Virus record (IMG/VR): IMGVR_UViG_3300022752_000055
Location: 8,127 to 72,126 of that record
DNA from: a virus
Direction: 5' to 3' (one strand)
Length of the DNA stretch: 64,000 nucleotides
Positions 1-64,000 of this stretch are shown piece after piece; within the stretch, counting starts at the first letter, position 1, and each line of letters opens with the position of its first letter. Under the pieces are notes generated by a model. It worked only from the letters and a program-made list of their open reading frames with translations. It was not told the DNA's origin and ran no database searches. A program made the position numbers and the translations under genes.

Positions 1-159
1 ATTACTCGAGAAGTTTTATTTGTACAATGTTCGGATTTAGGAGTTAAGACACCAGGGTATTGTGAGCATAAAACAAAAAAACCCGTTGTTCAGTGTAGTA
101 AAATTGGTGTTAAACACCCTGGTATTTGTTATAGGGATAATGGTAAAATTTGTAGGTAA
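1..159 (+). CDS. 3' end of a Cys-rich protein (truncated by window edge)
   Basis: Frame 1 is open to TAA at 157-159 and has two copies of VQCS.(L/I)GVK.PG.C; not in the ORF track. Confidence 0.6.
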   Translation: MTREVLFVQCSDLGVKTPGYCEHKTKKPVVQCSKIGVKHPGICYRDNGKICR

Positions 160-184
160 TAAAATATTTATAAATAATAATACG

Positions 185-210
185 CCCCACTATTTTATAG
201 TGGGGGTTTT
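185..210 (+). terminator. intrinsic terminator
   Basis: CCCCACTAT-TTT-ATAGTGGGG hairpin followed by TTTT, just after the stop. Confidence 0.6.
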
Positions 211-233
211 CATTTTATGGTATATTTATCATT

Positions 234-1697
234 ATGAAAATTTCTGAATTTTTCCTATCTGAGGGTAGAAAAGAAGACATATTAAAAAAATATATGGAGG
301 ATTTTGATATCCAAGTTTTAGATAGAGTATTAAATGACCCCTTTACAAAATCAAGTAATTACAAATACGCCGATTGGATACTAAAGAAATTAGAATTCAA
401 CTCACTTCCGTTGGCGATGGAAGTATTGGAATTGGTTAAACAATTTGACCGAGTTGGTAAAAACTTGGAAATTAAAGATATTAACCAATATCCTGATGTC
501 GTAGAATTGAGAGCGGCGATAGAAGATTATAGTTCAAAGTCTCAAGAAAAAAAGGTTGACTCTGAAGCAAAAAAAATATATGAAGATGGTAGAATTCTTA
601 TTGTAAAACCATTGTCTCATAAGGCGTCTTGCAAATATGGTGCGGGAACCAAATGGTGTACGACACAATCTTCACCAGGATATTACGAAAAATATACCAC
701 GGGTAACCAAGGACTTTATTATATCATAATGAAAGATTTTGATATAAAAAATAAGTTTTATAAAATTGCATTACATAAAGGAAATTATAATGTGGATACT
801 TGGTATGATGCAGAAGATACTGTAATGCCACCAAGAGAAGTTGAGATATTAAAAGTGTTATTGGGTAAAAAAGCCTCTAATTTAATTGAAAATGATTTTA
901 AAGAGAATAAAAATCAAGAATTAAAAGAATTTTTTAATATAAAGAATAATAATAGGATAGAGGTAATTAATAATCTTTTTAATTCAAAAAAACCATTAAC
1001 TTTTGAATTTAGAAACCCTCAAATAATTAGTGACAGTGAGGGATTGGCGGAAATGGATTTAATTGTTTATTTAGGTCAGGTAAATAATGATGATAGAATA
1101 GAACAAGGGATTTTGATGATTGAGTATAAAAAACAAGCAGATAACTCATATTTTTTTGACATTAGTTATGAACCGAGTGAAGGATTCACTCCTCCTGTTG
1201 AACTTAATAGTTTGTTTCATATGGGTATTAGTTTAACATTAATACTATCGGATACCTCTTCCAGAGGATTCAAATACTTTTGTGATTTATTAAGTTCTCA
1301 AATTTGGAGAAGACTTTATAGAGATAAAAACCTAGAAAAATTTGTTTTGGGTGATAAAAAAGGTTGGAAACCAAATAGAAGTAGTTATGGTTTTACATTT
1401 GAAAGAAAGGGTGGTTTAATTAATAAATTAGTTGATTATTTAGACAGCGGAAAAGAAGGAAGTGCAATGGATTTCTTGGAAGACTCCAAAATTGTTAGAA
1501 TTATGACAAATCCTGATGGAACAAAAAAATATATTGGAAAAAATGGATATATTGAACCAAAAGGATATTTTAGTTCATTTTTTACATCTGCAAGAAACGC
1601 CGGAATATTAAGTTCTGAGAGAAAAAATAAAAAAAATATCTTAACAAAAGGCCCTAACTTTGATGATTTCAAAAAAGGAAATTTAGTCGCGATTTAA
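234..1697 (+). CDS. hypothetical protein with PLS..AS.KYG..TKWCTT domain
   Basis: 487-aa ORF; TATTTAT just upstream; motif shared with 16170..17246. Confidence 0.85.
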   Translation: MKISEFFLSEGRKEDILKKYMEDFDIQVLDRVLNDPFTKSSNYKYADWILKKLEFNSLPLAMEVLELVKQFDRVGKNLEIKDINQYPDVVELRAAIEDYSSKSQEKKVDSEAKKIYEDGRILIVKPLSHKASCKYGAGTKWCTTQSSPGYYEKYTTGNQGLYYIIMKDFDIKNKFYKIALHKGNYNVDTWYDAEDTVMPPREVEILKVLLGKKASNLIENDFKENKNQELKEFFNIKNNNRIEVINNLFNSKKPLTFEFRNPQIISDSEGLAEMDLIVYLGQVNNDDRIEQGILMIEYKKQADNSYFFDISYEPSEGFTPPVELNSLFHMGISLTLILSDTSSRGFKYFCDLLSSQIWRRLYRDKNLEKFVLGDKKGWKPNRSSYGFTFERKGGLINKLVDYLDSGKEGSAMDFLEDSKIVRIMTNPDGTKKYIGKNGYIEPKGYFSSFFTSARNAGILSSERKNKKNILTKGPNFDDFKKGNLVAI

Positions 1698-1698
1698 T

Positions 1699-2043
1699 AT
1701 GAAATATAAATTATCAAACGAAAAATTTAGACAATTAGTTTTCAAGTTACTTAATAATGAATTGGAACAGGGTAGATTTGGTGCTTGGGTAGGTTCTTAT
1801 GGGTATAGTAATTTACGAGTGAATGATGAATATGACGGACTTATGGTTCTTGTTGATGATGAAGATATAAGAATATATCCTGCGTTATATCAAAATATAA
1901 TGGAAGCTCTTGGAATGAATATCTATCAAATAGAGGAGTTTTTACATATGTGGGCGACAACTGAATTACCCAAAAAAATGCCTTTGGGTAAAAAATACTT
2001 TTTAAGTGATAAATTTGTGGATATTATGACTTACCTCCCCTAG
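1699..2043 (+). CDS. hypothetical protein, leader/paralog family
   Basis: MKYKLSNE start; C-terminal helix-W motif like the 29154 and 47274 family. Confidence 0.75.
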   Translation: MKYKLSNEKFRQLVFKLLNNELEQGRFGAWVGSYGYSNLRVNDEYDGLMVLVDDEDIRIYPALYQNIMEALGMNIYQIEEFLHMWATTELPKKMPLGKKYFLSDKFVDIMTYLP

Positions 2044-2254
2044 AAAGCTTGCGAAAATAGATATATAATCCAAAAAATACCCCCGCAATACAATACAAAA
2101 CGAAGTTGGCTTTCCATAAACTTCCGGTCCATAATATTAGAGAATACTGAACGGCATCGAACCCAAAAGGATTGAAAAAAAGTGCCAACATTAAAAAGAT
2201 TTGAGAGAGATTGTCTTGAAACGTTGCTCTCCATGTTTTTCTGTTTATCTCCAT
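2024..2254 (-). CDS. small membrane protein
   Basis: Two hydrophobic segments around FFNPFGFD. Confidence 0.6.
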   Translation of the reverse strand: MEINRKTWRATFQDNLSQIFLMLALFFNPFGFDAVQYSLILWTGSLWKANFVLYCIAGVFFGLYIYFRKLSRGGKS

Positions 2255-2316
2255 CCGTCATATATTGGGATTTAAAATTTATGTTACAATAACTTTTATA
2301 ATACTTATAAATATCC

Positions 2317-2324
2317 TATCTTTG
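2317..2324 (+). promoter_or_regulatory. Bacteroidota-type -7 promoter element
   Basis: TATCTTTG (TAnnTTTG) 4 nt before the ATG at 2329. Confidence 0.6.
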
Positions 2325-2328
2325 TTTT

Positions 2329-2835
2329 ATGAAAACAATTTTCCTTGATATTGATGGTGTATTGGCAACCTACAAGCAATATGTAATGAATAAAAAAAAA
2401 TTTCAGGACAAAAACCCTATTGCGAAAGAATTAAATATAGCATATCCGTTTGACCCCAAGTGTGTTAAGATATTTAATGAAATATTGGATGAGACCGGTG
2501 CGAATATTGTATTGAGTTCAGATTGGAAAGAACTTTTTAATTTAAAAGAGTTGGATAAGATTTTTAAATTCAACGGAGTTAATAAATCACCAATTGATGT
2601 TACAATAAGTGAACTTGCATCATTCGGTAATCAAACTATGAATAGGGCGTTTCAAATAGGGGAATACGTAACGAGAAACAATATCACAAATTATGTTGTT
2701 ATTGATGATTTGAATGTTGGTAAGTATATGGTGATAACGAATGAGGAGAATAAGTTTGTTTTAACCAATGATTTTGAGGGGATTAAACAATTAAGTATAA
2801 AAAATAAAATTATAAACATTTTAAATAATGATTGA
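2329..2835 (+). CDS. HAD phosphatase, Swiss-army-knife RNA-repair type
   Basis: IFLDIDGVL, IVLSSDW and YVVIDD motifs. Confidence 0.8.
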   Translation: MKTIFLDIDGVLATYKQYVMNKKKFQDKNPIAKELNIAYPFDPKCVKIFNEILDETGANIVLSSDWKELFNLKELDKIFKFNGVNKSPIDVTISELASFGNQTMNRAFQIGEYVTRNNITNYVVIDDLNVGKYMVITNEENKFVLTNDFEGIKQLSIKNKIINILNND

Positions 2836-3013
2836 TTTAAGAAAAATTTTGGAAGAAGAAGGTGTTATGAGAAAATACGAAGGCGTTGCACCGGAAGGAT
2901 TTGTTTTGGTTCACGAAAAAACATTGGAAGAATTAAAGATTTTTGATGTTTGGAAAGAATGGAAAAATGATGCGATAACCATTAAAGAGATGAATAACAA
3001 AAATTTTGAATGA
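2828..3013 (+). CDS. hypothetical protein
   Basis: Overlaps the upstream stop, consistent with translational coupling. Confidence 0.6.
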   Translation: MIDLRKILEEEGVMRKYEGVAPEGFVLVHEKTLEELKIFDVWKEWKNDAITIKEMNNKNFE

Positions 3014-3032
3014 TTTTGGATATTTATTAATT

Positions 3033-4403
3033 ATGGATAAAACAAGAAAATTAGTAGAAATTATTGAAAACCGAAATAAGTTAAAACAAATTAATGAAGG
3101 TCCTAGTATGGTTAAACTAAGTAACACTAGTTACCCAAATGTTAAATTTGATAACGACGGAACTAAAAATGATTATGTTAACGATGCATTATTAAACGAC
3201 ATAAATAGGGCTGCCCAGGCGGCAGGAATTGTTGCAACAATAACAACCGCAAAAACAGGTCACAACTCTCTTACAATTAATGGTCGTCCAAGCAGACATA
3301 TGACAGGAATGGGTGTTGATGTTGCAATTTTAGATGGGATAGGGTCTGGCGGAGCGACTAATTCACGTAATGGTATTGCTAGTTTTAGAGAAAAAGGTAA
3401 TAACTTAAAAAATGCGTTAGTTTCTATGGGTTATGTGTGGAATGTGGAATCAGGGAACGATAAGGCGGTTCTTTGGCAAACAGACACCGGAGGAAATCAT
3501 TACAATCACTTACACATATCTAATAAATCGGGTGAGTCTGAAACTAACCCGAGTAATCAAGAACAAAAACCGGGAGAAGAACAAAAATCGGGAGAAGAAA
3601 AAAAAACAGGTGAAAATTCGTCATCATCTAATTTATCTTCAGTTGCTTCTGACTTAACTAAAAAAGTAAGCGGAGGTAGAGGGGGTATGCGTTATTCTGA
3701 TTCAGACACTCTTTTGGCTGACCTTGCAGCAAGTTTTTTAAATATGAAAGAATCTAGAGAATATAGTAATTTTGGTAAAAATGCTTCCATAGGGGAAAAT
3801 AAAATTGTATTGCCTTCATCAGATAACACAACAATAGACGCACCAATCTCCGGTAAAATAGTAAAAACAAATCAACTAGGGTGTAGAAATGAATTATCAA
3901 TACTACATGAAGTTAATGGAGAGGAATACTATTTAACGTATTGTGATATAACTAATCCATCAGTTAGTATTGGTGATAATGTTAGAAGAGGAACAAGATT
4001 AGGTTCAATATCAAATGACATCTCAATTTACGTTTTTAATTTATTAGGTCAAAAGTTAGATTTTTTATCGGTTGGGAAAGAGGAGAAAAAAAATAAAAGA
4101 AATAAAGAAGAGAAAAATAAAGAAGTCAAAAAAAAGAAATATAGTAAAGACGATAGTTATACCTATTATGGTTCAAGTAACAAAAGAAGATACTCTGACC
4201 CAGACGATTTTGTTGTTGACGCATTAAAGTTGCCGTTTAAAGTTTTAAGTAGTTTAACTAAGGGAGGGTTAAAGTCCGTAACAAGCAAAAAAGTTGACGA
4301 TGAAGAAACAGGTAAACCATTTGAACTTCCGGGTGGATTAAAATCCGTAACAAGTAAAAAAGTTGATGAGGAAATTGAAAGAATTAAAAGATTATTAAAA
4401 TAA
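3033..4403 (+). CDS. putative peptidoglycan peptidase (M15-like N-terminus, degenerate M23-like domain)
   Basis: SRH..G.GVD and HYNHLHIS motifs; IDAPISGKI..VSIGDNVRRG; start moved to the ATG after TATTTAT. Confidence 0.6.
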   Translation: MDKTRKLVEIIENRNKLKQINEGPSMVKLSNTSYPNVKFDNDGTKNDYVNDALLNDINRAAQAAGIVATITTAKTGHNSLTINGRPSRHMTGMGVDVAILDGIGSGGATNSRNGIASFREKGNNLKNALVSMGYVWNVESGNDKAVLWQTDTGGNHYNHLHISNKSGESETNPSNQEQKPGEEQKSGEEKKTGENSSSSNLSSVASDLTKKVSGGRGGMRYSDSDTLLADLAASFLNMKESREYSNFGKNASIGENKIVLPSSDNTTIDAPISGKIVKTNQLGCRNELSILHEVNGEEYYLTYCDITNPSVSIGDNVRRGTRLGSISNDISIYVFNLLGQKLDFLSVGKEEKKNKRNKEEKNKEVKKKKYSKDDSYTYYGSSNKRRYSDPDDFVVDALKLPFKVLSSLTKGGLKSVTSKKVDDEETGKPFELPGGLKSVTSKKVDEEIERIKRLLK

Positions 4404-4428
4404 AAAAACCCACCAAAAGGTGGGTTTA
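4404..4428. terminator. bidirectional terminator
   Basis: AAACCCACC-AAAA-GGTGGGTTT between convergent genes. Confidence 0.65.
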
Positions 4429-4453
4429 AAGTTTTCAACCTATTTTAAGTAAA

Positions 4454-4630
4454 TTATTTTGTTGTATCTACTGCGGTCTTAGTTGAATCACAACAAACTT
4501 TAGTTGAATCACAAGATACACTTGTAGAATCACAAACTTTTGTTGAATCAGTTGTTGTTGGTGTTGTTTTAGTTTCTCCACCACACGATGTCAATGCTAC
4601 GATTGAAAGGATTGTTACGATTTTTTTCAT
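4454..4630 (-). CDS. 58-aa lipoprotein with DST repeats (missed by the ORF track)
   Basis: MKKIVTILSIVALTS-C lipobox, then GGETKTTPTTTDSTKVCDSTSVSCDSTKVCCDSTKTAVDTTK. Confidence 0.8.
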   Translation of the reverse strand: MKKIVTILSIVALTSCGGETKTTPTTTDSTKVCDSTSVSCDSTKVCCDSTKTAVDTTK

Positions 4631-4717
4631 TTTAATTTTTAATTTTTAATTTTTAATTAGTTTCATTTATAAATATATCAAACATTGGTTGAATTGTCAA
4701 TTTTTATTTATTTTTTA

Positions 4718-5062
4718 TTAAAATAATATTTGAACGACAATAATAAGAAGTGCCAACAATAATGACAATATTGTTTTTAATGTAAAAGGTTCCTTAAATA
4801 AGGAATAACTCATAACTGAGAAAACAATCATCCCCAACGCAAATCCAATAATCCTACTAGGCCAAATTTCACCATTAAATGCCTTTATAAAATATTTAAC
4901 AGATTCCATAAAAAGCCAACTTATTGGAATACTAAGAAGTAATAATAAAATCTTATACTTATCATACCAACCGTATTTATGACTAACTTGTAGTTGAAAA
5001 AAAGTTAAAATTTGTGCTACCAATCCATATAAAATGGCGTTAACTATATTTGAAAAGTTCAT
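4718..5062 (-). CDS. small 4-TM membrane protein (SMR/DMT-like architecture)
   Basis: Four hydrophobic helices in 114 aa. Confidence 0.65.
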   Translation of the reverse strand: MNFSNIVNAILYGLVAQILTFFQLQVSHKYGWYDKYKILLLLLSIPISWLFMESVKYFIKAFNGEIWPSRIIGFALGMIVFSVMSYSLFKEPFTLKTILSLLLALLIIVVQILF

Positions 5063-5192
5063 TCTGTAAAAATAGTAATTTATATTAAGGAATCAAAGAA
5101 ATATCCATTCATTAATAAATAGATAATCTATGTTTAAAAAAAAAATTTGTCTAATTAATTTTTTTTATTTAGTTTTGTGGAAATTAAAAGTT

Positions 5193-5513
5193 ATGAAAAA
5201 TATTAAAGATTTTTACGAGAAAAATAAAACACGAATTTTTATTGCGGTTTTATTCATTGCATTAATATGTTTTGAAATTAGTTATTTTAACTTATCTGAT
5301 AAAGTAAAACAAAAAGAAACAGAAATTAAATTATTAAATAAAAAATACTTACCTTGTGATAGTTTAAAAATCAGAGTAGACAGTCTTGAGAATGAATTGT
5401 TTATTTTAAACACAGAATTGACCCGACATGAAATCACAAGAGAAGAAATATTTCATAAATACCCTAAGGTAGGGGAAGAATATCAATATTTTATCACAAA
5501 TTTTACAGAGTAA
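5193..5513 (+). CDS. single-pass membrane coiled-coil protein
   Basis: TM segment plus coiled coil; TAGTTTTG element at 5170-5177. Confidence 0.65.
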   Translation: MKNIKDFYEKNKTRIFIAVLFIALICFEISYFNLSDKVKQKETEIKLLNKKYLPCDSLKIRVDSLENELFILNTELTRHEITREEIFHKYPKVGEEYQYFITNFTE

Positions 5514-5528
5514 ATAAAAAAAACAAAT

Positions 5529-6206
5529 ATGAATAATCAATTAGAATTTCAAAAGTATTACACCAAACATTTGGGTAAAGGTTCATTAGACCTACACTAT
5601 CACAATCAAGTTATTGAATCATCTATGACACCTTATATCCTTGAGGAAAGGGAAATGAGGGTTACACAGATGGATATCTTTTCAAGATTACTTCGTGACA
5701 GAATATTATGGGTTGCAGGAGTTGTTGATGATAGAATGTCAACAGTAGTTCAAGCTCAACTTATGTTCTTGGATAATACAGACAAGGCGGATATTACAAT
5801 GCATATTGACTCCGGTGGAGGCTCGGTCAAATCAGGTCTTTCTATGGTTGATGTTATGAATTATATTGCTTGTGATGTAAGAACTGTCAATACAGGAATG
5901 GCGGCTTCTATGGGTTCCGTATTGCTCGGAGCGGGCACAAAAGGTAAAAGAAGTTCATTGAGATTTTCAAGAACTATGTTACATCAATCATCAGGAGGGT
6001 TTAGTGGTAACATTCAAGATGCCGAAATTGATATGAAAGAGTGGCATAAAGTTAATAAAACCCTTTTCGAACTCCTTGGTGAGTATTGTGGAAAACCTGC
6101 GGAAAAAGTAATGAAAGATGCTCAAAGAGACTTATGGTTGGATAGTCAGGAATCTTTAGATTATGGTATTATTGATGAAATTGTTAAAACAAAAAAAATT
6201 AAATAA
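5529..6206 (+). CDS. clpP: ATP-dependent Clp protease proteolytic subunit
   Basis: YILEER..MDIFSRLLRDRI, AASMG (Ser), MLHQ (His) and RDLWL (Asp) motifs. Confidence 0.95.
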   Translation: MNNQLEFQKYYTKHLGKGSLDLHYHNQVIESSMTPYILEEREMRVTQMDIFSRLLRDRILWVAGVVDDRMSTVVQAQLMFLDNTDKADITMHIDSGGGSVKSGLSMVDVMNYIACDVRTVNTGMAASMGSVLLGAGTKGKRSSLRFSRTMLHQSSGGFSGNIQDAEIDMKEWHKVNKTLFELLGEYCGKPAEKVMKDAQRDLWLDSQESLDYGIIDEIVKTKKIK

Positions 6207-6239
6207 AAAATAAGGTCAGGAATCTGACCTTATTTTTTT
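6205..6239. terminator. perfect inverted-repeat terminator
   Basis: AAAAAATAAGGTCAG-GAAT-CTGACCTTATTTTTT between convergent genes. Confidence 0.7.
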
Positions 6240-6938
6240 ATATTGATTCGCAATTCTACCTGTACCTAAAAAATCGCCCCAACTAATCCACCCTCTTTTT
6301 TTATAATATCGCTCAGGTCTATTTGGAATGTTTTTAGGTAATTTGTTTTCCTTAGCAAATTTTTTATACTCAACACCGGAATTAATTTTTAAATCTTTAA
6401 TTGTTTTTTTTGATTCCTCATATGAGATATAAGACACTAAATTATCCCAAACTTTATTTGTCCCCAAAAAATCCCCCCAACTAATCCATCCTTTTTTTAA
6501 ATAAACTTCTCTAGGGTTTGATGGTATAAAGTCAGGAATATTATTAATGTTAATATACCACTTACTTTTAGAAGTTACTTTTAAATTTTGTTTAACCCAA
6601 TCTTTTACTTCGGTATAACTCATTTTGTATTTAATTCCTGAACCCCCCTCACCACCTTCTGATGTGTTTGTTAAATTATTAAATTTAGATAGGTAGTATT
6701 TTTCTCTTTCCTGCCAAATAATTTTATCGCACTCCTCTAAAATGATAAAATCAATTTGATAATTTTCTTTTATAATCCAATAATCTTTGTGGGTTAATTT
6801 TTTATTTTTTTTAAAATCGTATTTGGTATTATGAATATGTCTTTTTTTTCGATGTTCGGGATTATCGGATTTCCCAACGTATCTAATGATATCAGGTTTT
6901 TTTTTACTAACTAAACCATAAATAAATGTTTTTTTCAT
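6216..6938 (-). CDS. GIY-YIG homing endonuclease with C-terminal WISWGDFLGT repeats
   Basis: FIYGL..RYVGKS..R..H and E; NxxxGGEG; two GWISWGDFLGT repeats. Confidence 0.8.
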   Translation of the reverse strand: MKKTFIYGLVSKKKPDIIRYVGKSDNPEHRKKRHIHNTKYDFKKNKKLTHKDYWIIKENYQIDFIILEECDKIIWQEREKYYLSKFNNLTNTSEGGEGGSGIKYKMSYTEVKDWVKQNLKVTSKSKWYININNIPDFIPSNPREVYLKKGWISWGDFLGTNKVWDNLVSYISYEESKKTIKDLKINSGVEYKKFAKENKLPKNIPNRPERYYKKRGWISWGDFLGTGRIANQYKKIRSDS

Positions 6939-7113
6939 ACCTATAAATATAATAAAAAACAAAAAAAATCATAGTTATTATTCAGGTGGTCTAGTTTTAT
7001 TTTTAATAAAAAAAAGGGTGTCTTTCGACACCCTCTTTTTAGATTTGGAATACCCCCTTTTTTTTTAAAAAAGACCCGATTTATATCCCAAAGTATTACT
7101 CCTTGAGAGTAAG

Positions 7114-7806
7114 TTAACCCATAGCCAATCCTCCTGTTAGAGAGTCTATGGTTGGAATTTTACTTCCAGCATTTTTTACAGCATCAGATATACTTTTCGC
7201 CTTTCCTCCGAACATATTAAACAATTCACATACTTTACCTGAAAGTTTTTCTTCAAGACTTGACACAACTTCGGTATCTTTAAGAGAATTTCCCATTGTG
7301 TTTCTTAAGATGTCAGATATAAATCCGCCAAATTCTTTTTTTTCTAGAAAATTCATTAATGTTGCTTCAATAAGGGATTCTGCGATTAATCTTGTTAGTG
7401 TTTTACAATCTACAAAAGCCTTTATTAAATCTCCGGGTCTTGATGTTAAGTATGATATCATAAATTTTTTAAAAAATCCATTTGATGTAAAACCTAATTT
7501 AGTTAAAATCTTATCGATGATAGGTTCTGCTAACGTCTCAACTCCACCACCAAATAATCCTTTTAACATTCCCCACAAATTAAAGTCCTCACTAATCAAT
7601 CCTTCTTCATTTATTTTACGAAGTTCAACAATCGTTTCTCCAAAAATTGAGACTTGCTTATGTCGTGGTAAAAATTTAAAAGTTTTAGAATTATATTCAC
7701 CTTCAGCAATTAACTTTAATCGTGAGACTATAATTTTCTCTTCAATCATTAAGTTATCTTTCTTTTCTTTTATTTCTAAAAGTTTTTTTCTTATTTCTTT
7801 TTTCAT
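7114..7806 (-). CDS. hypothetical protein, possible virion/ejected protein
   Basis: 230-aa helical ORF in a minus-strand operon. Confidence 0.75.
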   Translation of the reverse strand: MKKEIRKKLLEIKEKKDNLMIEEKIIVSRLKLIAEGEYNSKTFKFLPRHKQVSIFGETIVELRKINEEGLISEDFNLWGMLKGLFGGGVETLAEPIIDKILTKLGFTSNGFFKKFMISYLTSRPGDLIKAFVDCKTLTRLIAESLIEATLMNFLEKKEFGGFISDILRNTMGNSLKDTEVVSSLEEKLSGKVCELFNMFGGKAKSISDAVKNAGSKIPTIDSLTGGLAMG

Positions 7807-7812
7807 ATAAAA

Positions 7813-8973
7813 TTAGTTATTGTTATCAAGTCTATAAGCATTTTGTCTTTCAGGAGGTGTTCCAATTGGATTTTCTTTACCTGAGAAGAAATCAACGATA
7901 TCGTCCATTTTTCTCGAACCACCCATAAATCCTAAATTCCAATTACCTTCACATTTTCCTTGTGATTTTTTCAAATCTTTAGAACAGAATCTTCTTTTAC
8001 ATGCTTGGGCGTTTCTTTTCATTTCTTGGAATGCGGTTGTTGTTGCGTCAACACCATTCTCATATCCTCTCATATATTCAACCAAAACTCCTTTACAATC
8101 TCTTTTATCAACCTGTTTAAATTCTGATTCTTGACTTACAACACCTCTCGATGCGGTTCTAACATCTTTCAAACATGCCGGGTTAACAAATATCTTCAAA
8201 CCTTCTTTAACACCATATTCCGCACCACCAACAACATCAACTAAACTCCATTTAGGTTCCACTAAAGGTTGCTCGGCTTGGAATGCCCAACAAAAACTTC
8301 CGGGGTTATTGGGGTCTACTTTATCTTTGGTTCTTTGAAATCTATTTCCATATCTATTAATTAAAAAATCAATAACTTCTGTTTGTTCTGCAGAGCCAGC
8401 TCCTCCAATAGTTTTTCCTTTTTTCTTAAAATAATCTTTACCATTAATTTTTTTCTGTTCGTAGAATTGAGGGTCAGAAAGGTTTATATTTGCAGCTTTG
8501 GCTTCATCATATGTCATCCATCCACCGGCTTTTATTTCTTGGTCGCTAGCGGTTGCTTTGAAATCGTCTGATTGTGCGGTTAACCCGGCACATTTCCATT
8601 TATATGTACCTTTTTTAACCCAAGAATTATTTGCCACCTTTGTTCCATCATATACATCAAATGTCATATCATTTTTGTATACTAGAACATCACCTGTAAC
8701 ATATTTAGGTTTATTAGTAACAGCACTTAATGAACCGTCTTTAGTTGCGGTAATTTTAATTGCCCTATTTCCACCTACCTTGACAAAAGACCCATTTTTT
8801 AATGTGGGACAAACACTTTTAGCCTTTGTTATAAGGTCATTACCTGTTGGCGCAGCAAGTTGTTCGGATAAAAATATTTTTTCTTCTAATTTATTTTCTA
8901 AAATAAATTTATAATCTTTATGTTGTTTTAATATTTCATTTTTTTCCGATTCTGATACTATAAATTTTTTCAT
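7813..8973 (-). CDS. hypothetical protein with leader
   Basis: MKKFIVSESEKNEILKQH leader; 386 aa. Confidence 0.8.
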   Translation of the reverse strand: MKKFIVSESEKNEILKQHKDYKFILENKLEEKIFLSEQLAAPTGNDLITKAKSVCPTLKNGSFVKVGGNRAIKITATKDGSLSAVTNKPKYVTGDVLVYKNDMTFDVYDGTKVANNSWVKKGTYKWKCAGLTAQSDDFKATASDQEIKAGGWMTYDEAKAANINLSDPQFYEQKKINGKDYFKKKGKTIGGAGSAEQTEVIDFLINRYGNRFQRTKDKVDPNNPGSFCWAFQAEQPLVEPKWSLVDVVGGAEYGVKEGLKIFVNPACLKDVRTASRGVVSQESEFKQVDKRDCKGVLVEYMRGYENGVDATTTAFQEMKRNAQACKRRFCSKDLKKSQGKCEGNWNLGFMGGSRKMDDIVDFFSGKENPIGTPPERQNAYRLDNNN

Positions 8974-8998
8974 TATTTTTTTAATTTTATTTTAAATT

Positions 8999-10198
8999 TT
9001 ATGCTACTTCTTCATCGTCAGTTGATGTTGTTGTTGTTTTTGTTGACGTTGTTGATGTTTGATTTAAATCGGTATCCTCATCTTCATCATCCTCGAATGG
9101 TGTTGAGGTTGTTGTAGTTTTATTACAAACTTTGTCATAGGAATCCTGTGTAATCTCTGTTCCGGAAACACCCGCTCTTTCCAAATACCCTTGTGTAATA
9201 GTTCCAAAATTACCTGTTTGATACTTAGCAGGCATATTTAAACAAGCTTGAATTTCTTTTATTTTATTATTTTTACAATTTTGACTAATTGGGAATGTTT
9301 CAGGACATGAAGTGTATTTACTTCCTCCTCCTGTACCACCACCTGTACCACCACCACCACCATCAACCGGAGGTGTATCAGGAAATTCCGGTGGTAATGG
9401 GTCTCCTGAATCTTTCATAAAGTACCATATAACAGCACCAGCAATACCTAATCTTAACGCCCACTTTCTTATATCTTTCCAAGGCCAATTTTTTACTTTT
9501 TTAAATTTTTCTAAAAAAGATGAATCATTTTTTAAGTTATTTGCAGTATTTTTAGATTCTTTCGCAACTGCTTCAGCATCTTTAGTTACGGTACCCGCAT
9601 CTTTAGTTACGGTACTCGCATCTTTAGTTACAGTACTCGCATCTTTAGTTACAGTACCTGTATTTTTAGTTACAGTACTCGCATCTTTAGTTACAGTACC
9701 TGCAGCAACTTCCAAATCTTTATAATTTTTAACAACCGCATTTGCAGTTGCTTCAGGGTATCCACTGTTTTTTAATAATGCTAAACGGTCTGCTTCACTT
9801 GCATTTTTAAACTGCGTTGCAACCTTATCTTTATTATTATTAAATAAATTCTTACTGTAAGATTCCACAGCACCATCAAACAAACCTGGATTTGCATTTT
9901 TAATTCTACTACCATCTTTTAAAACATCTTTAGTGAAGGCTGCTAAATCTTTTGCAGCTGCTTTACCAGCGGCTGCATTCTTAATAAAATTTTCCGCATT
10001 AGTGGCGTTACCTTTAAATATAGAAAAATCTTTTACTGTGCTTGAAAGGGCTTTAATGTCACCACCAAGAAGTTTTACAAAAAGTCCTCTTGATTGTTCG
10101 TTTATAAAATTAATTTCATAATTCTCACTAAGTGTTAAATTAGTATCATACGAACTTAATAATTTAAATTTTTTTATTTCCTCGTTTAACGTATTCAT
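8999..10198 (-). CDS. membrane-anchored protein with heptad repeats and PG-binding-like C-terminus
   Basis: LNEEIKKFKLL..YD leader, TVTKDA repeats, TM LGIAGAVIWYFM, KIKEIQACL..GNFGTIT. Confidence 0.75.
   Translation of the reverse strand: MNTLNEEIKKFKLLSSYDTNLTLSENYEINFINEQSRGLFVKLLGGDIKALSSTVKDFSIFKGNATNAENFIKNAAAGKAAAKDLAAFTKDVLKDGSRIKNANPGLFDGAVESYSKNLFNNNKDKVATQFKNASEADRLALLKNSGYPEATANAVVKNYKDLEVAAGTVTKDASTVTKNTGTVTKDASTVTKDASTVTKDAGTVTKDAEAVAKESKNTANNLKNDSSFLEKFKKVKNWPWKDIRKWALRLGIAGAVIWYFMKDSGDPLPPEFPDTPPVDGGGGGTGGGTGGGSKYTSCPETFPISQNCKNNKIKEIQACLNMPAKYQTGNFGTITQGYLERAGVSGTEITQDSYDKVCNKTTTTSTPFEDDEDEDTDLNQTSTTSTKTTTTSTDDEEVA
9576..9701. repeat. 6 x 21-nt coding tandem repeat, (G/S)TVTKDA
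   Basis: GCATCTTTAGTTACRGTACYY units read directly. Confidence 0.9.
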
Positions 10199-10223
10199 AT
10201 TTATATTATTATTTATTTTATTT

Positions 10224-11456
10224 TTATAATCCTTGACTAAAGTCAAATTCTGCATTATTTAAATTAATATTTTCTTCCGGTTTTTCTCCTCCGCCTATCT
10301 TTTCAGCTCCGTATACTATTCCGGTTGTATTTACAAGTGATTGTCCTCCTTTACCCAATTTACCACCACCTAAGACTTTTGACACCGTCCTACCTGGTGC
10401 CGAAACCACATTAAAAGCCCCTTTTAATATTTTTCCTATTGAATCAAGAATATTTTTCAGTATCTTACCCAACCCATTTATAATACCACTGAACCAACTA
10501 TAAATTTTTGGTGAATTCTTTGAAAGATATTTACCAACTTCCGCCATTCTACTTGAAGCCCCTGCAGCACCTTTTTGTATGGTTTCTAACATACCTTTAA
10601 AAACCGGTGATGATTTTGCCGCTTTTGATAAACCTTGAGTAGAAGTTCCAAATTGTTTAAATATCCCTGAAATTGTTGCCTTTGAACTTTTTGCCGCCGC
10701 ACCTGCAAAAACAAGACCAATAATATCGATTCCTGTGAAAAGTAATCTCATTATCATATTTTCGTCTTTATTTTCATAATCCCCTGTAGATAATTCATAT
10801 ATATCTAAGGCAACAACAACACCCCATACAACAAATTGAACGCCTTTTCCAATTCCTGTAGCCACTAAAATTGCGTCAAGAATTAATCCAACAGGATGAT
10901 ATAACGCACTTCTTAATTTTCTTGCCAAAAAAAGAGCTCCTTTTTTTAATATATTCAAGACATCAGACCATTCGCCTTTAGATAGTGCATTTTTGAATTT
11001 GTCTAACCCATTCCCAATTGTTTTTACAGTACTTGTAATCCCTGAGTAAGCTTCTTTCCCTTTTTGTTTAGCCCAATTAGTGAAATCCGAAACGCCTGAT
11101 TTAATAGACCCCAAAATATCTTCATTCATAAGAACCATAAATTCTTCCTTCAAAGAATTTGAATTTCCTTCATTAATAACTAAAGAATTTAAACCCGTTC
11201 TAAACTCCTCAACTAAGGTTTCTGGTAAGTTATGGTTTGAATTTAAAGAACTTTCAAAAAATAATTTGAAATTAGATAAGTTTTCCCAAACATTACCCAA
11301 ACATTTTTTTTCTTCTATATCATACAATTCATCTAAAAAAATTGCATATTTTTCATCTAAACTTAACATTTCAACTATGGCAACATTTTTTCTTATAAGG
11401 CCGTGACTTTCTAAAATTAAATTTCTTTCCTTATTACTGATATTAAAATTTTTCAT
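10224..11456 (-). CDS. hypothetical protein with hydrophobic helices and Gly/Lys-rich amphipathic tail
   Basis: MKNFNISNKERNLILESH leader; three hydrophobic segments. Confidence 0.8.
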   Translation of the reverse strand: MKNFNISNKERNLILESHGLIRKNVAIVEMLSLDEKYAIFLDELYDIEEKKCLGNVWENLSNFKLFFESSLNSNHNLPETLVEEFRTGLNSLVINEGNSNSLKEEFMVLMNEDILGSIKSGVSDFTNWAKQKGKEAYSGITSTVKTIGNGLDKFKNALSKGEWSDVLNILKKGALFLARKLRSALYHPVGLILDAILVATGIGKGVQFVVWGVVVALDIYELSTGDYENKDENMIMRLLFTGIDIIGLVFAGAAAKSSKATISGIFKQFGTSTQGLSKAAKSSPVFKGMLETIQKGAAGASSRMAEVGKYLSKNSPKIYSWFSGIINGLGKILKNILDSIGKILKGAFNVVSAPGRTVSKVLGGGKLGKGGQSLVNTTGIVYGAEKIGGGEKPEENINLNNAEFDFSQGL

Positions 11457-11965
11457 TATATTCCGTATTTAAGTTCTTCTTTTGTTTTAACAGTACATAT
11501 TTTATTTTTTTTGTTATTTCCTGTAGAACACCAATCTTTAATTTGACCTGAGATTGTATTGACAACTTTATCCATAAATCCACCTGAAAACCATTCACCT
11601 TCAATTGCATCATAAATTGTTTCTTTACCAATTGTTGGATATGCTTTTAAAACTCCAATAGAATTAGGTAAAGATGTAAAAATTTTTGATGTAACATAAT
11701 CAGTATCTCTTCTTCCTATACCCTCAATAGTTTTATAAAAAGCTGCGCAACTTTTAGGGATATCAATTGTTGGGGTTCCGGGATTAATTGGAATGTTATT
11801 TGGATATTTCATAAATTGTTTTGCAATTTCATTAAAATATTTCATATCCTCATCTTGTTCTTGGATTAAAATTCTATTTTCATTTAAAGTTTTTGATGAG
11901 TCATAATTCATCATTAATTTAATTCTATCTATAGATTCTTCCGGATTATATTTGTCGTGTACCAT
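11456..11965 (-). CDS. hypothetical protein with leader
   Basis: ESIDRIKLMMNYDSSKTLNEN motif, similar to the 8999 gene. Confidence 0.75.
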   Translation of the reverse strand: MVHDKYNPEESIDRIKLMMNYDSSKTLNENRILIQEQDEDMKYFNEIAKQFMKYPNNIPINPGTPTIDIPKSCAAFYKTIEGIGRRDTDYVTSKIFTSLPNSIGVLKAYPTIGKETIYDAIEGEWFSGGFMDKVVNTISGQIKDWCSTGNNKKNKICTVKTKEELKYGI

Positions 11966-11998
11966 ATTAAATTATTTTTATTTATAAATATACTATAA

Positions 11999-12235
11999 TT
12001 ACCAAATCGTATTTGCAACACCTCTTTTTATTCCTGTGTCCCACTTCTCTCCTTTTAATCCCAACATATTCGCCGGTCCTCTTGCGGGTCCTCCCACAGT
12101 ACCAGCCCATGTTGGCATTGCCTTTCCACTACCTCCACCTGCAGGTGCGGTGTCTTGTTCGGTAAATTCTTCTTTATCTACTGACTTTGCATTTTTTTTA
12201 TAAAAACTAATTAAGTCGTCAACATTTAAATTCAT
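11999..12235 (-). CDS. small Gly-rich protein
   Basis: Two W....RG.AN repeats; TATTTAT upstream. Confidence 0.65.
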   Translation of the reverse strand: MNLNVDDLISFYKKNAKSVDKEEFTEQDTAPAGGGSGKAMPTWAGTVGGPARGPANMLGLKGEKWDTGIKRGVANTIW

Positions 12236-12283
12236 AATTAATAAATATTTTTGTTTTTGGAAAAAAATCAATATCTTTGAGTT

Positions 12284-12802
12284 ATGAAAAATATAATTTT
12301 TATTTTGGTATTTTTATTAGTATCTTGTAGAACGTATGTTATGGAACGTTCGGACTTAACGTTAAGTGGTAAGTATGTTGTGAGTAAACTTGAGGTAACG
12401 AGTGTAGACCAAAACACCACAAAAGATTCAATATATTCAATAGGTTCTGTATATGTAAACAATAACTACGGACATCCATTTGATTCAATATCAATCAATA
12501 GATTTTACATTCATTTTGATTATTCGGTTGTCGCATTTAATATGTTAGGTGTAACTCAATTCGGTCAAGATATTTGGGAATATAAAAATATATTCTACAA
12601 TGTTTGGTTTAATAACTCATTTTATTATGGAACTTTAGAATTTACGTATATAACAAGAAATGGTGAAACAAGGAGAATGATATTTTCTATTGAAGACGAT
12701 GGATTTGAAAGTCTTCAATTGAAAAGTTCCGGATTTTGGCCGTATGGTGATTTAGGTGAGAAACAAGTTATGACTCTTTATTTAACAAGAGTTGGTCCTT
12801 AA
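12284..12802 (+). CDS. lipoprotein
   Basis: MKNIIFILVFLLVS-C lipobox; TATCTTTG at 12272. Confidence 0.8.
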   Translation: MKNIIFILVFLLVSCRTYVMERSDLTLSGKYVVSKLEVTSVDQNTTKDSIYSIGSVYVNNNYGHPFDSISINRFYIHFDYSVVAFNMLGVTQFGQDIWEYKNIFYNVWFNNSFYYGTLEFTYITRNGETRRMIFSIEDDGFESLQLKSSGFWPYGDLGEKQVMTLYLTRVGP

Positions 12803-13104
12803 AGAATTTCTTTTTTTGGTAAAGAGTTTGGATTTACGGTATAATATTCATTTAGAAATGACATTAATTCTTCATCATCTAATTCAATATCTTCATTAAT
12901 TTCATATTCGTCATCGTCATCATCTTCATCATTAAAAAAATCTAATGATTCAACCACAATATCATAACCATATTCTAATACTAACGAATAATCAATTCTG
13001 TCCGTTCGACTTTCGTCTTCATCGTCTTCAATTGTTTTAAATGTAACATCTAAAATATTTTTTTCTAAATCTAGATAATGATTTATAATTTCTTTAATTT
13101 CCAT
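12799..13104 (-). CDS. acidic hypothetical protein
   Basis: ORF with D/E-rich tract. Confidence 0.7.
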   Translation of the reverse strand: MEIKEIINHYLDLEKNILDVTFKTIEDDEDESRTDRIDYSLVLEYGYDIVVESLDFFNDEDDDDDEYEINEDIELDDEELMSFLNEYYTVNPNSLPKKEIL

Positions 13105-13188
13105 AACACATCTTTAATAAACAAATATCATTTAAAATTAAAAAATCCACATTTAGTGGATTATTTTAATAAATTTATGTAAAAAATT

Positions 13189-13920
13189 TTAATTGTATTT
13201 GTTTAATCTATCAAACATTTCATTTATTTTATTTTTTTGTTCGATGAATGATTCAACTATATCTTCATCTACTATCTCTTCCCATTCAATATCTTCAACA
13301 TCTCCAACGTTTCTATCCATTCTACTAAATGCAGTATCTTTTTCTCCGTAATCTTCCAAATCATCAAATTCATCACCATAATCGGTAAAATCATCGTAAT
13401 CGTTTGTATCATAAAAACCTTCAGTCATGTCTTCTTCTTGCATTGGTCCGTCAGATACAAAATCATATGCCGGTTCCGCGTGTGAGTATAATGGTCCGTC
13501 AATTTCCTCATCAATCTCATCGTTAAATGCGGATTCCATTTTTTCGTAATCTTTATCGTCATCTTCATCCATTGCCACCGCCAAATTTGGGTCGCCATCC
13601 GCACTTACAGCCAATGCTAAATCTTCATCGTTATATTCATCTTCCTCATCAATTTCTTCCGTATAATCGAATTCACCGGTAAAAGTGTCCTGAACGTCAT
13701 CAAGTCCTTCGTTAATACCAAAATTTGTATATGGTTTAACGTTTCCTTTGTTTGTTACAACAAATCCTTCTTTATCGTTTGCAAAATCTTGAACGTATAA
13801 GTCCTGAGTATTTGATACTGGTTGGTAAACTTGTTTATAACCGTTATATAATTCTCTGTGTTTATCTAAAATATTAGATTTTTCTTTATTTGATAATTGT
13901 CCTAATGAATAAAAGTTCAT
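13189..13920 (-). CDS. highly acidic protein, possibly scaffold or core
   Basis: LSNKEKSNILDKH leader, D/E-rich middle, INEMFDRL end. Confidence 0.75.
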   Translation of the reverse strand: MNFYSLGQLSNKEKSNILDKHRELYNGYKQVYQPVSNTQDLYVQDFANDKEGFVVTNKGNVKPYTNFGINEGLDDVQDTFTGEFDYTEEIDEEDEYNDEDLALAVSADGDPNLAVAMDEDDDKDYEKMESAFNDEIDEEIDGPLYSHAEPAYDFVSDGPMQEEDMTEGFYDTNDYDDFTDYGDEFDDLEDYGEKDTAFSRMDRNVGDVEDIEWEEIVDEDIVESFIEQKNKINEMFDRLNKYN

Positions 13921-14011
13921 AATAATGATTTTATTATAAATATGCAACATTTTTTGTTTTTTGTTTGATAAGTAATTAAATAATGACTACCTTTAAAAAA
14001 AATAACAAATT

Positions 14012-14230
14012 ATGCAAACACTTATCTTTGACAGCACACTAAAAACAGTTAAACTCTATGAAGGAGAACCGGAAAACAGTAAAATTTTAATTACTTTTGA
14101 TGACGTACCTACGGTAAAATCATCTCAGGAAGGATTTTATGAGGTATATCAGCGACCTACGGAATATGCAAACTCAATACCTGTGGCAAGATTCCCAATT
14201 GCCAATACAAACATGTATATTAAAAAGTAA
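14012..14230 (+). CDS. hypothetical protein
   Basis: 72-aa ORF coupled to the next gene. Confidence 0.7.
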   Translation: MQTLIFDSTLKTVKLYEGEPENSKILITFDDVPTVKSSQEGFYEVYQRPTEYANSIPVARFPIANTNMYIKK

Positions 14231-14412
14231 TGCCGAACTTTGAAAAAATATTGAATGAGAATATCTCTCACGGTATGATTCTTGACAGAGATGGGATTCT
14301 AAAAGCGCTAAAAATTTCTTATGAAATTGGTAAAGTGGAGATTTTAGAATCCCTCCTTTCTTTTGATATATCGGCAGAATTAAAAGAAAAAATTATTAAG
14401 GAATTATATTAA
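14230..14412 (+). CDS. hypothetical protein
   Basis: TAATG overlap with the upstream gene. Confidence 0.6.
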   Translation: MPNFEKILNENISHGMILDRDGILKALKISYEIGKVEILESLLSFDISAELKEKIIKELY

Positions 14413-14996
14413 ACAAAATTTCCGTAAAATTCCCACATTTTAGCCCCTAATCTCCTAATATAACTATTAATATTTTCAATTGAAAGTTCTTTTCCGTTAT
14501 CTTGCAAATACTCCATTGTCCCTCTAATCATCATATGTTTAACCTCTTCGGCCATATCCAAAACTTCTTGGAATGCTTCCTCATTAGGTGGATTTTCTCC
14601 GTAGTATCTATCAATGTGGTCTTTACCGGAATAAAGTAATGGTGACGCAGCGAACATATTAATGATTCCGCTTTCCCTAACTTTAATAAGAAATTTTCTT
14701 ATTTTATTATATTTAAAATATTTTAATAAATCCCCATTATTTTCAAACCATTCTTCGGCAGATTCATCAATTGATTTTTTTTTCGCAAATTTCCAAACAT
14801 CATATTTTGATAAAATGTTTAATTTACTTCCATCATCCCAGTTAACCCCAATAATTTTATTTTCATTATCAAATGGGTCTATTGTAATGTCAGTTACAAC
14901 TCCTTGCATTCCTGAGTCAATACCATGCTTGTCTTCCATATGATATAGAATTATTCTATCACCAATATTTAATTCCGGATTTTTTGTATTTTTCAT
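14409..14996 (-). CDS. DUF4314-like plus DUF5049-like fusion
   Basis: GDRI.L..MED..G.V..I..V.WDDGS.L and VRESG..NMF motifs (recalled, unverified). Confidence 0.6.
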   Translation of the reverse strand: MKNTKNPELNIGDRIILYHMEDKHGIDSGMQGVVTDITIDPFDNENKIIGVNWDDGSKLNILSKYDVWKFAKKKSIDESAEEWFENNGDLLKYFKYNKIRKFLIKVRESGIINMFAASPLLYSGKDHIDRYYGENPPNEEAFQEVLDMAEEVKHMMIRGTMEYLQDNGKELSIENINSYIRRLGAKMWEFYGNFV

Positions 14997-15029
14997 AACA
15001 ATAAATATTATAATTATATTTATATAAAT

Positions 15030-15650
15030 ATGAACTTTTTAATAACAGAATCACAATTAAAATTTTTAGTTGAAGGAATTGGAAATCCAAGGGTTGTTGA
15101 ATCTTTGAGAAAGATGAATTCATTCACAAACAGAATGGTTAATAAGGTTGGAAAAAAATACGGACTTAACTTAAGATTATTATCTACATGGGGTCCGGCG
15201 GTTGGGGGACTTGTTATGCCACTTGATAATTTTATTAAAACCGGCGATTTTACATTAGATGAGAATCAAACGGCATTGATTTTATGTGGCACCGCGGCAA
15301 CTTTATTTTTTGATAATAAACCTTTAATTAAGGAATTGATTTTAAAAATTAAAGAAGAGGGGATTGAGGAGTCGTTTAAAAAAGTATTACGTAAAGGTAA
15401 GGATTTAAAATATGCGTTTACAACATTTATTGAATCTTTAAATGTTACAATCAATAGTGCTTCCGAGATATTATCTTATGCATTTTTATTACCAATTATT
15501 CCGGATATTCAAGGAGTAATTTCAAGAAGTGCGGATATTGGTAAGACGGCAATTTTAATTGGTGAAAGAATGGGTGCCTCAGGTTTGATTTTGATTAGTT
15601 CAGCGGCACTTATATCATTATTAAACAAGATATTAAAAAGATTATCTTAA
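15030..15650 (+). CDS. hypothetical protein with leader
   Basis: MNFLITESQL leader; hydrophobic C-terminus. Confidence 0.8.
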   Translation: MNFLITESQLKFLVEGIGNPRVVESLRKMNSFTNRMVNKVGKKYGLNLRLLSTWGPAVGGLVMPLDNFIKTGDFTLDENQTALILCGTAATLFFDNKPLIKELILKIKEEGIEESFKKVLRKGKDLKYAFTTFIESLNVTINSASEILSYAFLLPIIPDIQGVISRSADIGKTAILIGERMGASGLILISSAALISLLNKILKRLS

Positions 15651-16085
15651 TCTCCTGTATCTGTAATTTTCATCCATAGTTTCTTCTTCAGGGTATAAAT
15701 TTACAAGTTTATTACAAAAAACCGGATAGTCCTGTCCCCAATATTCTAGAAAATTTTCTAAAACTACATCAATATCATTACATAATCTCAAATAAAAAGT
15801 GGATTGGTTAATTGAACTTGGATTGTTAATGACTTTTTCACCGGGTATTATATTTTTCATAACTTTATCAGTATCCTCATCTCCCGATGGAACTATATAT
15901 ATTGTATACATAAGGTATTTTATATATTGTCCCATTCTTATTAACTCCCTAAAATCTGTTAATTCAACTTTTATTGTTATTGGATAAAAATTATCAATCA
16001 AAGGATAATTAACACTAAATGTGTGGGTTTTAAGAAATCTATTAACTCTTGCCAATAATTTATCTTGCGAAAATTCATTTTCCAT
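15642..16085 (-). CDS. hypothetical protein
   Basis: 147-aa ORF; TATTTAT upstream. Confidence 0.75.
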   Translation of the reverse strand: MENEFSQDKLLARVNRFLKTHTFSVNYPLIDNFYPITIKVELTDFRELIRMGQYIKYLMYTIYIVPSGDEDTDKVMKNIIPGEKVINNPSSINQSTFYLRLCNDIDVVLENFLEYWGQDYPVFCNKLVNLYPEEETMDENYRYRRLR

Positions 16086-16169
16086 ATCACTATAAATACT
16101 AAAAAAAATAATAAGTGATTTGGTTGATTGAAACTTTTAATTTTCTTATTTTTTTAAAAAACATATTGT

Positions 16170-17246
16170 ATGCCAAGAATAGATGATTTAAAAAAACAAC
16201 ACCCCCAATTTAACATAACTTATTTAGATGTTATTAAGAGATTAGACATTTCAAAAACAGGTAAATATTCACCTGTAATATCACATATGATTAATGAAAT
16301 CATAGGAAAAAGAATTACACATAAAAACGAGATTGATTCGGTAAAATCAAGATGTGATGAGTATGGTTTTGATTATAAAGGATTGAATGATTATGAACTA
16401 GCAACTTCATACACAATATTAGATTATATTATTGGTAAAGATTGGGAGACTATGAGAGAATTTATGGATTATATGGAGAGAGGTGTTATTGAAAATAAAG
16501 ATGTCTTAACATATAAGAATATGGAAGATATTAGAGGTGCCGTATCAACCGCAACTTTAAAATTGTATTCAAAAGAACTTGAATCGCAAGTTCATAAAGA
16601 ATTTGAAGATGATACTTGGGTTGCGGTTAGACCACTTTCATTTGACGCATCATCAAGATATGGTTCATCTACCAAATGGTGCACCACATACAAAAAAGAG
16701 AAAGAATATTTTGCAAAATATTTTTCAAGAGGGGTTTTGGTTTATTTTATCAATAAAATTACGGGTTATAAGTTCGCATTATTTAGCGAAGTTTATGAAT
16801 TAAATAACGATATTTCGTTTTGGAATGCTGAAGATACAAGAGTTGATTTTTTACAATTAGATATTGAACCATATCTTTTACCAATTATTAAAAACTTGGC
16901 AATGTCTAAAATTAAAAATAGTGATATGTTAAAATATGATGAGTTGGAAAAGGTTTATAATGATTGTGATTATCGTCGTAGTGTACCATTGTCGGCGGTT
17001 GAGAATCCCCCTCAACAAGACGAAGCTGAAGTCGCTCCACCACTTATGGCTTACACAGGAGATGTGGTTAATCTTACGATGGAGAGCGTATATGTGAATC
17101 CTAGTGTAAGACGGGGTTTGAGTTTAGTTACCAATGAATCCGGGGAAGATGAATTAGTTGCGGGTGATTATATTATGTATGAAAATCCCCCTCATACCGA
17201 TATGTTAGATGAAAGTGATTACATCGTCTCTCTAACAAGAGGATAA
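16170..17246 (+). CDS. hypothetical protein with PLS..AS.RYG..TKWCTT domain
   Basis: Shares its domain with 234..1697. Confidence 0.85.
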   Translation: MPRIDDLKKQHPQFNITYLDVIKRLDISKTGKYSPVISHMINEIIGKRITHKNEIDSVKSRCDEYGFDYKGLNDYELATSYTILDYIIGKDWETMREFMDYMERGVIENKDVLTYKNMEDIRGAVSTATLKLYSKELESQVHKEFEDDTWVAVRPLSFDASSRYGSSTKWCTTYKKEKEYFAKYFSRGVLVYFINKITGYKFALFSEVYELNNDISFWNAEDTRVDFLQLDIEPYLLPIIKNLAMSKIKNSDMLKYDELEKVYNDCDYRRSVPLSAVENPPQQDEAEVAPPLMAYTGDVVNLTMESVYVNPSVRRGLSLVTNESGEDELVAGDYIMYENPPHTDMLDESDYIVSLTRG

Positions 17247-17275
17247 GTTTCAACTTTACCGGATATTTATTTGAT

Positions 17276-18043
17276 ATGCAAAATCTGCAAGAATTATACG
17301 ACAAATACCAAGTAACGGAAAAAAACATATCAACAGGTAATTTATCCCGACTTGAAAAAACAATAACTGAATTAGATAAGTTAGATAAGGTGTTATTATT
17401 AGCCTGCTCCAACAGATATAATTGGGATAAGGATGATGTTGATATACCAAAATCAACAATTATTGCAATGATAATTCAGGAAGCTCTTGGAGATAAGGCA
17501 ACTCTAATTGATGTTCCTGAATTAACCATTCATCCTTGCGAAGGTAATGTTTCAAGAAAAGATGGAAACTCCTGTGGTTTGAAAAAAGCACTACTTAAAG
17601 ACGATAAAAAAAATCCATCAGGACTTCATAGATGTTGGGCTAGTCTTAACAATAATGATGACGAACTTTGGAGAATCTCAAAAGAATTGTTTGAATCAAA
17701 CGCGGTTATATTTTTTACTTCCGTAAGATGGGGACAAGCAAGTATGTTCTACCAAAAACTTATTGAGAGATTAACTTGGTTGGAAAATAGACACGCAACT
17801 CTTGGTGAATCAAATGTGATTAAAGATATTGAAAGTGGTTTTATTTGCACCGGACAGAACTGGCACGGGTTAGATGTTGTTGAGACTCAAAGAAAAGTTC
17901 ATTCTTTTTATGGTTTCAAACCTAACGATAAGTTTTATTGGAATTGGCAATACACAAATAAGAGCACTGATGAAACTCAAACATCTTATAAAGATTCGTT
18001 TGGGGCTTTCGCCAAAAAGTTTGGATTAGATAAGTTATATTAA
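17276..18043 (+). CDS. flavodoxin-fold NADPH-dependent FMN reductase / iron-sulfur flavoprotein family
   Basis: IHPCEG..C..C Cys pattern; AVIFFTSVRWG..YQKLIERL. Confidence 0.7.
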   Translation: MQNLQELYDKYQVTEKNISTGNLSRLEKTITELDKLDKVLLLACSNRYNWDKDDVDIPKSTIIAMIIQEALGDKATLIDVPELTIHPCEGNVSRKDGNSCGLKKALLKDDKKNPSGLHRCWASLNNNDDELWRISKELFESNAVIFFTSVRWGQASMFYQKLIERLTWLENRHATLGESNVIKDIESGFICTGQNWHGLDVVETQRKVHSFYGFKPNDKFYWNWQYTNKSTDETQTSYKDSFGAFAKKFGLDKLY

Positions 18044-18075
18044 GCCAATCAATATTTTTTATGAATTTGTTTGGC

Positions 18076-18372
18076 TTAATATAGAGGTCTTTTGTTCCAT
18101 TGAATACTAATAAGTTTACGAACACCTAACATTTTTAAAAAATCTTTCACATCACCATTAATTTTTTTAACATAGTAACTATTAGGTAAATCTGGATTAA
18201 TATCCAAAAATACATTTAATTCTTCCGGTAAATTTTCTTTTGGTTTTATATCATAAATTGATATCGTTATTGGTTCATAATCTTCTTGTGATGCAAATTC
18301 TTTATTCACACTTGGGGTTACCATAGTATCCAAATATATTCTCAAAAATTTTTTTAATTTACTAATTTCCAT
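18076..18372 (-). CDS. hypothetical protein
   Basis: ORF downstream of the 18375 gene. Confidence 0.7.
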   Translation of the reverse strand: MEISKLKKFLRIYLDTMVTPSVNKEFASQEDYEPITISIYDIKPKENLPEELNVFLDINPDLPNSYYVKKINGDVKDFLKMLGVRKLISIQWNKRPLY

Positions 18373-18374
18373 AA

Positions 18375-18767
18375 TTACCAAGTTCTACACGCCCAATACC
18401 TTGCCTTCCAACGAGGCCCCGGATTTTCGCAGTTATGTCTCGCTCTAAATGACTTTCTTCTTGCAGGATTGTTCTTTTTAATAGTCATTCTTTTTCCGTG
18501 TGCTGATTTACCACCAAACCCGAAATTAACTTTAACAACATTTCCTTTGTCGTTTTTAACATACACCTTGAATTTTTTTATATCTCCCTGCATAATCTTA
18601 CCCAACTGAACTTTTCTTCCTTTATATTCTGCTTCATTCAAACTATTATCGTCTGCAATAAAATCAGTCATTTCGGTTGAGCCATATTCATCTTCATAGA
18701 TTATATTAATTTGTGAAACATAATATTCATTCAATATATCCTTAATAATAAAATTTAAATTTCCCAT
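18375..18767 (-). CDS. conserved phage protein (DUF6321-like)
   Basis: VVKVNFG..RRKSFRARHNC..KARYWAC motif. Confidence 0.7.
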   Translation of the reverse strand: MGNLNFIIKDILNEYYVSQINIIYEDEYGSTEMTDFIADDNSLNEAEYKGRKVQLGKIMQGDIKKFKVYVKNDKGNVVKVNFGFGGKSAHGKRMTIKKNNPARRKSFRARHNCENPGPRWKARYWACRTW

Positions 18768-18807
18768 GTGTTGGATTTTATAAATAAATACTCCTATATT
18801 TCACAAT

Positions 18808-19005
18808 ATGAAATTATTTTTTACCTTTTTGGTTCTAGTTAGTAAAATTTACTTGGGAGCAAGAATCCTATGGTGGGTTTTTTTAAAATTCACTTCACCT
18901 GAATTACATAGTTTTAGTGAAATTGAAGCATACGTCGTTCTTTTAATTTTCGATATGTGGATTGGAGGACAGAATGTTGAAATTGAAAAAGTAAAGGAAC
19001 CTTAA
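18808..19005 (+). CDS. small membrane protein (holin candidate)
   Basis: Two hydrophobic segments; directly upstream of the endolysin. Confidence 0.5.
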   Translation: MKLFFTFLVLVSKIYLGARILWWVFLKFTSPELHSFSEIEAYVVLLIFDMWIGGQNVEIEKVKEP

Positions 19006-19063
19006 ATTTAATTATTATTCATTTTAAGTATTTATTGTTAAATAAACACAAAAATATTTAACA

Positions 19064-19873
19064 ATGTTATTAAAAAATGGTTCAAAAGGAGATGACGTTA
19101 AAAAACTCCAACAAAAATTAGGTCTAACTGCTGATGGTAGTTTTGGTCCTGGCACAGAAGGTGCCGTTAAAAAATGGCAAACAGAAAATGGTTTAACTGC
19201 TGACGGAATCGTTGGTGATGGAACTTGGAACAAAATGTTTGGTTCTGTAATTAAAGAAGATGTTGTAATCCCAACCGGAGGTTCTTTAAAAATTGAAAAA
19301 TTAAAAGGACATATCCCGGATTCGGTAATTGCAATGATTCCTGAAACCGCTGCAAAATTTGGAATAGATACTCCGTTGAAATTGGCACATTTTTTAGCAC
19401 AATGCGGTCACGAATCGGGAGGATTTAAAATCACCAAAGAGAATTTAAACTATTCTGTTGACGGATTAAAAAAAGTGTTTCCAAAGTATTTTCCCGGTAA
19501 TCTTGCAGAATCATACGCAAAGAAACCGGAAAAAATCGCAAACAAAGTTTATGGTAACAGAATGAAAAATGGTGATGAAGCATCGGGTGATGGATGGAAA
19601 TTTCACGGCCGTGGGTTCATACAATTGACCGGTAATGAAAATTATCAAGCGTTTGGTAAATCAATCAACGAAGACATTACTTCAAATCCTGACTTGGTTG
19701 CAACAAAATATCCATTATTATCTGCCGCTTGGTTCTTTACAAGATGTTTACCAAAATGTGTTGACTCATCGGTCGCATCAGTAAAAGCCGTTACAAGATG
19801 TGTTAATGGTGGTGAAATTGGGTTGGACGATAGAATTAAACATTTTAACGAGTATTATAAATTACTATCGTAA
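19064..19873 (+). CDS. endolysin: PG-binding domain plus GH19 catalytic domain
   Basis: ADG.FG..T..AVK.WQ repeats; AHFLAQCGHES; GRGFIQLTG..NY. Confidence 0.9.
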   Translation: MLLKNGSKGDDVKKLQQKLGLTADGSFGPGTEGAVKKWQTENGLTADGIVGDGTWNKMFGSVIKEDVVIPTGGSLKIEKLKGHIPDSVIAMIPETAAKFGIDTPLKLAHFLAQCGHESGGFKITKENLNYSVDGLKKVFPKYFPGNLAESYAKKPEKIANKVYGNRMKNGDEASGDGWKFHGRGFIQLTGNENYQAFGKSINEDITSNPDLVATKYPLLSAAWFFTRCLPKCVDSSVASVKAVTRCVNGGEIGLDDRIKHFNEYYKLLS

Positions 19874-19893
19874 TAAAAAATTAAATTACTTTA

Positions 19894-19930
19894 AAAGACC
19901 CACAAAATACTTTGATGGGTCTTTTTTTTT
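19894..19930 (+). terminator. intrinsic terminator
   Basis: AAAAGACCCA...TGGGTCTTTT followed by a T run. Confidence 0.6.
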
Positions 19931-19956
19931 AACTATCTTTATAAAAAAGAAAAATT

Positions 19957-20469
19957 ATGAGGAACTTTATCACATTTTTAAAAAACATATGGGCGTTTCG
20001 TAAATCACTTTGGAAATTTAGATGGTGGGATTATCATTTCACATTAGATATGATGAAAACTTCTCTAAAAATAATGTCCGACACCCTTGAAACGAAAGGT
20101 ATTGAGGTTGATAGACCAAGATTGAAAAAAGTTGCCAAAATGAGAAGAGCAATTGAGATTATGAATAATCTTGAAGGAATTCAACATATAGAAACGGCGG
20201 AAAAAGAACTTGGCGAATTATTTAACGAACCATTTGAATTTAAAGATTCTGAGACTCATCACGGCTCGTATGAGTTAGTTGATAGACTTACTCCCGAACA
20301 AAAAGAACATAATACAAAAGTATATGCAAGAGCGAATGAAATAGAGGAACAAGAATGGGCGGAACTTTGGGAAATATTTAAAGGACAAGATAATGCCAAG
20401 TATAGTCCTTTTATTGGTGAATGGGATGATTGGTTTGATGGAACCGGAATGAGGTCTTGGTGGGATTAA
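19957..20469 (+). CDS. hypothetical protein
   Basis: 170-aa ORF ending in DG.GMRSWWD. Confidence 0.8.
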   Translation: MRNFITFLKNIWAFRKSLWKFRWWDYHFTLDMMKTSLKIMSDTLETKGIEVDRPRLKKVAKMRRAIEIMNNLEGIQHIETAEKELGELFNEPFEFKDSETHHGSYELVDRLTPEQKEHNTKVYARANEIEEQEWAELWEIFKGQDNAKYSPFIGEWDDWFDGTGMRSWWD

Positions 20470-20489
20470 AAATTAAATAAATTTATAAT

Positions 20490-20648
20490 ATGTGGAAAGT
20501 ATATTTAACAATGTTTGTAATTACGGGAATTATTTCTTACCTTTGGGTCAGAGGAATTGATAATATGAAAAAAAACAACCCCGATTATAAGGGTGATGAC
20601 TTTTTAAAATTAGAAAATGATGAAGACGACAAAAATAACATTTATTAG
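20490..20648 (+). CDS. 52-aa membrane peptide (missed by the ORF track)
   Basis: MWKVYLTMFVITGIISYLWVRGIDNMKKNNPDYKGDDFL... Confidence 0.6.
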   Translation: MWKVYLTMFVITGIISYLWVRGIDNMKKNNPDYKGDDFLKLENDEDDKNNIY

Positions 20649-21303
20649 TGATACACACGGAAAACACGAATATCTCACAAGTAAGAGAATGGGAAACATT
20701 CTTGGGAGTGGTGATATTTTAATCCACTGTGGAGATGTAAGTAATACCGGAAAATCACACGAAATAAAGGAGTTTTTAGATTGGTTTAGTAATACCGACT
20801 TTACTCACAAGGTGTTTATCGCAGGAAATCACGACTTCGGGTTTCAGTTAGTAAACACGATTGAGCCTGAATATATTGAGAAAGGAGTTCATTATCTTTT
20901 TGATAGTAGTGTTGAAATTGATGGGATAAAGATTTATGGTAGTCCTTGGCAACCTCAATTTTATGATTGGGCGTTCAATCTTCCAAGAGGTGAAAAACTT
21001 GCTGAAAAGTGGGCGAAAATACCCGGTAATACTGATATTCTTATCACTCACGGACCAGCGTTTAGAATGTTAGACCACACCATACAAGGACAAATGGTTG
21101 GATGCGAAGATTTATTCAACAGAATTATGGATATAAAACCAAAAATTCACGCTTGCGGACACATACATTGGGCTTACGGACAAAAGAGTTTTAATGATGT
21201 TGATTTTATCAATGCCGCAGTTCTTAACGAAAGATACGAGCACGAAAACAAACCTATTGTAATAAATTATGATACCGAAACAAAAGAATTTGAATATGAA
21301 TAA
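20617..21303 (+). CDS. calcineurin-like metallophosphoesterase
   Basis: SDTH, HCGD, AGNHD, ITHGP and GHIH motifs. Confidence 0.9.
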   Translation: MMKTTKITFISDTHGKHEYLTSKRMGNILGSGDILIHCGDVSNTGKSHEIKEFLDWFSNTDFTHKVFIAGNHDFGFQLVNTIEPEYIEKGVHYLFDSSVEIDGIKIYGSPWQPQFYDWAFNLPRGEKLAEKWAKIPGNTDILITHGPAFRMLDHTIQGQMVGCEDLFNRIMDIKPKIHACGHIHWAYGQKSFNDVDFINAAVLNERYEHENKPIVINYDTETKEFEYE

Positions 21304-21703
21304 TAAATTATTTTTGGATGATGTAAGAAATCCTATTGATTGTATTTTATACATAAAAGATAAGATTTATGCTGAAGAATGGGATATAGTTAGAAACTAT
21401 AACGAATTTATTAACTATATTACAGAAAATGGTATACCTGATTTAATATCATTCGACCACGACTTGGCGGACGAACATTATCACCCATCTATGTTTAATA
21501 ATGATAGTGCCATATATAATGATAGACGGGAACACTTCAAAGAAAAAACCGGATATGATTGTGCCAAATGGTTATGTGATTATTGTTCTCAAAACGGATT
21601 ACCTTTACCAACATACTTGGTTCATTCCATGAACCCGGTTGGTCGGGATAATATCTTGGGGGTTTTAAAAACTTTTGAAAGATTTGAAAAAAGGGTGAAG
21701 TAA
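21296..21703 (+). CDS. cyclic-phosphate-processing receiver-domain protein
   Basis: LFLDD.R.P, ISFDHDL, TGYD.AKWL and VHSMNPVG motifs. Confidence 0.75.
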   Translation: MNNKLFLDDVRNPIDCILYIKDKIYAEEWDIVRNYNEFINYITENGIPDLISFDHDLADEHYHPSMFNNDSAIYNDRREHFKEKTGYDCAKWLCDYCSQNGLPLPTYLVHSMNPVGRDNILGVLKTFERFEKRVK

Positions 21704-21732
21704 TTTTCACCTTTTTTTTATATTTATTGATT

Positions 21733-22350
21733 ATGGAAGATATAAGTTTATTTCACAACTATCCAAAAAAACATTTAGCATTTATCATAAGTGAGCTCAT
21801 TAAGAAAGATTTTGATTTTGAGAATCCGTACTCGGATGATGATAATATAAACATTCTTGACGAAGCGGTAGAACCATTTGGAGAATCCATATCAGATATT
21901 GATATGGAGTTTTTTGCAAAGATAATTAGAGACGATAAGGAATTAGCAATTGAAATTGCAAACTCAAAACCAAGCAAATCTTTATATGAAAGATTGGAAA
22001 TACCGAAAGTAGACAAATACAACGTTAATTGGAAAGAAACCGGTTCTTGTACTTATGTAAGATATTTTAGAGATACTTGGGCCTCATACGATGAAAATTG
22101 GGTTGAATTAGCAATTGATAGTGCAAATAATGAAGGAACATATTATAAATTTGATGCGGAATATGATGCTGATTATGAGAATTTTGATATGTATGATGAC
22201 ACTTACACAAGTATTGAAAAAATCACAGAAACAAAACAATCAGGGATTGATAAACTTGTTATTGAAAATACAAGTTATGCGATAGATTCACTTGATAGAA
22301 AATCTTTAATAATCCTTAAAAGTATAATTGATAAAAAGTTAGGACTTTAA
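21733..22350 (+). CDS. hypothetical protein
   Basis: Long ORF; TATTTAT upstream. Confidence 0.75.
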   Translation: MEDISLFHNYPKKHLAFIISELIKKDFDFENPYSDDDNINILDEAVEPFGESISDIDMEFFAKIIRDDKELAIEIANSKPSKSLYERLEIPKVDKYNVNWKETGSCTYVRYFRDTWASYDENWVELAIDSANNEGTYYKFDAEYDADYENFDMYDDTYTSIEKITETKQSGIDKLVIENTSYAIDSLDRKSLIILKSIIDKKLGL

Positions 22351-22557
22351 CTTATTTTTTTGGTCTGCAAGGTCCCCTAACGTCATTTTTTTCTGTTTCC
22401 AAGGATTGAAACTCCTCTTCCACTTATATTCCACGTTTATAGGTCCATAAGGGTTCTTATTTAAGTCATATTTCCAAATTGAAGTACATTCGTCATCTTC
22501 ATAGATGCGTTCAAATTTGGTGGGTTTCTCTACTTTTGGGTTGATTGATACTGCCAT
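22339..22557 (-). CDS. hypothetical protein
   Basis: TATCTTTG on the minus strand at 22564-22571. Confidence 0.65.
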   Translation of the reverse strand: MAVSINPKVEKPTKFERIYEDDECTSIWKYDLNKNPYGPINVEYKWKRSFNPWKQKKMTLGDLADQKNKLKS

Positions 22558-22582
22558 AGAATACAAAGATAAGGAAAATTAA

Positions 22583-23839
22583 TTAATTCCCAAAAAAATC
22601 TTCTTTAAAAGATTTTGGATACTTACTTTTTCCTGGTGTAAAATAATACCAAGTATCTTTACTTGATTTAAAAACTGATAATCCGTAAAGTCCATTATAC
22701 AATAATGCTGAGGTTTTGGCTAAGTTTTCACTTGATTTTACTTGAATCGGAATCCAAGTATAATTACCATCTTTATCCGATAATTTAACAATATAATCTA
22801 TCCCAAAAATCATATCTACTTGATTACCTGGAGTTGAAAAATTTATAATATGATTATTACTTATATTGTTTTTAGTTAAGTATTCAATAAATTCTCTTTC
22901 TGCTTTATTACCCTTATTTGTTGAATAAGAAATACTATTTCTTGACTCGTAATAGTTATATTTTCCATCCTTAAATAATTCATATTCTGCAAAACTAATA
23001 GTTGGTATTTTTACGTTTTTAATTGATTTAATTAACTTTAAATCCTCATCATTTGTTATAACTTGTTCTATTGGTTGTTGTTTAAAAAAAATTTCCGATT
23101 TTTCAAATTTGTCACCATTTCCTAATTTATTATTTTCATTTAATTTGTCTATCCATTTACACCAATTTGTATAATTGGTATCAATTTTTGGTAACTCCGT
23201 CCAACTTTTATCGTCTTTTTTTACAATTGATGTAAAATATTCGGGTTCGTAATTTAATTTTTTATTGAAAAATTCTATCCATTCTTTAAGTGTTTTTGTT
23301 TCATCTAGTTTTTTTATTGAAACTAAATATTGTAATTTATCTGATAAAAAGATTTCTAAATCTACCAATGAATCTATATTTTCTTTAATCCATTTTTCAT
23401 TAGGGGTATTAAATTCATAATCTCCTAATGAATATAGATATTTTTTATCTGTATTTTTTATATTAAGATATGTTTTTTCACCTTCTCCAATTATTAAAGA
23501 CTTTAATTTTTTATTAGCATCCGTCCAATTATTTTCTAGAGTGCCCTTTATTTCTTGACAAAAAGTTTTTTCTTTTACTTTTGGTGTTTCAGGTATTTTT
23601 GACACCTCAACCGGAGATTCTTTTTCTTGTGTTAAAATATTTTTTGCTAAAGATAATTGTTCCGGAGATAACCCACCGGCAACTCTTAAAATTTGTTGTA
23701 ATTTTAATATATCTTTATTATTTCCTTGATAAGTGATTATGTCACTTTGAATTGAATAGTCATCTTTATTATCTTCCATAATGGTTCTTTTCACCAAAGA
23801 TACTAACTCAGATTCAGTTAACCTAATAATTTTTTTCAT
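22583..23839 (-). CDS. leader-bearing protein with C-terminal PD-(D/E)XK-like nuclease domain
   Basis: MKKIIRLTESEL leader; GNKAE..D..GID..IQVK. Confidence 0.6.
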   Translation of the reverse strand: MKKIIRLTESELVSLVKRTIMEDNKDDYSIQSDIITYQGNNKDILKLQQILRVAGGLSPEQLSLAKNILTQEKESPVEVSKIPETPKVKEKTFCQEIKGTLENNWTDANKKLKSLIIGEGEKTYLNIKNTDKKYLYSLGDYEFNTPNEKWIKENIDSLVDLEIFLSDKLQYLVSIKKLDETKTLKEWIEFFNKKLNYEPEYFTSIVKKDDKSWTELPKIDTNYTNWCKWIDKLNENNKLGNGDKFEKSEIFFKQQPIEQVITNDEDLKLIKSIKNVKIPTISFAEYELFKDGKYNYYESRNSISYSTNKGNKAEREFIEYLTKNNISNNHIINFSTPGNQVDMIFGIDYIVKLSDKDGNYTWIPIQVKSSENLAKTSALLYNGLYGLSVFKSSKDTWYYFTPGKSKYPKSFKEDFFGN

Positions 23840-23901
23840 ATTTCTATAAATACCATGTAAAAATAAAAAACCCCACTCTTTTGGGAATGGGATTTATTTT
23901 G

Positions 23902-23976
23902 TGGTAGGACCAAGAATCGAACTTGGGGCACACGACATCTCTGCACGCTGCTCTAACCCACTGAGCTATCACTACC
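23902..23976 (-). tRNA. atypical or pseudo tRNA (anticodon arm poorly paired, nominal GAG)
   Basis: Intact D arm GCTC/GAGC, T arm CCAAG-TTCGATT-CTTGG and acceptor GGTAG/CTACC; anticodon loop CAGAGAT lacks U33. Confidence 0.6.
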
Positions 23977-23980
23977 ATTT

Positions 23981-24271
23981 TTAATTTAACTTAATTCCGT
24001 CAATGTATTTTTTAATTGTTCTTCTAAGAGTTGGTTCATCAATATCATTCCATTTTCCATCTTCCAAATTGAAAATTTTATTAACCATAAGTTTTTTATT
24101 TCCGGTTAATATTTTTCTTTTATCGTCAATTGTAATGAAATGAACTATGTTATCTAATATTTTTTGAGAATCAACAGGATATGCTCTTATAAGATGTCTT
24201 AAAAATTCATCTGAAGTATTATCTTGATATTTTGATAAAATTTGTTTTTTTTCTTCTTCGCTGATATACAT
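23981..24271 (-). CDS. hypothetical protein with leader
   Basis: MYISEEEKKQIL leader. Confidence 0.7.
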   Translation of the reverse strand: MYISEEEKKQILSKYQDNTSDEFLRHLIRAYPVDSQKILDNIVHFITIDDKRKILTGNKKLMVNKIFNLEDGKWNDIDEPTLRRTIKKYIDGIKLN

Positions 24272-24307
24272 AATCATAAATATAGTATTTATTTTAAAAT
24301 AATCAAA

Positions 24308-24430
24308 ATGGCAAAAGGTTCTAATGACTCAAGAAAATTAACTTTCGGAAAAAGAAAAAAAGGTAATGCTAAAAAATCTTTTAACAAACACAATCCAAGA
24401 CCAAAAAAATACGTGGGACAAGGACGTTAA
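24308..24430 (+). CDS. 40-aa basic peptide ending KKYVGQGR
   Basis: MAKGSNDSRKLTFGKRKKG...; TATTTAT upstream. Confidence 0.65.
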   Translation: MAKGSNDSRKLTFGKRKKGNAKKSFNKHNPRPKKYVGQGR

Positions 24431-24467
24431 TGATGGATAATCTTTAATATTATTCTTATATTTTACG

Positions 24468-24752
24468 ATGGAACCGAAAAAAAGACTTTTTCGACTAATA
24501 GAGGTATATCTTAACGAGTATAGAAAAAATGCCGTTGAGGAAATTTATGGTAAGGGGACGAAAATTAAAATACACACAATTAATCACAGCGTTTCAACTA
24601 AATCATTACTTATTGAAGCCGTAATTTATCTCGGAGATATAATAACTGAAGAAGTTATGGATAGAGAACTTGCGGATGTTATAATACGAGAGGCTCTCGA
24701 TTATTTTTATCCGGAATGTTCCATTAAAACCATGATTAGGTGGGACACTTAA
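24468..24752 (+). CDS. hypothetical protein
   Basis: 94-aa ORF. Confidence 0.7.
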   Translation: MEPKKRLFRLIEVYLNEYRKNAVEEIYGKGTKIKIHTINHSVSTKSLLIEAVIYLGDIITEEVMDRELADVIIREALDYFYPECSIKTMIRWDT

Positions 24753-25051
24753 TCATTAGTTTTCAATCTATGTAATTCTGAGTTTTCTTTTTGTAGGAAT
24801 TCAACTTTAACTGCAAGTGCTGCGACCTGTTCTGTTAACTTTAAAATGGTACTACGCATCTCATCTTTTTCTTTGCTACTTTGAAGTAACATCGCCTCCA
24901 ATTTTGCAATTCTTTCTCTGCATTCATCACGAAGATATCCTTCGTCACTTTCTTTTCTTTGTGCTCTCTTTTCATAGAATCTCCAAGCTGAAGACGAACC
25001 CAATACAGTTATTGCGGTTACAAGGACAGTCCAAATTGTTTCTTGAGTCAT
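24749..25051 (-). CDS. N-terminal TM plus coiled-coil protein (holin-like architecture)
   Basis: IWTVLVTAITVLGSSSAW followed by heptads. Confidence 0.7.
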   Translation of the reverse strand: MTQETIWTVLVTAITVLGSSSAWRFYEKRAQRKESDEGYLRDECRERIAKLEAMLLQSSKEKDEMRSTILKLTEQVAALAVKVEFLQKENSELHRLKTND

Positions 25052-25099
25052 AGGCCATTGGTATATTACAATTAATAAATATAAGAAAATTATTAAAAA

Positions 25100-25594
25100 T
25101 TAATCTCCTTTAATAATTGATAAAGAATGTTTTAAGAATTCTTTGGCTCTGGGTTCAATATGGCTAAAAGACATTACTTTTTCTATGTCCGAAACCAATT
25201 CTTCCCCATGTTCGTTCTCTTTGTATAGTTCAATTATCTTATCCATCGCTCTATTACACTCCTTAGTTTGTTCCTCAAAATAGTTATAAGGCTTATAAGC
25301 TTTTAATGTATTCATAACATTATTTGCCAAATGAACCCCACCATCGTTAACATTTTCTAAATTATGATATGACCTAAGAGTCTCTAACGCATCAACCAAA
25401 CCTCTAACACCATTTTTTCTAATTTTAATGTTTTCAACGTAGTCTTCATACTCATCTTCACCCATAACATCATCTAAGGATTTGGTATTTCCCTTATGAC
25501 AAAACCTCATTTCTTCGGAGGTTTTTTGTTCGAAGAAATAATTTTTTCTTATTTCTTTTTTTTCTTCTTCTGTGATTGTAAATCTTTTATTCAT
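25100..25594 (-). CDS. hypothetical protein with leader
   Basis: RFTITEEEKKEIR leader. Confidence 0.75.
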   Translation of the reverse strand: MNKRFTITEEEKKEIRKNYFFEQKTSEEMRFCHKGNTKSLDDVMGEDEYEDYVENIKIRKNGVRGLVDALETLRSYHNLENVNDGGVHLANNVMNTLKAYKPYNYFEEQTKECNRAMDKIIELYKENEHGEELVSDIEKVMSFSHIEPRAKEFLKHSLSIIKGD

Positions 25595-25623
25595 AATTAA
25601 TAAATACTTTAAAAATGAGAAAA

Positions 25624-25818
25624 TTATCTGTATAACCTTTCAGTTAATCCATAAACAAATTCCATTTCTTTTTTTATTGTTTGAATTTTTCTTTCATCTT
25701 CTTCAGATACGTTAATATTCTGTGCTTGAATCAATCTAATCTCTTCTTGTAATCTTTGATACTTGAAAAGTAATTTATTGTAAGTGTCCGCTTTTTGTTC
25801 GTTAGTTAAATTTTGCAT
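25624..25818 (-). CDS. small coiled-coil protein
   Basis: 64-aa ORF. Confidence 0.65.
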   Translation of the reverse strand: MQNLTNEQKADTYNKLLFKYQRLQEEIRLIQAQNINVSEEDERKIQTIKKEMEFVYGLTERLYR

Positions 25819-25858
25819 TTTTTATTTTTAATGTAATTTAGTTTTAAATGATTGTAAA

Positions 25859-26128
25859 TTAAGAATTGTATTTTATTTTTTCATAAGCATCGTTTAGATA
25901 ATCAATTGCCTTATGTATTTTTTGCCTATTTGTAGTTGAAACCTTTTTCCCGGTTTCAAACATATTTAACAATTCCTTTAATTTTAATACTATCTCCTCT
26001 GTTGAAGTTTCAATATCTTTGTTATATTGTCCTGATGGTTGGTTTGGGGTTGAGGTATATAATTCCAAATCCATTGCGGTTTCAATAATTTTTATTAAAT
26101 TTGATTCTGTTATTTTTATCTTTCGCAT
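25859..26128 (-). CDS. hypothetical protein with leader
   Basis: KIKITESNL leader. Confidence 0.7.
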   Translation of the reverse strand: MRKIKITESNLIKIIETAMDLELYTSTPNQPSGQYNKDIETSTEEIVLKLKELLNMFETGKKVSTTNRQKIHKAIDYLNDAYEKIKYNS

Positions 26129-26144
26129 TATCTATAATAATATT

Positions 26145-26879
26145 TTATGCCAACATTTCTGATGCATTTTTTATTTTTCCCGGTCTAATTGTTCTCATAG
26201 CGTAAACCATATTGTCTAATTCTTCGGGATTAGTAATTCCCATACTAACAGAATCATTAACTTTTTTTGCAAACTTTTTAAAATATCCAGGTCCATTCCA
26301 ACTTGCATACGCAAAATTAAATAATAATTTAGGGTTGTTTTCAACAATACTTCTTGCCTCTTTTGATAAGAAATTTTCAGCATTTTTCTTGTATTGTTCT
26401 TTCATAATTTTGCTAACAGAACTAATTAATTTATCTTTTAATTCTCCGCCAGTATAGTTATACGGCCATCTTCCATTTTTTTGTGCGTTATCTATCATCG
26501 ACCAAAACTCGGAACCACTATCTGATGTGTTAATTGTTCCCCCATGTTTTCTATCTATTCCAAACATGGTCTCACCGCTTTTACCCATGGCGGTAAAACT
26601 TGAAGGAGACATATTTTTTCCTGATGTGCTTTTTGCTCCCGTAATTTTAAATTCGGGATGATAATACCCACCTTCCAAATTATTAATAATTGTTTTTGTA
26701 ATTTCTTTAAATTTATCATCAACAATAGACCCGGTAACTTTTTTAGAAGATGTGGGTTCTACTGACTTTAATAAATCTTTATCAACTAGTTTGTCCGAGA
26801 AATCACCTGAAAAGGCTCCCATCAATCCTTTTAATAAATCTTCAAGTTGGTCTTCACTTATTATTACGTTTTTTTTCAT
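26145..26879 (-). CDS. leader-bearing GH108-like lysozyme
   Basis: VIISEDQL leader; LEGGYYHP..GETMFGI motif. Confidence 0.6.
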   Translation of the reverse strand: MKKNVIISEDQLEDLLKGLMGAFSGDFSDKLVDKDLLKSVEPTSSKKVTGSIVDDKFKEITKTIINNLEGGYYHPEFKITGAKSTSGKNMSPSSFTAMGKSGETMFGIDRKHGGTINTSDSGSEFWSMIDNAQKNGRWPYNYTGGELKDKLISSVSKIMKEQYKKNAENFLSKEARSIVENNPKLLFNFAYASWNGPGYFKKFAKKVNDSVSMGITNPEELDNMVYAMRTIRPGKIKNASEMLA

Positions 26880-26956
26880 ATACTTTGTTATTTTTTGATT
26901 GTCTCAATAATATAAATATAACACTAACCAAACATATTTATATAAAAAGAAAAACT

Positions 26957-28021
26957 ATTTCATCTGCAATTAAAATATTATCATTAGAGGGTGTTCCACC
27001 ATTTCAGGTTTATTCCTGTGATTACGCTTTAAATAATTGTCAACTTGTTGCAACATTAGAGAATCCGGTTCAAGCAATAAACGACATTATACTACCAAAT
27101 CTTTTTGATAATTCACCAAACATAATTGTTAAAATTATTTCCTTTGATGGGTGTGAGACATTCACATTATTAAATTGTGAGAATTTCCCAACACCAATGA
27201 CAATGATTGTTGAGAGTCCTGATTCGTCAAATACCATATTTGAATTACCGTTAGTTAATGATGGTGTTTATGATTTTGATGTTGATTGGGGTGATGGTAC
27301 ATCACAAAGAATCACTCAATGGGACGATGCAAATAAAGTTCATAATTATCCTGATAATGGTGAATATGAAATAAAAATATATATTAAAGAATTTACTGGT
27401 TGGAATTTTGCATACGCCGGGGTTCCTCAGGAGACAAAAAATAATCTAAAAAGTATTACAATAATTCCAAGTTTAGTTTTTACTGACATGGTAACCGCAT
27501 TCACCAATTGTGAAAATTTGATTAGTTTTAATGGTACTCCAACATTTAGTGGTTCTACAGACTTAACCGATTTTTTCGCCAATTGTTACAGTTTAGAATC
27601 TGTTAATGGTATTTGGGATTTTAGTGGGGTTGAGAGTATTTCCTCATTCTTTTTTAATTGTAATTCCTTAACCGGAGGAACAATTAACGAATGGGGGTTG
27701 ACAATGAATAATGTAAAATATGCATATAGTGTATTCGAAAATTGTTATTCATTTAATGGTGAATTAGATAAATGGAACATGAGTGGTGTGATATCAATGG
27801 GTACCATGTTTACCAATGCAGTATCATTTAATCAAGATATTGGAGGTTGGAATGTATCGGGAGTTACTGAAATGGATAGTATGTTCTACAATGCAACTTC
27901 ATTTAATCAAGACCTAAGCGGTTGGTGCGTTACAAACATACCAACCGCTCCAGTAGATTTTGATGGTGAGGCATTACTTTGGGTATTACCTAGACCGGTA
28001 TGGGGAACATGCCCCACATAA
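26957..28021 (+). CDS. PKD plus DUF285/BspA-type repeat protein
   Basis: VDWGDG; FNQDIGGWNVSGVT.M..MF..A.SFNQDLS.W repeats; start uncertain (ATT after TATTTAT). Confidence 0.75.
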   Translation: MSSAIKILSLEGVPPFQVYSCDYALNNCQLVATLENPVQAINDIILPNLFDNSPNIIVKIISFDGCETFTLLNCENFPTPMTMIVESPDSSNTIFELPLVNDGVYDFDVDWGDGTSQRITQWDDANKVHNYPDNGEYEIKIYIKEFTGWNFAYAGVPQETKNNLKSITIIPSLVFTDMVTAFTNCENLISFNGTPTFSGSTDLTDFFANCYSLESVNGIWDFSGVESISSFFFNCNSLTGGTINEWGLTMNNVKYAYSVFENCYSFNGELDKWNMSGVISMGTMFTNAVSFNQDIGGWNVSGVTEMDSMFYNATSFNQDLSGWCVTNIPTAPVDFDGEALLWVLPRPVWGTCPT

Positions 28022-28405
28022 TTATTTAACTCTAGTTTTCAAATATTTTTCTAAGGGCATATCTGAGGGTTTGATAGGGCTCCATTCTTTCTCACTATCT
28101 TTATCCCATCTTGTACCGGCACCAATACCAAAATCACTTTGTCTATTATTTCTTGTATGTGATTTTAATTTCATTTTATTTTGAAATTCATCATCATCGT
28201 TGTACTTGTCTTCAATATCAAAATCAAAGTCTTTAATATAATTGATATCATCATTATCATCATCATTATCATCATCAAATAACGATGGTTCATCTTCAAG
28301 TGGAGTATCAAATCCTTCAAACTCTATATCTTCATTATTTTCTTTAACTATTCTATTTACCAATCTAATTAATTCGGTTTCAGTTAATCTTATTATTTTA
28401 CTCAT
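28022..28405 (-). CDS. acidic protein with leader
   Basis: MSKIIRLTETEL leader. Confidence 0.75.
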   Translation of the reverse strand: MSKIIRLTETELIRLVNRIVKENNEDIEFEGFDTPLEDEPSLFDDDNDDDNDDINYIKDFDFDIEDKYNDDDEFQNKMKLKSHTRNNRQSDFGIGAGTRWDKDSEKEWSPIKPSDMPLEKYLKTRVK

Positions 28406-28440
28406 AATTTTTTATTTATTAATAAATATCATTAATAACG

Positions 28441-28554
28441 TTATTTATGAGTTAAAATTTCATATATAACTTGAATGGTTATACCAAATAATACGGACGC
28501 AACCGCAAATATTACAAAATATATCAATCCAATATCCCAATTATTTTTTTTCAT
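28441..28554 (-). CDS. 37-aa membrane peptide
   Basis: MKKNNWDIGLIYFVIFAVASVLFGITIQVIYEILTHK. Confidence 0.45.
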   Translation of the reverse strand: MKKNNWDIGLIYFVIFAVASVLFGITIQVIYEILTHK

Positions 28555-28568
28555 TTTTATTAAATTTT

Positions 28569-29153
28569 TTATTTTATCACGAAAAATGATGTAGGTGTCA
28601 CTTCCCCCAAGTTTATTTGCTCTTGTATCCAATCAAAAGAGGCACTTACAACTTGACGAGGTGTTATTTCCTCCGATTTTAATTGTTCTTCCACCACTTT
28701 TAGATGATAAGTACTTAAAGTCACATTAGGTTTTATTTCCACATATTTTACCGAGTCTAACTTTCTCCAACTAGATGGTGGTGCTATGGCACATCTTGGT
28801 GTTACTTCCTCCTTTTCTAAATCACGCCAAATTTGTGTTGGTATTGACTCTTTTGGTGTTATTTCCTCCCGATTTAATCTTAGCTCCGCCAATTGGCAAA
28901 TGAGATTCACATCTTTAACGGGTTTTATTTCCACCGATTTTAATTCTTCTTGCACCCTCATCAATTGATTTGTAATACTGGTATGTGGTATAACTTCCTC
29001 TGATTTTAATTGTTTTTCCATAAATGGAAGGTAGTTTCTTCCAGCGTCCAAAGGTGTAACTTCCTCCGATTTTAATTCTTCTTCCACAACCACAAATGAA
29101 AGTGGTTTATCCCATTTAGGTGTCACTTCCCCCGATTTTATTTGTTGTTCCAT
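28569..29153 (-). CDS. ORF formed by the repeat-spacer array (22-aa period)
   Basis: 194 open codons across 9 repeats; in frame with 29154..29453 and separated from it by a single TAG. Confidence 0.5.
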   Translation of the reverse strand: MEQQIKSGEVTPKWDKPLSFVVVEEELKSEEVTPLDAGRNYLPFMEKQLKSEEVIPHTSITNQLMRVQEELKSVEIKPVKDVNLICQLAELRLNREEITPKESIPTQIWRDLEKEEVTPRCAIAPPSSWRKLDSVKYVEIKPNVTLSTYHLKVVEEQLKSEEITPRQVVSASFDWIQEQINLGEVTPTSFFVIK

Positions 29154-29220
29154 CTATGAGTCTGAAGTGAAACCATTAGCAATAGGTGTCACTTCCCCCG
29201 ATTTTATTTGTTGTTCCATC
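28594..29220 (-). CRISPR. degenerate CRISPR-like array: 10 repeats of about 36 nt, mostly 30-nt spacers, in frame with the upstream gene
   Basis: Repeat GATGGAACAACAAATAAAATCGGGGGAAGTGACACC (minus strand). Plus-strand starts 29185, 29119, 29053, 28987, 28921, 28855, 28798, 28729, 28660, 28594. Spacers are mutually unrelated; no cas genes in the window. Confidence 0.7.
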
Positions 29221-29453
29221 CATTCTTTTATAAGTTGTTGGGTTTCTTCGTAATCATAGGAAAACATATCGGAGATGTCAGTCCAAACTGAATATAAAAC
29301 CCATAATGTTCCGGACTTTTCCAATTCTAATATTACCTTATCATTCTTTTTAAAAAAAATAGAGTCAGGATAAAATTTTGATTTAACCGAATACATATTT
29401 TCAAACAAATAATTCAAAAACTTAAACTCACTTTTTCTTATTTTATCTTTCAT
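29154..29453 (-). CDS. array-associated protein; paralog of 47274..47606
   Basis: F.(F/Y)L.YLFE.M..IF.KKND..W.DIS.MFS.DY.ETQ.L..EW is shared; TATATTTG promoter at 29473-29480. Confidence 0.85.
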   Translation of the reverse strand: MKDKIRKSEFKFLNYLFENMYSVKSKFYPDSIFFKKNDKVILELEKSGTLWVLYSVWTDISDMFSYDYEETQQLIKEWMEQQIKSGEVTPIANGFTSDS

Positions 29454-29602
29454 TTTTTTTAATTAACGAATACAAATATAATAATAAATCCCATAACAAT
29501 CAAAATAATATTACATTATGTTTAACCATTCTATTAAAGGTTCCGCGCTGATAGTATCTTCCGTCATTATAATTACCATTATCTTTCAACCACCTTAAAA
29601 CA

Positions 29603-30181
29603 CTATTTAACTTCTTCATCTTTTTTTATTTTTAAATCACCCAAACTACTATTAGCAAGTTGGTCATCAAAATCCTTATACCCAAGAGATTGTGCGTATT
29701 CGTCATTCTTCTTTTTATAGAACTCCCTTTTGGTTTCGTTATCATTTAACTTATCTTCCGGTATTCCAAGTTCTTCAGCAACCGCCGCACGACATTGAGC
29801 CATAGTTCCCATCTCTATATTGATTGGTAAATCAGTTTCTATATTCTCTATGAACTGCTCAAATTGGTTTGCGGCTTCAAATGGCATACAATACACACCC
29901 TCATCTACCTGATAACCACTATCGTTCTGTCTATCGAATATCTCAACCCTACCCATTCTATATCTTTCTCCAAGCAAACTATACACACCATACCCTACGG
30001 TAGAATAATAATACCTACCTGAACGATTACTCTCATCCATATTAACACAACCCGGGTTTACTTCCATATAACCGGCAAGTTCGTTAGCCAAATACTCATT
30101 GGTGAGTTCTATACCATCCCTTTCAGCTTTGCGAGTGATGTTCTCTAAAAACCATTTTATATCTTGTCTTTTAACTTTCAT
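29603..30181 (-). CDS. hypothetical protein
   Basis: 192-aa ORF; TATATTTG at 30186-30193. Confidence 0.8.
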   Translation of the reverse strand: MKVKRQDIKWFLENITRKAERDGIELTNEYLANELAGYMEVNPGCVNMDESNRSGRYYYSTVGYGVYSLLGERYRMGRVEIFDRQNDSGYQVDEGVYCMPFEAANQFEQFIENIETDLPINIEMGTMAQCRAAVAEELGIPEDKLNDNETKREFYKKKNDEYAQSLGYKDFDDQLANSSLGDLKIKKDEEVK

Positions 30182-30338
30182 AGGGCAAATATAATACTAT
30201 TTTTTGGATTTTGGAAATAATTTTAAAAGAATAAACATAATCCCAAATGGTATTAAACAACTTATAACGATACCAAGTAAACCTAATAATAAATTTTTCA
30301 CATATAATATATAGTTATTTTTATTATATTTATAAAGT

Positions 30339-30680
30339 ATGAAATACCTCATTAACGAAAGTAAATTGGTAAAATTGATTGGGAAATATATAGAGGCAAG
30401 ATATCCTGAATTAATGAGGCTTGAATCTAGAAAAGTGTTCCATCAAGGAACCGGACATTACGGAAATATATTTTTTGACCCATCTCAAAGAAGTAATGTT
30501 TTTATGTATTGGTTTTATAATCCATATGATGTTAATTCCACTGAATTATTTCCCGAACTACAATTAAACGGAGAAATATTTAACGATATTGAAGAGACAT
30601 TTGGTGAGGAAAATATGGGATATGTCCTTGATTGGTTTAATAAAACTTTTGGATTGGAAGCACAGAGTATAACATTTTAA
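30339..30680 (+). CDS. leader/paralog family protein
   Basis: MKYLINESKL leader; WFNKTFGL end. Confidence 0.8.
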   Translation: MKYLINESKLVKLIGKYIEARYPELMRLESRKVFHQGTGHYGNIFFDPSQRSNVFMYWFYNPYDVNSTELFPELQLNGEIFNDIEETFGEENMGYVLDWFNKTFGLEAQSITF

Positions 30681-30682
30681 TT

Positions 30683-31048
30683 ATGAATGAAGAACAAAAA
30701 ACTAAATTTAAGAAATTAGTTCAAAAACTTACCAATGAAGTTTTAGTTGAAATGAAAGAACATTTTGAAAATACTGATGTTCCAGCACCTTGGATGCATG
30801 ATTCTCTTGATGAGGATGAAGTTAATGCAATTAAAAAAATAATTATTTTAGATGTTTGGGAAAGTAGATTAACCGATTATTACAAGTTTGAAGTAAAAGT
30901 CATTCTTGATGGTAAAAAAATTACTCGTATGTTTGACCCTGTAGATACACTTGACTCTATAGATTACAGGTTGCTAGAAATTACAGGATTAAAAATTTAC
31001 TTATATAGCGAAGAGGTTGAATCCGAAGATTTTAACCCTCAATTCTAA
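30683..31048 (+). CDS. hypothetical protein
   Basis: MNEEQ partial leader. Confidence 0.75.
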   Translation: MNEEQKTKFKKLVQKLTNEVLVEMKEHFENTDVPAPWMHDSLDEDEVNAIKKIIILDVWESRLTDYYKFEVKVILDGKKITRMFDPVDTLDSIDYRLLEITGLKIYLYSEEVESEDFNPQF

Positions 31049-31348
31049 TTAAACAATACCCGCAACTGATACTGTTCTTATTGGATTTTCCCCATCTATT
31101 TGACTATGAAAATACTTTTTCGCTGCTGGTTTTATATACTTCATCGCATCCCAAGGTAAGATGTCTCTACAAGTATCAATAATGCTTGTATCTATATAAA
31201 GTTCCTTATGATTTTTAACATAACAGAATATAATTTTTTCGTCCTTATCTTGAATATTAATTTGAGTGTCTGACTCATTATAAGAATCCGCAAAACCCTC
31301 AAATATTTTTTCAATAATCCTTATATAATGTTTCTCGTCTTTATCCAT
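31049..31348 (-). CDS. hypothetical protein
   Basis: 99-aa ORF coupled to the upstream gene. Confidence 0.7.
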   Translation of the reverse strand: MDKDEKHYIRIIEKIFEGFADSYNESDTQINIQDKDEKIIFCYVKNHKELYIDTSIIDTCRDILPWDAMKYIKPAAKKYFHSQIDGENPIRTVSVAGIV

Positions 31349-32111
31349 TTTTTAACTTTATTGAATTAGGTTTTTTAGTTGCAAAATATCTAGAAACGTC
31401 CCTATGTTTTAATATCGGAGTTGTTGGTTTAATTATTTTTAATTTTCCATCATTCATTACGGCACCGGTTAAAGCATATCTTGGTAACACATTAACCCAT
31501 ATATTTAAACTATCGGGATACAACGACTTATCAGACATAAGAATGTCAACATCACTTAATACTGCCAAGTACATTAATTTACCATATCCCATACCTTTTA
31601 TATCTGAGTCAATTTTGGATAATGAAACTGAATAAGACTTTTCTGTTAATGATATTGCACCAAGATAATCATCTTCAAACCTTTTATTTAAATAAATAGA
31701 ACCAACGCACATTTCAAGTTCAGGGTCAAAAAAAAAATATTGTTTATCATTACCATATTTTTTAATATAACATTCCAACTCACCCAACATTTTAATTTTT
31801 AAGAATTTTTTTGCCATAAAATAAGCCATGTTGGAAAGAACCTCAGGTTTTTTTAATTCCTCAGACATATCATCGGTGTCGTCATACTGAGCAGCTCTAG
31901 CATAATCTTTTACATCTCGTTTCTTAAATTTTTTTTGATAACCTAAAACTTTTTTAACATATTCTTTTACCGAATTATTATATTCCTTATGGTTATCACC
32001 AATAACAATATCAAGTATGTCTTTATATGTAGGGCTCACCCTCATAACACCATCAAAAATGGTAATCTCATTAATCTTTTTATATTGTTGTTCGGTTATA
32101 ATGTATTTCAC
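31341..32111 (-). CDS. leader-bearing protein with GNAT-like C-terminus
   Basis: KYIITEQQ leader (GTG start); KGMGYGKLMY..LMSD..IW. Confidence 0.65.
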   Translation of the reverse strand: MKYIITEQQYKKINEITIFDGVMRVSPTYKDILDIVIGDNHKEYNNSVKEYVKKVLGYQKKFKKRDVKDYARAAQYDDTDDMSEELKKPEVLSNMAYFMAKKFLKIKMLGELECYIKKYGNDKQYFFFDPELEMCVGSIYLNKRFEDDYLGAISLTEKSYSVSLSKIDSDIKGMGYGKLMYLAVLSDVDILMSDKSLYPDSLNIWVNVLPRYALTGAVMNDGKLKIIKPTTPILKHRDVSRYFATKKPNSIKLKNG

Positions 32112-32116
32112 TTAAG

Positions 32117-35100
32117 TTAGTTTTTATAAAACGTGATTGATTTTCCGTAAGTCGATGCGTAATAAATTCCTCTTGGTAATTCACTAACATTTATTGTGGT
32201 ACCATTAGCAACATAACTAATATTTCTAACAATACTACCCAACACATTAGTAATAACCATATTACCAGGGATAGTTGATTTTATATAAATTTTATTCTTA
32301 TTTGAAATATAGTAAAAACTTGATATTATGTCATTGGTACAAGCTCTTTGAATACTGTCAATTGGTGGTACCCCTACACATCCTATAGTTGATAAAACAT
32401 ATCTTCTTGTTTGATAACTACCATTACAAGGCGACCATGGTTCGTACGTAAAAGTACACGGTGTTACTGCAACAGTACTGTATTTTTGATATATACCTAT
32501 TGATGGTGTAGACGGAACTAAATTTCCTACAAAGTCTCTGGTAAGACCAACATTCACACCTCCGGTGGCTGCATAACAAGTGTCACTTAAAATATTCATA
32601 TCCCAATTTTGGGGATATATACTAGAACTATCAACAATAAATTTGCTGTTGATTATTCTCTCACCGGTTGCCAAACTAGTATTGGGGCCTAACGATGTTG
32701 GAGTAAAAGTTCCAACCGCTCCCTGATACCCACTAACCAAATGGTAGATATTATTTCCGTAAAAAATCTTACCTCTCTCAGATTGTGAGTATTTAGCGTA
32801 AAACCCGTTGTTAATCCAAAATACATTGTTTCTAATGTCGAATACTGTATCCGCAAATTGATTGGTTGTTGAACCAGCAGCAATCGGTCTCCAAGCGTTT
32901 TGAAAATTCTGTTCTGCCGGATACCGAGTTGATTTGTTAATTGGGTACGGAGGCCAAAATATAAATCCTGTATTTGCATATGTTTGACCGTCCCCTAAAG
33001 CATCTCCACCTGCATTATAACCACTCATACGAGACATTGAACCTTCAACAAAGAAGTTATTCCAAAAACGTAAATTTTTAACCTGTGTTGCGTATGTTCC
33101 TGTTGTATTAACATATGCGATGTTACTACAATTGATAAATTTATTATAACAAATTGTGTCATCATCCGGTCCTTGTATACCACCGGGTAAGTTAGTGCCA
33201 AACTCCATACCACCACTACAATCTATGAATGTATTATATGCGATAAATGAACTATCAAAATTATTAATAGTTTCTATTGCACCACCTAATAAACCTGAAC
33301 TAGATGAGTTGGGGTTAGCGTACGCCCAAGAACCTGTAATTCTATTATTAGTAATTCTATATTTACTTCCAGACAATAACATTGGGTCAGCACCTATATC
33401 GGCATTACCTAATGTATCTGTTATCCATCCGGTAGATTTAAAGTTACTGAATTTGTTATTAGATATTTCAAACCCACTAACAAAAGACACAATCCCGTAA
33501 GCAATATTACTAAAATTACAATTTGTTACTTTAATGTTATTACACTTACATCCATCACTTCCACTACAATAACCACTATCACCAAACCAAAGACCAGCAC
33601 AAGTATAAGCTCCTGACCTTTTATCGTTAACAGGAAATCTAGTGTCGTTGAATTGAATACCATCAATTACAATCCAACTAACATTAGCGAATGCTAATAC
33701 ATTTTTCTCATTAGATTTAACTGTGCTTGGATATGGGTATAATAAATTTGGCCCTTCCAATGACATATTTCCGTAATAGGTAAATACGATTGGATTGGTT
33801 GCAGTCCCGGATGGAAAGTTTCTACCTTCATATCCACCACCATACCATTTAACCGAGCCGGTTGTACTATATTCAGTACCATTTGCAAATACTTCTCCTC
33901 TTTTAAATGCAAATGTATCACCCGCCAATGCAATACCACTTAAAGTATTTAATTTCGCCAAGGTCTTCCAAGGTGTTGCAGGATTTTGTGCCTGTGTTAC
34001 TGTGTAACTATCACTACCTGTGTTACTGAAATAAAATTTTCTACCTCTTGTTGTTGGTGATGTGCATGTTCTTGTTAAACTATCAGTTGGAGGAACTCCC
34101 GTACAACCAACCGGAGTAGATGTATATGTTCTTGTTTGAGTTCCGTTAATACAGGTACTCCAAGTTCCGTATGTGAAAGTACAAGGTGTTGGAGTAACAG
34201 AATTGTATTGATAAATTCCTATTGAAGGAGTTATTCCAACTGTATTACCACCAAAATCTCTTGTTAATCCTACATTCGCACCACTATTAATTGCCGGTGA
34301 TGTGCTTGTTAATCTATAATCCCAATTTAAAGGATTTGTATTTGTTGTATTCACCCAAATAGTTCCTGATGTGGAAATCTCGGTACCATCTAATGTAAAG
34401 TTAGTAACACTACCATTAGATAGTTTGTATATGTTGTTAGTGTGAGTTAAATTAGTACCATTTAATTGTCCGCTTCTTGTTAAAGATAAACCATTAGACG
34501 CCTGAATTATATTATTCTTGAGTACTATAATTCCAGCTGTAGCATCCGATGTTGCTAAAGAAAACATAATACCACTACTACCTGCAGGGTTTGTATTAGG
34601 GACAGTTTGTAACATTACATTATTATAAAATTGTAAGTTAACCACCTTTGTTCTATACTGTCCGTTGTTATTAATATAAACTACAGTGTTGTTATTAATA
34701 ATCTTGTTATAATATATTTTATTATTTTGAATTAAATTATTAGCAACTCCATCATTAGTACTACCAAATTCAAAAATACCATTACAGTCATAAAATGTAT
34801 TGTAAGCAATTATGTTATTTTCAATTACAGAACCTTCTTCAAAAAATTCTACACCTCCACCATCAAATGTATAATCATAACTAGCGGCATAACAATCATG
34901 AAAGTAGTTGTTAGTGACAGTATTATTTGAACTAGATAGTTGAACCGGAACTCCACCATAATCATCATCAGGATTAACCGATGTTGGTGTATTTCTTATC
35001 ATTCTAAGATTTCCTATGTCACACGAATCTACTGTGTTACCGTTATTTCCGGGTGGAAAATACACACCATAACCGGTTCTATCCATCCTACATTTTCTAA

Positions 35101-35545
35101 TAACTACACCCGTACATCCTTGATATGTAGCAAATACGTTTTGTATTTTGGCTTGTATATACCTATCAGTAAATGAGATGGTTGTATCACTAATGTTCCA
35201 ACCATAAAATGTTATGTTTGTACAGCCATTTAGCGTAATTAATACACTTATTGTTGAGTTTGTACCCCAAAATAATGGGTCGGCACCGGTTCCATAAGTA
35301 CCAAAGTAAATGTTAGATTTACTGTTTAATGTTAATGTACCTGTAAATTTACCACCTTTAGCAAATAAAACAGAATCACCATTAGCAACATTACTTTGTG
35401 CCTTAGATAATGTTTTCCAAGGTGTTGCCGGATTTTGAGCTTGTGTTGTTGTGTAAGTATCATTTCCTGATTCACTTACGTAGAATTTTCTTGCATTTGC
35501 CGTTATAGACAAAACAAGAAATAAACAAGTTAATAATTTTTTCAT
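32117..35545 (-). CDS. secreted parallel beta-helix protein with TSP1-like repeats and T9SS type-A C-terminal domain
   Basis: Signal peptide; two FY.S..G.D..PWKTL beta-helix modules; CTFTY..WS.C.G..QTR repeats; ITNVLG..INVSELPRGIY C-terminus. Confidence 0.8.
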   Translation of the reverse strand: MKKLLTCLFLVLSITANARKFYVSESGNDTYTTTQAQNPATPWKTLSKAQSNVANGDSVLFAKGGKFTGTLTLNSKSNIYFGTYGTGADPLFWGTNSTISVLITLNGCTNITFYGWNISDTTISFTDRYIQAKIQNVFATYQGCTGVVIRKCRMDRTGYGVYFPPGNNGNTVDSCDIGNLRMIRNTPTSVNPDDDYGGVPVQLSSSNNTVTNNYFHDCYAASYDYTFDGGGVEFFEEGSVIENNIIAYNTFYDCNGIFEFGSTNDGVANNLIQNNKIYYNKIINNNTVVYINNNGQYRTKVVNLQFYNNVMLQTVPNTNPAGSSGIMFSLATSDATAGIIVLKNNIIQASNGLSLTRSGQLNGTNLTHTNNIYKLSNGSVTNFTLDGTEISTSGTIWVNTTNTNPLNWDYRLTSTSPAINSGANVGLTRDFGGNTVGITPSIGIYQYNSVTPTPCTFTYGTWSTCINGTQTRTYTSTPVGCTGVPPTDSLTRTCTSPTTRGRKFYFSNTGSDSYTVTQAQNPATPWKTLAKLNTLSGIALAGDTFAFKRGEVFANGTEYSTTGSVKWYGGGYEGRNFPSGTATNPIVFTYYGNMSLEGPNLLYPYPSTVKSNEKNVLAFANVSWIVIDGIQFNDTRFPVNDKRSGAYTCAGLWFGDSGYCSGSDGCKCNNIKVTNCNFSNIAYGIVSFVSGFEISNNKFSNFKSTGWITDTLGNADIGADPMLLSGSKYRITNNRITGSWAYANPNSSSSGLLGGAIETINNFDSSFIAYNTFIDCSGGMEFGTNLPGGIQGPDDDTICYNKFINCSNIAYVNTTGTYATQVKNLRFWNNFFVEGSMSRMSGYNAGGDALGDGQTYANTGFIFWPPYPINKSTRYPAEQNFQNAWRPIAAGSTTNQFADTVFDIRNNVFWINNGFYAKYSQSERGKIFYGNNIYHLVSGYQGAVGTFTPTSLGPNTSLATGERIINSKFIVDSSSIYPQNWDMNILSDTCYAATGGVNVGLTRDFVGNLVPSTPSIGIYQKYSTVAVTPCTFTYEPWSPCNGSYQTRRYVLSTIGCVGVPPIDSIQRACTNDIISSFYYISNKNKIYIKSTIPGNMVITNVLGSIVRNISYVANGTTINVSELPRGIYYASTYGKSITFYKN

Positions 35546-35588
35546 TTTTTTAATTTTTTATATACAGTTAAAAATCGTGCCAGTTTTT

Positions 35589-36083
35589 TTAAAAATCTAT
35601 TCCTTCAACAAATACTGGAAGTCCAATATTTGGTTCCCAATTTTCTTTTATGTGCTCCATTACTTTCATTAATGAATCTGCGGAGTCTCCCTCATCAATT
35701 CCTTCAACAAGTATTTCATCCTTTTCTTTTGGAGTTACCAACTTTATCTTATTTCCGTTTTCAAAATATTCAAACCCATATCCATCTTCATCAATTATAT
35801 TACTTACTTGAAATGAATTATCGTCAAGTATCATAATATCTCTATAATCAATAAGGTCAGCATTAATGAGTCTTGACATTGCTTCATTTGAAAAAATTAT
35901 TTCTTCAGCATCATCCGAAGGTTGTTCTTCTGTTTCAAATTCTTCATCAGGATTTTTAAGTATATGCAATTCTTCGGGAGTTAAAGAATCCTTACCAAAC
36001 TCATACATTTTATCTAAGATTCTATCAACCTCTTCTTGGTTAATTAATTTCTTATATTGTTCTTCTGTTATTATAATTTTCAT
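35589..36083 (-). CDS. leader-bearing protein
   Basis: MKIIITEEQ; VDRILDKM..G.DSLTPEE motif. Confidence 0.75.
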   Translation of the reverse strand: MKIIITEEQYKKLINQEEVDRILDKMYEFGKDSLTPEELHILKNPDEEFETEEQPSDDAEEIIFSNEAMSRLINADLIDYRDIMILDDNSFQVSNIIDEDGYGFEYFENGNKIKLVTPKEKDEILVEGIDEGDSADSLMKVMEHIKENWEPNIGLPVFVEGIDF

Positions 36084-36095
36084 ATTTAATAAGTA

Positions 36096-36662
36096 TTACG
36101 GAATGTAAACTCTTACATTTTTATATCCTTTAGATGCTAAATAATCTTTGGCAAGGTTTTTAATTGAAAATTTAACCCTTTGACTATTATATGCATCTTT
36201 TTTTAAAATAATTTTAATCTCCATTTCATATTTGGTGGTTAAATCAAATCTAATTGAATGAATGCTCTCACCTTCACCGGTTGATTTCATATATTTTTTT
36301 AAATCTTTAAGAAATTTCTCTCCAAATTCTTTTTTATTTATATAAGTTGTAAAAATGTGAAATCTATCAATTCCAATAGATTCGGCAATGTCGTCAAATT
36401 TTGTATCTGCTTCTTTTATGTGGGAGTAATCGCCTTTTGCATATCTTTCGGCATCAATATCCATAGATAAATCTAACTCATTCCTACTTTTATTATTTTC
36501 CAAATCCTTAAACTCATTATATGAGGAAAGTTTTAGTTCATCGTTGGGGAACTCTCTTCTAATTTCCTTCATAAAAACTTTAACATTTCTTGGGAGGTCA
36601 GATTCATCTCTATATACACTATGCTCTAATGTATTGTTATGTGTGTAAAAAATAGTTGGCAT
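36096..36662 (-). CDS. hypothetical protein
   Basis: 188-aa ORF; TATTTAT upstream. Confidence 0.75.
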   Translation of the reverse strand: MPTIFYTHNNTLEHSVYRDESDLPRNVKVFMKEIRREFPNDELKLSSYNEFKDLENNKSRNELDLSMDIDAERYAKGDYSHIKEADTKFDDIAESIGIDRFHIFTTYINKKEFGEKFLKDLKKYMKSTGEGESIHSIRFDLTTKYEMEIKIILKKDAYNSQRVKFSIKNLAKDYLASKGYKNVRVYIP

Positions 36663-36674
36663 AATTAATAAATA

Positions 36675-37073
36675 TTAACCCGCAATTGTTTTAACGGGAA
36701 GTTCAAATGTTTTCTCAAACCATATTTTAAATCCTGGCTTCCATTCTCCTCTACCAAAAGTTGAATTTAAAGTTTCAACAAGGTCATTTCTAATAATTTC
36801 AATTAGTGGTGCCTTTTCCGCCCAATTATTAATCATATTAATGTTACTTTCGGGGTCAAGACTTTCATAATATTCTTTAAATATATATTCAAAAAGTGGT
36901 TCGTATTCAATATTATTTTTATAATCATCATCATAAAACATAATGAGATTATCATCCATACTCTCTGTTTCATAGTTAAATGAAGATTCATTATATATCC
37001 CATCTTTAAACAAATGTTCCAAGAATAAAACAACCACCTTATTTAATCTATTTTCTGTAATAATGTATTTCAT
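36675..37073 (-). CDS. leader/paralog family protein
   Basis: MKYIITENRL; WFEKTFELPVKTI end. Confidence 0.8.
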   Translation of the reverse strand: MKYIITENRLNKVVVLFLEHLFKDGIYNESSFNYETESMDDNLIMFYDDDYKNNIEYEPLFEYIFKEYYESLDPESNINMINNWAEKAPLIEIIRNDLVETLNSTFGRGEWKPGFKIWFEKTFELPVKTIAG

Positions 37074-37077
37074 AATT

Positions 37078-37341
37078 TTATGCGGTGTTAACCCATATTA
37101 TTCTATAATTAAATACTTCCCCTGTATAATCCAAAATTTCATCTATATAATCTTGAATATCATCTTCCTGTTCCTGTTCGGTTCCGTCAACATAAATTGT
37201 TACGTTAAACAAACCATTTATAAGAGAATAAGATTCGCTCACATCTTTAGTCTCAACTTTTTCAACCTCATAGAATTTTTCCGGCAACATAGTTGACAAT
37301 AGTTTCTTAAACATTTTATATTTTTGTTCTATACTCATCAT
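37078..37341 (-). CDS. hypothetical protein
   Basis: 87-aa ORF in operon. Confidence 0.7.
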   Translation of the reverse strand: MMSIEQKYKMFKKLLSTMLPEKFYEVEKVETKDVSESYSLINGLFNVTIYVDGTEQEQEDDIQDYIDEILDYTGEVFNYRIIWVNTA

Positions 37342-37646
37342 ATTATTTTTCCAATTATAACCTCAGGATATTTTTTATTTAGGTATCTTATCATAGATTG
37401 ATTCAATTCTTGTTGGGTTATGTCAAGAATTGAATTTGCATCACCAAAGATTGGTCCATGTGAAAACCATACTCCATCATCATCATTCATAGGATGTCCC
37501 ACAAGCATATTTTCATCATCAAAAATACCAACCCATGTATCACCAAATTCCATTTCTTCTTCACCATAAAAAGAATCTTTAAATCTATCATCAAAATAAC
37601 GAAACATTATTTTATCAATCTGCTTATCAGTTAATTCATTTCCCAT
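37338..37646 (-). CDS. paralog family protein
   Basis: LTDKQIDKIMFRYFD start; TATTTAT upstream. Confidence 0.75.
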   Translation of the reverse strand: MGNELTDKQIDKIMFRYFDDRFKDSFYGEEEMEFGDTWVGIFDDENMLVGHPMNDDDGVWFSHGPIFGDANSILDITQQELNQSMIRYLNKKYPEVIIGKII

Positions 37647-37671
37647 AACAATAAATATAATAAAGATAAAA

Positions 37672-37700
37672 TAAAAAACCCCACTTTAAGGGTGGGGTTA
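37672..37700 (-). terminator. intrinsic terminator
   Basis: AACCCCAC...GTGGGGTT hairpin with a T run on the minus strand. Confidence 0.6.
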
Positions 37701-37719
37701 TATAGTTTAAAATGTTTTA

Positions 37720-38265
37720 TTATAGATATTTGTGCCCTTGTTTAACGTTTTGAGGACTTGGTTCATCTTCTGGTTGTGCTTGATGCATAATTGGTGGTAA
37801 TTTTTTACACCAATTTGCCTCAATAGAATCCACCAAACCTTTACTTAAAGTACCATGATGAGTAATTCCGGATTTAAAAGAATCAATATTTTTCATTGAA
37901 ACAAATTCAGCTTCCCTAGTTATTGGAAGGTCTTTTTCAGGTATTGAAGAAGTTTTACATTTATAGATTATGGTAAAATCTATGTTATCTACGCTAGGGT
38001 TAAAACCTCCACCGTCGGCCAACCTACCTTTCTTAGCAGTAATTGATACCATTCTTGGTGTGTCGTATAACTCAAATTTTCCGGAAATATTAGTTATCAT
38101 ATATTGAATAATATCTTTACCCATAAAAAATGTTGATGTTGCATCTTTTAATTCAGCATTTAAATTATCATTTAAACTCTTAACATCTATATCTTGTTCC
38201 ATAATAATTCTTCTAACCAATCTTGTTAAATCATTTTCTGTTAATCTTACAATTCTTTTTACCAT
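37720..38265 (-). CDS. leader-bearing protein
   Basis: MVKRIVRLTENDLTRLVRRIIME. Confidence 0.8.
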   Translation of the reverse strand: MVKRIVRLTENDLTRLVRRIIMEQDIDVKSLNDNLNAELKDATSTFFMGKDIIQYMITNISGKFELYDTPRMVSITAKKGRLADGGGFNPSVDNIDFTIIYKCKTSSIPEKDLPITREAEFVSMKNIDSFKSGITHHGTLSKGLVDSIEANWCKKLPPIMHQAQPEDEPSPQNVKQGHKYL

Positions 38266-38299
38266 AATATATTTTTATTTATAAATATATGGATATTCA

Positions 38300-38662
38300 C
38301 TAATGATTAAACGAAGGTGGAATAAATTTCATTAAATCTCTAACTTTTTTCATATCATGTTTATCGGCAAACCATTCCTTAATATATATCATTGATTCAT
38401 TGCCATCCATAGAAAAAAAACTTGACACCATATTACACAACTCGTTTCCCCTATATATTTTTATGCGTTCACCATCGTTCCAAACATTAAAAGATAATAT
38501 GAGGGTTCGGTTATTTGAATATATGTAATATAATGTTGCCAAATCACTTTTAAAATTTAATGGGTTAAATCGCAATTGTTTTGATTTTTCGCAAATCACA
38601 CCATCACCAACATATGAATCCAAAAATTTAAAAATTACCTTATACATTTTATCTTTTACCAT
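38300..38662 (-). CDS. leaderless paralog family protein
   Basis: KDK..IFKFLD..SSFFSMD..IKEWF resembles the 29154 gene; TATATTTG at 38670-38677. Confidence 0.7.
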   Translation of the reverse strand: MVKDKMYKVIFKFLDSYVGDGVICEKSKQLRFNPLNFKSDLATLYYIYSNNRTLILSFNVWNDGERIKIYRGNELCNMVSSFFSMDGNESMIYIKEWFADKHDMKKVRDLMKFIPPSFNH

Positions 38663-38949
38663 AATAAAGCAAATATAATAAAACATAATTAAACCATCAA
38701 AAAAAGGGGCGGGGGGATTAAACCGACCGAAGGGAGGGGACGAAGTCCGGCGGTCAAGAAATAAACAATAAATTAATATTGTTTTACGCATTCCAAACAT
38801 ATTTATAAATGATGAAAAAAATTAAAAGAAAACATTTAAGAAAAAAACTATTATTAATGCTACATAAGGGCATTAAATTCAAAGGGGAAAGCATCGCGAG
38901 AACCACCGGGTTATTATAAAAAAACCCCTCCGGTAAATAGGGGGGATAG

Positions 38950-39537
38950 TTATTTTGATTTCATATACTTAGCATATCCTTTCCGGATTTTATTGGTGAA
39001 ATGTTTTGAAAGTTCAAAAAATCCTTCAACATCATCGACCTCACCATTTTCATCTTCATACATAGTTAAAGTACGCCACTCAATCTCCCCTCTATAATCC
39101 TTATAATCTTCGGCGTCAAATTCATTGGGGGTGGTTTCAGATATTGCAGTATCTAAAAACTCTTCAAAAATTTTAATTCTCCTTCTATAAAAAGTATCAA
39201 CGGATTCAGTTATATCATCGTCATCATAAAATTCCATAACCCCATCATAATAACTTTCAATATCATCCCAATAGGTTTTTAAAATATATTCCATAAGTTC
39301 ATCAAGTTCTTTGGGGGTTAAATCTAAACCACACATATCAACAACTTTTAAAACAATTTCATCAGCATACTCGTCTAAACTATATTCTTCAGGGTCAGTC
39401 TCAGTAAGAGAATCATTAACATATTCATCAATGTTTTCCATTCTTCTCTTTATGAATAAACTCATATCTTCATTTATAATCTTTTTAACAATTCTATTTA
39501 AATCCGATTCAGTTAATCTTACTATTCTGTTTGCCAT
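38950..39537 (-). CDS. leader-bearing protein with two internal repeats
   Basis: RIVRLTESDL; duplicated F.RR....F....ET.P.E module. Confidence 0.8.
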   Translation of the reverse strand: MANRIVRLTESDLNRIVKKIINEDMSLFIKRRMENIDEYVNDSLTETDPEEYSLDEYADEIVLKVVDMCGLDLTPKELDELMEYILKTYWDDIESYYDGVMEFYDDDDITESVDTFYRRRIKIFEEFLDTAISETTPNEFDAEDYKDYRGEIEWRTLTMYEDENGEVDDVEGFFELSKHFTNKIRKGYAKYMKSK

Positions 39538-39628
39538 AATATATTTTTAATAATAAATATCTCATTATAATAAAAAACCCCCTCACTAATTGGGGGGGGA
39601 TTACGTTTATAAAATCTTTCCATATATA

Positions 39629-39901
39629 TTAACAATCTTCCTGTGAATTTATATAATATTGTTTTATATATTCTTCCTTATATTGTTTTATATAATCAAT
39701 AATATCATCACCATTAAGATTATTAAAATTAAACAAAATCAAAGCAATTTTTAAATCCTCCATCACCCCAAGATAAAAATGAGAATCATTTGAATAATCA
39801 CAAGGGCTAGTCGCATCTAATACCGTATCCAAAAATTTATCAATAAAATGTAATCTTCTTCTAAGTGAAAGATTTTGTTCTTCTGTAATAATATACCTCA
39901 T
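39629..39901 (-). CDS. leader-bearing protein
   Basis: MRYIITEEQ; LRRRL..ID..PCDY. Confidence 0.75.
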   Translation of the reverse strand: MRYIITEEQNLSLRRRLHFIDKFLDTVLDATSPCDYSNDSHFYLGVMEDLKIALILFNFNNLNGDDIIDYIKQYKEEYIKQYYINSQEDC

Positions 39902-40019
39902 ATCTCATAAATACAAAAAAATTCCAAAAATTTTTTTTTATATATGGGGGACTAATTTTAAGAAGGGGGTCGTGTTCTAGGAAATAAAAAACCCCTCATT
40001 AATTGGAGGGGGGGGTTAG

Positions 40020-40751
40020 TTATAATATCTTATTACTCTTACTTAAATTATCCTCCGCCCATAATGGTTGAAGATTACTATAATGTGATAATTTAATTAA
40101 TTCCTCCTCACTTTTTGCAGATGAAATCGGGGTTATATGGTCTATATGCCATTCACCTCTATTCTCCCAAGTCATCCCCTCCAAAAATTTTGTTTCCATA
40201 TATAACTTAAACCCACCATAACTTATACCAACAATAGTTTCCGTATTTTTATCAAATTTTTTATACCCTTGTTTTCTAAATGAATTACGTATAAGGTTTC
40301 TTAACCTGACTTTCATCGCAAACAATTCGTCATTCTCCCATCTACGTTTCCATTTTTTATATAGACGAACTTTTTCTTTTTGTTTTTTTATTTCTTTCCA
40401 TTCATCACTTTTATGATACTCTTTTAATTTATTATATTCTTCTTTTTTACTTTCTCTTTCCTTTATCTTTAATTCCCTCTGTTCTTTTTTTAGTTGTTTT
40501 TCTTTTAATAAAAGTTCTTTTTGTTTTTTTCTTTCTTCTCGTATAATTTTATTTTTTTCTTTTATTTTTTGTTCGTATTTTTTCCCATTCTCCTTTATTC
40601 TTAATTTTCCTTTTTCGGTCTTACTCCATTTATCAAAATTAACTTTATTACTTATCTTACGACAATTTTTACACCTACCTTTTGGTTTTCCATTTTCACA
40701 ATAAAATTCGTCAAATGGTAGTTCTAATTTACATTCACAACATATTTTCAT
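40020..40751 (-). CDS. HNH / endonuclease VII-like homing endonuclease
   Basis: N-terminal CxxC..CxxC; MTWEN.GEWHIDHI.P..HYSNLQPLWA.DN..K. Confidence 0.85.
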   Translation of the reverse strand: MKICCECKLELPFDEFYCENGKPKGRCKNCRKISNKVNFDKWSKTEKGKLRIKENGKKYEQKIKEKNKIIREERKKQKELLLKEKQLKKEQRELKIKERESKKEEYNKLKEYHKSDEWKEIKKQKEKVRLYKKWKRRWENDELFAMKVRLRNLIRNSFRKQGYKKFDKNTETIVGISYGGFKLYMETKFLEGMTWENRGEWHIDHITPISSAKSEEELIKLSHYSNLQPLWAEDNLSKSNKIL

Positions 40752-40954
40752 AATAATAAATATAGGGGATTGTACCCCATAAATCAAGATTTTTTCCAAA
40801 AATTTTTTTCTGTATATCACCCCCTCTTTTATAAACACCCCGTCGTTTTTTATATGTAGGGACATTTAATTAGGTAAGGGGTTAATTTTCTGGAAAAAAT
40901 TATTTTGATTAACATAGACTATTGTCCCCCCTATTTCAGTCATTTTGTCATATA

Positions 40955-41100
40955 TAACGGGGGATACCGGGGGGAGGGGGTAGTTATCCCCATCCGGGGG
41001 GGAGTTATCCACCGGGGTATGTGGATAAATAAAGTTATCCACATTATATCCCCCTCCCTATATAAGTTATTAACATTGTCATAGTGTCATGTGGATAACT
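40955..41100. promoter_or_regulatory. DnaA-box cluster 1 (candidate origin)
   Basis: TTATCCACA at 41035; TGTGGATAA at 41020 and 41090; near-matches at 40984 and 41005; G runs. Confidence 0.6.
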
Positions 41101-41151
41101 TATGTTGTATATGTCTTGACAATGTCATACCTTCGTGTCAAATAATATCAT

Positions 41152-41571
41152 ATGTCATATAACAATTCAATGTCGGAAGAACAGATTCTCAAGTTTAATA
41201 AGTATGTTGCAAAGCACACCAAGAAGGTTATGATAGATAAGGTAATAGAGGTGGATAGACATAGAACGAAGTTAAAGGTTAGGGTATGTTCGGTTATTCC
41301 TCCCAACGGAAGATGGGGGAACTTCAGGATTAATGTTAAGGTATTGGAGTCAATGGTTGAGATGGCGGTTAGGGATGATGCCGGTTTTATTGTTAGGGAT
41401 AACAATGGGGACATTGTATATAAGTATGTTCCCCGTCGTTTACGTAGGAGTGAAGTTAATTGGGCGAACAATGAAATAAGGAGAAGGGTTGGTTATAGGG
41501 TTGAAGAGATGATAGAGTTCTTTGGTATTGAATCTTGGAGGGTTAAGGTTGAGAAGGTAAACCACTCATAA
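41152..41571 (+). CDS. hypothetical protein
   Basis: 139-aa ORF, G-skewed; TACCTTCG upstream. Confidence 0.7.
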   Translation: MSYNNSMSEEQILKFNKYVAKHTKKVMIDKVIEVDRHRTKLKVRVCSVIPPNGRWGNFRINVKVLESMVEMAVRDDAGFIVRDNNGDIVYKYVPRRLRRSEVNWANNEIRRRVGYRVEEMIEFFGIESWRVKVEKVNHS

Positions 41572-42010
41572 GGGTATCTATATCAATATAGAAGTTTGCA
41601 ATATCAAATGTTCTATTATCTTTAAGTCGTAGTTCCCGGGGGATTTCTTCGGACCTGCCAACGCTATTTAGAATATTTTCAATGTCTCTAACAAGGGGTC
41701 TAAAATATGCAACCCTTTCTTCTGAGGTCCCCCCTTCAAAGAATGTTGCAAAGTTTGATACACCCCAAAGAGATTTACGTTCAGATGATGGGGATTTGGC
41801 ATAATACTTTGTATAGAAGGTATCAATCTCATACTTTGGCATAAGTTCTTTTAACTTATATATGTCAATGTATATGTCTAAGAATATTAATGAGGTATAT
41901 TGTTCCACATCATCGGGGACCGCAAATCTAACAATAAATGGATATGTTTTTTTTAATATCTTTTTAACCGCCCTATATGGGAAACTCTGTTCTACGTCCT
42001 GTTTATTCAT
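41543..42010 (-). CDS. hypothetical protein
   Basis: 155-aa ORF; TATTTAT upstream. Confidence 0.75.
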   Translation of the reverse strand: MNKQDVEQSFPYRAVKKILKKTYPFIVRFAVPDDVEQYTSLIFLDIYIDIYKLKELMPKYEIDTFYTKYYAKSPSSERKSLWGVSNFATFFEGGTSEERVAYFRPLVRDIENILNSVGRSEEIPRELRLKDNRTFDIANFYIDIDTLMSGLPSQP

Positions 42011-42043
42011 ACATATAAATATGTCATATATATAAAAAACATA

Positions 42044-42075
42044 TTTGGTGGAGTCAATAAGAAGTCGTACCTTTG
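42044..42075 (+). promoter_or_regulatory. Bacteroidota -33/-7 promoter
   Basis: TTTG-N20-TACCTTTG. Confidence 0.7.
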
Positions 42076-42079
42076 TTCT

Positions 42080-42499
42080 ATGATAAAATTAAAGACACGT
42101 ACAGACACACTTACCAAAGCCCAAAAAAGAAGGGTTGTTGATGCTACCATTAAATGGTGCAATGCAAACTTGGGGGTTAATAACCGGAGAAAGAATAAGT
42201 TAACCTACTCCGTTATCGTTCAGACCCCCAAGATTGTTAAAATTATGAACGCCGAAGCAATGGGGATGTTTAACCCCAAGTCCAATAAGTTAATTGTATT
42301 CCATAATAACACTGATACAGTTATGGAGATGGTCCAAACAACCATTCACGAATACACCCACTACTTGCAACCTATCGCAAAGTATTATCAGTTCTTCAAT
42401 AAGAACTATGGGTATAAGGACAACCCCTTTGAAGTTCAAGCATTCGGGAATGAGAAGTATTATAAGAAGTGTTGGAAGTCCATTAAAGGTTCATTATAA
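42080..42499 (+). CDS. zincin-like metallopeptidase
   Basis: IHEYTHYLQ (HExxH) and downstream NPFEVQA. Confidence 0.75.
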   Translation: MIKLKTRTDTLTKAQKRRVVDATIKWCNANLGVNNRRKNKLTYSVIVQTPKIVKIMNAEAMGMFNPKSNKLIVFHNNTDTVMEMVQTTIHEYTHYLQPIAKYYQFFNKNYGYKDNPFEVQAFGNEKYYKKCWKSIKGSL

Positions 42500-42734
42500 G
42501 TTCCTGACACTTCGAAACGATGTCCTTGGGGGTGATATTCTCACCCCCATATTCGTATAGTCCCTCCACCTTCGCATCCACACAACTCCATTTCGTTGGA
42601 AGAATAGGTTTGTTAATCCATCCCCTCTTCGGTCTCTCAAAATATAATAGTCCAAGTGATATCCCACTCACACTTACCTCCACACATATCCGGTCCTCCG
42701 TTAATCTATTAATGTCGTATGTCAATTTGTCCAT
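42483..42734 (-). CDS. hypothetical protein
   Basis: ORF from MDKLTY. Confidence 0.55.
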   Translation of the reverse strand: MDKLTYDINRLTEDRICVEVSVSGISLGLLYFERPKRGWINKPILPTKWSCVDAKVEGLYEYGGENITPKDIVSKCQELIMNL

Positions 42735-42749
42735 GTGTATAACATAGTA

Positions 42750-42830
42750 AAAAATGTGGATAAATAAAGCTCTTGACCTGACAGGAGGGAAGTTATCCAC
42801 ATTGTCATAGTGTCAGGTGGGGATAACTTT
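42750..42830. promoter_or_regulatory. DnaA-box cluster 2
   Basis: TGTGGATAA at 42755, TTATCCACA at 42793, TGGGGATAA at 42818; shares ACATTGTCATAGTGTCA with cluster 1. Confidence 0.55.
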
Positions 42831-43481
42831 TTGTTAAAATATTTGAAAATGTCAGAATGTCAGTCGAGGTTTGGAGTGGGGACAATCCCTTTCCCCAATT
42901 CTAACTAAACATATATAAACATTTCCTCCCACATTTTACCACCATTATTGGGTTCCTGATAGTATAAACCCCACTTTTTCCCTTCTGACGCTATCAGGAA
43001 GACCACTTTTTTACTATATCTAATTTCCAGATAAAAAAAGATAGGTTAAACAAAATGCGGGGGAGTCCTCGTAGAGGACCTTCAGGAGTATATCTTCAAC
43101 GGAAAATTGTTTTATACCCCCATTTATTCCAACGAAAAAGTGTATTAGAATGACACTTTTATGAACGATAATATTCCCCATTCAACCGGACAATTCATGG
43201 TGGGAAAAGGTGGGAGTTATTAATCATATCTTTATAATCAGGTTTAACCTGACAAATAAGATATATAAGATAACTCATAATACTGTCAGATTATTAATGT
43301 ATTATCGGAAAAAATCCGATAGGATAGTTATTTCCTTACATATAGTCCTGACATCATACACCACATTAAAACGTCCATTAATATATGGGGGATAATATAA
43401 ATGGGGAAGAAATGATTAACTTATGAATGAGGACAACCCACCATCGTAGATGGGGGGAATTTGTTGTCCGGAGTGAATGAG

Positions 43482-44276
43482 TTAATCATTTCTTCCATTA
43501 ATAATAGATAATCTTTCTTTCTCTATATTACAATATTCTTCTGATATTTCTGAACCTATGTAGTTTCTCTTTGTTAGTATAGATATTTTGGATGTTGTAC
43601 CTGAACCCATAAAAGGGTCGTATATAATATCACCTTCATTAGACCAAGATAGTATATGTTTCTTTACTAGTTCTTCCGGGAATATTGCAGGGTGTTTGAA
43701 TGCAACCTTATCATTTGTTGTATTTCCTCCACCCACATAAAAATCCCATACATTATAATCCGGGACCATCTCCTTTATATAATAATCATTCTCATTAAAC
43801 TCCCCATCCTTATTTCTTGAGAACTTCTTTTTTCTATACGTCCTCTTATCATTACATTTGTTACTTCTAGGTCTTAATGATATATTCGTTGTATTTGGTT
43901 TACCTTTGCTTAATACAAACATATATTCAAAACTCTGCTGATATCTTGTTCCGGCGTTTGGTGGCGGATTTAACTTTCTATATATCATAGTGTCGTGCAC
44001 ATTAAAACCAATCTCATTAAAATATATCGCTTGCTTAAATGAACTTAACGTTTCTGACCCCTTTTTGGTCGCATCATTAACAACCCATACAACAACCCCA
44101 CCTTGCTTGGTAACCCGGTATAATTCCCTTGCAATGTCCTCAAACGGAAACGAATATCCATTGTATGCTCTCAGGTCATCGTATGGCGGAGATGTTATGG
44201 TTAAATCAATAAAATTATCATCCATCCTTCCCATCGTTATTAAACAGTCCTCATTATATGTCTTATTTATTTCCAT
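43482..44276 (-). CDS. N4-cytosine/N6-adenine DNA methyltransferase (beta class)
   Basis: TSPPY precedes DPFMGSGTT; HPAIFP. Confidence 0.9.
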   Translation of the reverse strand: MEINKTYNEDCLITMGRMDDNFIDLTITSPPYDDLRAYNGYSFPFEDIARELYRVTKQGGVVVWVVNDATKKGSETLSSFKQAIYFNEIGFNVHDTMIYRKLNPPPNAGTRYQQSFEYMFVLSKGKPNTTNISLRPRSNKCNDKRTYRKKKFSRNKDGEFNENDYYIKEMVPDYNVWDFYVGGGNTTNDKVAFKHPAIFPEELVKKHILSWSNEGDIIYDPFMGSGTTSKISILTKRNYIGSEISEEYCNIEKERLSIINGRND

Positions 44277-44339
44277 CACACACAATAATAATAAAAATAT
44301 TGGAATAAGTTAATCATTTATTCCCTATATTTATGTATT

Positions 44340-44657
44340 ATGGAAAACAAACTTAGAGTACTTAGAAGATTATATGCGATTGAGAATCTAATTGAATATA
44401 GGTTGGATGATTATACTGACATGATTTTGTCTAATAATGATTCTAGATTTTTTGGGTTATGTAATGAGAATGAAGATTATTTTTATGAAGTTGTTAGTAG
44501 GTGGGTTATGGAACAAATGTATTATAATCACTTTAGTGATATTGATGACACATCTGAAGAGTGGTCTGAAATATATAAAATGATGGAAATGTATATTGAT
44601 ACATTATATAGTAAAAAAATTAAAGACTTTTTTAATAATAAATGTAGTGGGAAATAG
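44340..44657 (+). CDS. paralog family protein (LRRL..I module)
   Basis: Similar to 39629, 44658 and 47619. Confidence 0.75.
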   Translation: MENKLRVLRRLYAIENLIEYRLDDYTDMILSNNDSRFFGLCNENEDYFYEVVSRWVMEQMYYNHFSDIDDTSEEWSEIYKMMEMYIDTLYSKKIKDFFNNKCSGK

Positions 44658-45014
44658 TTATTTCTCTATATTATTTTTATAATACTCCGCAATCTTATCG
44701 TAATACATTGTTTTAAAAAACTCTCTTAGTTCCTCTTCCTCATCATCTGTAATAATCATTTCCGGTTCTAATTCTCCTTCATCCCAATTTTCAAATATAG
44801 GGGAAATGTTATCAATATAAAAACCATCAATAACACTATCAATAAACCACTCAATACCTTTCTCTTTTAATCTTGTTTTGTAATAATTAAAAGTCCATAT
44901 TGTTGATTCAAGAATAAGTTCATCAATGTCATTCAATCTTCTTACCACCATGTTGATGAGTTTTCTATCAACTTCTTCCTTTAATACTTTTCTTATTATT
45001 TGTTGTATACTCAT
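44658..45014 (-). CDS. leader-bearing paralog
   Basis: IQQIIRKVLKEE leader. Confidence 0.75.
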   Translation of the reverse strand: MSIQQIIRKVLKEEVDRKLINMVVRRLNDIDELILESTIWTFNYYKTRLKEKGIEWFIDSVIDGFYIDNISPIFENWDEGELEPEMIITDDEEEELREFFKTMYYDKIAEYYKNNIEK

Positions 45015-45571
45015 TTCTCTATGTTATTTCCCCCGCCATCTAGTTTATCTGTAAATCCCATTAACTTGTCAAATGCCGGGTGTAATGATATCGGTTCCTT
45101 CTTTGTATCTCTCATTGCATCCCACGTGCTAGGTTTAACCTTCATATGGTTTTGAACCAAGTACTTTATCTCATCAATATCCGTTCCATCAAATGTTAAT
45201 ATCCAATCCTTAAATTGTTCCACATAATTCGTAGATTTGTTCTCGTGCCCGTATGCCGTTGGTTCCCCCGTTTTTGGATTAATACCATATGTATCCATCT
45301 TCCCCAAGTCATGGAATAGTGCCGCCATAATCATATTGACATCATCAGGATAGTGATGATATGCCCTCTTTATAACAACGAGTATATGTTTTAAACTATT
45401 TCCCTCCGGATGCCACTTCGGGTTTTGCTTTGCTCCCCATTGCTTAAATAACAACTTCTTTAATTCTTCCGGTAAAGTCCTAATTAACTCATTTGGCGTT
45501 GCAGGCAATTTTTCCTCACATATAAGGTTAATAACTTGTTTTATTCTCTGTATGTTTTCTTGTAGGTTCAT
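45011..45571 (-). CDS. leader-bearing HD-domain phosphohydrolase
   Basis: MNLQENIQRIKQ; QNPKWHPEG..H, AALFHDLGK, GHE, NHM. Confidence 0.85.
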   Translation of the reverse strand: MNLQENIQRIKQVINLICEEKLPATPNELIRTLPEELKKLLFKQWGAKQNPKWHPEGNSLKHILVVIKRAYHHYPDDVNMIMAALFHDLGKMDTYGINPKTGEPTAYGHENKSTNYVEQFKDWILTFDGTDIDEIKYLVQNHMKVKPSTWDAMRDTKKEPISLHPAFDKLMGFTDKLDGGGNNIEK

Positions 45572-46017
45572 ATCTTAATTATTAATACATTTGGTGTTAT
45601 TCCTATTGCCGCTGCGGTGCATAATCTTGTATTACCCGCAACTAAATGATATCTATTTCCAAACTGAATTATCATAGGTGGATTATAATCACCCGATTCC
45701 AAACTCTTTTTTAATTTGTTTGGGTTTGTTTTATTATACTTCTTTGCAATTTTTTCCACCGATTTTATATCTCCTTTATCTATTTCATTTGACTCCGTAT
45801 TTTCCAACTTGGACCATATTGACTTTGTTAGTTTCTTTGGTTCCGCATTTTTAAATTTTTCTTTAACTTCCTTAACCGAAATATCAATATCTTCATCCCT
45901 TGATAAATCCTGAACAGCCCTTTCAATCTCATCCATTTCTGAATTGATATATGATTTGGTGGATTCATTAATCCCCATCATCTGTTTAATCCTATGTATG
46001 TTTTCTTGTAAGTTCAT
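45568..46017 (-). CDS. leader-bearing ParB/Srx-like protein
   Basis: MNLQENIHRIKQMMGINE; PPMII..YHLVAGNTRL. Confidence 0.7.
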   Translation of the reverse strand: MNLQENIHRIKQMMGINESTKSYINSEMDEIERAVQDLSRDEDIDISVKEVKEKFKNAEPKKLTKSIWSKLENTESNEIDKGDIKSVEKIAKKYNKTNPNKLKKSLESGDYNPPMIIQFGNRYHLVAGNTRLCTAAAIGITPNVLIIKI

Positions 46018-46018
46018 T

Positions 46019-46435
46019 TTACTTTTTTTTCTTTACACAATTTGGATATCTTTTACCAAACATTGTTTTCATCCCCTTTTGGGTATATCCCGCCCAACAT
46101 CTTTCAGTTATTTCACCTTCATTCTGCTCTTCTTTACGAGGTTTATCTAGTTCGTTAACAGATTTTACAAATCTACGACATTTATCACTAACTCCACCCT
46201 TTTCGTGGTCGGTTATTGATATTTTAACCTTGTTGTAATTTATTGTAATGTTCGGATGATGGTTTTGTTGTTCAGCTATCTTCGCAACTTTATTAACAAA
46301 ATCAATTGAATCATTAAACTCTTTGAATTTAAATGTTTTTTCCAATTTTTGCTTTGAGTCACCCCAACCTTTGGATTCGTTTACATCCATTACCATTTCC
46401 AATAATGCTTGTCTTATATTTTCTTGTAAGTTCAT
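46019..46435 (-). CDS. leader-bearing pterin-4-alpha-carbinolamine dehydratase-like protein
   Basis: KTFKFKEF..FVNKVA..AE..NHHP.I..YNKV; extra CWAGY..PNCV tail. Confidence 0.8.
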   Translation of the reverse strand: MNLQENIRQALLEMVMDVNESKGWGDSKQKLEKTFKFKEFNDSIDFVNKVAKIAEQQNHHPNITINYNKVKISITDHEKGGVSDKCRRFVKSVNELDKPRKEEQNEGEITERCWAGYTQKGMKTMFGKRYPNCVKKKK

Positions 46436-46468
46436 AATGATATAAATATCCTGTATATTTATAATGAT
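46436..46468. promoter_or_regulatory. divergent pair of TATTTAT (putative late) promoters
   Basis: TATAAATA-TCCTGTA-TATTTATA between two divergent operons. Confidence 0.65.
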
Positions 46469-46888
46469 ATGAAATATATAATAACTGAGGAACAATTAAA
46501 AGGTATTAACAAAACAATTATTAAACTGATTGATACTGAAGGTATTTTTAAGGCTATTGATGTTGTTGGTGATTATGATACCCTTAAAGAACTATTGGGT
46601 GATTATGAAATACCTAGACAACTTAAGATTGATACTATAAAAGAATTTATGAGTCAGAGAGCAGCAACCGGATTTCACCTCGGTGAATTTGATGAAGAAC
46701 CAATACCTTATTTTGAAAATAATGATGGCTATCATCAAATTGAATATTTGGGACCATCAAAAGCAATAATTAATGTGTGGGGTGGTTATAATGGTCAAAC
46801 TGATTTGGGTGAATATGGAGTATCTTATGGAGATTTACCTGAAAAGTCATTAGATGACATAATCGAAATGTTAATCAACCATTACTAA
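46469..46888 (+). CDS. leader-bearing protein
   Basis: MKYIITEEQL. Confidence 0.8.
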   Translation: MKYIITEEQLKGINKTIIKLIDTEGIFKAIDVVGDYDTLKELLGDYEIPRQLKIDTIKEFMSQRAATGFHLGEFDEEPIPYFENNDGYHQIEYLGPSKAIINVWGGYNGQTDLGEYGVSYGDLPEKSLDDIIEMLINHY

Positions 46889-47271
46889 TGAAATATATAA
46901 TAGACGATTTTAGTGAAGAGCAATTAATGAAAATTATTCGTAAATTTGTTCGTCACATATACGGAAAAGATTTAACTATGGTTGAGGATAGTGAAAGATA
47001 TATTAAATTCTTTTCAGTTGGACCGGTACCACCATACCATAGAAATATGGCGGGTCGCTTATGGGTTTATGATGATAGATTAATAAACATAATTATGGAC
47101 TTTTTTTCAACCGATTACGACCAAGCACTTGGTTTGGTTGCATTCTATTTCTCAAACAAATATGACATTAAAATAATGGATGCCAAAGTTCCATCTCACG
47201 TATTTTTTGGTAAAATAGATTATTCACGATTTGACGATGAGAATTACCATATTGAAGATGATGAAGATTAA
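46888..47271 (+). CDS. leader/paralog family protein
   Basis: MKYIIDDFSEEQL; DFFS.DY motif. Confidence 0.8.
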   Translation: MKYIIDDFSEEQLMKIIRKFVRHIYGKDLTMVEDSERYIKFFSVGPVPPYHRNMAGRLWVYDDRLINIIMDFFSTDYDQALGLVAFYFSNKYDIKIMDAKVPSHVFFGKIDYSRFDDENYHIEDDED

Positions 47272-47273
47272 TT

Positions 47274-47606
47274 ATGAAATATATTATAACAGAAAATAGT
47301 TTAAGGAGAGTTCAGTTTAAGTATTTGGATTACTTATTTGAGGGTATGCATGTAATTAAAATGCTTTCACCGGATGATAATATATTTTCAGGGCCTAATG
47401 CAATATTTTGGAAAAAAAATGATAGTATATTATTGGTACTTAGAATTCGCGAAAAAAATAAATTAGAAGTTACATATCCAATTTGGGAAGATATATCCAA
47501 TATGTTTTCATTGGATTATTATGAAACTCAGGAACTTATGGAAGAATGGGCGGAACAACGTTTGGGGGTGGGAAAAGTCAAAGCCGCATCGGTTGATTTT
47601 TTTTAA
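47274..47606 (+). CDS. leader-bearing paralog of the array-associated gene
   Basis: MKYIITENSL; WEDISNMFSLDYYETQELMEEWAEQ. Confidence 0.85.
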   Translation: MKYIITENSLRRVQFKYLDYLFEGMHVIKMLSPDDNIFSGPNAIFWKKNDSILLVLRIREKNKLEVTYPIWEDISNMFSLDYYETQELMEEWAEQRLGVGKVKAASVDFF

Positions 47607-47618
47607 TAAATTAAAATT

Positions 47619-47918
47619 ATGAAATACATTATAACGGAAGAACAAAACTATTATTTAAGAAGATTACGTATTATTGATAATTTAATTAAAAGTTCTCTTG
47701 AAATGTTTGATTTATGGGGAATTAAAAAAATAGATGTTGATTATATGATTAAATTTCTCACAACAGATGTTACTGAATCTTATTTTTTTAAATTCAGTGA
47801 CGACATTTATGTTGGCGGTGAGGAATATGATGAATTAACCGATTTTGTTGAATCGTATTTAAATAGTAGTTGGAGAGATAAACTTGAAAAAATAATAAAA
47901 AGTAAGAAAGGAAAATGA
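47619..47918 (+). CDS. leader-bearing paralog
   Basis: MKYIITEEQ; LRRL.IID. Confidence 0.8.
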   Translation: MKYIITEEQNYYLRRLRIIDNLIKSSLEMFDLWGIKKIDVDYMIKFLTTDVTESYFFKFSDDIYVGGEEYDELTDFVESYLNSSWRDKLEKIIKSKKGK

Positions 47919-48226
47919 AATACGTTATAACTGAAGAACAACAAAAAAGTTTAAAAAACCATATGTTAGAACTTTTAAATTATAGTTTTAAAGATAGTAA
48001 TATTGTTTGTGAAATAAAAGTAACCGATGTTGAAGAAGATGATGATGATTATAACGACGGATTAAGATATGATATTTACGTTTTCATTAACTCCTCGTTC
48101 ACTAGAGCTGTCGGCATTTACGGATATAAAGTTGCAACACAAAGAAAAATAGATTCCTTAATGGAAGATTGGTTTGGATTAAATAAAAACGAATATTACG
48201 TTTCAATTTCCGCTAAAGATTGTTAA
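47915..48226 (+). CDS. leader-bearing protein
   Basis: MKYVITEEQ. Confidence 0.8.
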   Translation: MKYVITEEQQKSLKNHMLELLNYSFKDSNIVCEIKVTDVEEDDDDYNDGLRYDIYVFINSSFTRAVGIYGYKVATQRKIDSLMEDWFGLNKNEYYVSISAKDC

Positions 48227-48227
48227 T

Positions 48228-48605
48228 ATGAAATACATTATAACTGAAGAACAAAATTTAAGATTATTCAAAATAATGGAGAATCTTATGTTAGAAAAAT
48301 TTCCTGAACTTGAATTTCCTTTAGTAAAAAAGAATATTCCATCAATAAGTAATCGTGGATATGGCTCATCTTTAGATGACTATTATCTAATTACAACATC
48401 ATACAAAGATGAAGATGGTGAAACTTGGTTTAAAGAATTTGATGGTAGAGACCTTTACCAAGATTCCAAATGGGAAGTTAATGATAAATTAGAATTACTT
48501 CTTGATACGTTTGATGAAGAGTTTTTTATGGATTTCGTCAAACATTATTTTAACATAGACCTTAGAGAAAAAGGTAATAAAAAATATGATTGGGTTTTTA
48601 GATAA
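48228..48605 (+). CDS. leader-bearing protein
   Basis: MKYIITEEQ. Confidence 0.8.
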   Translation: MKYIITEEQNLRLFKIMENLMLEKFPELEFPLVKKNIPSISNRGYGSSLDDYYLITTSYKDEDGETWFKEFDGRDLYQDSKWEVNDKLELLLDTFDEEFFMDFVKHYFNIDLREKGNKKYDWVFR

Positions 48606-48614
48606 TTATACAAT

Positions 48615-48974
48615 ATGAAATACATTATAACAGAAGACAAATTAAAAAAGTTTCTAAAAAGACAATTTGGAGTTGATTTGACCGGTGATGTTGAAATGAT
48701 TACTTCAGTTCATCAAATTCCTTCAGTATTTGCTAGATTCTTCAGCACAAGTGAAATTACTCGTCATTTGAACCATTATGGACCAATGTATACAGTAAGA
48801 ATAAATAAGACTGGTGAAACGTTTTTAATTCAGGATAAAGGTGGTAATGAGTTGTATATTTATACAAGCCTTGGTTATAGAATTAATGAAGAAATTTTTT
48901 TTGAAAGGATTGGAATGGAACCTATTATATCTGTTATGGATTTGATAGACCAATATTATAAAGAGGAAGATTAA
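48615..48974 (+). CDS. leader-bearing protein
   Basis: MKYIITEDKL. Confidence 0.8.
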   Translation: MKYIITEDKLKKFLKRQFGVDLTGDVEMITSVHQIPSVFARFFSTSEITRHLNHYGPMYTVRINKTGETFLIQDKGGNELYIYTSLGYRINEEIFFERIGMEPIISVMDLIDQYYKEED

Positions 48975-49438
48975 ACGTAAACGGGCACATTATTCTTTTC
49001 TTCTTCAGTTGGTGGAAATGCATAATATACGTTAAATAAACTATAGTGTGGTTCAAAACCTATATTTTCGGCTAACTCCTCAATTTTTTGACTTAAAGCA
49101 TATGGTTGTCCTTGATAACTTTTATCTATAAAACCTCTATCAATCTCACTTCCGTAATATAAAAACGTCTCTTCTTTTCTTGAATAATTACCCCAATTCT
49201 TACTTAGTTTCGTAAAGTATTCAGGTTTGATTTCTATTAGTATTCTTGCACCCCAAGTGTGTTTAGTTAATTCCCGATGGTGTTCCGTCTCTTCTTTTAA
49301 TTCAATATAATAAACTCCCTCAACCCAAGGATAATCTCCTTTGTTTAAGATAATTTTATTTATCATCTTACCTAAAACTTCCTTTGATTGAGAATCGTCC
49401 TCTCTTAATACTTTTCTTATGGTTTCTCTTAAATTCAT
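48971..49438 (-). CDS. leader-bearing protein
   Basis: MNLRETIRKVLRE. Confidence 0.8.
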   Translation of the reverse strand: MNLRETIRKVLREDDSQSKEVLGKMINKIILNKGDYPWVEGVYYIELKEETEHHRELTKHTWGARILIEIKPEYFTKLSKNWGNYSRKEETFLYYGSEIDRGFIDKSYQGQPYALSQKIEELAENIGFEPHYSLFNVYYAFPPTEEEKNNVPVYV

Positions 49439-50358
49439 TATGATTTTTTCTTAATTAATGAGAAGTAATATCTCATAGTGTTAAACTTATCATCAGGTTC
49501 TACTATAAGTAATGGTTTATTATCATACATTGAATCCAATTTTTCTTTGATATCAACCCAATCTAAACTAGGAAACCAAGTAGCATAGTTTTTTAATAAA
49601 TCGTTCCAAGTTTTAAATGAATCACTAAAACCATTACCCCCGTTTCTGTCAGCATGTTTCCAAAATATATATGTGGTTCCTTCTTCGTCACCACTCTCAT
49701 TATAAAAATTTGAAATATATTCCGCAATATCACTACCATACTTTTCCTTTAAATAATTTGCAATTTTTTTTTCTGCATCATGAAACTCATCATTATCTAA
49801 ATGTGTATGTGTTGAATCAAGTATTTCATATGCTGTGTTCTTACAAGCCCACCAAACAACTACCGCAACTACTTTTTCTAATTTAAACGATTGAATTGCA
49901 AACTTTCTAAGATAATTAATTATCTCTTCATCTGTATATCTATTTCTTCTTCTTACAAATAAAGGTATTTCACTTTCTTCTTTTATTATTGATTCATCTA
50001 TATTTTTACAATTTGGACGTGAACTACCATAGATATCAACTATAATCCCAAATGTATCAATTATTAAATCTTGAAGTTCATTCATAATTTTTTCTTCTTT
50101 GTTATGAACTGCCATAGTCTTCGGCCAATTTTTTGAGCCATGCCCCGAATCAAAATAAAGTGTAACTTTGAACCTTTGATACCTTTCTCCTGAATTTTTT
50201 GTTGCAAACTTTCCTAACTCTAACTTATAATCACAGATGTATTCTTTTTCTTCACTACTCCTTAAAAAATACTCTATCAGTTTTTTGAGTGGTACTGATA
50301 AATTTTTCTTTTTTTCCTCTTCTTTTAATACTTTTCTTATGGTTTCTTGTAGATTCAT
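49438..50358 (-). CDS. leader-bearing multi-module protein
   Basis: MNLQETIRKVLKEE; internal IDESIIKEE junction. Confidence 0.8.
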   Translation of the reverse strand: MNLQETIRKVLKEEEKKKNLSVPLKKLIEYFLRSSEEKEYICDYKLELGKFATKNSGERYQRFKVTLYFDSGHGSKNWPKTMAVHNKEEKIMNELQDLIIDTFGIIVDIYGSSRPNCKNIDESIIKEESEIPLFVRRRNRYTDEEIINYLRKFAIQSFKLEKVVAVVVWWACKNTAYEILDSTHTHLDNDEFHDAEKKIANYLKEKYGSDIAEYISNFYNESGDEEGTTYIFWKHADRNGGNGFSDSFKTWNDLLKNYATWFPSLDWVDIKEKLDSMYDNKPLLIVEPDDKFNTMRYYFSLIKKKS

Positions 50359-50362
50359 ATTA

Positions 50363-51184
50363 TTAATAACTTTCTCCCGTTCCTTCATAAATTAATTTTA
50401 TACATTTGGATGGTATATTTTCAAATGTAAGTATATGATATTCATAATCCCCACCTCTATAATGTTTATCTTTATACCAAGTAACTTCAGCACAATCTGT
50501 ATTAATCAACCAAACATCATCATCCCAACTAGAATCAAACCAATAATTTTCATTTTCAGAGTCAGTCGCAAAAATTGCTGGTTCACATTCTTCCTCACTA
50601 AAATTTTGTGAATAAGTTTTATAACAATCACCTACCGATGCTTGTAATCCTGTTTCAAGAATATTTTCTCTCCAAATAGGGTTTGATTTATGAATAACAA
50701 ATCTATTAGGAAAATATTCATCACCCGCTGGCGAATATGTCTCTTCCTTTAATATTCTTCTTATGGTTTCTTGTAGATTATTTTTGTCTATTAACATTTC
50801 GTTAGGGTCAACACCCAATTCTTCTAAACTCCACAATATTTGGTTATATTTACCATCATAAATCTTTTTAACTAAATCATTTCTGTATGGTTCAGGGTTT
50901 GCGGTTTTTGTAATTGCATTGTAAATCCAACTATCCGGTTTCGCATCTAAAATATTTTTTAGTGTAATTAAATGAACGTATGGTTCTTTTAACCATTCTT
51001 TATAAGTTTTGGAGCTTGGGTCACCATCAATTGCTGGTGTTACAAACACCGCACCCACACTTATAAGTTTGTCAACATCAAACGGGAGCCTATCCTCGTA
51101 AGGAATAGTATTTCTAGTCTCATCATAGTCATAAACTCTATCGTCTTCCTTTAATATTCTTCTTATGGTATGTCTTATATTCAT
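50363..51184 (-). CDS. two-module protein with ADP-ribosyltransferase/Tpt1-like C-terminal module
   Basis: Leader at start plus internal NLQETIRRILKEE; IHKS..ENILETGL..AIFAT..ENIP..CI. Confidence 0.6.
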   Translation of the reverse strand: MNIRHTIRRILKEDDRVYDYDETRNTIPYEDRLPFDVDKLISVGAVFVTPAIDGDPSSKTYKEWLKEPYVHLITLKNILDAKPDSWIYNAITKTANPEPYRNDLVKKIYDGKYNQILWSLEELGVDPNEMLIDKNNLQETIRRILKEETYSPAGDEYFPNRFVIHKSNPIWRENILETGLQASVGDCYKTYSQNFSEEECEPAIFATDSENENYWFDSSWDDDVWLINTDCAEVTWYKDKHYRGGDYEYHILTFENIPSKCIKLIYEGTGESY

Positions 51185-52074
51185 TAAGTGTTAACTTTTA
51201 TCATATTATAAAAATAATTGGTAATTCCTTCAAAACTTTTTAAATTCTTTTGTTTCAAATCATCTCTTGTTTTGGAAATTAAATTTTCAAAATGTCGTAA
51301 AGGCACGCTACTATACATCGCGTTTATTTTTCTATCATCATCCTTATCTATTAAACCAATTTTAATAAATTCCCTTAATTTCCTTGTCGCAAATTCATCG
51401 GCAATTATCTCAACTTCTTTCATTGCTTTGGCAGCGTCCTCAACACTTACCTCACCCAAATAACATTCATACATTTTATCATCACCATATTTTTTATATT
51501 GATATTGGTGTGCGATTTCGTGAGCCACCACAAATAAAAAAGACGATAATGGGTAATTAAAAATTGTTTCATTAAAGAGAACCCCATTATGTAACGCCAA
51601 CCCCATCGCCGGAAATTTAAATTTGGAAACTTCTATCTTTTTGCAGTTTGAATTCTCTATAAATGATTTAATTTCGTCTATATATATTTCTGTTTCAGGA
51701 TAAGTTGACATAATCCTATATAAGAATGGTCTAATTCCTTCCGTTTCTTCCTTTAATACTTTTCTTGTGGTTGATTCTTTTATATTAACCGGAGTATCAC
51801 AATCTAATCTTATTACGATTAGTTCAAGATGTGGTAAATAATCATTGATATTTTTACTTACAATATTTTCCATGTCGTGATTATGATAATCACTTTGAAG
51901 AATAACAAGATAATTTTTAATAATTTCACCATCTCCTGACTCATAGTCAATTACCCTAACTTGGACTCCGCATAAATGCTTAATATCCATACTCAAGACA
52001 ATATCTTCAATATATTTGCACCACCTATCCTCCTTAAACTTATTTACCTGTGCTTCTGTTATAATGTATTTCAT
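51184..52074 (-). CDS. two-module protein with C-terminal zincin (HExxH)
   Basis: MKYIITEAQ; internal RKVLKEE; AHEIAHQYQ..E..ADEFA. Confidence 0.7.
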   Translation of the reverse strand: MKYIITEAQVNKFKEDRWCKYIEDIVLSMDIKHLCGVQVRVIDYESGDGEIIKNYLVILQSDYHNHDMENIVSKNINDYLPHLELIVIRLDCDTPVNIKESTTRKVLKEETEGIRPFLYRIMSTYPETEIYIDEIKSFIENSNCKKIEVSKFKFPAMGLALHNGVLFNETIFNYPLSSFLFVVAHEIAHQYQYKKYGDDKMYECYLGEVSVEDAAKAMKEVEIIADEFATRKLREFIKIGLIDKDDDRKINAMYSSVPLRHFENLISKTRDDLKQKNLKSFEGITNYFYNMIKVNT

Positions 52075-52091
52075 TTTATTAATAGTTAAAA

Positions 52092-52409
52092 TTATACGCA
52101 CTCATCTTCTATTGTATATCTATAATATTCTTTAACATCCTTCCCCATTTTTTCCTTAATAACATTTTTTATATATAAACAAAGGGGAGCAAATAATTTA
52201 TTTTGCCAATCATTAAAGAAGTTTAACAAATAAGTTTCGGCAGAACTTGTTGATACCACTTCTAAATACTCGTCCTCAGTTTTAAATTCGCAAGGATAGT
52301 AAAGGTCAGTACCCTCATCAACTATCTCCCTAATCCACACTAAATCATCTCTAGTTCTACGAAGAATTTGTAACATTATTTCTTGAGATTCCGTTATTAT
52401 AATTTTCAT
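52092..52409 (-). CDS. leader-bearing paralog
   Basis: MKIIITESQ; ILRR..PCEF. Confidence 0.75.
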   Translation of the reverse strand: MKIIITESQEIMLQILRRTRDDLVWIREIVDEGTDLYYPCEFKTEDEYLEVVSTSSAETYLLNFFNDWQNKLFAPLCLYIKNVIKEKMGKDVKEYYRYTIEDECV

Positions 52410-52678
52410 CTTTTATAAATATCAAAAGATTAACTTATGGTTAAAATAAAATAATATACACCATCTACCTACCTTAAAGATATTTATAATATAGATAAAT
52501 AGTGATGAAAATAGGTATATAATTTTTACATTAAACTATCCATATGAAAGTATTAAAAACTATAAAAAACTTCTTTGATGGTCTATTATTTTCTAAGGAG
52601 CATATTGAATATGAAATAATGAAGAGATTTCTAAATGGGAAATAATATCACTAAAAATTTGTACTACGCGGCATTCTG

Positions 52679-52751
52679 CACGCACGTGAGGACTCGAACC
52701 TACCATCTTCGGTTTTGGAGACCGATGTTCTACCAATTGAACTACGCACGC
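52679..52751 (-). tRNA. trnW: tRNA-Trp(CCA)
   Basis: Anticodon arm TCGGT-CTCCAAA-ACCGA; D arm GTTC/GAAC; TTCGAGT loop; T stem imperfect. Confidence 0.85.
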
Positions 52752-52759
52752 ATTTTATT

Positions 52760-53161
52760 TTATAATTTTATCTCGAACCTACCCCTCATAATTTCCAACT
52801 TATTATCCGGGACTCCGTGTTCGTTTACACCTCCGTGTCTATTCTCCACAACAACGTGAAAAACTATGTATCCGTATTTTCTTGCAATTATCTCATAAAA
52901 CCTCATTTCCCATTCTTGGGTAAAGGTATTTGACACAACAACTGTGTTATAAAATAAACGGCGAAATAAACTTGGGTGCATTGCTTTATGAACTTTTCTT
53001 TTACAATCATTATGGGCGTCCTTTATTTTGGTATAATCAAATTTATATTCGCCATCTTTAATGAAGAACATATCGGCTTCAATGTGAAGTCCACCTAATG
53101 TTTTTGCAAATGTGCTTTTACCTGAGCCGGGGGCGCCTCTCAATAATGTTAGTTCTTTCAT
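52760..53161 (-). CDS. P-loop kinase (AAA_33 / polynucleotide-kinase-like)
   Basis: LLRGAPGSGKSTFA, EADMFF, VVVSNTF, HGVP. Confidence 0.85.
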   Translation of the reverse strand: MKELTLLRGAPGSGKSTFAKTLGGLHIEADMFFIKDGEYKFDYTKIKDAHNDCKRKVHKAMHPSLFRRLFYNTVVVSNTFTQEWEMRFYEIIARKYGYIVFHVVVENRHGGVNEHGVPDNKLEIMRGRFEIKL

Positions 53162-53361
53162 ATTAATCTAATTGTTTTTGGTTTAACGTGTTGTACCGGT
53201 GTTCTATCAAGGGTCACCTGAAAACCCCAACTTGGGATAAAATCATTATATCCCAAGAACTGACAGGTTCCTACCCATCTTTCACCTTTTTCGGTTTCTA
53301 CGGATATTCTTTTACCCATAAATTGTTCCCTCATTTTCTCTATTTGTTCCTGTTGTATCAT
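53158..53361 (-). CDS. hypothetical protein
   Basis: TTTG-N20-TACCTTTG promoter at 53366-53397. Confidence 0.7.
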   Translation of the reverse strand: MIQQEQIEKMREQFMGKRISVETEKGERWVGTCQFLGYNDFIPSWGFQVTLDRTPVQHVKPKTIRLI

Positions 53362-53398
53362 AGAACAAAGGTAAGGTATGTTTGATTATCCGCCAAAT

Positions 53399-53728
53399 TT
53401 AATATAAATCTTCTGAGAATAATCTGTTCTCAAAATCTATTTTGTGTCCGTTTGCGGTGTGAATTTTGGCACCCTCTTCTCTATCTACAAATCTGTTTTT
53501 ACTTGTAAGGAATCCCTGTATATGTTCACCGGAACAGTCTTCACCAATTTCACAAGTTCGTAAACCTGTTATTGAAGTCATTGTATACATACATTGGGCG
53601 TGTCTATGTCCGCAGAATACTAAACCCCTATCACAATTAACGGGTCGTATCATCGCTTCACTTGGAAGTTCTTTTTTTAATGGTATATTTAAATACCAAA
53701 TCGCGGCACAGAGGATATATTCTTTCAT
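53399..53728 (-). CDS. conserved phage hypothetical protein
   Basis: CAAIW..GHRH..QGFLTS.NRFVDR.E..LFSEDLY. Confidence 0.8.
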   Translation of the reverse strand: MKEYILCAAIWYLNIPLKKELPSEAMIRPVNCDRGLVFCGHRHAQCMYTMTSITGLRTCEIGEDCSGEHIQGFLTSKNRFVDREEGAKIHTANGHKIDFENRLFSEDLY

Positions 53729-53731
53729 AAT

Positions 53732-53941
53732 TTATTCTTTTACATAGTCCATTGTTTCTCTCATTTTGGCAATTAACGCCTCCAAACTTTCAGTGTTTAA
53801 ATACAATCTACCCTTATAATCCGTATCATCAATATCTTTAAACTCCAACGTAATCCCATCAAACTCAGGTGTTGGCTGAATCCTTATATCTTGTTCTAGA
53901 TGTGTTGTAATCTCTGTTTTAATCCAAACTTTATTTTTCAT
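53732..53941 (-). CDS. hypothetical protein
   Basis: 69-aa ORF in operon. Confidence 0.65.
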   Translation of the reverse strand: MKNKVWIKTEITTHLEQDIRIQPTPEFDGITLEFKDIDDTDYKGRLYLNTESLEALIAKMRETMDYVKE

Positions 53942-53942
53942 A

Positions 53943-54152
53943 TTATTTATTTTTTAATTGTTCGTGAGTAAGGGGGTCTCCACAGTCAACACAAGTATAG
54001 ATTATTGTAAAGTAATCACCTTCATTGTGCAAGGTTTTATTAATAAAAGCCCCCGGTTCTTTTACATACTTGTTTGGATAAAAATAAGTTCTACTTATCG
54101 GTTTATGTTGGTTACAAAAGTCACATTTTCCAATTTCTATATTTCCACTCAT
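53943..54152 (-). CDS. small Zn-finger protein
   Basis: CDFC and CVDC pairs. Confidence 0.65.
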   Translation of the reverse strand: MSGNIEIGKCDFCNQHKPISRTYFYPNKYVKEPGAFINKTLHNEGDYFTIIYTCVDCGDPLTHEQLKNK

Positions 54153-54269
54153 ATTATTTAGTTTTTAGTCGTTATTTACAATGTTATCAAAAACTTTTCT
54201 CACACCCCACTTCACTATCTCCCAAATTATTATTGTTAGTATTATTATCTTCATAAAAAAATATTTTTG

Positions 54270-54343
54270 TGGACTCACTTGGGCTCGAACCAAGGACTTC
54301 AAAATTATGAGTTTTGCACTCTTACCTACTGAGTTATGAGTCC
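54270..54343 (-). tRNA. tRNA with CAT anticodon (Met or Ile2)
   Basis: GGACTCA/TGAGTCC acceptor; CAAAA-CTCATAA-TTTTG; CTTGG-TTCGAGC-CCAAG. Confidence 0.9.
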
Positions 54344-54349
54344 AAATAA

Positions 54350-54487
54350 GGAAAACAGAAGATGGGTCGGTGGACATCTGTTTTTATGATTGGCATTACT
54401 CTGTATTTGAAGGATTACCCTATTACCCCTCCGAATAGATAACTGTTTCTAATGTTACCACCATTATCTACCTTTCCCAATCAACCT
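54350..54487 (-). ncRNA. candidate structured ncRNA upstream of the tRNA
   Basis: Stems AAAACAG(AA)GATG/CATCTGTTTT, GATTGG/CCAATC, TAGATAA/TTATCTA and TATTTGAAGG/CCTCCGAATA. Confidence 0.4.
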
Positions 54488-54493
54488 AAAAAT

Positions 54494-54874
54494 TTATTCG
54501 GTTTCATAACTATACATAATACCACTATCATATACAATACAATATAACATATGACTTGACACCTCAGGTTTGAATTTTTTCATCATAAAATGACATTTTT
54601 CACCTTCACCATTGATACATTTCCAATCATACGTTACGTGAGTTTCATATGTTGTTTTTTCCGGTGCATCATAGGTTCTGTATTTCTTTTCACCAATGGT
54701 AAGAGACCAATCTTTTAAAATTACAAACATTTCTTTTGGATTATCGGTCGCAACTGTTTTCCATTCCTCTCCCGTCCATTCACTTTTAGTTGCTTGAATA
54801 ACTCTGTTAAAATCTTGAGAATAACTAAATAAAGTTAAGAGTAGACCGACTACCATGAGTGTTACTTTTTTCAT
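54494..54874 (-). CDS. secreted protein
   Basis: Signal peptide MKKVTLMVVGLLLTLFSYS-Q. Confidence 0.75.
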   Translation of the reverse strand: MKKVTLMVVGLLLTLFSYSQDFNRVIQATKSEWTGEEWKTVATDNPKEMFVILKDWSLTIGEKKYRTYDAPEKTTYETHVTYDWKCINGEGEKCHFMMKKFKPEVSSHMLYCIVYDSGIMYSYETE

Positions 54875-54888
54875 ATTGTTTTTTTTAG

Positions 54889-54960
54889 TAGTCCGGAGAG
54901 GAATCGAACCTCTATATACAGATTAGAAATCTGTCATTCTATCCGTTGAATTACCAGACC
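54889..54960 (-). tRNA. trnR: tRNA-Arg(TCT)
   Basis: GGTCTGG/CCGGACT acceptor; ACAGA-TTTCTAA-TCTGT; AGAGG-TTCGATT-CCTCT; TTTG-N19-TATATTTG promoter upstream. Confidence 0.9.
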
Positions 54961-55037
54961 GATTAATGATACACAAATATAAAACAAAAACCCGAACCAT
55001 CAAAGTCCGGGTCTAATTATTTTAAAAAATAAATTTA

Positions 55038-55754
55038 TTAACCAAACTCTTCTTCAAATAGTGTTGTTGTTATATTTTTTCGTTCGTTATATGTGTGATG
55101 TAATTCTGCGGTGTTATTTCGCATATTAAATAAAAAAAATCCTTGAGAACCTTCATCTCTTTCCCACCCACGAAAATTGTCTTCTAATGCTCTTTCACAC
55201 CAATCTTCAACCGTACCTGTAACCGGAACACCATTTTCAAACCTATCTTCCATATATCCGCTACCATCCGAACCATTATATCTTAACTCCATAATAGGTT
55301 CAACATCGGTAGATTCTTCTCTAATTGAATTAAATACATCTATACCTATGTCATTGTCTTTTGTTGTAAATTCTAAACTATTTCCGTCTGATGCCTCTGT
55401 ATATACCATATAATGAATTAATCTAATTTCACTATTTATCCTATCAATTTCTATCTCAATTCTACCATAATCAATATAATCAGGAAAATCTATTTTATCT
55501 TGGTTTCTTTCTCCAGCAATAAGAATCTTTTTAATAATTGGTATTAATCCTTCGGGTACTTCGACATAATAGTTGTTGTAAAAATTTGTAACTCTATCAA
55601 AATTAATATCTGATGTTTTATAAACTTCATAACTATATTCAAGTTCAACAATTTCAATATCTCCTTGACTTAATTCATATGATTCAAGATATCTTGAGAT
55701 TTTTCTAAGATATTTTTTATCTTCCGGTGATAAAATTGACATACTTTGTTCCAT
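55038..55754 (-). CDS. hypothetical protein (DUF6878-like C-terminus)
   Basis: Y.GS.GSG..E..GWE.DEGS.G motif (recalled, unverified). Confidence 0.7.
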   Translation of the reverse strand: MEQSMSILSPEDKKYLRKISRYLESYELSQGDIEIVELEYSYEVYKTSDINFDRVTNFYNNYYVEVPEGLIPIIKKILIAGERNQDKIDFPDYIDYGRIEIEIDRINSEIRLIHYMVYTEASDGNSLEFTTKDNDIGIDVFNSIREESTDVEPIMELRYNGSDGSGYMEDRFENGVPVTGTVEDWCERALEDNFRGWERDEGSQGFFLFNMRNNTAELHHTYNERKNITTTLFEEEFG

Positions 55755-55787
55755 AAATTATAAATATCATCTAAAGATGTCTTTTAT

Positions 55788-55946
55788 TTATATTTCTTTA
55801 AGAATGTATTCGTGAGCAGAGTCCGAGTTTGATTGAAATAACAATCTCATCTTTTCCGCTTCCGCATAATCTTCAAACTCTAACACTTCTGAGTGACTAT
55901 CTATTATTACCACAGGTACTTTAACCCCCTTTTGGTTTAATTCCAT
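55788..55946 (-). CDS. 52-aa hypothetical protein (missed by the ORF track)
   Basis: MELNQKGVKVPVVIIDSHSEVLEFEDYAEAEKMRLYFQSNSDSAHEYILKEI. Confidence 0.55.
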   Translation of the reverse strand: MELNQKGVKVPVVIIDSHSEVLEFEDYAEAEKMRLLFQSNSDSAHEYILKEI

Positions 55947-55950
55947 TTTT

Positions 55951-56286
55951 TTAATTATTATCCACATATTTTTTAGTTTGTTTTTTTAACATTTCTTCCA
56001 TCCATCTTGCACCCGCAACGAATGCTCTTGTTGTGTAATTTCCTTTGTTATTTTCGGTTGAATCATAAAACCCCATAATGTCTGCAGCCTCAACAATTAC
56101 CCTATCTTCAATCTCTTTATATTTCTCGATAATGTTTGCGATTGCTTCATTAACAGATATATTACCACTAAAAATTTCTCCACACCCATTACACAATACT
56201 TCCGTAACAGGTCTATCCTCTCTACTAAAATCATAGTTATAATGTAAATTCTCTTGTTCTCCGCACTTTGGGCATTTGTATTTCAT
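55951..56286 (-). CDS. Zn-ribbon protein
   Basis: CPKC and CNGC pairs; AFVAGARW. Confidence 0.7.
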   Translation of the reverse strand: MKYKCPKCGEQENLHYNYDFSREDRPVTEVLCNGCGEIFSGNISVNEAIANIIEKYKEIEDRVIVEAADIMGFYDSTENNKGNYTTRAFVAGARWMEEMLKKQTKKYVDNN

Positions 56287-56385
56287 AATTAATTGTTTTT
56301 AGTTTCTAACAAATAATAATAAATTTTGAATGCTTAATCAATAAATTAGGTGGTGAAAAAATAAAATTTAAATAATAAAGAAGTG

Positions 56386-57390
56386 TTAATCTTCTTTTTC
56401 TTTTATAATTTCTTTAAAATACTCGCCGAACTTTGTTCTTAACATTTTAATAAGTTCCGTCTCATTCTCTAGGATATATCTACCATATAATGGGACAGCC
56501 CATTCATTGTATAATCTTTTAGGTAGCACATAAAAATTTCTATTATACATATATCCAATCGCGCAACTTGTAACACCATTAGTATAGTAAATTACTCCTG
56601 CATTAATTGGTATTGTATTAAAATAACCCTTACTAACTTCTTTTTTAACTACTTGAGGTTTATTTTTTTTACTTTTGGTTGAACTTTTCTTTATTTCTTT
56701 TTTATACTTAGATTCGACAGAATCTATTGACACTATTTTTGTAACAATAGGTTTTTCAATTTCTTTTTTGGGTTTAATCTTTAAAAAAGTCCCGGTTAAT
56801 AATTTTTCTCTAAGGGTCATTTCCTCCTTTGTTAATAATGCAACCGGTTTTATTGTTACAGGAACATACAAGGCAATTTGAACTTCATCTCCATTAAACT
56901 CCTCACCAACATTATTTACGTATGTATTAATAATTAATGGGGCAATTCTATTGTCGTATAATGGAAATGGTGAATTAGTATTTAATATTGCATTTTCAAA
57001 TTCCCTTTGGTAAAATTTATTTTCATCAATTCTTTCATAATATTGCTCCATCATAATATTTCTCCCACCAACAGGCATTAACACCTCAATTTTTTCACCC
57101 TTAAGATACCTTTCCCTTCTCATCCATAAGTCTTTAAACTCCCTTAAAGTACTATCCAACCTATAAAAACATTCTCTAACATTTTTTTCCGTATTTATTT
57201 TTATTGAACCAACTTTTTTATAGTCCTCATGTTTCTCATAAAATTCATATACCTTTAAACTATTCTCGTATAACACCATAGAATCTTCCGCAGTAGGACA
57301 AGTGGTATTATTACCAAAAAAATCTTTGCACTGAGAATATACCAAATTTGATATAAAAAATAAAAACACAATAATAAAAAGTTTTTTCAT
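56386..57390 (-). CDS. secreted protein
   Basis: Signal peptide MKKLFIIVFLFFISNLVYS-Q. Confidence 0.8.
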   Translation of the reverse strand: MKKLFIIVFLFFISNLVYSQCKDFFGNNTTCPTAEDSMVLYENSLKVYEFYEKHEDYKKVGSIKINTEKNVRECFYRLDSTLREFKDLWMRRERYLKGEKIEVLMPVGGRNIMMEQYYERIDENKFYQREFENAILNTNSPFPLYDNRIAPLIINTYVNNVGEEFNGDEVQIALYVPVTIKPVALLTKEEMTLREKLLTGTFLKIKPKKEIEKPIVTKIVSIDSVESKYKKEIKKSSTKSKKNKPQVVKKEVSKGYFNTIPINAGVIYYTNGVTSCAIGYMYNRNFYVLPKRLYNEWAVPLYGRYILENETELIKMLRTKFGEYFKEIIKEKED

Positions 57391-57391
57391 A

Positions 57392-57610
57392 TTATTTCAT
57401 CTTTAATGGATTTATGGTTGGCCTATTAGTCCTATATAATCTACGTATTTTCCTTTCGTATTTCTCAGTACTTGGTTTGAACTTATGTTTTGGTATTACA
57501 TAACCGTATGGAGATATGTGTCTTGGAACAACATGACCGTATGGTGGTCTATAAGTCGTGCAACCATATAAAAAAATAACTATAATAATTAAAATTAGGC
57601 TTTTTTTCAT
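57392..57610 (-). CDS. small lipoprotein
   Basis: MKKSLILIIIVIFLYG-C lipobox. Confidence 0.65.
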   Translation of the reverse strand: MKKSLILIIIVIFLYGCTTYRPPYGHVVPRHISPYGYVIPKHKFKPSTEKYERKIRRLYRTNRPTINPLKMK

Positions 57611-57740
57611 GGTTTTTCTTTACTATAATTATCTGTAAATTTTAGTTTATATTTACATTTTATATTTTTTTATTATTAATAATTTCCCATAAAATTTCGT
57701 ATCTTTATGAACTATTTATAACGCAAAAACCACTAATCAA

Positions 57741-57962
57741 ATGGAAGAAAAAAAAGTTTATATTGGAGTTTACGATAAAGAAAATCTTTTCGCAGTAATG
57801 GAATGGTTAAGTGCCGACCAAATTGATACCAAAACTATTGATACATTTCACGACTGCGGATATATCCTAAAAACAATAAAAAAAAAAGAATATTTAAATT
57901 TTATTGAAAAATCCGGATTGGAGTGGGAAGATATAGATGATTTGGAAATTCCCGAAATTTAA
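57741..57962 (+). CDS. hypothetical protein
   Basis: 73-aa ORF. Confidence 0.7.
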   Translation: MEEKKVYIGVYDKENLFAVMEWLSADQIDTKTIDTFHDCGYILKTIKKKEYLNFIEKSGLEWEDIDDLEIPEI

Positions 57963-58106
57963 TTTTGTTTTTTATTTTTTTTATGTTTACCTTTGTTAAA
58001 AGATATCAAATGGAAATAATATTAGCATCAATAATTATAATTTTATTTGGGATTTGTATTTATGGAATAATAGACACCATTAAACAAATCAATAAAAAAG
58101 ATTAAT

Positions 58107-58319
58107 ATGGAAATACAAGATTTAAAACCTATTTTAACCTCATTGATACCTCAAATTGAAATGAGAATAAAAGATATTAAATATATTGGAGATGAATCGG
58201 ATTTGGGAAATGAAATTGGATACACAATAGGTAAAGTTATTAATTTCAGTGAAGAAGATACAGAAAGTTTTATTCACGGGATTAGACACGGAATTAGTTT
58301 AACTAATGGGACTCACTAA
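58107..58319 (+). CDS. hypothetical protein
   Basis: GDESDLGNEIG..GIRHGISL..GTH; TTTG-N20-TACCTTTG at 57964-57995. Confidence 0.7.
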   Translation: MEIQDLKPILTSLIPQIEMRIKDIKYIGDESDLGNEIGYTIGKVINFSEEDTESFIHGIRHGISLTNGTH

Positions 58320-58334
58320 AATTAAAAACAATAT

Positions 58335-58631
58335 ATGAAAATTGAAACATTAAAGAAATTAATTGAATTGGAAATCACTCAATGTGAAACTATGTATGAA
58401 TTTAAAGAAAAGGTTATCGCACTTATCGATATGTTTGAATTTGATTCACAGACATCTAATTTAATTAACGATTCCACCGAGGAAATACCATATCACCAAA
58501 TTTGCGGTTGTAACCCTATTAACGGTGGTAGTGGAGTTTGCGGTTGTATGATGGGAAATAAAATGGTTAAAAAATACTTTAAACAAGAAATACACGGAAC
58601 GGATAATTCCATAATAAATAAAACACCTTAA
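58335..58631 (+). CDS. hypothetical protein with CxCNP..GGSG.CxC motif
   Basis: Cys motif read directly. Confidence 0.7.
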   Translation: MKIETLKKLIELEITQCETMYEFKEKVIALIDMFEFDSQTSNLINDSTEEIPYHQICGCNPINGGSGVCGCMMGNKMVKKYFKQEIHGTDNSIINKTP

Positions 58632-58636
58632 AAAAA

Positions 58637-59986
58637 ATGAAAGAACTAATAAAACTTTTAATTCTAACAATTTTCTTAACAGGAAATTTAAACGCTCAGG
58701 TAACAAATTTGGGCGAAAACGTAAACTCAATATATGATGAGATAAGACCGCTCGTATCTGCGGATGGAAAGACCTTATTCTTTATTGTTGAGGGGAATCC
58801 ATTAAACCCATATAAAGACGGTCAAGACGTTTGGTTTAGTGAAAAAACTGATTCCGGAAAATGGGGAAAATCGGTGAGACTCCCAAACAATATAAATAGG
58901 GATAGATACAACGCCATATTTTGGTGTTCTCAAAATGGCGATAAATTATTAATTAAAGGTAATTATGATGCCCTAAATGGAAAAATAAAGAGAGGATTTT
59001 CAATGATTTATAAAACCAACAATGGTTGGTCTAAACCAAAACCTTTAATTATAAATGATTATTCTCAAATTTCAAAAGGAGAATATTGTGGCGTTACATT
59101 ATCTCCGGATGAGAAAGTAATGATTTTATATTTTTCAAATGAAAAAAATGATGTCTACAATGATTTATGGGTTAGTTTTTTAGACACAACAAAAATGGTT
59201 TATTCGACACCCGTTAAATTATCAATTAGCGAAGATGATTGTGATGAGATTAGTCCTTATATCGCGCAAGATGGTAAAACACTATACTACTCAACAAATA
59301 ATTTAAATGGTTTAGGTAAATATGATATTTGGATGACTAGAAGATTAGACGATACTTGGTTGGAGTGGTCGACACCCGTAAACATTGACACTCCATTTAA
59401 TGGCCCTCAATGGGATGCATATCTATCAATTAGTAATGATAGAAAAACCGCATACTTTTCACGTTCAACCGGAAAAAACATAGACATTTATAGTGATACA
59501 TTAAAATTTGAATTTAGACCGGAAGAAACAAAAGAAGAATACATAACATCTATTAAAGATACAACGTTTATTCACGACACAATAATAGTTACAAATATTG
59601 AACCGTGTGATGAAATTGATACAATGAGTAACGAACAATTAATAAGAGAAATTGAAAGAACTAAGATATTATTTGATTTTGGAAACTCAGCACTAAGAAG
59701 TGATGCTTATAAAAAATTAGATTATGTTGTTAGATTATTAAATAAAAATCCTAATATGTTTATTGAATTAAACGGTCACTCCGATGCAATCGGTAACCCT
59801 GAAAGGAATTTAAAACAATCAAAACAGAGAGCATTGTCCGCAAAAGAATATCTTATTTCAAGAGGTATTGATAATAGTAGAATGACTGCAAAAGGTTATT
59901 CAAATACTAAACCAATCGTAGATAATATGAGTGAAGAAGGTAGACAATTAAATAGAAGAGTAGACATTAACGTTTTAACAAAATAA
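58637..59986 (+). CDS. PD40 beta-propeller plus OmpA-like peptidoglycan-binding protein (PorE-like architecture)
   Basis: Signal peptide; P..S.DGKTL repeats; FDFG..GHSD..N..S..RA..LNRRV. Confidence 0.85.
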   Translation: MKELIKLLILTIFLTGNLNAQVTNLGENVNSIYDEIRPLVSADGKTLFFIVEGNPLNPYKDGQDVWFSEKTDSGKWGKSVRLPNNINRDRYNAIFWCSQNGDKLLIKGNYDALNGKIKRGFSMIYKTNNGWSKPKPLIINDYSQISKGEYCGVTLSPDEKVMILYFSNEKNDVYNDLWVSFLDTTKMVYSTPVKLSISEDDCDEISPYIAQDGKTLYYSTNNLNGLGKYDIWMTRRLDDTWLEWSTPVNIDTPFNGPQWDAYLSISNDRKTAYFSRSTGKNIDIYSDTLKFEFRPEETKEEYITSIKDTTFIHDTIIVTNIEPCDEIDTMSNEQLIREIERTKILFDFGNSALRSDAYKKLDYVVRLLNKNPNMFIELNGHSDAIGNPERNLKQSKQRALSAKEYLISRGIDNSRMTAKGYSNTKPIVDNMSEEGRQLNRRVDINVLTK

Positions 59987-59990
59987 AATT

Positions 59991-60245
59991 ATGGAAAATA
60001 AAAAAACAAACGAGACACCACCATTTGTTAGTGATGACTTTCAAATAGGCCCTAATGGAGCATTTGAAATGTTTGATATTGATAAAGAAAAATTATACAA
60101 ACTCTATATGGAGTGGGTAGATGATGTTACGGAAGAATGTGATTGGAAAACTCACTTTGAGGCTAAGGAGATTGTATATGCAATTGCAAAAATCTTGGAA
60201 ACAAACCCTGAATTAATTTACAATGACACCACAAGAGGCTTATAA
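59991..60245 (+). CDS. hypothetical protein
   Basis: 84-aa ORF. Confidence 0.7.
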   Translation: MENKKTNETPPFVSDDFQIGPNGAFEMFDIDKEKLYKLYMEWVDDVTEECDWKTHFEAKEIVYAIAKILETNPELIYNDTTRGL

Positions 60246-60429
60246 AAACTATTATAGATACTGTAGAGATACGGAAACTTGGACTTCTGATTTTATTAGA
60301 TATAATCTCAAGAAGAGTTGGATTGACTATGAGGAGTTTAATTTTCAGGAGTTCAAGGATAAGATATTAACTGATGATAAGTTTAATGAGCGGTGGGGTA
60401 ATGGTTGCAGAGAAGAATTAAAAAAATAA
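60223..60429 (+). CDS. hypothetical protein, tandem duplicate A
   Basis: Near-identical C-terminus to 60433..60636. Confidence 0.75.
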   Translation: MTPQEAYKNYYRYCRDTETWTSDFIRYNLKKSWIDYEEFNFQEFKDKILTDDKFNERWGNGCREELKK

Positions 60430-60432
60430 ATT

Positions 60433-60636
60433 ATGACACCAAAAGATGCGTACCAACTCTATCGGAGTTATTATTATAATAATCAATGGAAGTGGGATGA
60501 TGTTAGTTATTACCTAAAAAATACCCTCATTGACTATGAGGAATACAACTTTGATGAGTTCAAGGATAAGATATTAACCGATGATAAGTTTAATGACCGG
60601 TGGGGTAATGGATGCAGGGAAGAGTTAAAAAAATAA
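60433..60636 (+). CDS. hypothetical protein, tandem duplicate B
   Basis: EFKDKILTDDKFN.RWGNGCREELKK shared with duplicate A. Confidence 0.75.
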   Translation: MTPKDAYQLYRSYYYNNQWKWDDVSYYLKNTLIDYEEYNFDEFKDKILTDDKFNDRWGNGCREELKK

Positions 60637-60821
60637 GTTATGATTAAATTTATTAAAAAATTATATAAAAAGTGGGATGATTGGGAAAATGAAGAAATAA
60701 CAATCAATCTTGGTTATGATTACATTACAACCAATAATTGTACGGTACAACTTTTTATATTAGTTATTTTACTAATCATAATAATTTATAATTGGATATA
60801 ACAATAAAACAATAAAAAGCT

Positions 60822-61025
60822 ATGGATAAAAGAGACCAAATAGAATCATTACTTAATATGGAAGACCCAATAACAAAAAGAAATTATATGTCTTGGGATA
60901 AGGGAGATTGTTCAGTAGTAGGTTTATGTGAAATACTATTATCGCAAATTATTAGAGAACATAAACAAGAAAATGGTGAGTGGTATAACACTGATTATGA
61001 TGAAATAAAATTAAGATATGATTAA
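60822..61025 (+). CDS. hypothetical protein
   Basis: 67-aa ORF. Confidence 0.6.
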   Translation: MDKRDQIESLLNMEDPITKRNYMSWDKGDCSVVGLCEILLSQIIREHKQENGEWYNTDYDEIKLRYD

Positions 61026-61338
61026 TAGTAGAGTAATAACACAATTCCAATTCCCCAAGGAACTGATAGACGAACAAAAACATATAATGGGTGAGGAACA
61101 ACTTTCCGCAATATTAAACAAACAGCTCATAGAAAGATTTGTGAATGAGATGTTGTCTACCCGTTTACAGGATATAAAAACAGAAGAAGTTATTGACTCC
61201 GATGGCAAGTCAACTTTACAAATGAAAATGAATCTATACATCTTTAATAAAGAGGAACTTACCAAGTTAATTGAAGATGTGGAGAAGCGTGTAATCTTAA
61301 ATAACTTTATTGAATCAGTTGAAAATAAAAAATTATGA
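61018..61338 (+). CDS. hypothetical protein
   Basis: Coupled to thyA by an ATGA overlap. Confidence 0.7.
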   Translation: MINSRVITQFQFPKELIDEQKHIMGEEQLSAILNKQLIERFVNEMLSTRLQDIKTEEVIDSDGKSTLQMKMNLYIFNKEELTKLIEDVEKRVILNNFIESVENKKL

Positions 61339-62384
61339 ATATAGACAAACAATATCAAAAACTACTTCAGGATATAATCCACAATGGAGTTGAGAAGAAA
61401 GACAGAACTGGTACAGGAACCATAAGTGTTTTCGGTAGACAAATCCGCCACAAAATGAGTGAGGGATTTCCGTTGATTACCACCAAAAAAATGGCGTTTA
61501 AAACTATGGTGACAGAACTACTATGGTTCTTGCGTGGTGATACATCTATCAAATATCTTGTTGATAATGGATGTCATATCTGGGATGGTGATGCTTATAA
61601 GAACTTTGAGAAACAATGTGTTACTGGAACAGGAAAGAAAATGACGCAGGAAGAATTTATCAACTTTATTAAAACCGATGATGAGTTTGCTAAGAAGTGG
61701 GGGTCACTCGGAAAAATTTATGGGTTTCAGTGGCGTAATTGGGGTAAAGATTTCAAACAAATACCAAACGAAACTGGTGATAAAGTTTATGATATCACAA
61801 CAACGGGAATAGACCAAATCGCAAACCTAATCTCTGAACTCAAAACAAATCCTGACTCAAGACGATTACTTGTGTCAGCGTGGAATGTGGAGGATGTTGA
61901 AAGTGGTAGTATGGTACTTCCACCCTGTCATTATGGATTTCAAGTATATACAAGAGAGTTGAGTGAAAGTGAAAGATATGATTTATGTGCTGCACAGAAA
62001 AGCAAGATGACCGCAATATCAGAAGAAGATTACATTAAATATAATATCCCAACCAGAGCAATCTCTTTAATGTGGAATCAACGCAGTTGCGATTTTCCGC
62101 TTGGGATTCCCGCAAACATAATGTCATATGCATTATTATTAACGATGTTTGCTAAACAACTTAATATGGTTCCTGATGAACTAATTGGAAATTTGGGTGA
62201 CTGTCACATATATTTAAACCAAATTGAAGGAGTTAAAGAACAATTAACAAGAGAACCATACGAGTTACCAACAGTAAAATTATTGGATAGGGTTGTAAAT
62301 GATATTTCAGAATATACTTTGAATGATATTATTTTAGAGAATTATCAGTCACACCCAAAAATATATTTTCCATTATCTAATTAA
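61335..62384 (+). CDS. thyA: thymidylate synthase
   Basis: DRTGTGT, ELLWFL, YGFQWR, SRRL, LPPCH, QRSCD..LG.P.N, GDCHIY. Confidence 0.97.
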   Translation: MNIDKQYQKLLQDIIHNGVEKKDRTGTGTISVFGRQIRHKMSEGFPLITTKKMAFKTMVTELLWFLRGDTSIKYLVDNGCHIWDGDAYKNFEKQCVTGTGKKMTQEEFINFIKTDDEFAKKWGSLGKIYGFQWRNWGKDFKQIPNETGDKVYDITTTGIDQIANLISELKTNPDSRRLLVSAWNVEDVESGSMVLPPCHYGFQVYTRELSESERYDLCAAQKSKMTAISEEDYIKYNIPTRAISLMWNQRSCDFPLGIPANIMSYALLLTMFAKQLNMVPDELIGNLGDCHIYLNQIEGVKEQLTREPYELPTVKLLDRVVNDISEYTLNDIILENYQSHPKIYFPLSN

Positions 62385-62444
62385 TTTTAGGTATGGACTT
62401 TAACTTTTCTTATTATGAAGATATTTATAATAAAGAAAAAGTTT

Positions 62445-63386
62445 ATGATTGGAATATATAGAATTAAAAACAAGTTAAATGATAAGTGTTATTATGGTTC
62501 GTCAAAAAATATAGAAAAAAGATGGAAAACACACTTAAATCAATTAAGAAATAAAAAACATATAAACTGTATTTTGCAAAATGCTTGGAATAAATATGGT
62601 GAAGATAGTTTTATTTTTGAAATTGTTGAAGAATGTGAATTAGAAAATTTATTTGATACCGAACAAAAATATCTAGATACTTGTGGTGATTATAACATTG
62701 GGTTGAAAGCCAGCGGAGGTGATAATATAAGTAAAAACCCAAATAAAAATATAATAGTTGAGAATATAAGAAAAGGTAGTAAAATTTGGAGAGATAGTTT
62801 ATCCGATGAAGAAAGAAAAGAAAGATTTTCAAAACCTTTAGATAGAAATCCAAATTGGAGGGGAGGTAGTTCTTTTATATATTGTGACTGTGGAAAAAGA
62901 ATTGGTTACGGTCACACTCATTGTCAAAAATGTAGACCAAGAAACGGTGAAAATAATCCATTTTTCGGTAAAAAACATTCTCAAGAATTTTTACTTAAAC
63001 TTAAAGAAAAAATGATTGGTAACATACCACAAAATAGATTACCTGTAATAATAAATGATATTGAATATGAAAGTTATAAAAACGCTTCCGAAAAATTAAA
63101 TATACCTTTAACCACTATTAGATGGAGGGTTAGAAGTAAAAATCCAAAATATAAAAACTATTACTATAAAGGAGAAGAAAAAATATTTTATTCAAAAGAA
63201 GAACAGAAAGAAAGAATTAGTAACCCACAAAAAGGAAAACAAACAAAATTTAATAAACCATTTTTAATTGATGATTTTGAATATAGAACATTGAAAGATG
63301 CGAGTGAAAAATTAAACATTCATCCTATGACAATTAAAGGAAGATTAAAATCATCAAAATTTGACAATTACAAATATATAGATTAA
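62445..63386 (+). CDS. free-standing GIY-YIG homing endonuclease with NUMOD3 and HTH repeats
   Basis: GIYRIKN..YYGSS..RW..H; NPFFGKKHS; two YES..ASEKLNI repeats. Confidence 0.9.
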   Translation: MIGIYRIKNKLNDKCYYGSSKNIEKRWKTHLNQLRNKKHINCILQNAWNKYGEDSFIFEIVEECELENLFDTEQKYLDTCGDYNIGLKASGGDNISKNPNKNIIVENIRKGSKIWRDSLSDEERKERFSKPLDRNPNWRGGSSFIYCDCGKRIGYGHTHCQKCRPRNGENNPFFGKKHSQEFLLKLKEKMIGNIPQNRLPVIINDIEYESYKNASEKLNIPLTTIRWRVRSKNPKYKNYYYKGEEKIFYSKEEQKERISNPQKGKQTKFNKPFLIDDFEYRTLKDASEKLNIHPMTIKGRLKSSKFDNYKYID

Positions 63387-63389
63387 CCA

Positions 63390-63740
63390 ATGGAAATTAA
63401 AAAAATTACATATAATGATGTTGAGGATGAGTTTAAAGAACTCAAACCTGACCTATTAGATAAACACGCCACTTACTACGGATGTTTAATTAAAAATGAA
63501 TTGGTTGGTGTTGTTTCTTATGTGGAACACGAATCTGTAATTTACTTATGTCATGCGTATGTTAAAGAAGAACACAGAAATAAAGGTATATATAAACTCT
63601 TATGGAACTACCGGGACTCAAAGATAAAAGACACAGATAAAACAGTATACGCCCACTGCAATGTTGATAGCCTAAAACATTTTATAAATAATGGTTATAC
63701 AATAGAGAAGGGATTATTCAAAGTAGTTAAAATAAAATAA
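63390..63740 (+). CDS. GNAT acetyltransferase
   Basis: AYV..EHRNKGIY..L..F..NGY. Confidence 0.8.
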   Translation: MEIKKITYNDVEDEFKELKPDLLDKHATYYGCLIKNELVGVVSYVEHESVIYLCHAYVKEEHRNKGIYKLLWNYRDSKIKDTDKTVYAHCNVDSLKHFINNGYTIEKGLFKVVKIK

Positions 63741-63743
63741 AAA

Positions 63744-63938
63744 ATGGAAAACAATAAAATTGGTTCGGATATTGAACCGGAAGATAAAGTTTGTTATAAT
63801 TGTGAACACCTTGCTTGGTTGGTTGGAATAGGACAGGGATTAAGGTGTTTAAACCCAAATAAAAAAAAGAAAAATGAAATGATTCCAAGTAGCAAACATA
63901 CTTGCGAGTTATTTAACCCTAAATCAAAAAAAATATAA
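63744..63938 (+). CDS. small Cys-rich protein
   Basis: CYNC..C.N..C motif. Confidence 0.65.
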   Translation: MENNKIGSDIEPEDKVCYNCEHLAWLVGIGQGLRCLNPNKKKKNEMIPSSKHTCELFNPKSKKI

Positions 63939-63941
63939 ATT

Positions 63942-64000
63942 ATGAAGTATCTATTAATTTTATTCCTATCAGTTTTATTGTTTTCTTGTAAAAAAAACAG
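63942..64000 (+). CDS. lipoprotein, 5' fragment
   Basis: MKYLLILFLSVLLFS-CKK lipobox; runs off the window. Confidence 0.6.
   Translation, partial: MKYLLILFLSVLLFSCKKN

What the first reader, a model, noticed from the sequence alone, without database searches (positions are those of the whole stretch)
28569..29453. Translated CRISPR-like array growing out of the 3' end of a phage gene
Seen: ten repeats of about 36 nt (minus strand GATGGAACAACAAATAAAATCGGGGGAAGTGACACC) with periods 66,66,66,66,66,57,69,69,66 nt and mutually unrelated spacers, mostly 30 nt. The two gene-proximal repeats (29185, 29119) are identical and the others are diverged, which is the polarity expected from leader-end insertion. 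Here the 'leader' is the CDS 29154..29453. Repeat 1 encodes its C-terminal MEQQIKSGEVTP and spacer 1 supplies its last residues. Every length change is a multiple of 3, repeat substitutions are largely conservative at protein level, and the array has no stop over 194 codons. Known: 36-nt repeats with GTTG...CAAC ends and 30-nt spacers typify Bacteroidota type VI-B arrays, which can acquire spacers via Cas1-Cas2 supplied in trans; some copies here have GGTG...CACC ends. Inference: the phage may exploit host Cas1-Cas2 integration to insert 10-codon foreign segments and rewrite a protein C-terminus. Alternatively it is a decoy or mini-array. No cas gene lies in the window.
Basis: partly seen in the sequence, partly recalled or inferred. 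Interest (0 to 1): 0.92.

Follow-up and report, generated by a model that had tools for sequence, protein, structure and literature searches.

The report
Translated CRISPR-shaped array in phage gene
A small gene of a freshwater jumbo phage ends in a protein-coding stretch built like a CRISPR array, and its relatives show that new 30-base pieces keep being added beside a duplicated 36-base repeat, by a mechanism not yet identified.

Summary
On the minus strand, a 99-aa gene (29453..29154) runs in frame, across one TAG, into a 194-codon open frame. Together they hold ten 36-nt repeats and mostly 30-nt unrelated spacers.

Relatives from lake metagenomes show the pattern again and again. The repeat next to the folded N-domain is duplicated exactly around a novel 30-nt (10-aa) segment. 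Distal units are old, shared between phages, reshuffled, and conserved as peptides. The only in-frame stops lie in the newest spacers.

The same 12+10-aa design, with at least 14 different repeat sequences, recurs across a phage-only superfamily (470 representatives).

The geometry matches Flavobacterium type II-C/VI-B adaptation: 36-bp duplication, 30-bp insert, growth at the gene-proximal end, and a G(G/T)TGT end far from the gene. However:
- no cas1, cas2, cas9 or reverse transcriptase gene was found in five phage records;
- no host array with this repeat was found;
- no protospacer was found.

Best reading: a translated cassette tail that grows by CRISPR-adaptation-like insertion. A host Cas1-Cas2 is the favoured enzyme but is unproven. 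The scan's other notes on this stretch (e1-6187296, e1-6185699) are first-reader notes on this same DNA, not on other DNA.

The parts
29199..29453 (-). Folded N-domain (residues 1-85) of the 99-aa protein; it plays the part of the 'leader'
   Evidence: ORF. AlphaFold2 with 22 homologs gives mean pLDDT 86: helix 2-16, four strands, helices 54-64 and 68-85. No solved fold matched. The only matches are uncharacterised phage proteins. No Pfam or PHROG family.
29473..29480 (-). TATATTTG (TAnnTTTG) about 19 nt before the start codon; possible Bacteroidota-type promoter element
   Evidence: The motif is not enriched in the window overall (112 found, 111 expected), so this is only a hint.
29185..29220 (-). 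Repeat 1 (36 nt), encoding MEQQIKSGEVTP; its first 7 residues end the last helix of the N-domain
29155..29184 (-). Spacer 1 (30 nt, IANGFTSDS); its last TA plus the G of repeat 2 makes the TAG stop
   Evidence: No look-alike in 78 other arrays. No exact match in IMG/VR. Present in four runs.
29119..29154 (-). Repeat 2, 36/36 identical to repeat 1; holds the ATG of the 194-aa ORF
29089..29118 (-). Spacer 2 (KWDKPLSFVV), found only in this phage
28594..29088 (-). Repeats 3-10 and spacers 3-9, the older units. Seven of them (LDAGRNYLPF, HTSITNQLMR, VKDVNLICQL, KESIPTQIWRD, RCAIAPPSSWRK, NVTLSTYHLKV, RQVVSASFDW) are shared with other phages
   Evidence: The HTSITNQLMR spacer is 30/30 nt identical in four phages (WIN, L005, L025, L028). 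In the LDAG spacer, 6 of 7 variable sites are third codon positions.
28569..28593 (-). Terminal tail TSFFVIK and stop codon, shared by many relatives
28441..28557 (-). 38-aa hydrophobic ORF 12 nt after the array; also follows the array in relatives
   Evidence: the same frame-shifted peptide is seen after the arrays. No family match.
47274..47606 (+). Paralog of the N-domain gene (45% identity) with one repeat-like motif and a short tail, no array

Best explanation
The locus encodes a small folded phage protein. Its C-terminal tail is a string of 22-residue units, each made of a 12-residue conserved linker (the 'repeat') and a 10-residue cassette (the 'spacer').

The tail is translated and its old cassettes are kept by selection. 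Its DNA, however, grows the way a CRISPR array grows: a 36-nt repeat, usually the one next to the N-domain, is duplicated exactly around a new, unrelated segment of about 30 nt.

New segments are not chosen for coding. Those with stops, or of 29 nt, truncate the protein. Those that stay open can persist, drift, be lost or be reshuffled by recombination between repeats.

What is shown: the anatomy, translation and selection, the polarity, repeat duplication with novel inserts, and the spread across a superfamily.

What is inferred: the enzyme. The outcome (a fixed 36-bp target duplication, an insert of about 30 bp, and a preference for the end next to a conserved flank) is what a Cas1-Cas2 integrase produces. 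The dimensions and the repeat's far end fit the II-C/VI-B systems of Flavobacteria. I therefore favour a host Cas1-Cas2 using the gene's 3' end as a pseudo leader-repeat.

My odds: about 0.8 that a repeat-duplicating insertion process exists, and about 0.4-0.45 that Cas1-Cas2 is the agent.

The protein's function is unknown. The tail models as flexible short helices, each imitating the end of the N-domain's last helix.
For: 1. Recent events at DNA level.
- L021 has 7 repeats identical over exactly 36 nt, apart from one synonymous A>G. They enclose 6 unique 30-nt spacers, followed by the shared LDAG unit with a diverged repeat.
- L020 has 2 identical repeats plus a third with 3 changes.
- L023 has 35/36 identity; the window has 36/36.
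- The repeat/spacer borders are sharp and out of codon register. A spacer starts at the third base of the Pro codon.

2. Association. Flanking repeats are at least 11/12 aa identical for 15 of 89 spacers with no look-alike elsewhere, 3 of 60 rare spacers and 1 of 340 common ones. All such spacers are 10 aa long. Ten arrays have one at position 1.

3. Polarity. The share of spacers with no look-alike in any of the other 78 non-redundant arrays is 27/79 at position 1, 16/70, 17/65, 7/63, 6/57, 8/49, 3/41 and 0/29 at position 8.

4. Inserts are not pre-selected for coding.
- The only real in-frame stops among 33 distinct spacers are WIN 1, L020 1 and L020 2, all proximal.
- The coding frame has 3 of 33 spacers with stops, against 48% for random phage 30-mers and 36-70% in the other five frames.
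- In tandem paralogs, 29-nt spacers throw the next repeat out of frame, where it reads WNNI-stop.

5. Translation and selection.
- In the LDAG cassette, 6 of 7 variable sites are third positions.
- The L012 repeats differ only at synonymous sites while VESALNCGVTTT is kept four times.
- All length changes are multiples of 3.

6. Breadth.
- Of 142 further representatives, each at most 50% identical to the others, 38 have a self-match at 19-25 aa. In 37 of these the distance is exactly 22.
- 27 have a 12-mer at least 8/12 identical to the one 22 aa downstream (10 of them 12/12). The following 10-mers share 0.72 of 10 residues.
- There are 14 different repeat types.
- L012 (N-domain 32% identical) has another repeat in the same 36+30 register.

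7. Fit to a known integrase (PMC8092290, passages). In F. columnare the repeats are 36 bp, the end far from the leader reads 5'-GTTGT-3', base 36 lies next to the leader, new spacers are 28-32 bp and mostly 30, and there is a ruler mechanism. Read on the opposite strand, the phage repeat begins GGTGT (window type) or GTTGT (L012 type) at the end far from the gene.

8. Precedents. Off-target integration can spawn arrays (Nivala 2018, seen only as cited in 10.1101/148544). Spacers can also insert inside arrays (PMC7999890, abstract start only).

9. Weak hints of a Bacteroidota host. A PD40+OmpA protein has its best partial matches to CHU_0125 and PorE families. A TAnnTTTG motif lies before the gene.
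Against: - No Cas1, Cas2 or Cas9 family match over cut-off, and no reverse transcriptase, in five related phage records, one of them rated 100% complete. The enzyme would have to be the host's, and the host is unknown.
- A consensus of the phage repeats gave only 7 single chance hits in ordinary genes, and no array, in one genome for each of 185,579 species.
- No Rfam CRISPR repeat family matched, even at E up to 10.
- No source was found for any spacer. This covers the held DNA, the complete 309-kb genome for its own six spacers, cultured phages, IMG/VR for four spacers searched exactly, and 401 Bacteroidota genomes. In those genomes a control phage stretch scored more hits than the array.
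- Repeat sequences differ greatly between lineages (14 types). An integrase that reads leader and repeat sequence would have to tolerate this, or each host's integrase would have to fit its own phage.
- The array sits at the same codon phase in lineages only 32% identical, and most cassettes are conserved peptides. A long-standing protein function, not accidents of host immunity, therefore shapes most of it.
- Contigs of four runs showed no length polymorphism, though contigs are poor at showing this.
- The GC of recent spacers (36.9%) does not differ significantly from stop-free phage 30-mers (32.4%, p=0.085).
- The G(G/T)TGT match is 5 bases, was noticed after the fact, and also encodes Thr-Pro or Thr-Thr.
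Confidence: 0.5

Rival explanations
1. A machinery of the phage itself, of an unknown kind, makes the staggered 36-nt cut and inserts the short segment. It would be a self-contained cassette-writing system that belongs to this gene family.
For: - The design is kept in the same codon phase across a phage-only superfamily with 14 different repeat types. That is easier to explain if the agent co-evolves with the gene.
- Several paralogs per genome carry arrays.
- No host array with the repeat was found.
Against: - No candidate enzyme was found. Cas1, Cas2, Cas9 and reverse transcriptase families are absent from five records.
- The genes next to the array have no family match and are not conserved between loci.
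- No non-Cas enzyme is known to give a fixed 36-bp duplication with a 30-bp insert (my own knowledge).
- Only four families were searched, so this absence is weak evidence.
Confidence: 0.25
2. It is an ordinary tandem-repeat protein. Cassettes move between arrays and paralogs by homologous recombination in the repeats, gene conversion keeps neighbouring repeats alike, and the 'novel' spacers come from a large unsampled pool or from fast divergence under diversifying selection.
For: - Most cassettes are a shared vocabulary whose order varies.
- Internal units are lost and reshuffled.
- Genomes hold many paralogs, including tandem ones with a motif, a tail and a partial repeat.
- The protein logic is coherent: each helix is the end of a cassette plus 7 repeat residues.
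- No spacer has an external source.
Against: - Recombination in the repeats would bring in donor repeat sequence. Yet 13 unique spacers lie between repeats that are 12/12 identical (36/36 nt where DNA is held), while neighbouring repeats normally share only 5-6 of 12 residues.
- In L021 the spacers are at random-level identity while 7 repeats carry one change in 252 nt. Uniform mutation cannot do this.
- Stop-bearing 30-nt spacers, and 29-nt spacers, are not what selection on a protein repeat yields.
- The borders lie off the codon register.
Confidence: 0.15
3. It is a working RNA element: a phage mini-CRISPR array or repeat decoy whose transcripts are processed and loaded into host Cas proteins, with translation being incidental.
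For: - Phage mini-arrays and solitary repeat units that mimic host repeats are known (PMC6858448 and PMC10651486, search listing and abstract starts only).
- The HTSITNQLMR spacer is 30/30 nt identical in phages whose N-domains are only 72-77% identical to the window's.
Against: - The repeats diverge like codons, with synonymous changes and conservative replacements.
- No hairpin beyond shuffled controls.
- No Rfam CRISPR repeat family and no host array with the repeat.
- The coding frame is kept free of stops and cassettes vary at third positions.
- No target was found for any spacer.
Confidence: 0.05
4. Reading of function only: the protein is a multi-core precursor of ribosomal peptides. 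The N-domain would be the leader, the repeats the recognition sequences, and the variable 10-mers the cores to be cut out.
For: - The layout is a conserved flank plus hypervariable short cores repeated in one ORF.
- It resembles cyanobactin-type precursors (recalled, from no call).
- Two weak Foldseek rows were to proteins that bind or process such peptides (TbiB1 with a leader peptide, and a sactipeptide enzyme; E 0.49).
Against: - The N-domain is a well-folded 85-residue domain, not a leader peptide.
- The neighbouring genes carry no recognisable protease or modifying enzyme.
- The Foldseek rows are far from significant.
- This reading does not explain repeat duplication with novel inserts.
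Confidence: 0.05

Closest known systems
CRISPR arrays and Cas1-Cas2 adaptation, especially type II-C / VI-B of Flavobacterium columnare (PMC8092290, passages read)
   Same: - 36-nt repeat and mostly 30-nt unrelated spacers.
- Exact duplication of the repeat at each gain.
- Gains mainly at the end next to a conserved flank.
- Older units shared between strains and lost internally.
- Occasional 29-nt spacers.
- G(G/T)TGT at the repeat end far from the flank.
   Different: - The array is an open reading frame under peptide-level selection.
- The 'leader' is the coding sequence of a folded domain.
- Distal repeats diverge like codons.
- No cas genes, no repeat hairpin, no known repeat family, and no protospacers found.
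- At least 14 repeat types within one protein superfamily.
Neo-CRISPR arrays from off-target spacer integration (Nivala et al. 2018, seen only as cited in 10.1101/148544) and ectopic acquisition inside arrays (PMC7999890, abstract start only)
   Same: A non-CRISPR sequence of repeat length is duplicated around an integrated spacer and can then take further spacers. A few events here lie inside the array (P0055 position 3, P0028 position 6).
   Different: Those cases are in bacterial chromosomes with over-expressed or native Cas1-Cas2. Here the target is a phage gene, the events recur over a whole superfamily, and the products are translated.
Virus-borne mini-CRISPR arrays and solitary repeat units / RNA anti-CRISPRs (PMC6858448, PMC10651486; listing and abstract starts only)
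   Same: Repeat-spacer units in viral genomes without cas genes nearby.
   Different: Those repeats copy the host's CRISPR repeat and act as RNA. Here no host repeat matches and the units are codons.
Tandem-repeat proteins that array finders miscall as CRISPR (my own knowledge, from no call)
   Same: A periodic conserved part plus a variable part inside an ORF, with unit loss and shuffling by recombination.
   Different: Ordinary repeat expansion copies the whole unit. Here only the 36-nt part is copied and the 30-nt part is new, sometimes with stops.

Membership tests
CRISPR array | Three or more near-identical direct repeats of 23-50 nt separated by unique spacers of similar length | tested here: met
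   The window has ten 36-nt repeats, two identical and the rest differing at 6-13 or more of 36 positions, with mostly 30-nt spacers. L021 has 7 identical repeats. Spacer identity is at the level of shuffled sequence.
CRISPR array | Non-coding: repeats and spacers are not under codon-level selection | tested here: not met
   The coding frame is depleted of stops (3 of 33 against 48% expected). Length changes are multiples of 3. Variation is synonymous in the L012 repeats and at third positions in the LDAG spacer.
CRISPR array | Polarised gain of units with duplication of the leader-proximal repeat | tested here: met
   This is inferred from comparing genomes, not observed as it happens.
CRISPR array | cas genes, at least cas1-cas2, in the same genome or shown to act in trans | tested here: not met
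   PF01867, PF09827 and TIGR01865 have no match over cut-off in G000-G004. The host is unknown, so action in trans could not be tested.
CRISPR array | Repeat belongs to a known CRISPR repeat family or to a host array | tested here: not met
   Rfam gave no CRISPR repeat family at E up to 10. The consensus scan of 185,579 species' genomes gave 7 single chance hits and no array. A host outside that collection is not excluded.
CRISPR array | Spacers match foreign DNA (protospacers), with a shared flanking motif | tested here: inconclusive
   No match. The 27/30 hits in Bacteroidota genomes are at the level of a control. The searches were exact or small, so absence is weak.
crRNA-producing repeat (type VI-B-like) | Repeat RNA folds into a stable hairpin with paired ends | tested here: not met
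   Minimum free energies were -0.4 to -5.2 kcal/mol. The two best folds were matched or beaten by 11 and 12 of 200 shuffles, and the other four by 88 to 189 of 200. For the window repeat, the coordinates given were shifted by two bases.
Diversity-generating retroelement target | Reverse transcriptase and a template repeat; variable sites only where the template has adenine | tested here: not met
   No RVT_1 match in five records. The spacers share no skeleton with each other.
Ordinary tandem-repeat protein | New units arise as copies of whole existing units | tested here: not met
   Recent units copy only the 36-nt part. The 30-nt part has no look-alike.

The most novel reading that the evidence does not exclude
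A whole superfamily of phage proteins has its C-terminal tails written by a CRISPR-adaptation-type integrase. Short pieces of DNA are captured and inserted, with repeat duplication, into a coding sequence, so that spacer acquisition creates and diversifies protein sequence. A variant of this reading is that the many gene-borne pseudo leader-repeat sites on replicating phage DNA act as a sink that diverts the host's adaptation complex from its own array.
Probability: 0.4. Interest if true: 0.95.

Novelty: new variant of a known kind. Interest (0 to 1): 0.87.

Why it matters
If a repeat-duplicating integrase writes these tails, spacer acquisition has a second outcome besides immunity. It would be a natural generator of new peptide cassettes in phage proteins, with visible steps from random insert (some with stops) to conserved cassette.

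That would make three questions directly testable:
- how new coding sequence arises;
- how far Cas1-Cas2 can act outside CRISPR loci and on phage DNA;
- whether phages exploit or blunt host adaptation.

If the host integrase is not involved, an unknown enzyme with the same chemistry exists in jumbo phages. That would be of interest both for biology and as a DNA-writing tool.

Either way, the arrays give a strain-level record of phage lineages in lakes, much as CRISPR typing does for bacteria.

Tried and rejected
Searches that found nothing, or nothing usable:
- Tandem Repeats Finder found nothing in the array.
- Pfam and PHROGs: no family for the two ORFs or their neighbours.
- The search for related loci with the single proteins found no relative in IMG/VR. 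The alignment query did find relatives.
- blastn of the array against cultured phages gave two chance hits in microvirus capsid genes. tblastn of the 1142-aa protein gave none.
- Foldseek against PDB had no match at E <= 0.001. The protein atlas gave only unnamed viral clusters below 0.9.
- The sigma-70 promoter and terminator scan showed nothing notable.
- TAnnTTTG is not enriched in the window.
- A weak Cas1 hit in G004 (13 bits) is an acidic 586-aa ORF, not Cas1. A 27-bit Cas9 hit is an HNH stretch in a 173-aa ORF.

Sequencing runs:
- No RNA holder was listed, so nothing can be said on expression.
- Logan contigs break at the identical repeats and showed no array-length variant. Parts without cover prove nothing.

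Spacer hits in Bacteroidota:
- Two L021 spacers had 27/30 matches in Bacteroidota genomes.
- I rejected them because a control stretch of the same phage locus hit more genomes and scored higher (94 against 40 of 401 genomes; 45.5 against 43.7 bits). Neither had the TTTANNNNN flank.

Ideas considered and rejected:
- TAG recoding or read-through: other genes use ordinary stops, and stop-bearing spacers in L020 include TAA, TAG and TGA.
- Assembly chimeras: rejected and on the same arrays turning up in independent assemblies (L025/L027, L028/L029).

Not done:
- Supplementary files of papers were not asked for. Figures S5 and S6 of PMC8092290 (repeat and leader alignments of nine species) could bear on the repeat-end motif.
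Full report
WHAT IS THERE.
The window is part of a 72-kb IMG/VR virus record that CheckV rates 25% complete. Its GC is 30.5% and it has no relative among cultured phages. Related records reach 309 kb, so this is a fragment of a jumbo phage. It comes from lake water.

On the minus strand, ORF 29453..29154 (99 aa) is followed in the same frame by ORF 29153..28569 (194 aa), with only a TAG between them. A profile search finds ten 36-nt repeats at periods 66, 66, 66, 66, 66, 57, 69, 69, 66. Repeats 1 and 2 are identical. The spacers are 30 nt, or differ from 30 by multiples of 3.

THE PROTEIN SIDE.
The first 85 residues fold with confidence: mean pLDDT 86, with helix, four strands and two helices. 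The first seven residues of repeat 1 are the end of the last helix.

There is no Pfam or PHROG family and no solved fold. The only structural matches are uncharacterised proteins of uncultured phages.

The 194-aa array models poorly (pLDDT 58, pTM 0.19). It appears as separate short helices, each made of the end of a spacer plus the start of a repeat. This suggests a flexible tail and not a compact repeat fold.

The tail is under selection as protein:
- Only 3 of 33 distinct spacers carry a real stop in the coding frame. Random phage 30-mers give 48%, and the other five frames give 36-70% (one of the four flagged was a parsing artefact).
- In the LDAG cassette, 6 of 7 variable sites are third codon positions.
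- In the distant L012 lineage, four repeats differ only at synonymous sites while the peptide is unchanged.

RELATIVES.
Searching with the 99-aa protein gave 20 proteins of similar length and 59 longer ones, up to 379 aa. All have the N-domain followed by a variable number of 12+10-aa units. An alignment query brought DNA of 13 viral and 16 metagenome loci.

Most cassettes form a recurrent vocabulary that is conserved as peptides, roughly collinear between phages, and subject to losses and swaps. To that extent this is a modular repeat protein.

THE UNUSUAL PART.
Many arrays begin with a unit that ordinary repeat evolution cannot make.
- L021 has seven repeats identical over exactly 36 nt, with one synonymous change. 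They enclose six 30-nt spacers that have no look-alike anywhere, followed by the shared LDAG unit with a diverged repeat.
- L020 has three such repeats, and its first two spacers contain TAA, TAG and TGA in frame. The array therefore continues beyond the end of the protein.
- The window itself has two identical repeats around a spacer whose junction creates the TAG.
- The borders are sharp and off the codon register.

Over 79 non-redundant arrays, flanking repeats are at least 11/12 identical for 15 of 89 spacers without a look-alike, 3 of 60 rare spacers and 1 of 340 common ones. Ten arrays have such a unit at position 1. All of these spacers are 10 aa long.

The share of spacers without a look-alike falls from 27/79 at position 1 to 0/29 at position 8.

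In tandem paralogs, a full repeat, a 29- or 30-nt spacer and a partial repeat precede the next gene. The 29-nt spacers put the partial repeat out of frame, where it reads WNNI-stop.

BREADTH.
A profile search of 1.84 billion representatives found 470 family members at E <= 0.001. The repeat-consensus scan of 185,579 species' genomes found no gene of this family in a cellular genome.
- Of the 142 new representatives listed, 38 have a self-match at 19-25 residues, and 37 of these are at exactly 22.
- 27 have a 12-mer at least 8/12 identical to the one 22 residues downstream, 10 of them 12/12. The following 10-mers share 0.72 of 10 residues.
- 14 repeat types differ from each other at 5 or more of 12 positions.
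- L012, whose N-domain is 32% identical, has a different repeat in the same 36+30 register and codon phase. Its complete genome holds at least four array-bearing paralogs.

Repeat duplication around a new 10-codon piece is therefore a property of the whole superfamily.

WHAT MAKES THE UNITS.
- Whole-unit duplication would copy the spacer.
- Recombination with other arrays would bring in foreign repeat sequence.
- Point mutation cannot randomise 30 nt while leaving 36 nt untouched.
- A retroelement is excluded: no reverse transcriptase was found and the spacers share no skeleton.

The outcome is that of an integrase that cuts both ends of a 36-bp site on opposite strands and joins in a piece of about 30 bp. 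This is what Cas1-Cas2 does.

The passages I read in PMC8092290 say that Flavobacterium columnare II-C and VI-B arrays have 36-bp repeats. They also say that the end far from the leader reads 5'-GTTGT-3', that base 36 lies next to the leader, that new spacers are 28-32 bp and mostly 30, and that VI-B takes spacers in trans. Read on the opposite strand, the phage repeat starts GGTGT (window type) or GTTGT (L012 type) at the end far from the gene.

Off-target integration that founds new arrays is in print (Nivala 2018, seen only as cited). So are insertions inside arrays (PMC7999890, abstract start). A Bacteroidota host is hinted at by a PD40+OmpA protein that resembles PorE/CHU_0125.

WHAT SPEAKS AGAINST Cas1-Cas2, OR LEAVES IT OPEN.
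- No cas1, cas2 or cas9 in five phage records, one of them complete.
- No host array with the repeat consensus in 185,579 species' genomes, and no Rfam repeat family.
- No source for any spacer. The two 27/30 hits in 401 Bacteroidota genomes are no better than a control stretch.
- The diversity of repeats within the family asks much of a sequence-reading integrase.
- The conserved phase and the conserved cassettes show that a protein function governs the locus over the long term.
- Contigs of four runs show the window's allele unchanged from 2011 to 2019, with no length variant.

VERDICT.
I put about 0.8 on a real repeat-duplicating insertion process that feeds a translated tail. Within that:
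- about 0.4-0.45 on a host Cas1-Cas2;
- about 0.25 on an unknown phage-borne agent;
- about 0.15 on an ordinary repeat protein with recombination from unsampled pools;
- about 0.05 on a working RNA array.

The function of the protein is unknown. A flexible multi-helix tail that imitates the N-domain's last helix is what the models suggest. That relatives start with the MK(I/Y)(L/I)ITE leader shared by many small genes of these phages is noted but not explained.

No paper describing translated arrays of this kind came up in four searches. These covered open-access papers and preprints only.

Noticed in passing
window 30339, 46469, 47274, 47619, 48228, 48615 (+) and four starts on the minus strand, given as reverse-strand positions 11592, 11927, 26928, 27918: Ten small genes of different bodies begin with the same peptide MK(Y/I)(I/L)I(T/N)E. 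Relatives of the array gene (P0017-P0019, L006, L031) begin with a similar MK(I/F)LITENQ leader, but the window's copy does not.
   Followed up: partly
L007:5001-5654; P0082 (760 aa), P0100 (588 aa): Some relatives are fusions of two to five N-domains in one open frame. In L007, the partial repeat after the first tail runs straight into the next N-domain.
   Followed up: no
window 28765-28854 and relatives: A cassette family xxAIAPPxxWRx, with its relatives xESIPxQxWRD, is always followed by a shortened repeat (unit of 57-60 nt). It often occurs twice per array and is often the last unit. It looks like an old, specially conserved unit.
   Followed up: partly
window 26750-28021 (+): 423-aa protein with DUF285 repeats (E 6e-31), a weak PKD-like stretch, and a PARCEL-repeat lipoprotein match. 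It may be a surface-binding protein of the phage.
   Followed up: no
window 58637-59986 (+): 449-aa protein with a PD40 repeat and a C-terminal OmpA domain. Its best partial NCBIfam matches are to CHU_0125 and PorE families of Bacteroidota, both below cut-off. This hints at the host.
   Followed up: partly
window 52678-52751, 54269-54343, 54888-54960 (-): Three tRNA genes: Trp-CCA, Met-CAT and Arg-TCT.
   Followed up: no
L020:3881 onward, L021:3911 onward, L028 (after the array): In three relatives the array and the small hydrophobic ORF are followed by a gene starting MENVNSCAYVAKIDEIKEIVGADKIEQARIGGWNCIIQKG. From memory this resembles the N-terminal part of some RNA ligases. It was not scanned, and it is not at this place in the window.
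   Followed up: no
G004:C1:238690-238887 (-) and L034:1231-2991 (-): The complete 309-kb relative holds a 173-aa ORF with an HNH stretch and a 586-aa very acidic ORF. These gave the weak Cas9 and Cas1 family hits. Neither is a Cas protein.
   Followed up: partly

Follow-up and report, generated by a model that had tools for sequence, protein, structure and literature searches.

The 3' half of a gene in a lake phage is laid out as 36-nt motif segments (repeats) alternating with 30-nt variable segments (spacers), which together encode units of 22 residues. Judged from its sequence, this array is the translated 3' half of the gene and not a non-coding CRISPR locus. Comparison with relatives shows what appear to be young, frame-blind units at the end that adjoins the N-terminal domain (N-domain), and old units, apparently filtered by frame and shuffled, at the far end. 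The explanation that we prefer, and to which we give about an even chance, is that this is a translated array of cassettes, growing by polar duplication-insertion and later filtered by translation. The array's anatomy, polarity and frame statistics, and the spread of such arrays across the protein family, are observed features that we document below.

Source DNA and anatomy of the array gene

The window, the whole 64,000-nt stretch analysed here, comprises bases 8127-72126 of the 72,126-bp IMG/VR virus record IMGVR_UViG_3300022752_000055, for which IMG/VR gives a CheckV completeness of 25%. Its G+C content is 30.5%, and genetic code 11 suits it, with 90 ORFs of at least 90 aa that end in TAA (76), TGA (8) or TAG (6). 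Near-identical DNA occurs in lake and freshwater metagenome runs from 13 studies, with no RNA run among the 24 runs listed as carrying window DNA, and all of the records compared are metagenome assemblies.

Codon-phased parsing divides the array (29220..28569, minus strand) into 10 units, eight of which a repeat search recovers as 41-nt copies spaced 66 nt apart (Table 1). These eight copies are 63-100% identical to the reference copy, most of them 63-80%, and the first two alone form an identical pair, a pattern with two matches in the window vs none in 100 shuffles. Seven of the 10 spacers are 30 nt long and the rest 21, 33 and 33 nt, and all differ from one another. Tandem Repeats Finder made no call at 28569..29223.

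Table 1. Features of the array gene and of its single-unit paralog, in window coordinates.
Feature	Coordinates	Strand	Description
Array gene as called (code 11)	29154..29453	-	99 aa: 78-residue N-domain, first repeat and first spacer; stop TAG at 29156..29154
Repeat 1	29185..29220	-	36 nt, from the wobble G of a Trp codon to the CC of a Pro codon
Spacer 1	29155..29184	-	30 nt, private to the lineage; encodes IANGFTSDS and gives the TA of the in-frame TAG
Repeat 2	29119..29154	-	Matches repeat 1 at 36/36 bases; starts with the G of the TAG
194-aa ORF	28569..29153	-	In the array-gene frame, its ATG right behind the TAG; holds repeats 2-10, spacers 2-9 and a TSFFVIK tail
Whole repeat-spacer array	28592..29223	-	Repeat search: 8 of 10 units detected, 66-nt spacing
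TATATTTG motif	29473..29480	-	Starts 27 nt upstream of the array gene ATG; possible promoter box
Hydrophobic 37-aa protein gene	28441..28554	-	Directly after the array; position kept in relatives (L004, L009, L011, L012)
Single-unit paralog	47274..47606	+	110 aa; within the tight co-directional gene cluster 46469..48974
Repeat-equivalent of the paralog	47549..47584	+	End of the last helix and turn, up to the start of the last strand (AlphaFold2 model)

The array gene is called as two ORFs (99 and 194 aa) because its newest unit carries a TAG. This is not a sequencing or assembly error: the 96-nt piece 29117..29212, which holds repeat 2, spacer 1 and repeat 1, is found without differences in Logan contigs of three further runs (X3, X4 and X5) from two other studies, so the TAG-broken form is a real and persistent lineage. 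Nor is TAG read as sense throughout the genome. Recoding it would merely raise the covered fraction from 0.829 to 0.847, TAG closes 6/90 ORFs, and there is no suppressor tRNA among three tRNAs; we therefore reject global recoding as the cause of the in-frame stop.

The protein family and the single-unit paralog

A profile of the two window paralogs matched 163 representative clusters (50% identity) at E<=1e-3 among 1.84 billion proteins, 35 of them at E<=1e-10, and most of these clusters are of proteins of 95-135 aa. In a 41-sequence alignment the family-wide C-terminus reads TQQxIKxW-xEExLKLGGxTP and is followed by a short variable tail; both window genes belong to the family, sharing the N-domain fold and the C-terminal W-xEExLKLGGxTP motif. 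The array repeat encodes W-[VM]EExLKxxxVTP, the helix-turn motif that closes an alpha/beta domain of 80 residues, and the profile search and the alignment together bear out an early proposal that the repeat is the conserved C-terminal coding motif of the family.

By their labels the relatives are phage proteins only: the nine BFVD matches at E<=1e-3 are each an uncharacterised phage protein, and the ESM Atlas matches are solely 'hypothetical protein' clusters of Uroviricota. Searches of Pfam and PHROGs gave no family match for the three main proteins, Foldseek against the PDB gave no match to the domain at E<=0.001, and the best Z of a wide VIA-align search of the domain was 4.7. AlphaFold2 models the repeat region of the array at pLDDT 26-49, which leaves a folded function of that region unsupported.

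The second window gene, 47274..47606, carries a single copy of the motif. Its product aligns with the 99-aa product of 29154..29453(-) with 41/103 identities (40%, E 1e-25), and the matching stretches are those by which the preliminary description had recognized the two as paralogs (W.DIS.MFS.DY.ETQ.L..EW.EQ). Also confirmed is its one repeat-equivalent, which matches the array repeat 29220..29185(-) at 20/36 bases and in the same register, its first base being the wobble G of a Trp codon and its last the second base of the 12th codon after. Random 36-mers of the window match at 8.4 bases on average (P about 7e-5), and identity is 6/11 at every codon position. No array follows, as had been noted: a 7-residue tail leads to a TAA, there is no second copy downstream, and nothing there matches the first 21 nt of the motif at more than 10/21. 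The AlphaFold2 model of this protein (129-sequence alignment; pLDDT 89, pTM 0.81) has its last helix at residues 82-97 and its last strand at 103-107, and the repeat-equivalent spans the helix end, the turn and the strand start.

Three further genes had been listed as having similar W-containing C-termini. They are related, but only weakly (38300..38800 vs the paralog, E 0.002; 30339..30680 vs 36675..37073, E 2e-5), and the plus-strand gene 30339..30680 starts where its C-terminus had been placed and ends at 30680.

Among representatives of the family, 28/147 have a W-x tail about 10 residues past the motif. In one locus, L005, four single-domain paralogs stand in tandem. Their domains share 79-88% and their repeats 75-94% identity; of the six pairs of 29-nt spacers, five are unrelated (41-55%) and one is identical. 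Behind each gene a partial repeat abuts the ATG of the next, and we read the W-x tail here as what may be a partial second repeat translated one base out of frame.

Evidence for translation of the array

In the frame of the gene the array has one stop in 216 codons, where about 16.5 would be expected from base composition (P(<=1) about 6e-7), and the other five frames have 30, 8, 16, 5 and 13. The units are 22, 22, 22, 22, 22, 19, 23, 23 and 22 residues long, so that every change in length is a whole number of codons. Relatives of the 194-aa ORF numbered 46 among 5.8 billion proteins and are all uninterrupted; in at least 38 of them a single ORF of 119-337 aa unites the N-domain with 2 to about 13 units. 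The same fused gene appears in DNA loci that were found by the N-domain alone (L004, L009, L010, L012, L013, L014/L015 and L016); the IMG/VR loci were found with an alignment as query, a single-protein query giving no match.

Patterns of substitution agree with the open frame. Among related but non-identical shared spacers we counted 19 synonymous and 31 non-synonymous differences, which gives a pN/pS of 0.49 in the gene frame vs 1.60 and 0.84 in the other frames, figures that come from a small and related DNA sample (nine distinct arrays of a close subfamily, 18 non-independent spacer pairs). The strong stop depletion, the whole-codon indels and this shared-spacer pN/pS argue for selection on translation. 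Compared with relatives, the N-domain has pN 0.02-0.15 and pS 0.12-0.56, a pN/pS of about 0.1-0.6. The repeats give 1.06 in the gene frame (41 distinct repeats) against that domain range, so that their synonymous sites do not vary freely.

Polarity of the array and private spacers

At the DNA level the unit of 36+30 nt is out of step with codon boundaries. The first base of the repeat is the wobble position of the preceding codon. Of 42 distinct spacer+repeat pairs, 31 have G there, compared with a third-position G background of 12.5% in the long ORFs of the window (P about 1e-19 for the excess at the repeat start). At its other end the repeat stops after the CC of a Pro codon, and the third base of that codon runs A, T, A, A, G, C, T across the seven repeats of L012. 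The other 35 bases of those seven repeats are identical, one change apart (6/7 identical).

Base-identical repeats lie next to the domain, where the window, L011 and L016 each have an identical first pair, L012 has six of seven alike and gene 3 of L008 has five. Distal repeats are degenerate. The spacers that occur in one lineage only have the same placement. There are 11 such private spacers (window 1-2, L012 1-6, L011 1-2, L016 1), all of them domain-proximal, and against 193 family proteins none has a match better than 6/9 residues. The six of L012 stayed private in a search of 5.8 billion proteins, in which the 8,000 candidates that shared most words were scored. Nine of the 11 lie between two base-identical repeats; the other two, spacer 2 of the window and spacer 2 of L011, are preceded by an identical repeat and followed by a diverged one. 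By position from the domain, private spacers make up 25% at position 1, 17% at position 2 and 3-8% at positions 3-4 (40 arrays).

In-frame stops occur in 3/11 private spacers (a TAG in the window; TAA and TAG in one and TGA in another of L011), and every shared spacer is open. The stop-bearing fraction of the private spacers is not significantly below the approximately 55% that we estimate for random sequence by our own arithmetic from the per-codon stop probability (P about 0.06).

Distal units, on the other hand, are common to relatives, and across 47 arrays the same cassettes come back in changing order. The window, L004 and L014 have one spacer in common at 30/30 identity, at array positions 4, 6 and 3, even though the N-domains of the three are 82-83% identical, which suggests that shared spacers move as units. 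The array thus has the feature expected of polar growth, namely that units are added at one end and the repeat beside them is exactly duplicated.

Spread of arrays across the family

Other members carry arrays too: L004, L009-L016, L007/L008, gene 2 of L005, and the proteins P0067, P0147, P0165 and P0167. The preliminary description would have fallen had every other member been without an array and had the synonymous sites of the repeat varied freely, and neither is the case. In L007/L008, at 32% identity, two genes have 66-nt arrays built on another repeat, whose copies are once more identical near the domain and degenerate away from it; P0067, P0147, P0165, P0167 and others have 2-6 units, and gene 2 of L005 equals the tail of gene 3 plus one extra proximal unit. 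The 66-nt arrays of distant members are independent.

The upstream motif

The preliminary description had also held that the array gene, which lacks the leader and has a host-type promoter, is regulated differently. The YIITE residues are indeed missing and TATATTTG lies upstream, but different regulation is unsupported: its basis is one 8-mer, a motif of the TATATTTG type lies within 80 nt upstream of 10/90 ORF starts, and this is close to the 6.7% of random 80-nt windows that contain one. A TAnnTTTG motif is present upstream in 6/8 related loci, lying upstream of the array gene and not of the repeat; a motif of this type may be a Bacteroidota-type promoter box. The tight co-directional cluster of the paralog is without the TATATTTG motif, and it is possible that the regulation of the two genes differs.

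An ordinary tandem repeat?

The array might be an ordinary protein tandem repeat, in which a 22-residue C-terminal unit is amplified by slippage or unequal crossing-over without any insertion process, while gene conversion keeps the repeats alike and the variable halves diverge, or are swapped from a cassette pool, under diversifying selection. Such a history would fit an array that is open in the phase of its gene, consists of whole-codon units, is fused into single ORFs in relatives, has its cassettes in different orders and has shared spacers that evolve as coding sequence, and neither cas genes nor protospacers were found in the collections searched. While these features speak for amplification, we regard this history as somewhat unlikely. 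Duplication of whole units cannot yield the seven repeats of L012 or the five of L008, base-identical around unrelated spacers; because identical repeats flank unrelated spacers, whole-unit slippage is excluded as the source of the young units. Gene conversion confined to the 36 nt could homogenise the repeats, but would leave the private spacers, their position and their stops unexplained. Moreover, one boundary of the identity falls at codon position 3 and the other at position 2, private units occur at the domain end only and 3/11 bear stops, the L012 spacers have no match elsewhere among the proteins scored, the repeats have a pN/pS of about 1, and Tandem Repeats Finder makes no call.

Repeats within coding genes are a known class of false CRISPRs (PMC5294841), SdrC being an example; as this source characterizes them, their spacers are not diverse and Tandem Repeats Finder calls about half of them. 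The phage array shares with them a repeat-spacer appearance inside a translated ORF and the lack of any cas genes found, but its spacers are diverse and private at one end, its unit content varies among relatives, and Tandem Repeats Finder does not call it. Conserved motifs that alternate with hypervariable segments shuffled by recombination are also familiar from the gp38 adhesins of T4-type phages, and MIMIVIRE has repeated inserts within a giant-virus ORF. In these systems, as here, short conserved DNA motifs bound variable segments in a viral ORF and cassettes recombine between relatives, but they are not known to have a fixed 36+30 unit, polar addition of base-identical repeats or stop-bearing units.

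A CRISPR array or decoy?

A second alternative is a genuine phage-borne CRISPR array, mini-array or repeat decoy, transcribed and used with host Cas proteins against competing phages or in order to titrate those proteins, the open frame being incidental. The resemblance is considerable. Like CRISPR arrays, the phage array has 36-nt direct repeats, 30-nt unique spacers, duplication of the first repeat at one leader-like end, older distal units common to relatives and a degenerate terminal repeat, and the TAnnTTTG motif is conserved upstream in six of eight relatives. Virus-borne mini-arrays and solitary repeats are also known (PMC11656645, PMC10651486); they are intergenic, with repeats identical to those of host arrays, and their spacers target related viruses (PMC11656645, PMC10651486, PMC6858448). 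These RNA anti-CRISPRs are likewise phage-borne, cas-less and of one to few units, and many members of the phage protein family bear no more than a repeat, a spacer and a partial repeat. Since the published search for solitary repeats masked ORFs (PMC10651486), in-ORF cases such as these would have escaped it.

We nonetheless think this alternative improbable. The stop depletion and whole-codon indels point to selection on translation, and most window repeats, at 63-80% identity to the reference, are too degenerate for uniform processing. Rfam's gathering search found three tRNAs in the window and no CRISPR-DR match. The repeats are unstructured, with no hairpins and z-scores of -0.05 to 1.58. 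A degenerate 34-nt repeat pattern with 21 fixed bases gave three single matches and no array in 185,579 species genomes, among which the host may be absent, whereas the known mini-arrays share the repeats of their hosts (PMC10651486, PMC11656645). No protospacers were found in 197 kb of related sequence, in five phage records, in exact scans of IMG/VR with three spacers or in GenBank phages, collections that are small relative to lake viromes, and no spacer matched related phages. In the five related phage records, one of them complete, 309 kb long and array-bearing, a cas search gave no Cas1 above the cut-off and no Cas2. A TnpB-like gene of 448 aa lies about 11 kb from the arrays in G002/G003; we do not take it as related.

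The idea that this is a CRISPR locus in the usual sense thus fails on translation as well as on the absence of a CRISPR-DR match, cas1/cas2, protospacers or a host-like array in these searches. The phage array differs from CRISPR arrays in that it lies within a gene, is read in frame and filtered by translation, has mostly degenerate repeats, lacks cas genes, protospacers and a host array for its repeat in the collections searched, and recurs across a protein family with differing repeat sequences. From mini-arrays it differs in lying in frame inside a gene rather than between genes, and in having no host-identical repeat or viral target among those searched.

The other course that the preliminary description had offered, the capture of a CRISPR repeat and its domestication as the family's C-terminus, has only a formal likeness on its side (in many members the 3' end holds a 29-30-nt segment between a repeat and a partial second repeat) and is very unlikely indeed. 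The motif belongs to a confidently modelled domain (pLDDT 89), in which it covers the turn and the end of the last helix. Across the 163 clusters it is the amino acids that are conserved, with DNA that varies from member to member, and the searches above gave no match to a known CRISPR repeat family.

A candidate mechanism

Under polar duplication-insertion, new units would arise only next to the domain, where, regardless of frame, an exact second copy of the first repeat would be made and 30 nt of unrelated sequence put in. Units would then be lost, moved or exchanged between related phages through recombination between repeats. Translation would act as the filter, such that frame-open units persist and drift as coding sequence, giving the shared and degenerate distal part. 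The polarity, the private spacers and the base identity of the repeats near the domain all agree with the first of the two courses proposed in the preliminary description, that a coding motif became a substrate for unit insertion.

We infer the insertion step itself from the 36-bp target duplication, the fixed 30-bp insert and the single-end polarity. By analogy, an integrase of the Cas1-Cas2 type would leave this signature if it acted on ...LIKEW|VEE... as a pseudo leader-repeat junction. The conserved codons TQQLIKEW before the repeat, with the low-degeneracy codons for Trp, Met/Val and Glu, could give a junction common to all members. To our knowledge, Cas1-Cas2 integration is the sole process that works at one end of an array, duplicating a fixed target of about 36 bp and inserting a fixed segment of about 30 bp. 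Nivala and colleagues reportedly described off-target ('neo-CRISPR') spacer integration by these proteins in 2018. Integration by Cas1-Cas2 at non-CRISPR sites with repeat-like features is on record (PMC6698737).

If so, a host Cas1-Cas2 or an unrecognised phage integrase would find in this family a natural target for CRISPR-type integration, with ...LIKEW|VEE... serving as the leader-repeat junction. With every event 36 bp would be duplicated and the C-terminus would gain a random peptide of 10 residues. A Cas1-Cas2-type enzyme takes about half of the weight that we give to polar duplication-insertion, and this natural-target reading is, on its own, unlikely. Against it stand the repeat sequences, which vary widely between members and which one sequence-specific integrase must tolerate, together with the lack of cas1/cas2 in the five phage records, of a host array and of protospacers in the searches above.

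Significance

Of CRISPR arrays, of mini-arrays and solitary repeats, and of false CRISPRs alike, this array lacks at least one defining feature among those examined, and a limited search of open-access text brought up no account of a polar repeat-spacer array that is read in frame within a phage gene. The lake-phage array departs both from ordinary repeat proteins and from ordinary CRISPR arrays in that it is protein-coding and seemingly grows at one end. If no integrase is involved, a coding repeat mimics nearly all structural hallmarks of CRISPR (the 36/30 unit, the polarity, a degenerate last repeat and spacers that are private near the domain), which bears on array finders and on surveys of phage arrays that mask ORFs, as the one in PMC10651486 is described to do. 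If an integrase does add the units, this would be the first repeat-spacer array read as protein, a new route to diversify the end of a viral protein and a natural case, within a phage genome, of CRISPR-type integration at a target other than CRISPR. Were that reading true, such a translated 'protein CRISPR array' would constitute a new diversity-generating mechanism, edited by reading-frame selection.

Sequence features of the arrays and their flanks

Bases 22-28 of the 36-mer array repeats, GG(A/G)GGAA, are nearly invariant and contain two codons ending in G, unusual for the AT-rich genome of this phage. From its sequence this segment looks like a Shine-Dalgarno sequence, though its position is not that of one ahead of a start codon.

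The array of the related locus L011 (2235..2500 of that locus) has in-frame stops in both of its newest spacers (TAA TAG in one, TGA in the other), while the older downstream units remain open; it is a second 'broken' array, independent of that of the window. At its end, the window array is abutted or overlapped by a gene for a 37-aa hydrophobic protein (MKKNNWDIGL...), whose position is conserved in four related loci (L004, L009, L011 and L012). The final array residues of some relatives, ...NKNEKK, are the start region of this gene read in a different frame. A TnpB/Cas12f-like ORF of 448 aa (PF07282, 76.8 bits) lies c. 11 kb from the L007 and L008 arrays of two related phage records, G002 and G003.

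Multi-copy small genes and other phage genes

At least 12 small genes of the window share the N-terminal start MKYIITE(E/N)Q, and seven of these follow one another head to tail, separated by 0-12 nt. At L005, a locus of four tandem single-domain paralogs, the ATG of the next gene of this type directly adjoins the partial terminal repeat of the preceding one.

Features of the window and of related records
Feature	Position	Strand	Match or source
37-aa hydrophobic protein gene	28441..28554	-	
MKYIITE(E/N)Q small genes	46469..48974	+	
Further MKYIITE(E/N)Q small genes	31341..32111, 35589..36083, 36675..37073, 39629..39901, 51184..52101	-	
Genes with two further N-terminal signatures	44658..46495, 48971..51184 (-); 28022..28405, 37720..38265, 38950..39537 (-)		Window translations
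1142-aa protein	32117..35545	-	Window translation only
tRNA genes Trp-CCA, Met-CAT, Arg-TCT	52678..54960	-	
Thymidylate synthase	61335..62384	+	phrog_160, E 1.9e-107
Putative tail tape-measure protein	10224..11456	-	phrog_1272, E 2.7e-7 (weak)
L007/L008 region with the TnpB/Cas12f-like ORF	G002:C1:292479-292673 and G003:C1:56898-57092		PF07282

Both the match to thymidylate synthase and the weak one to a tape-measure protein fit a large tailed phage. None of the three window tRNA genes encodes a suppressor tRNA. The 1142-aa protein has an N-terminus that resembles a signal peptide and comprises two similar halves, each opening ...RKFY.S..G.D.YT.TQAQNPATPWKTL.

Two more N-terminal signatures, MNLQE(N/T)I(R/H)R(I/V)K... 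and ...(I/V)RLTE(S/T/N)(D/E)L(N/T/I)R(I/L)V..., recur among the predicted proteins, which suggests that this phage carries additional multi-copy small-protein families.
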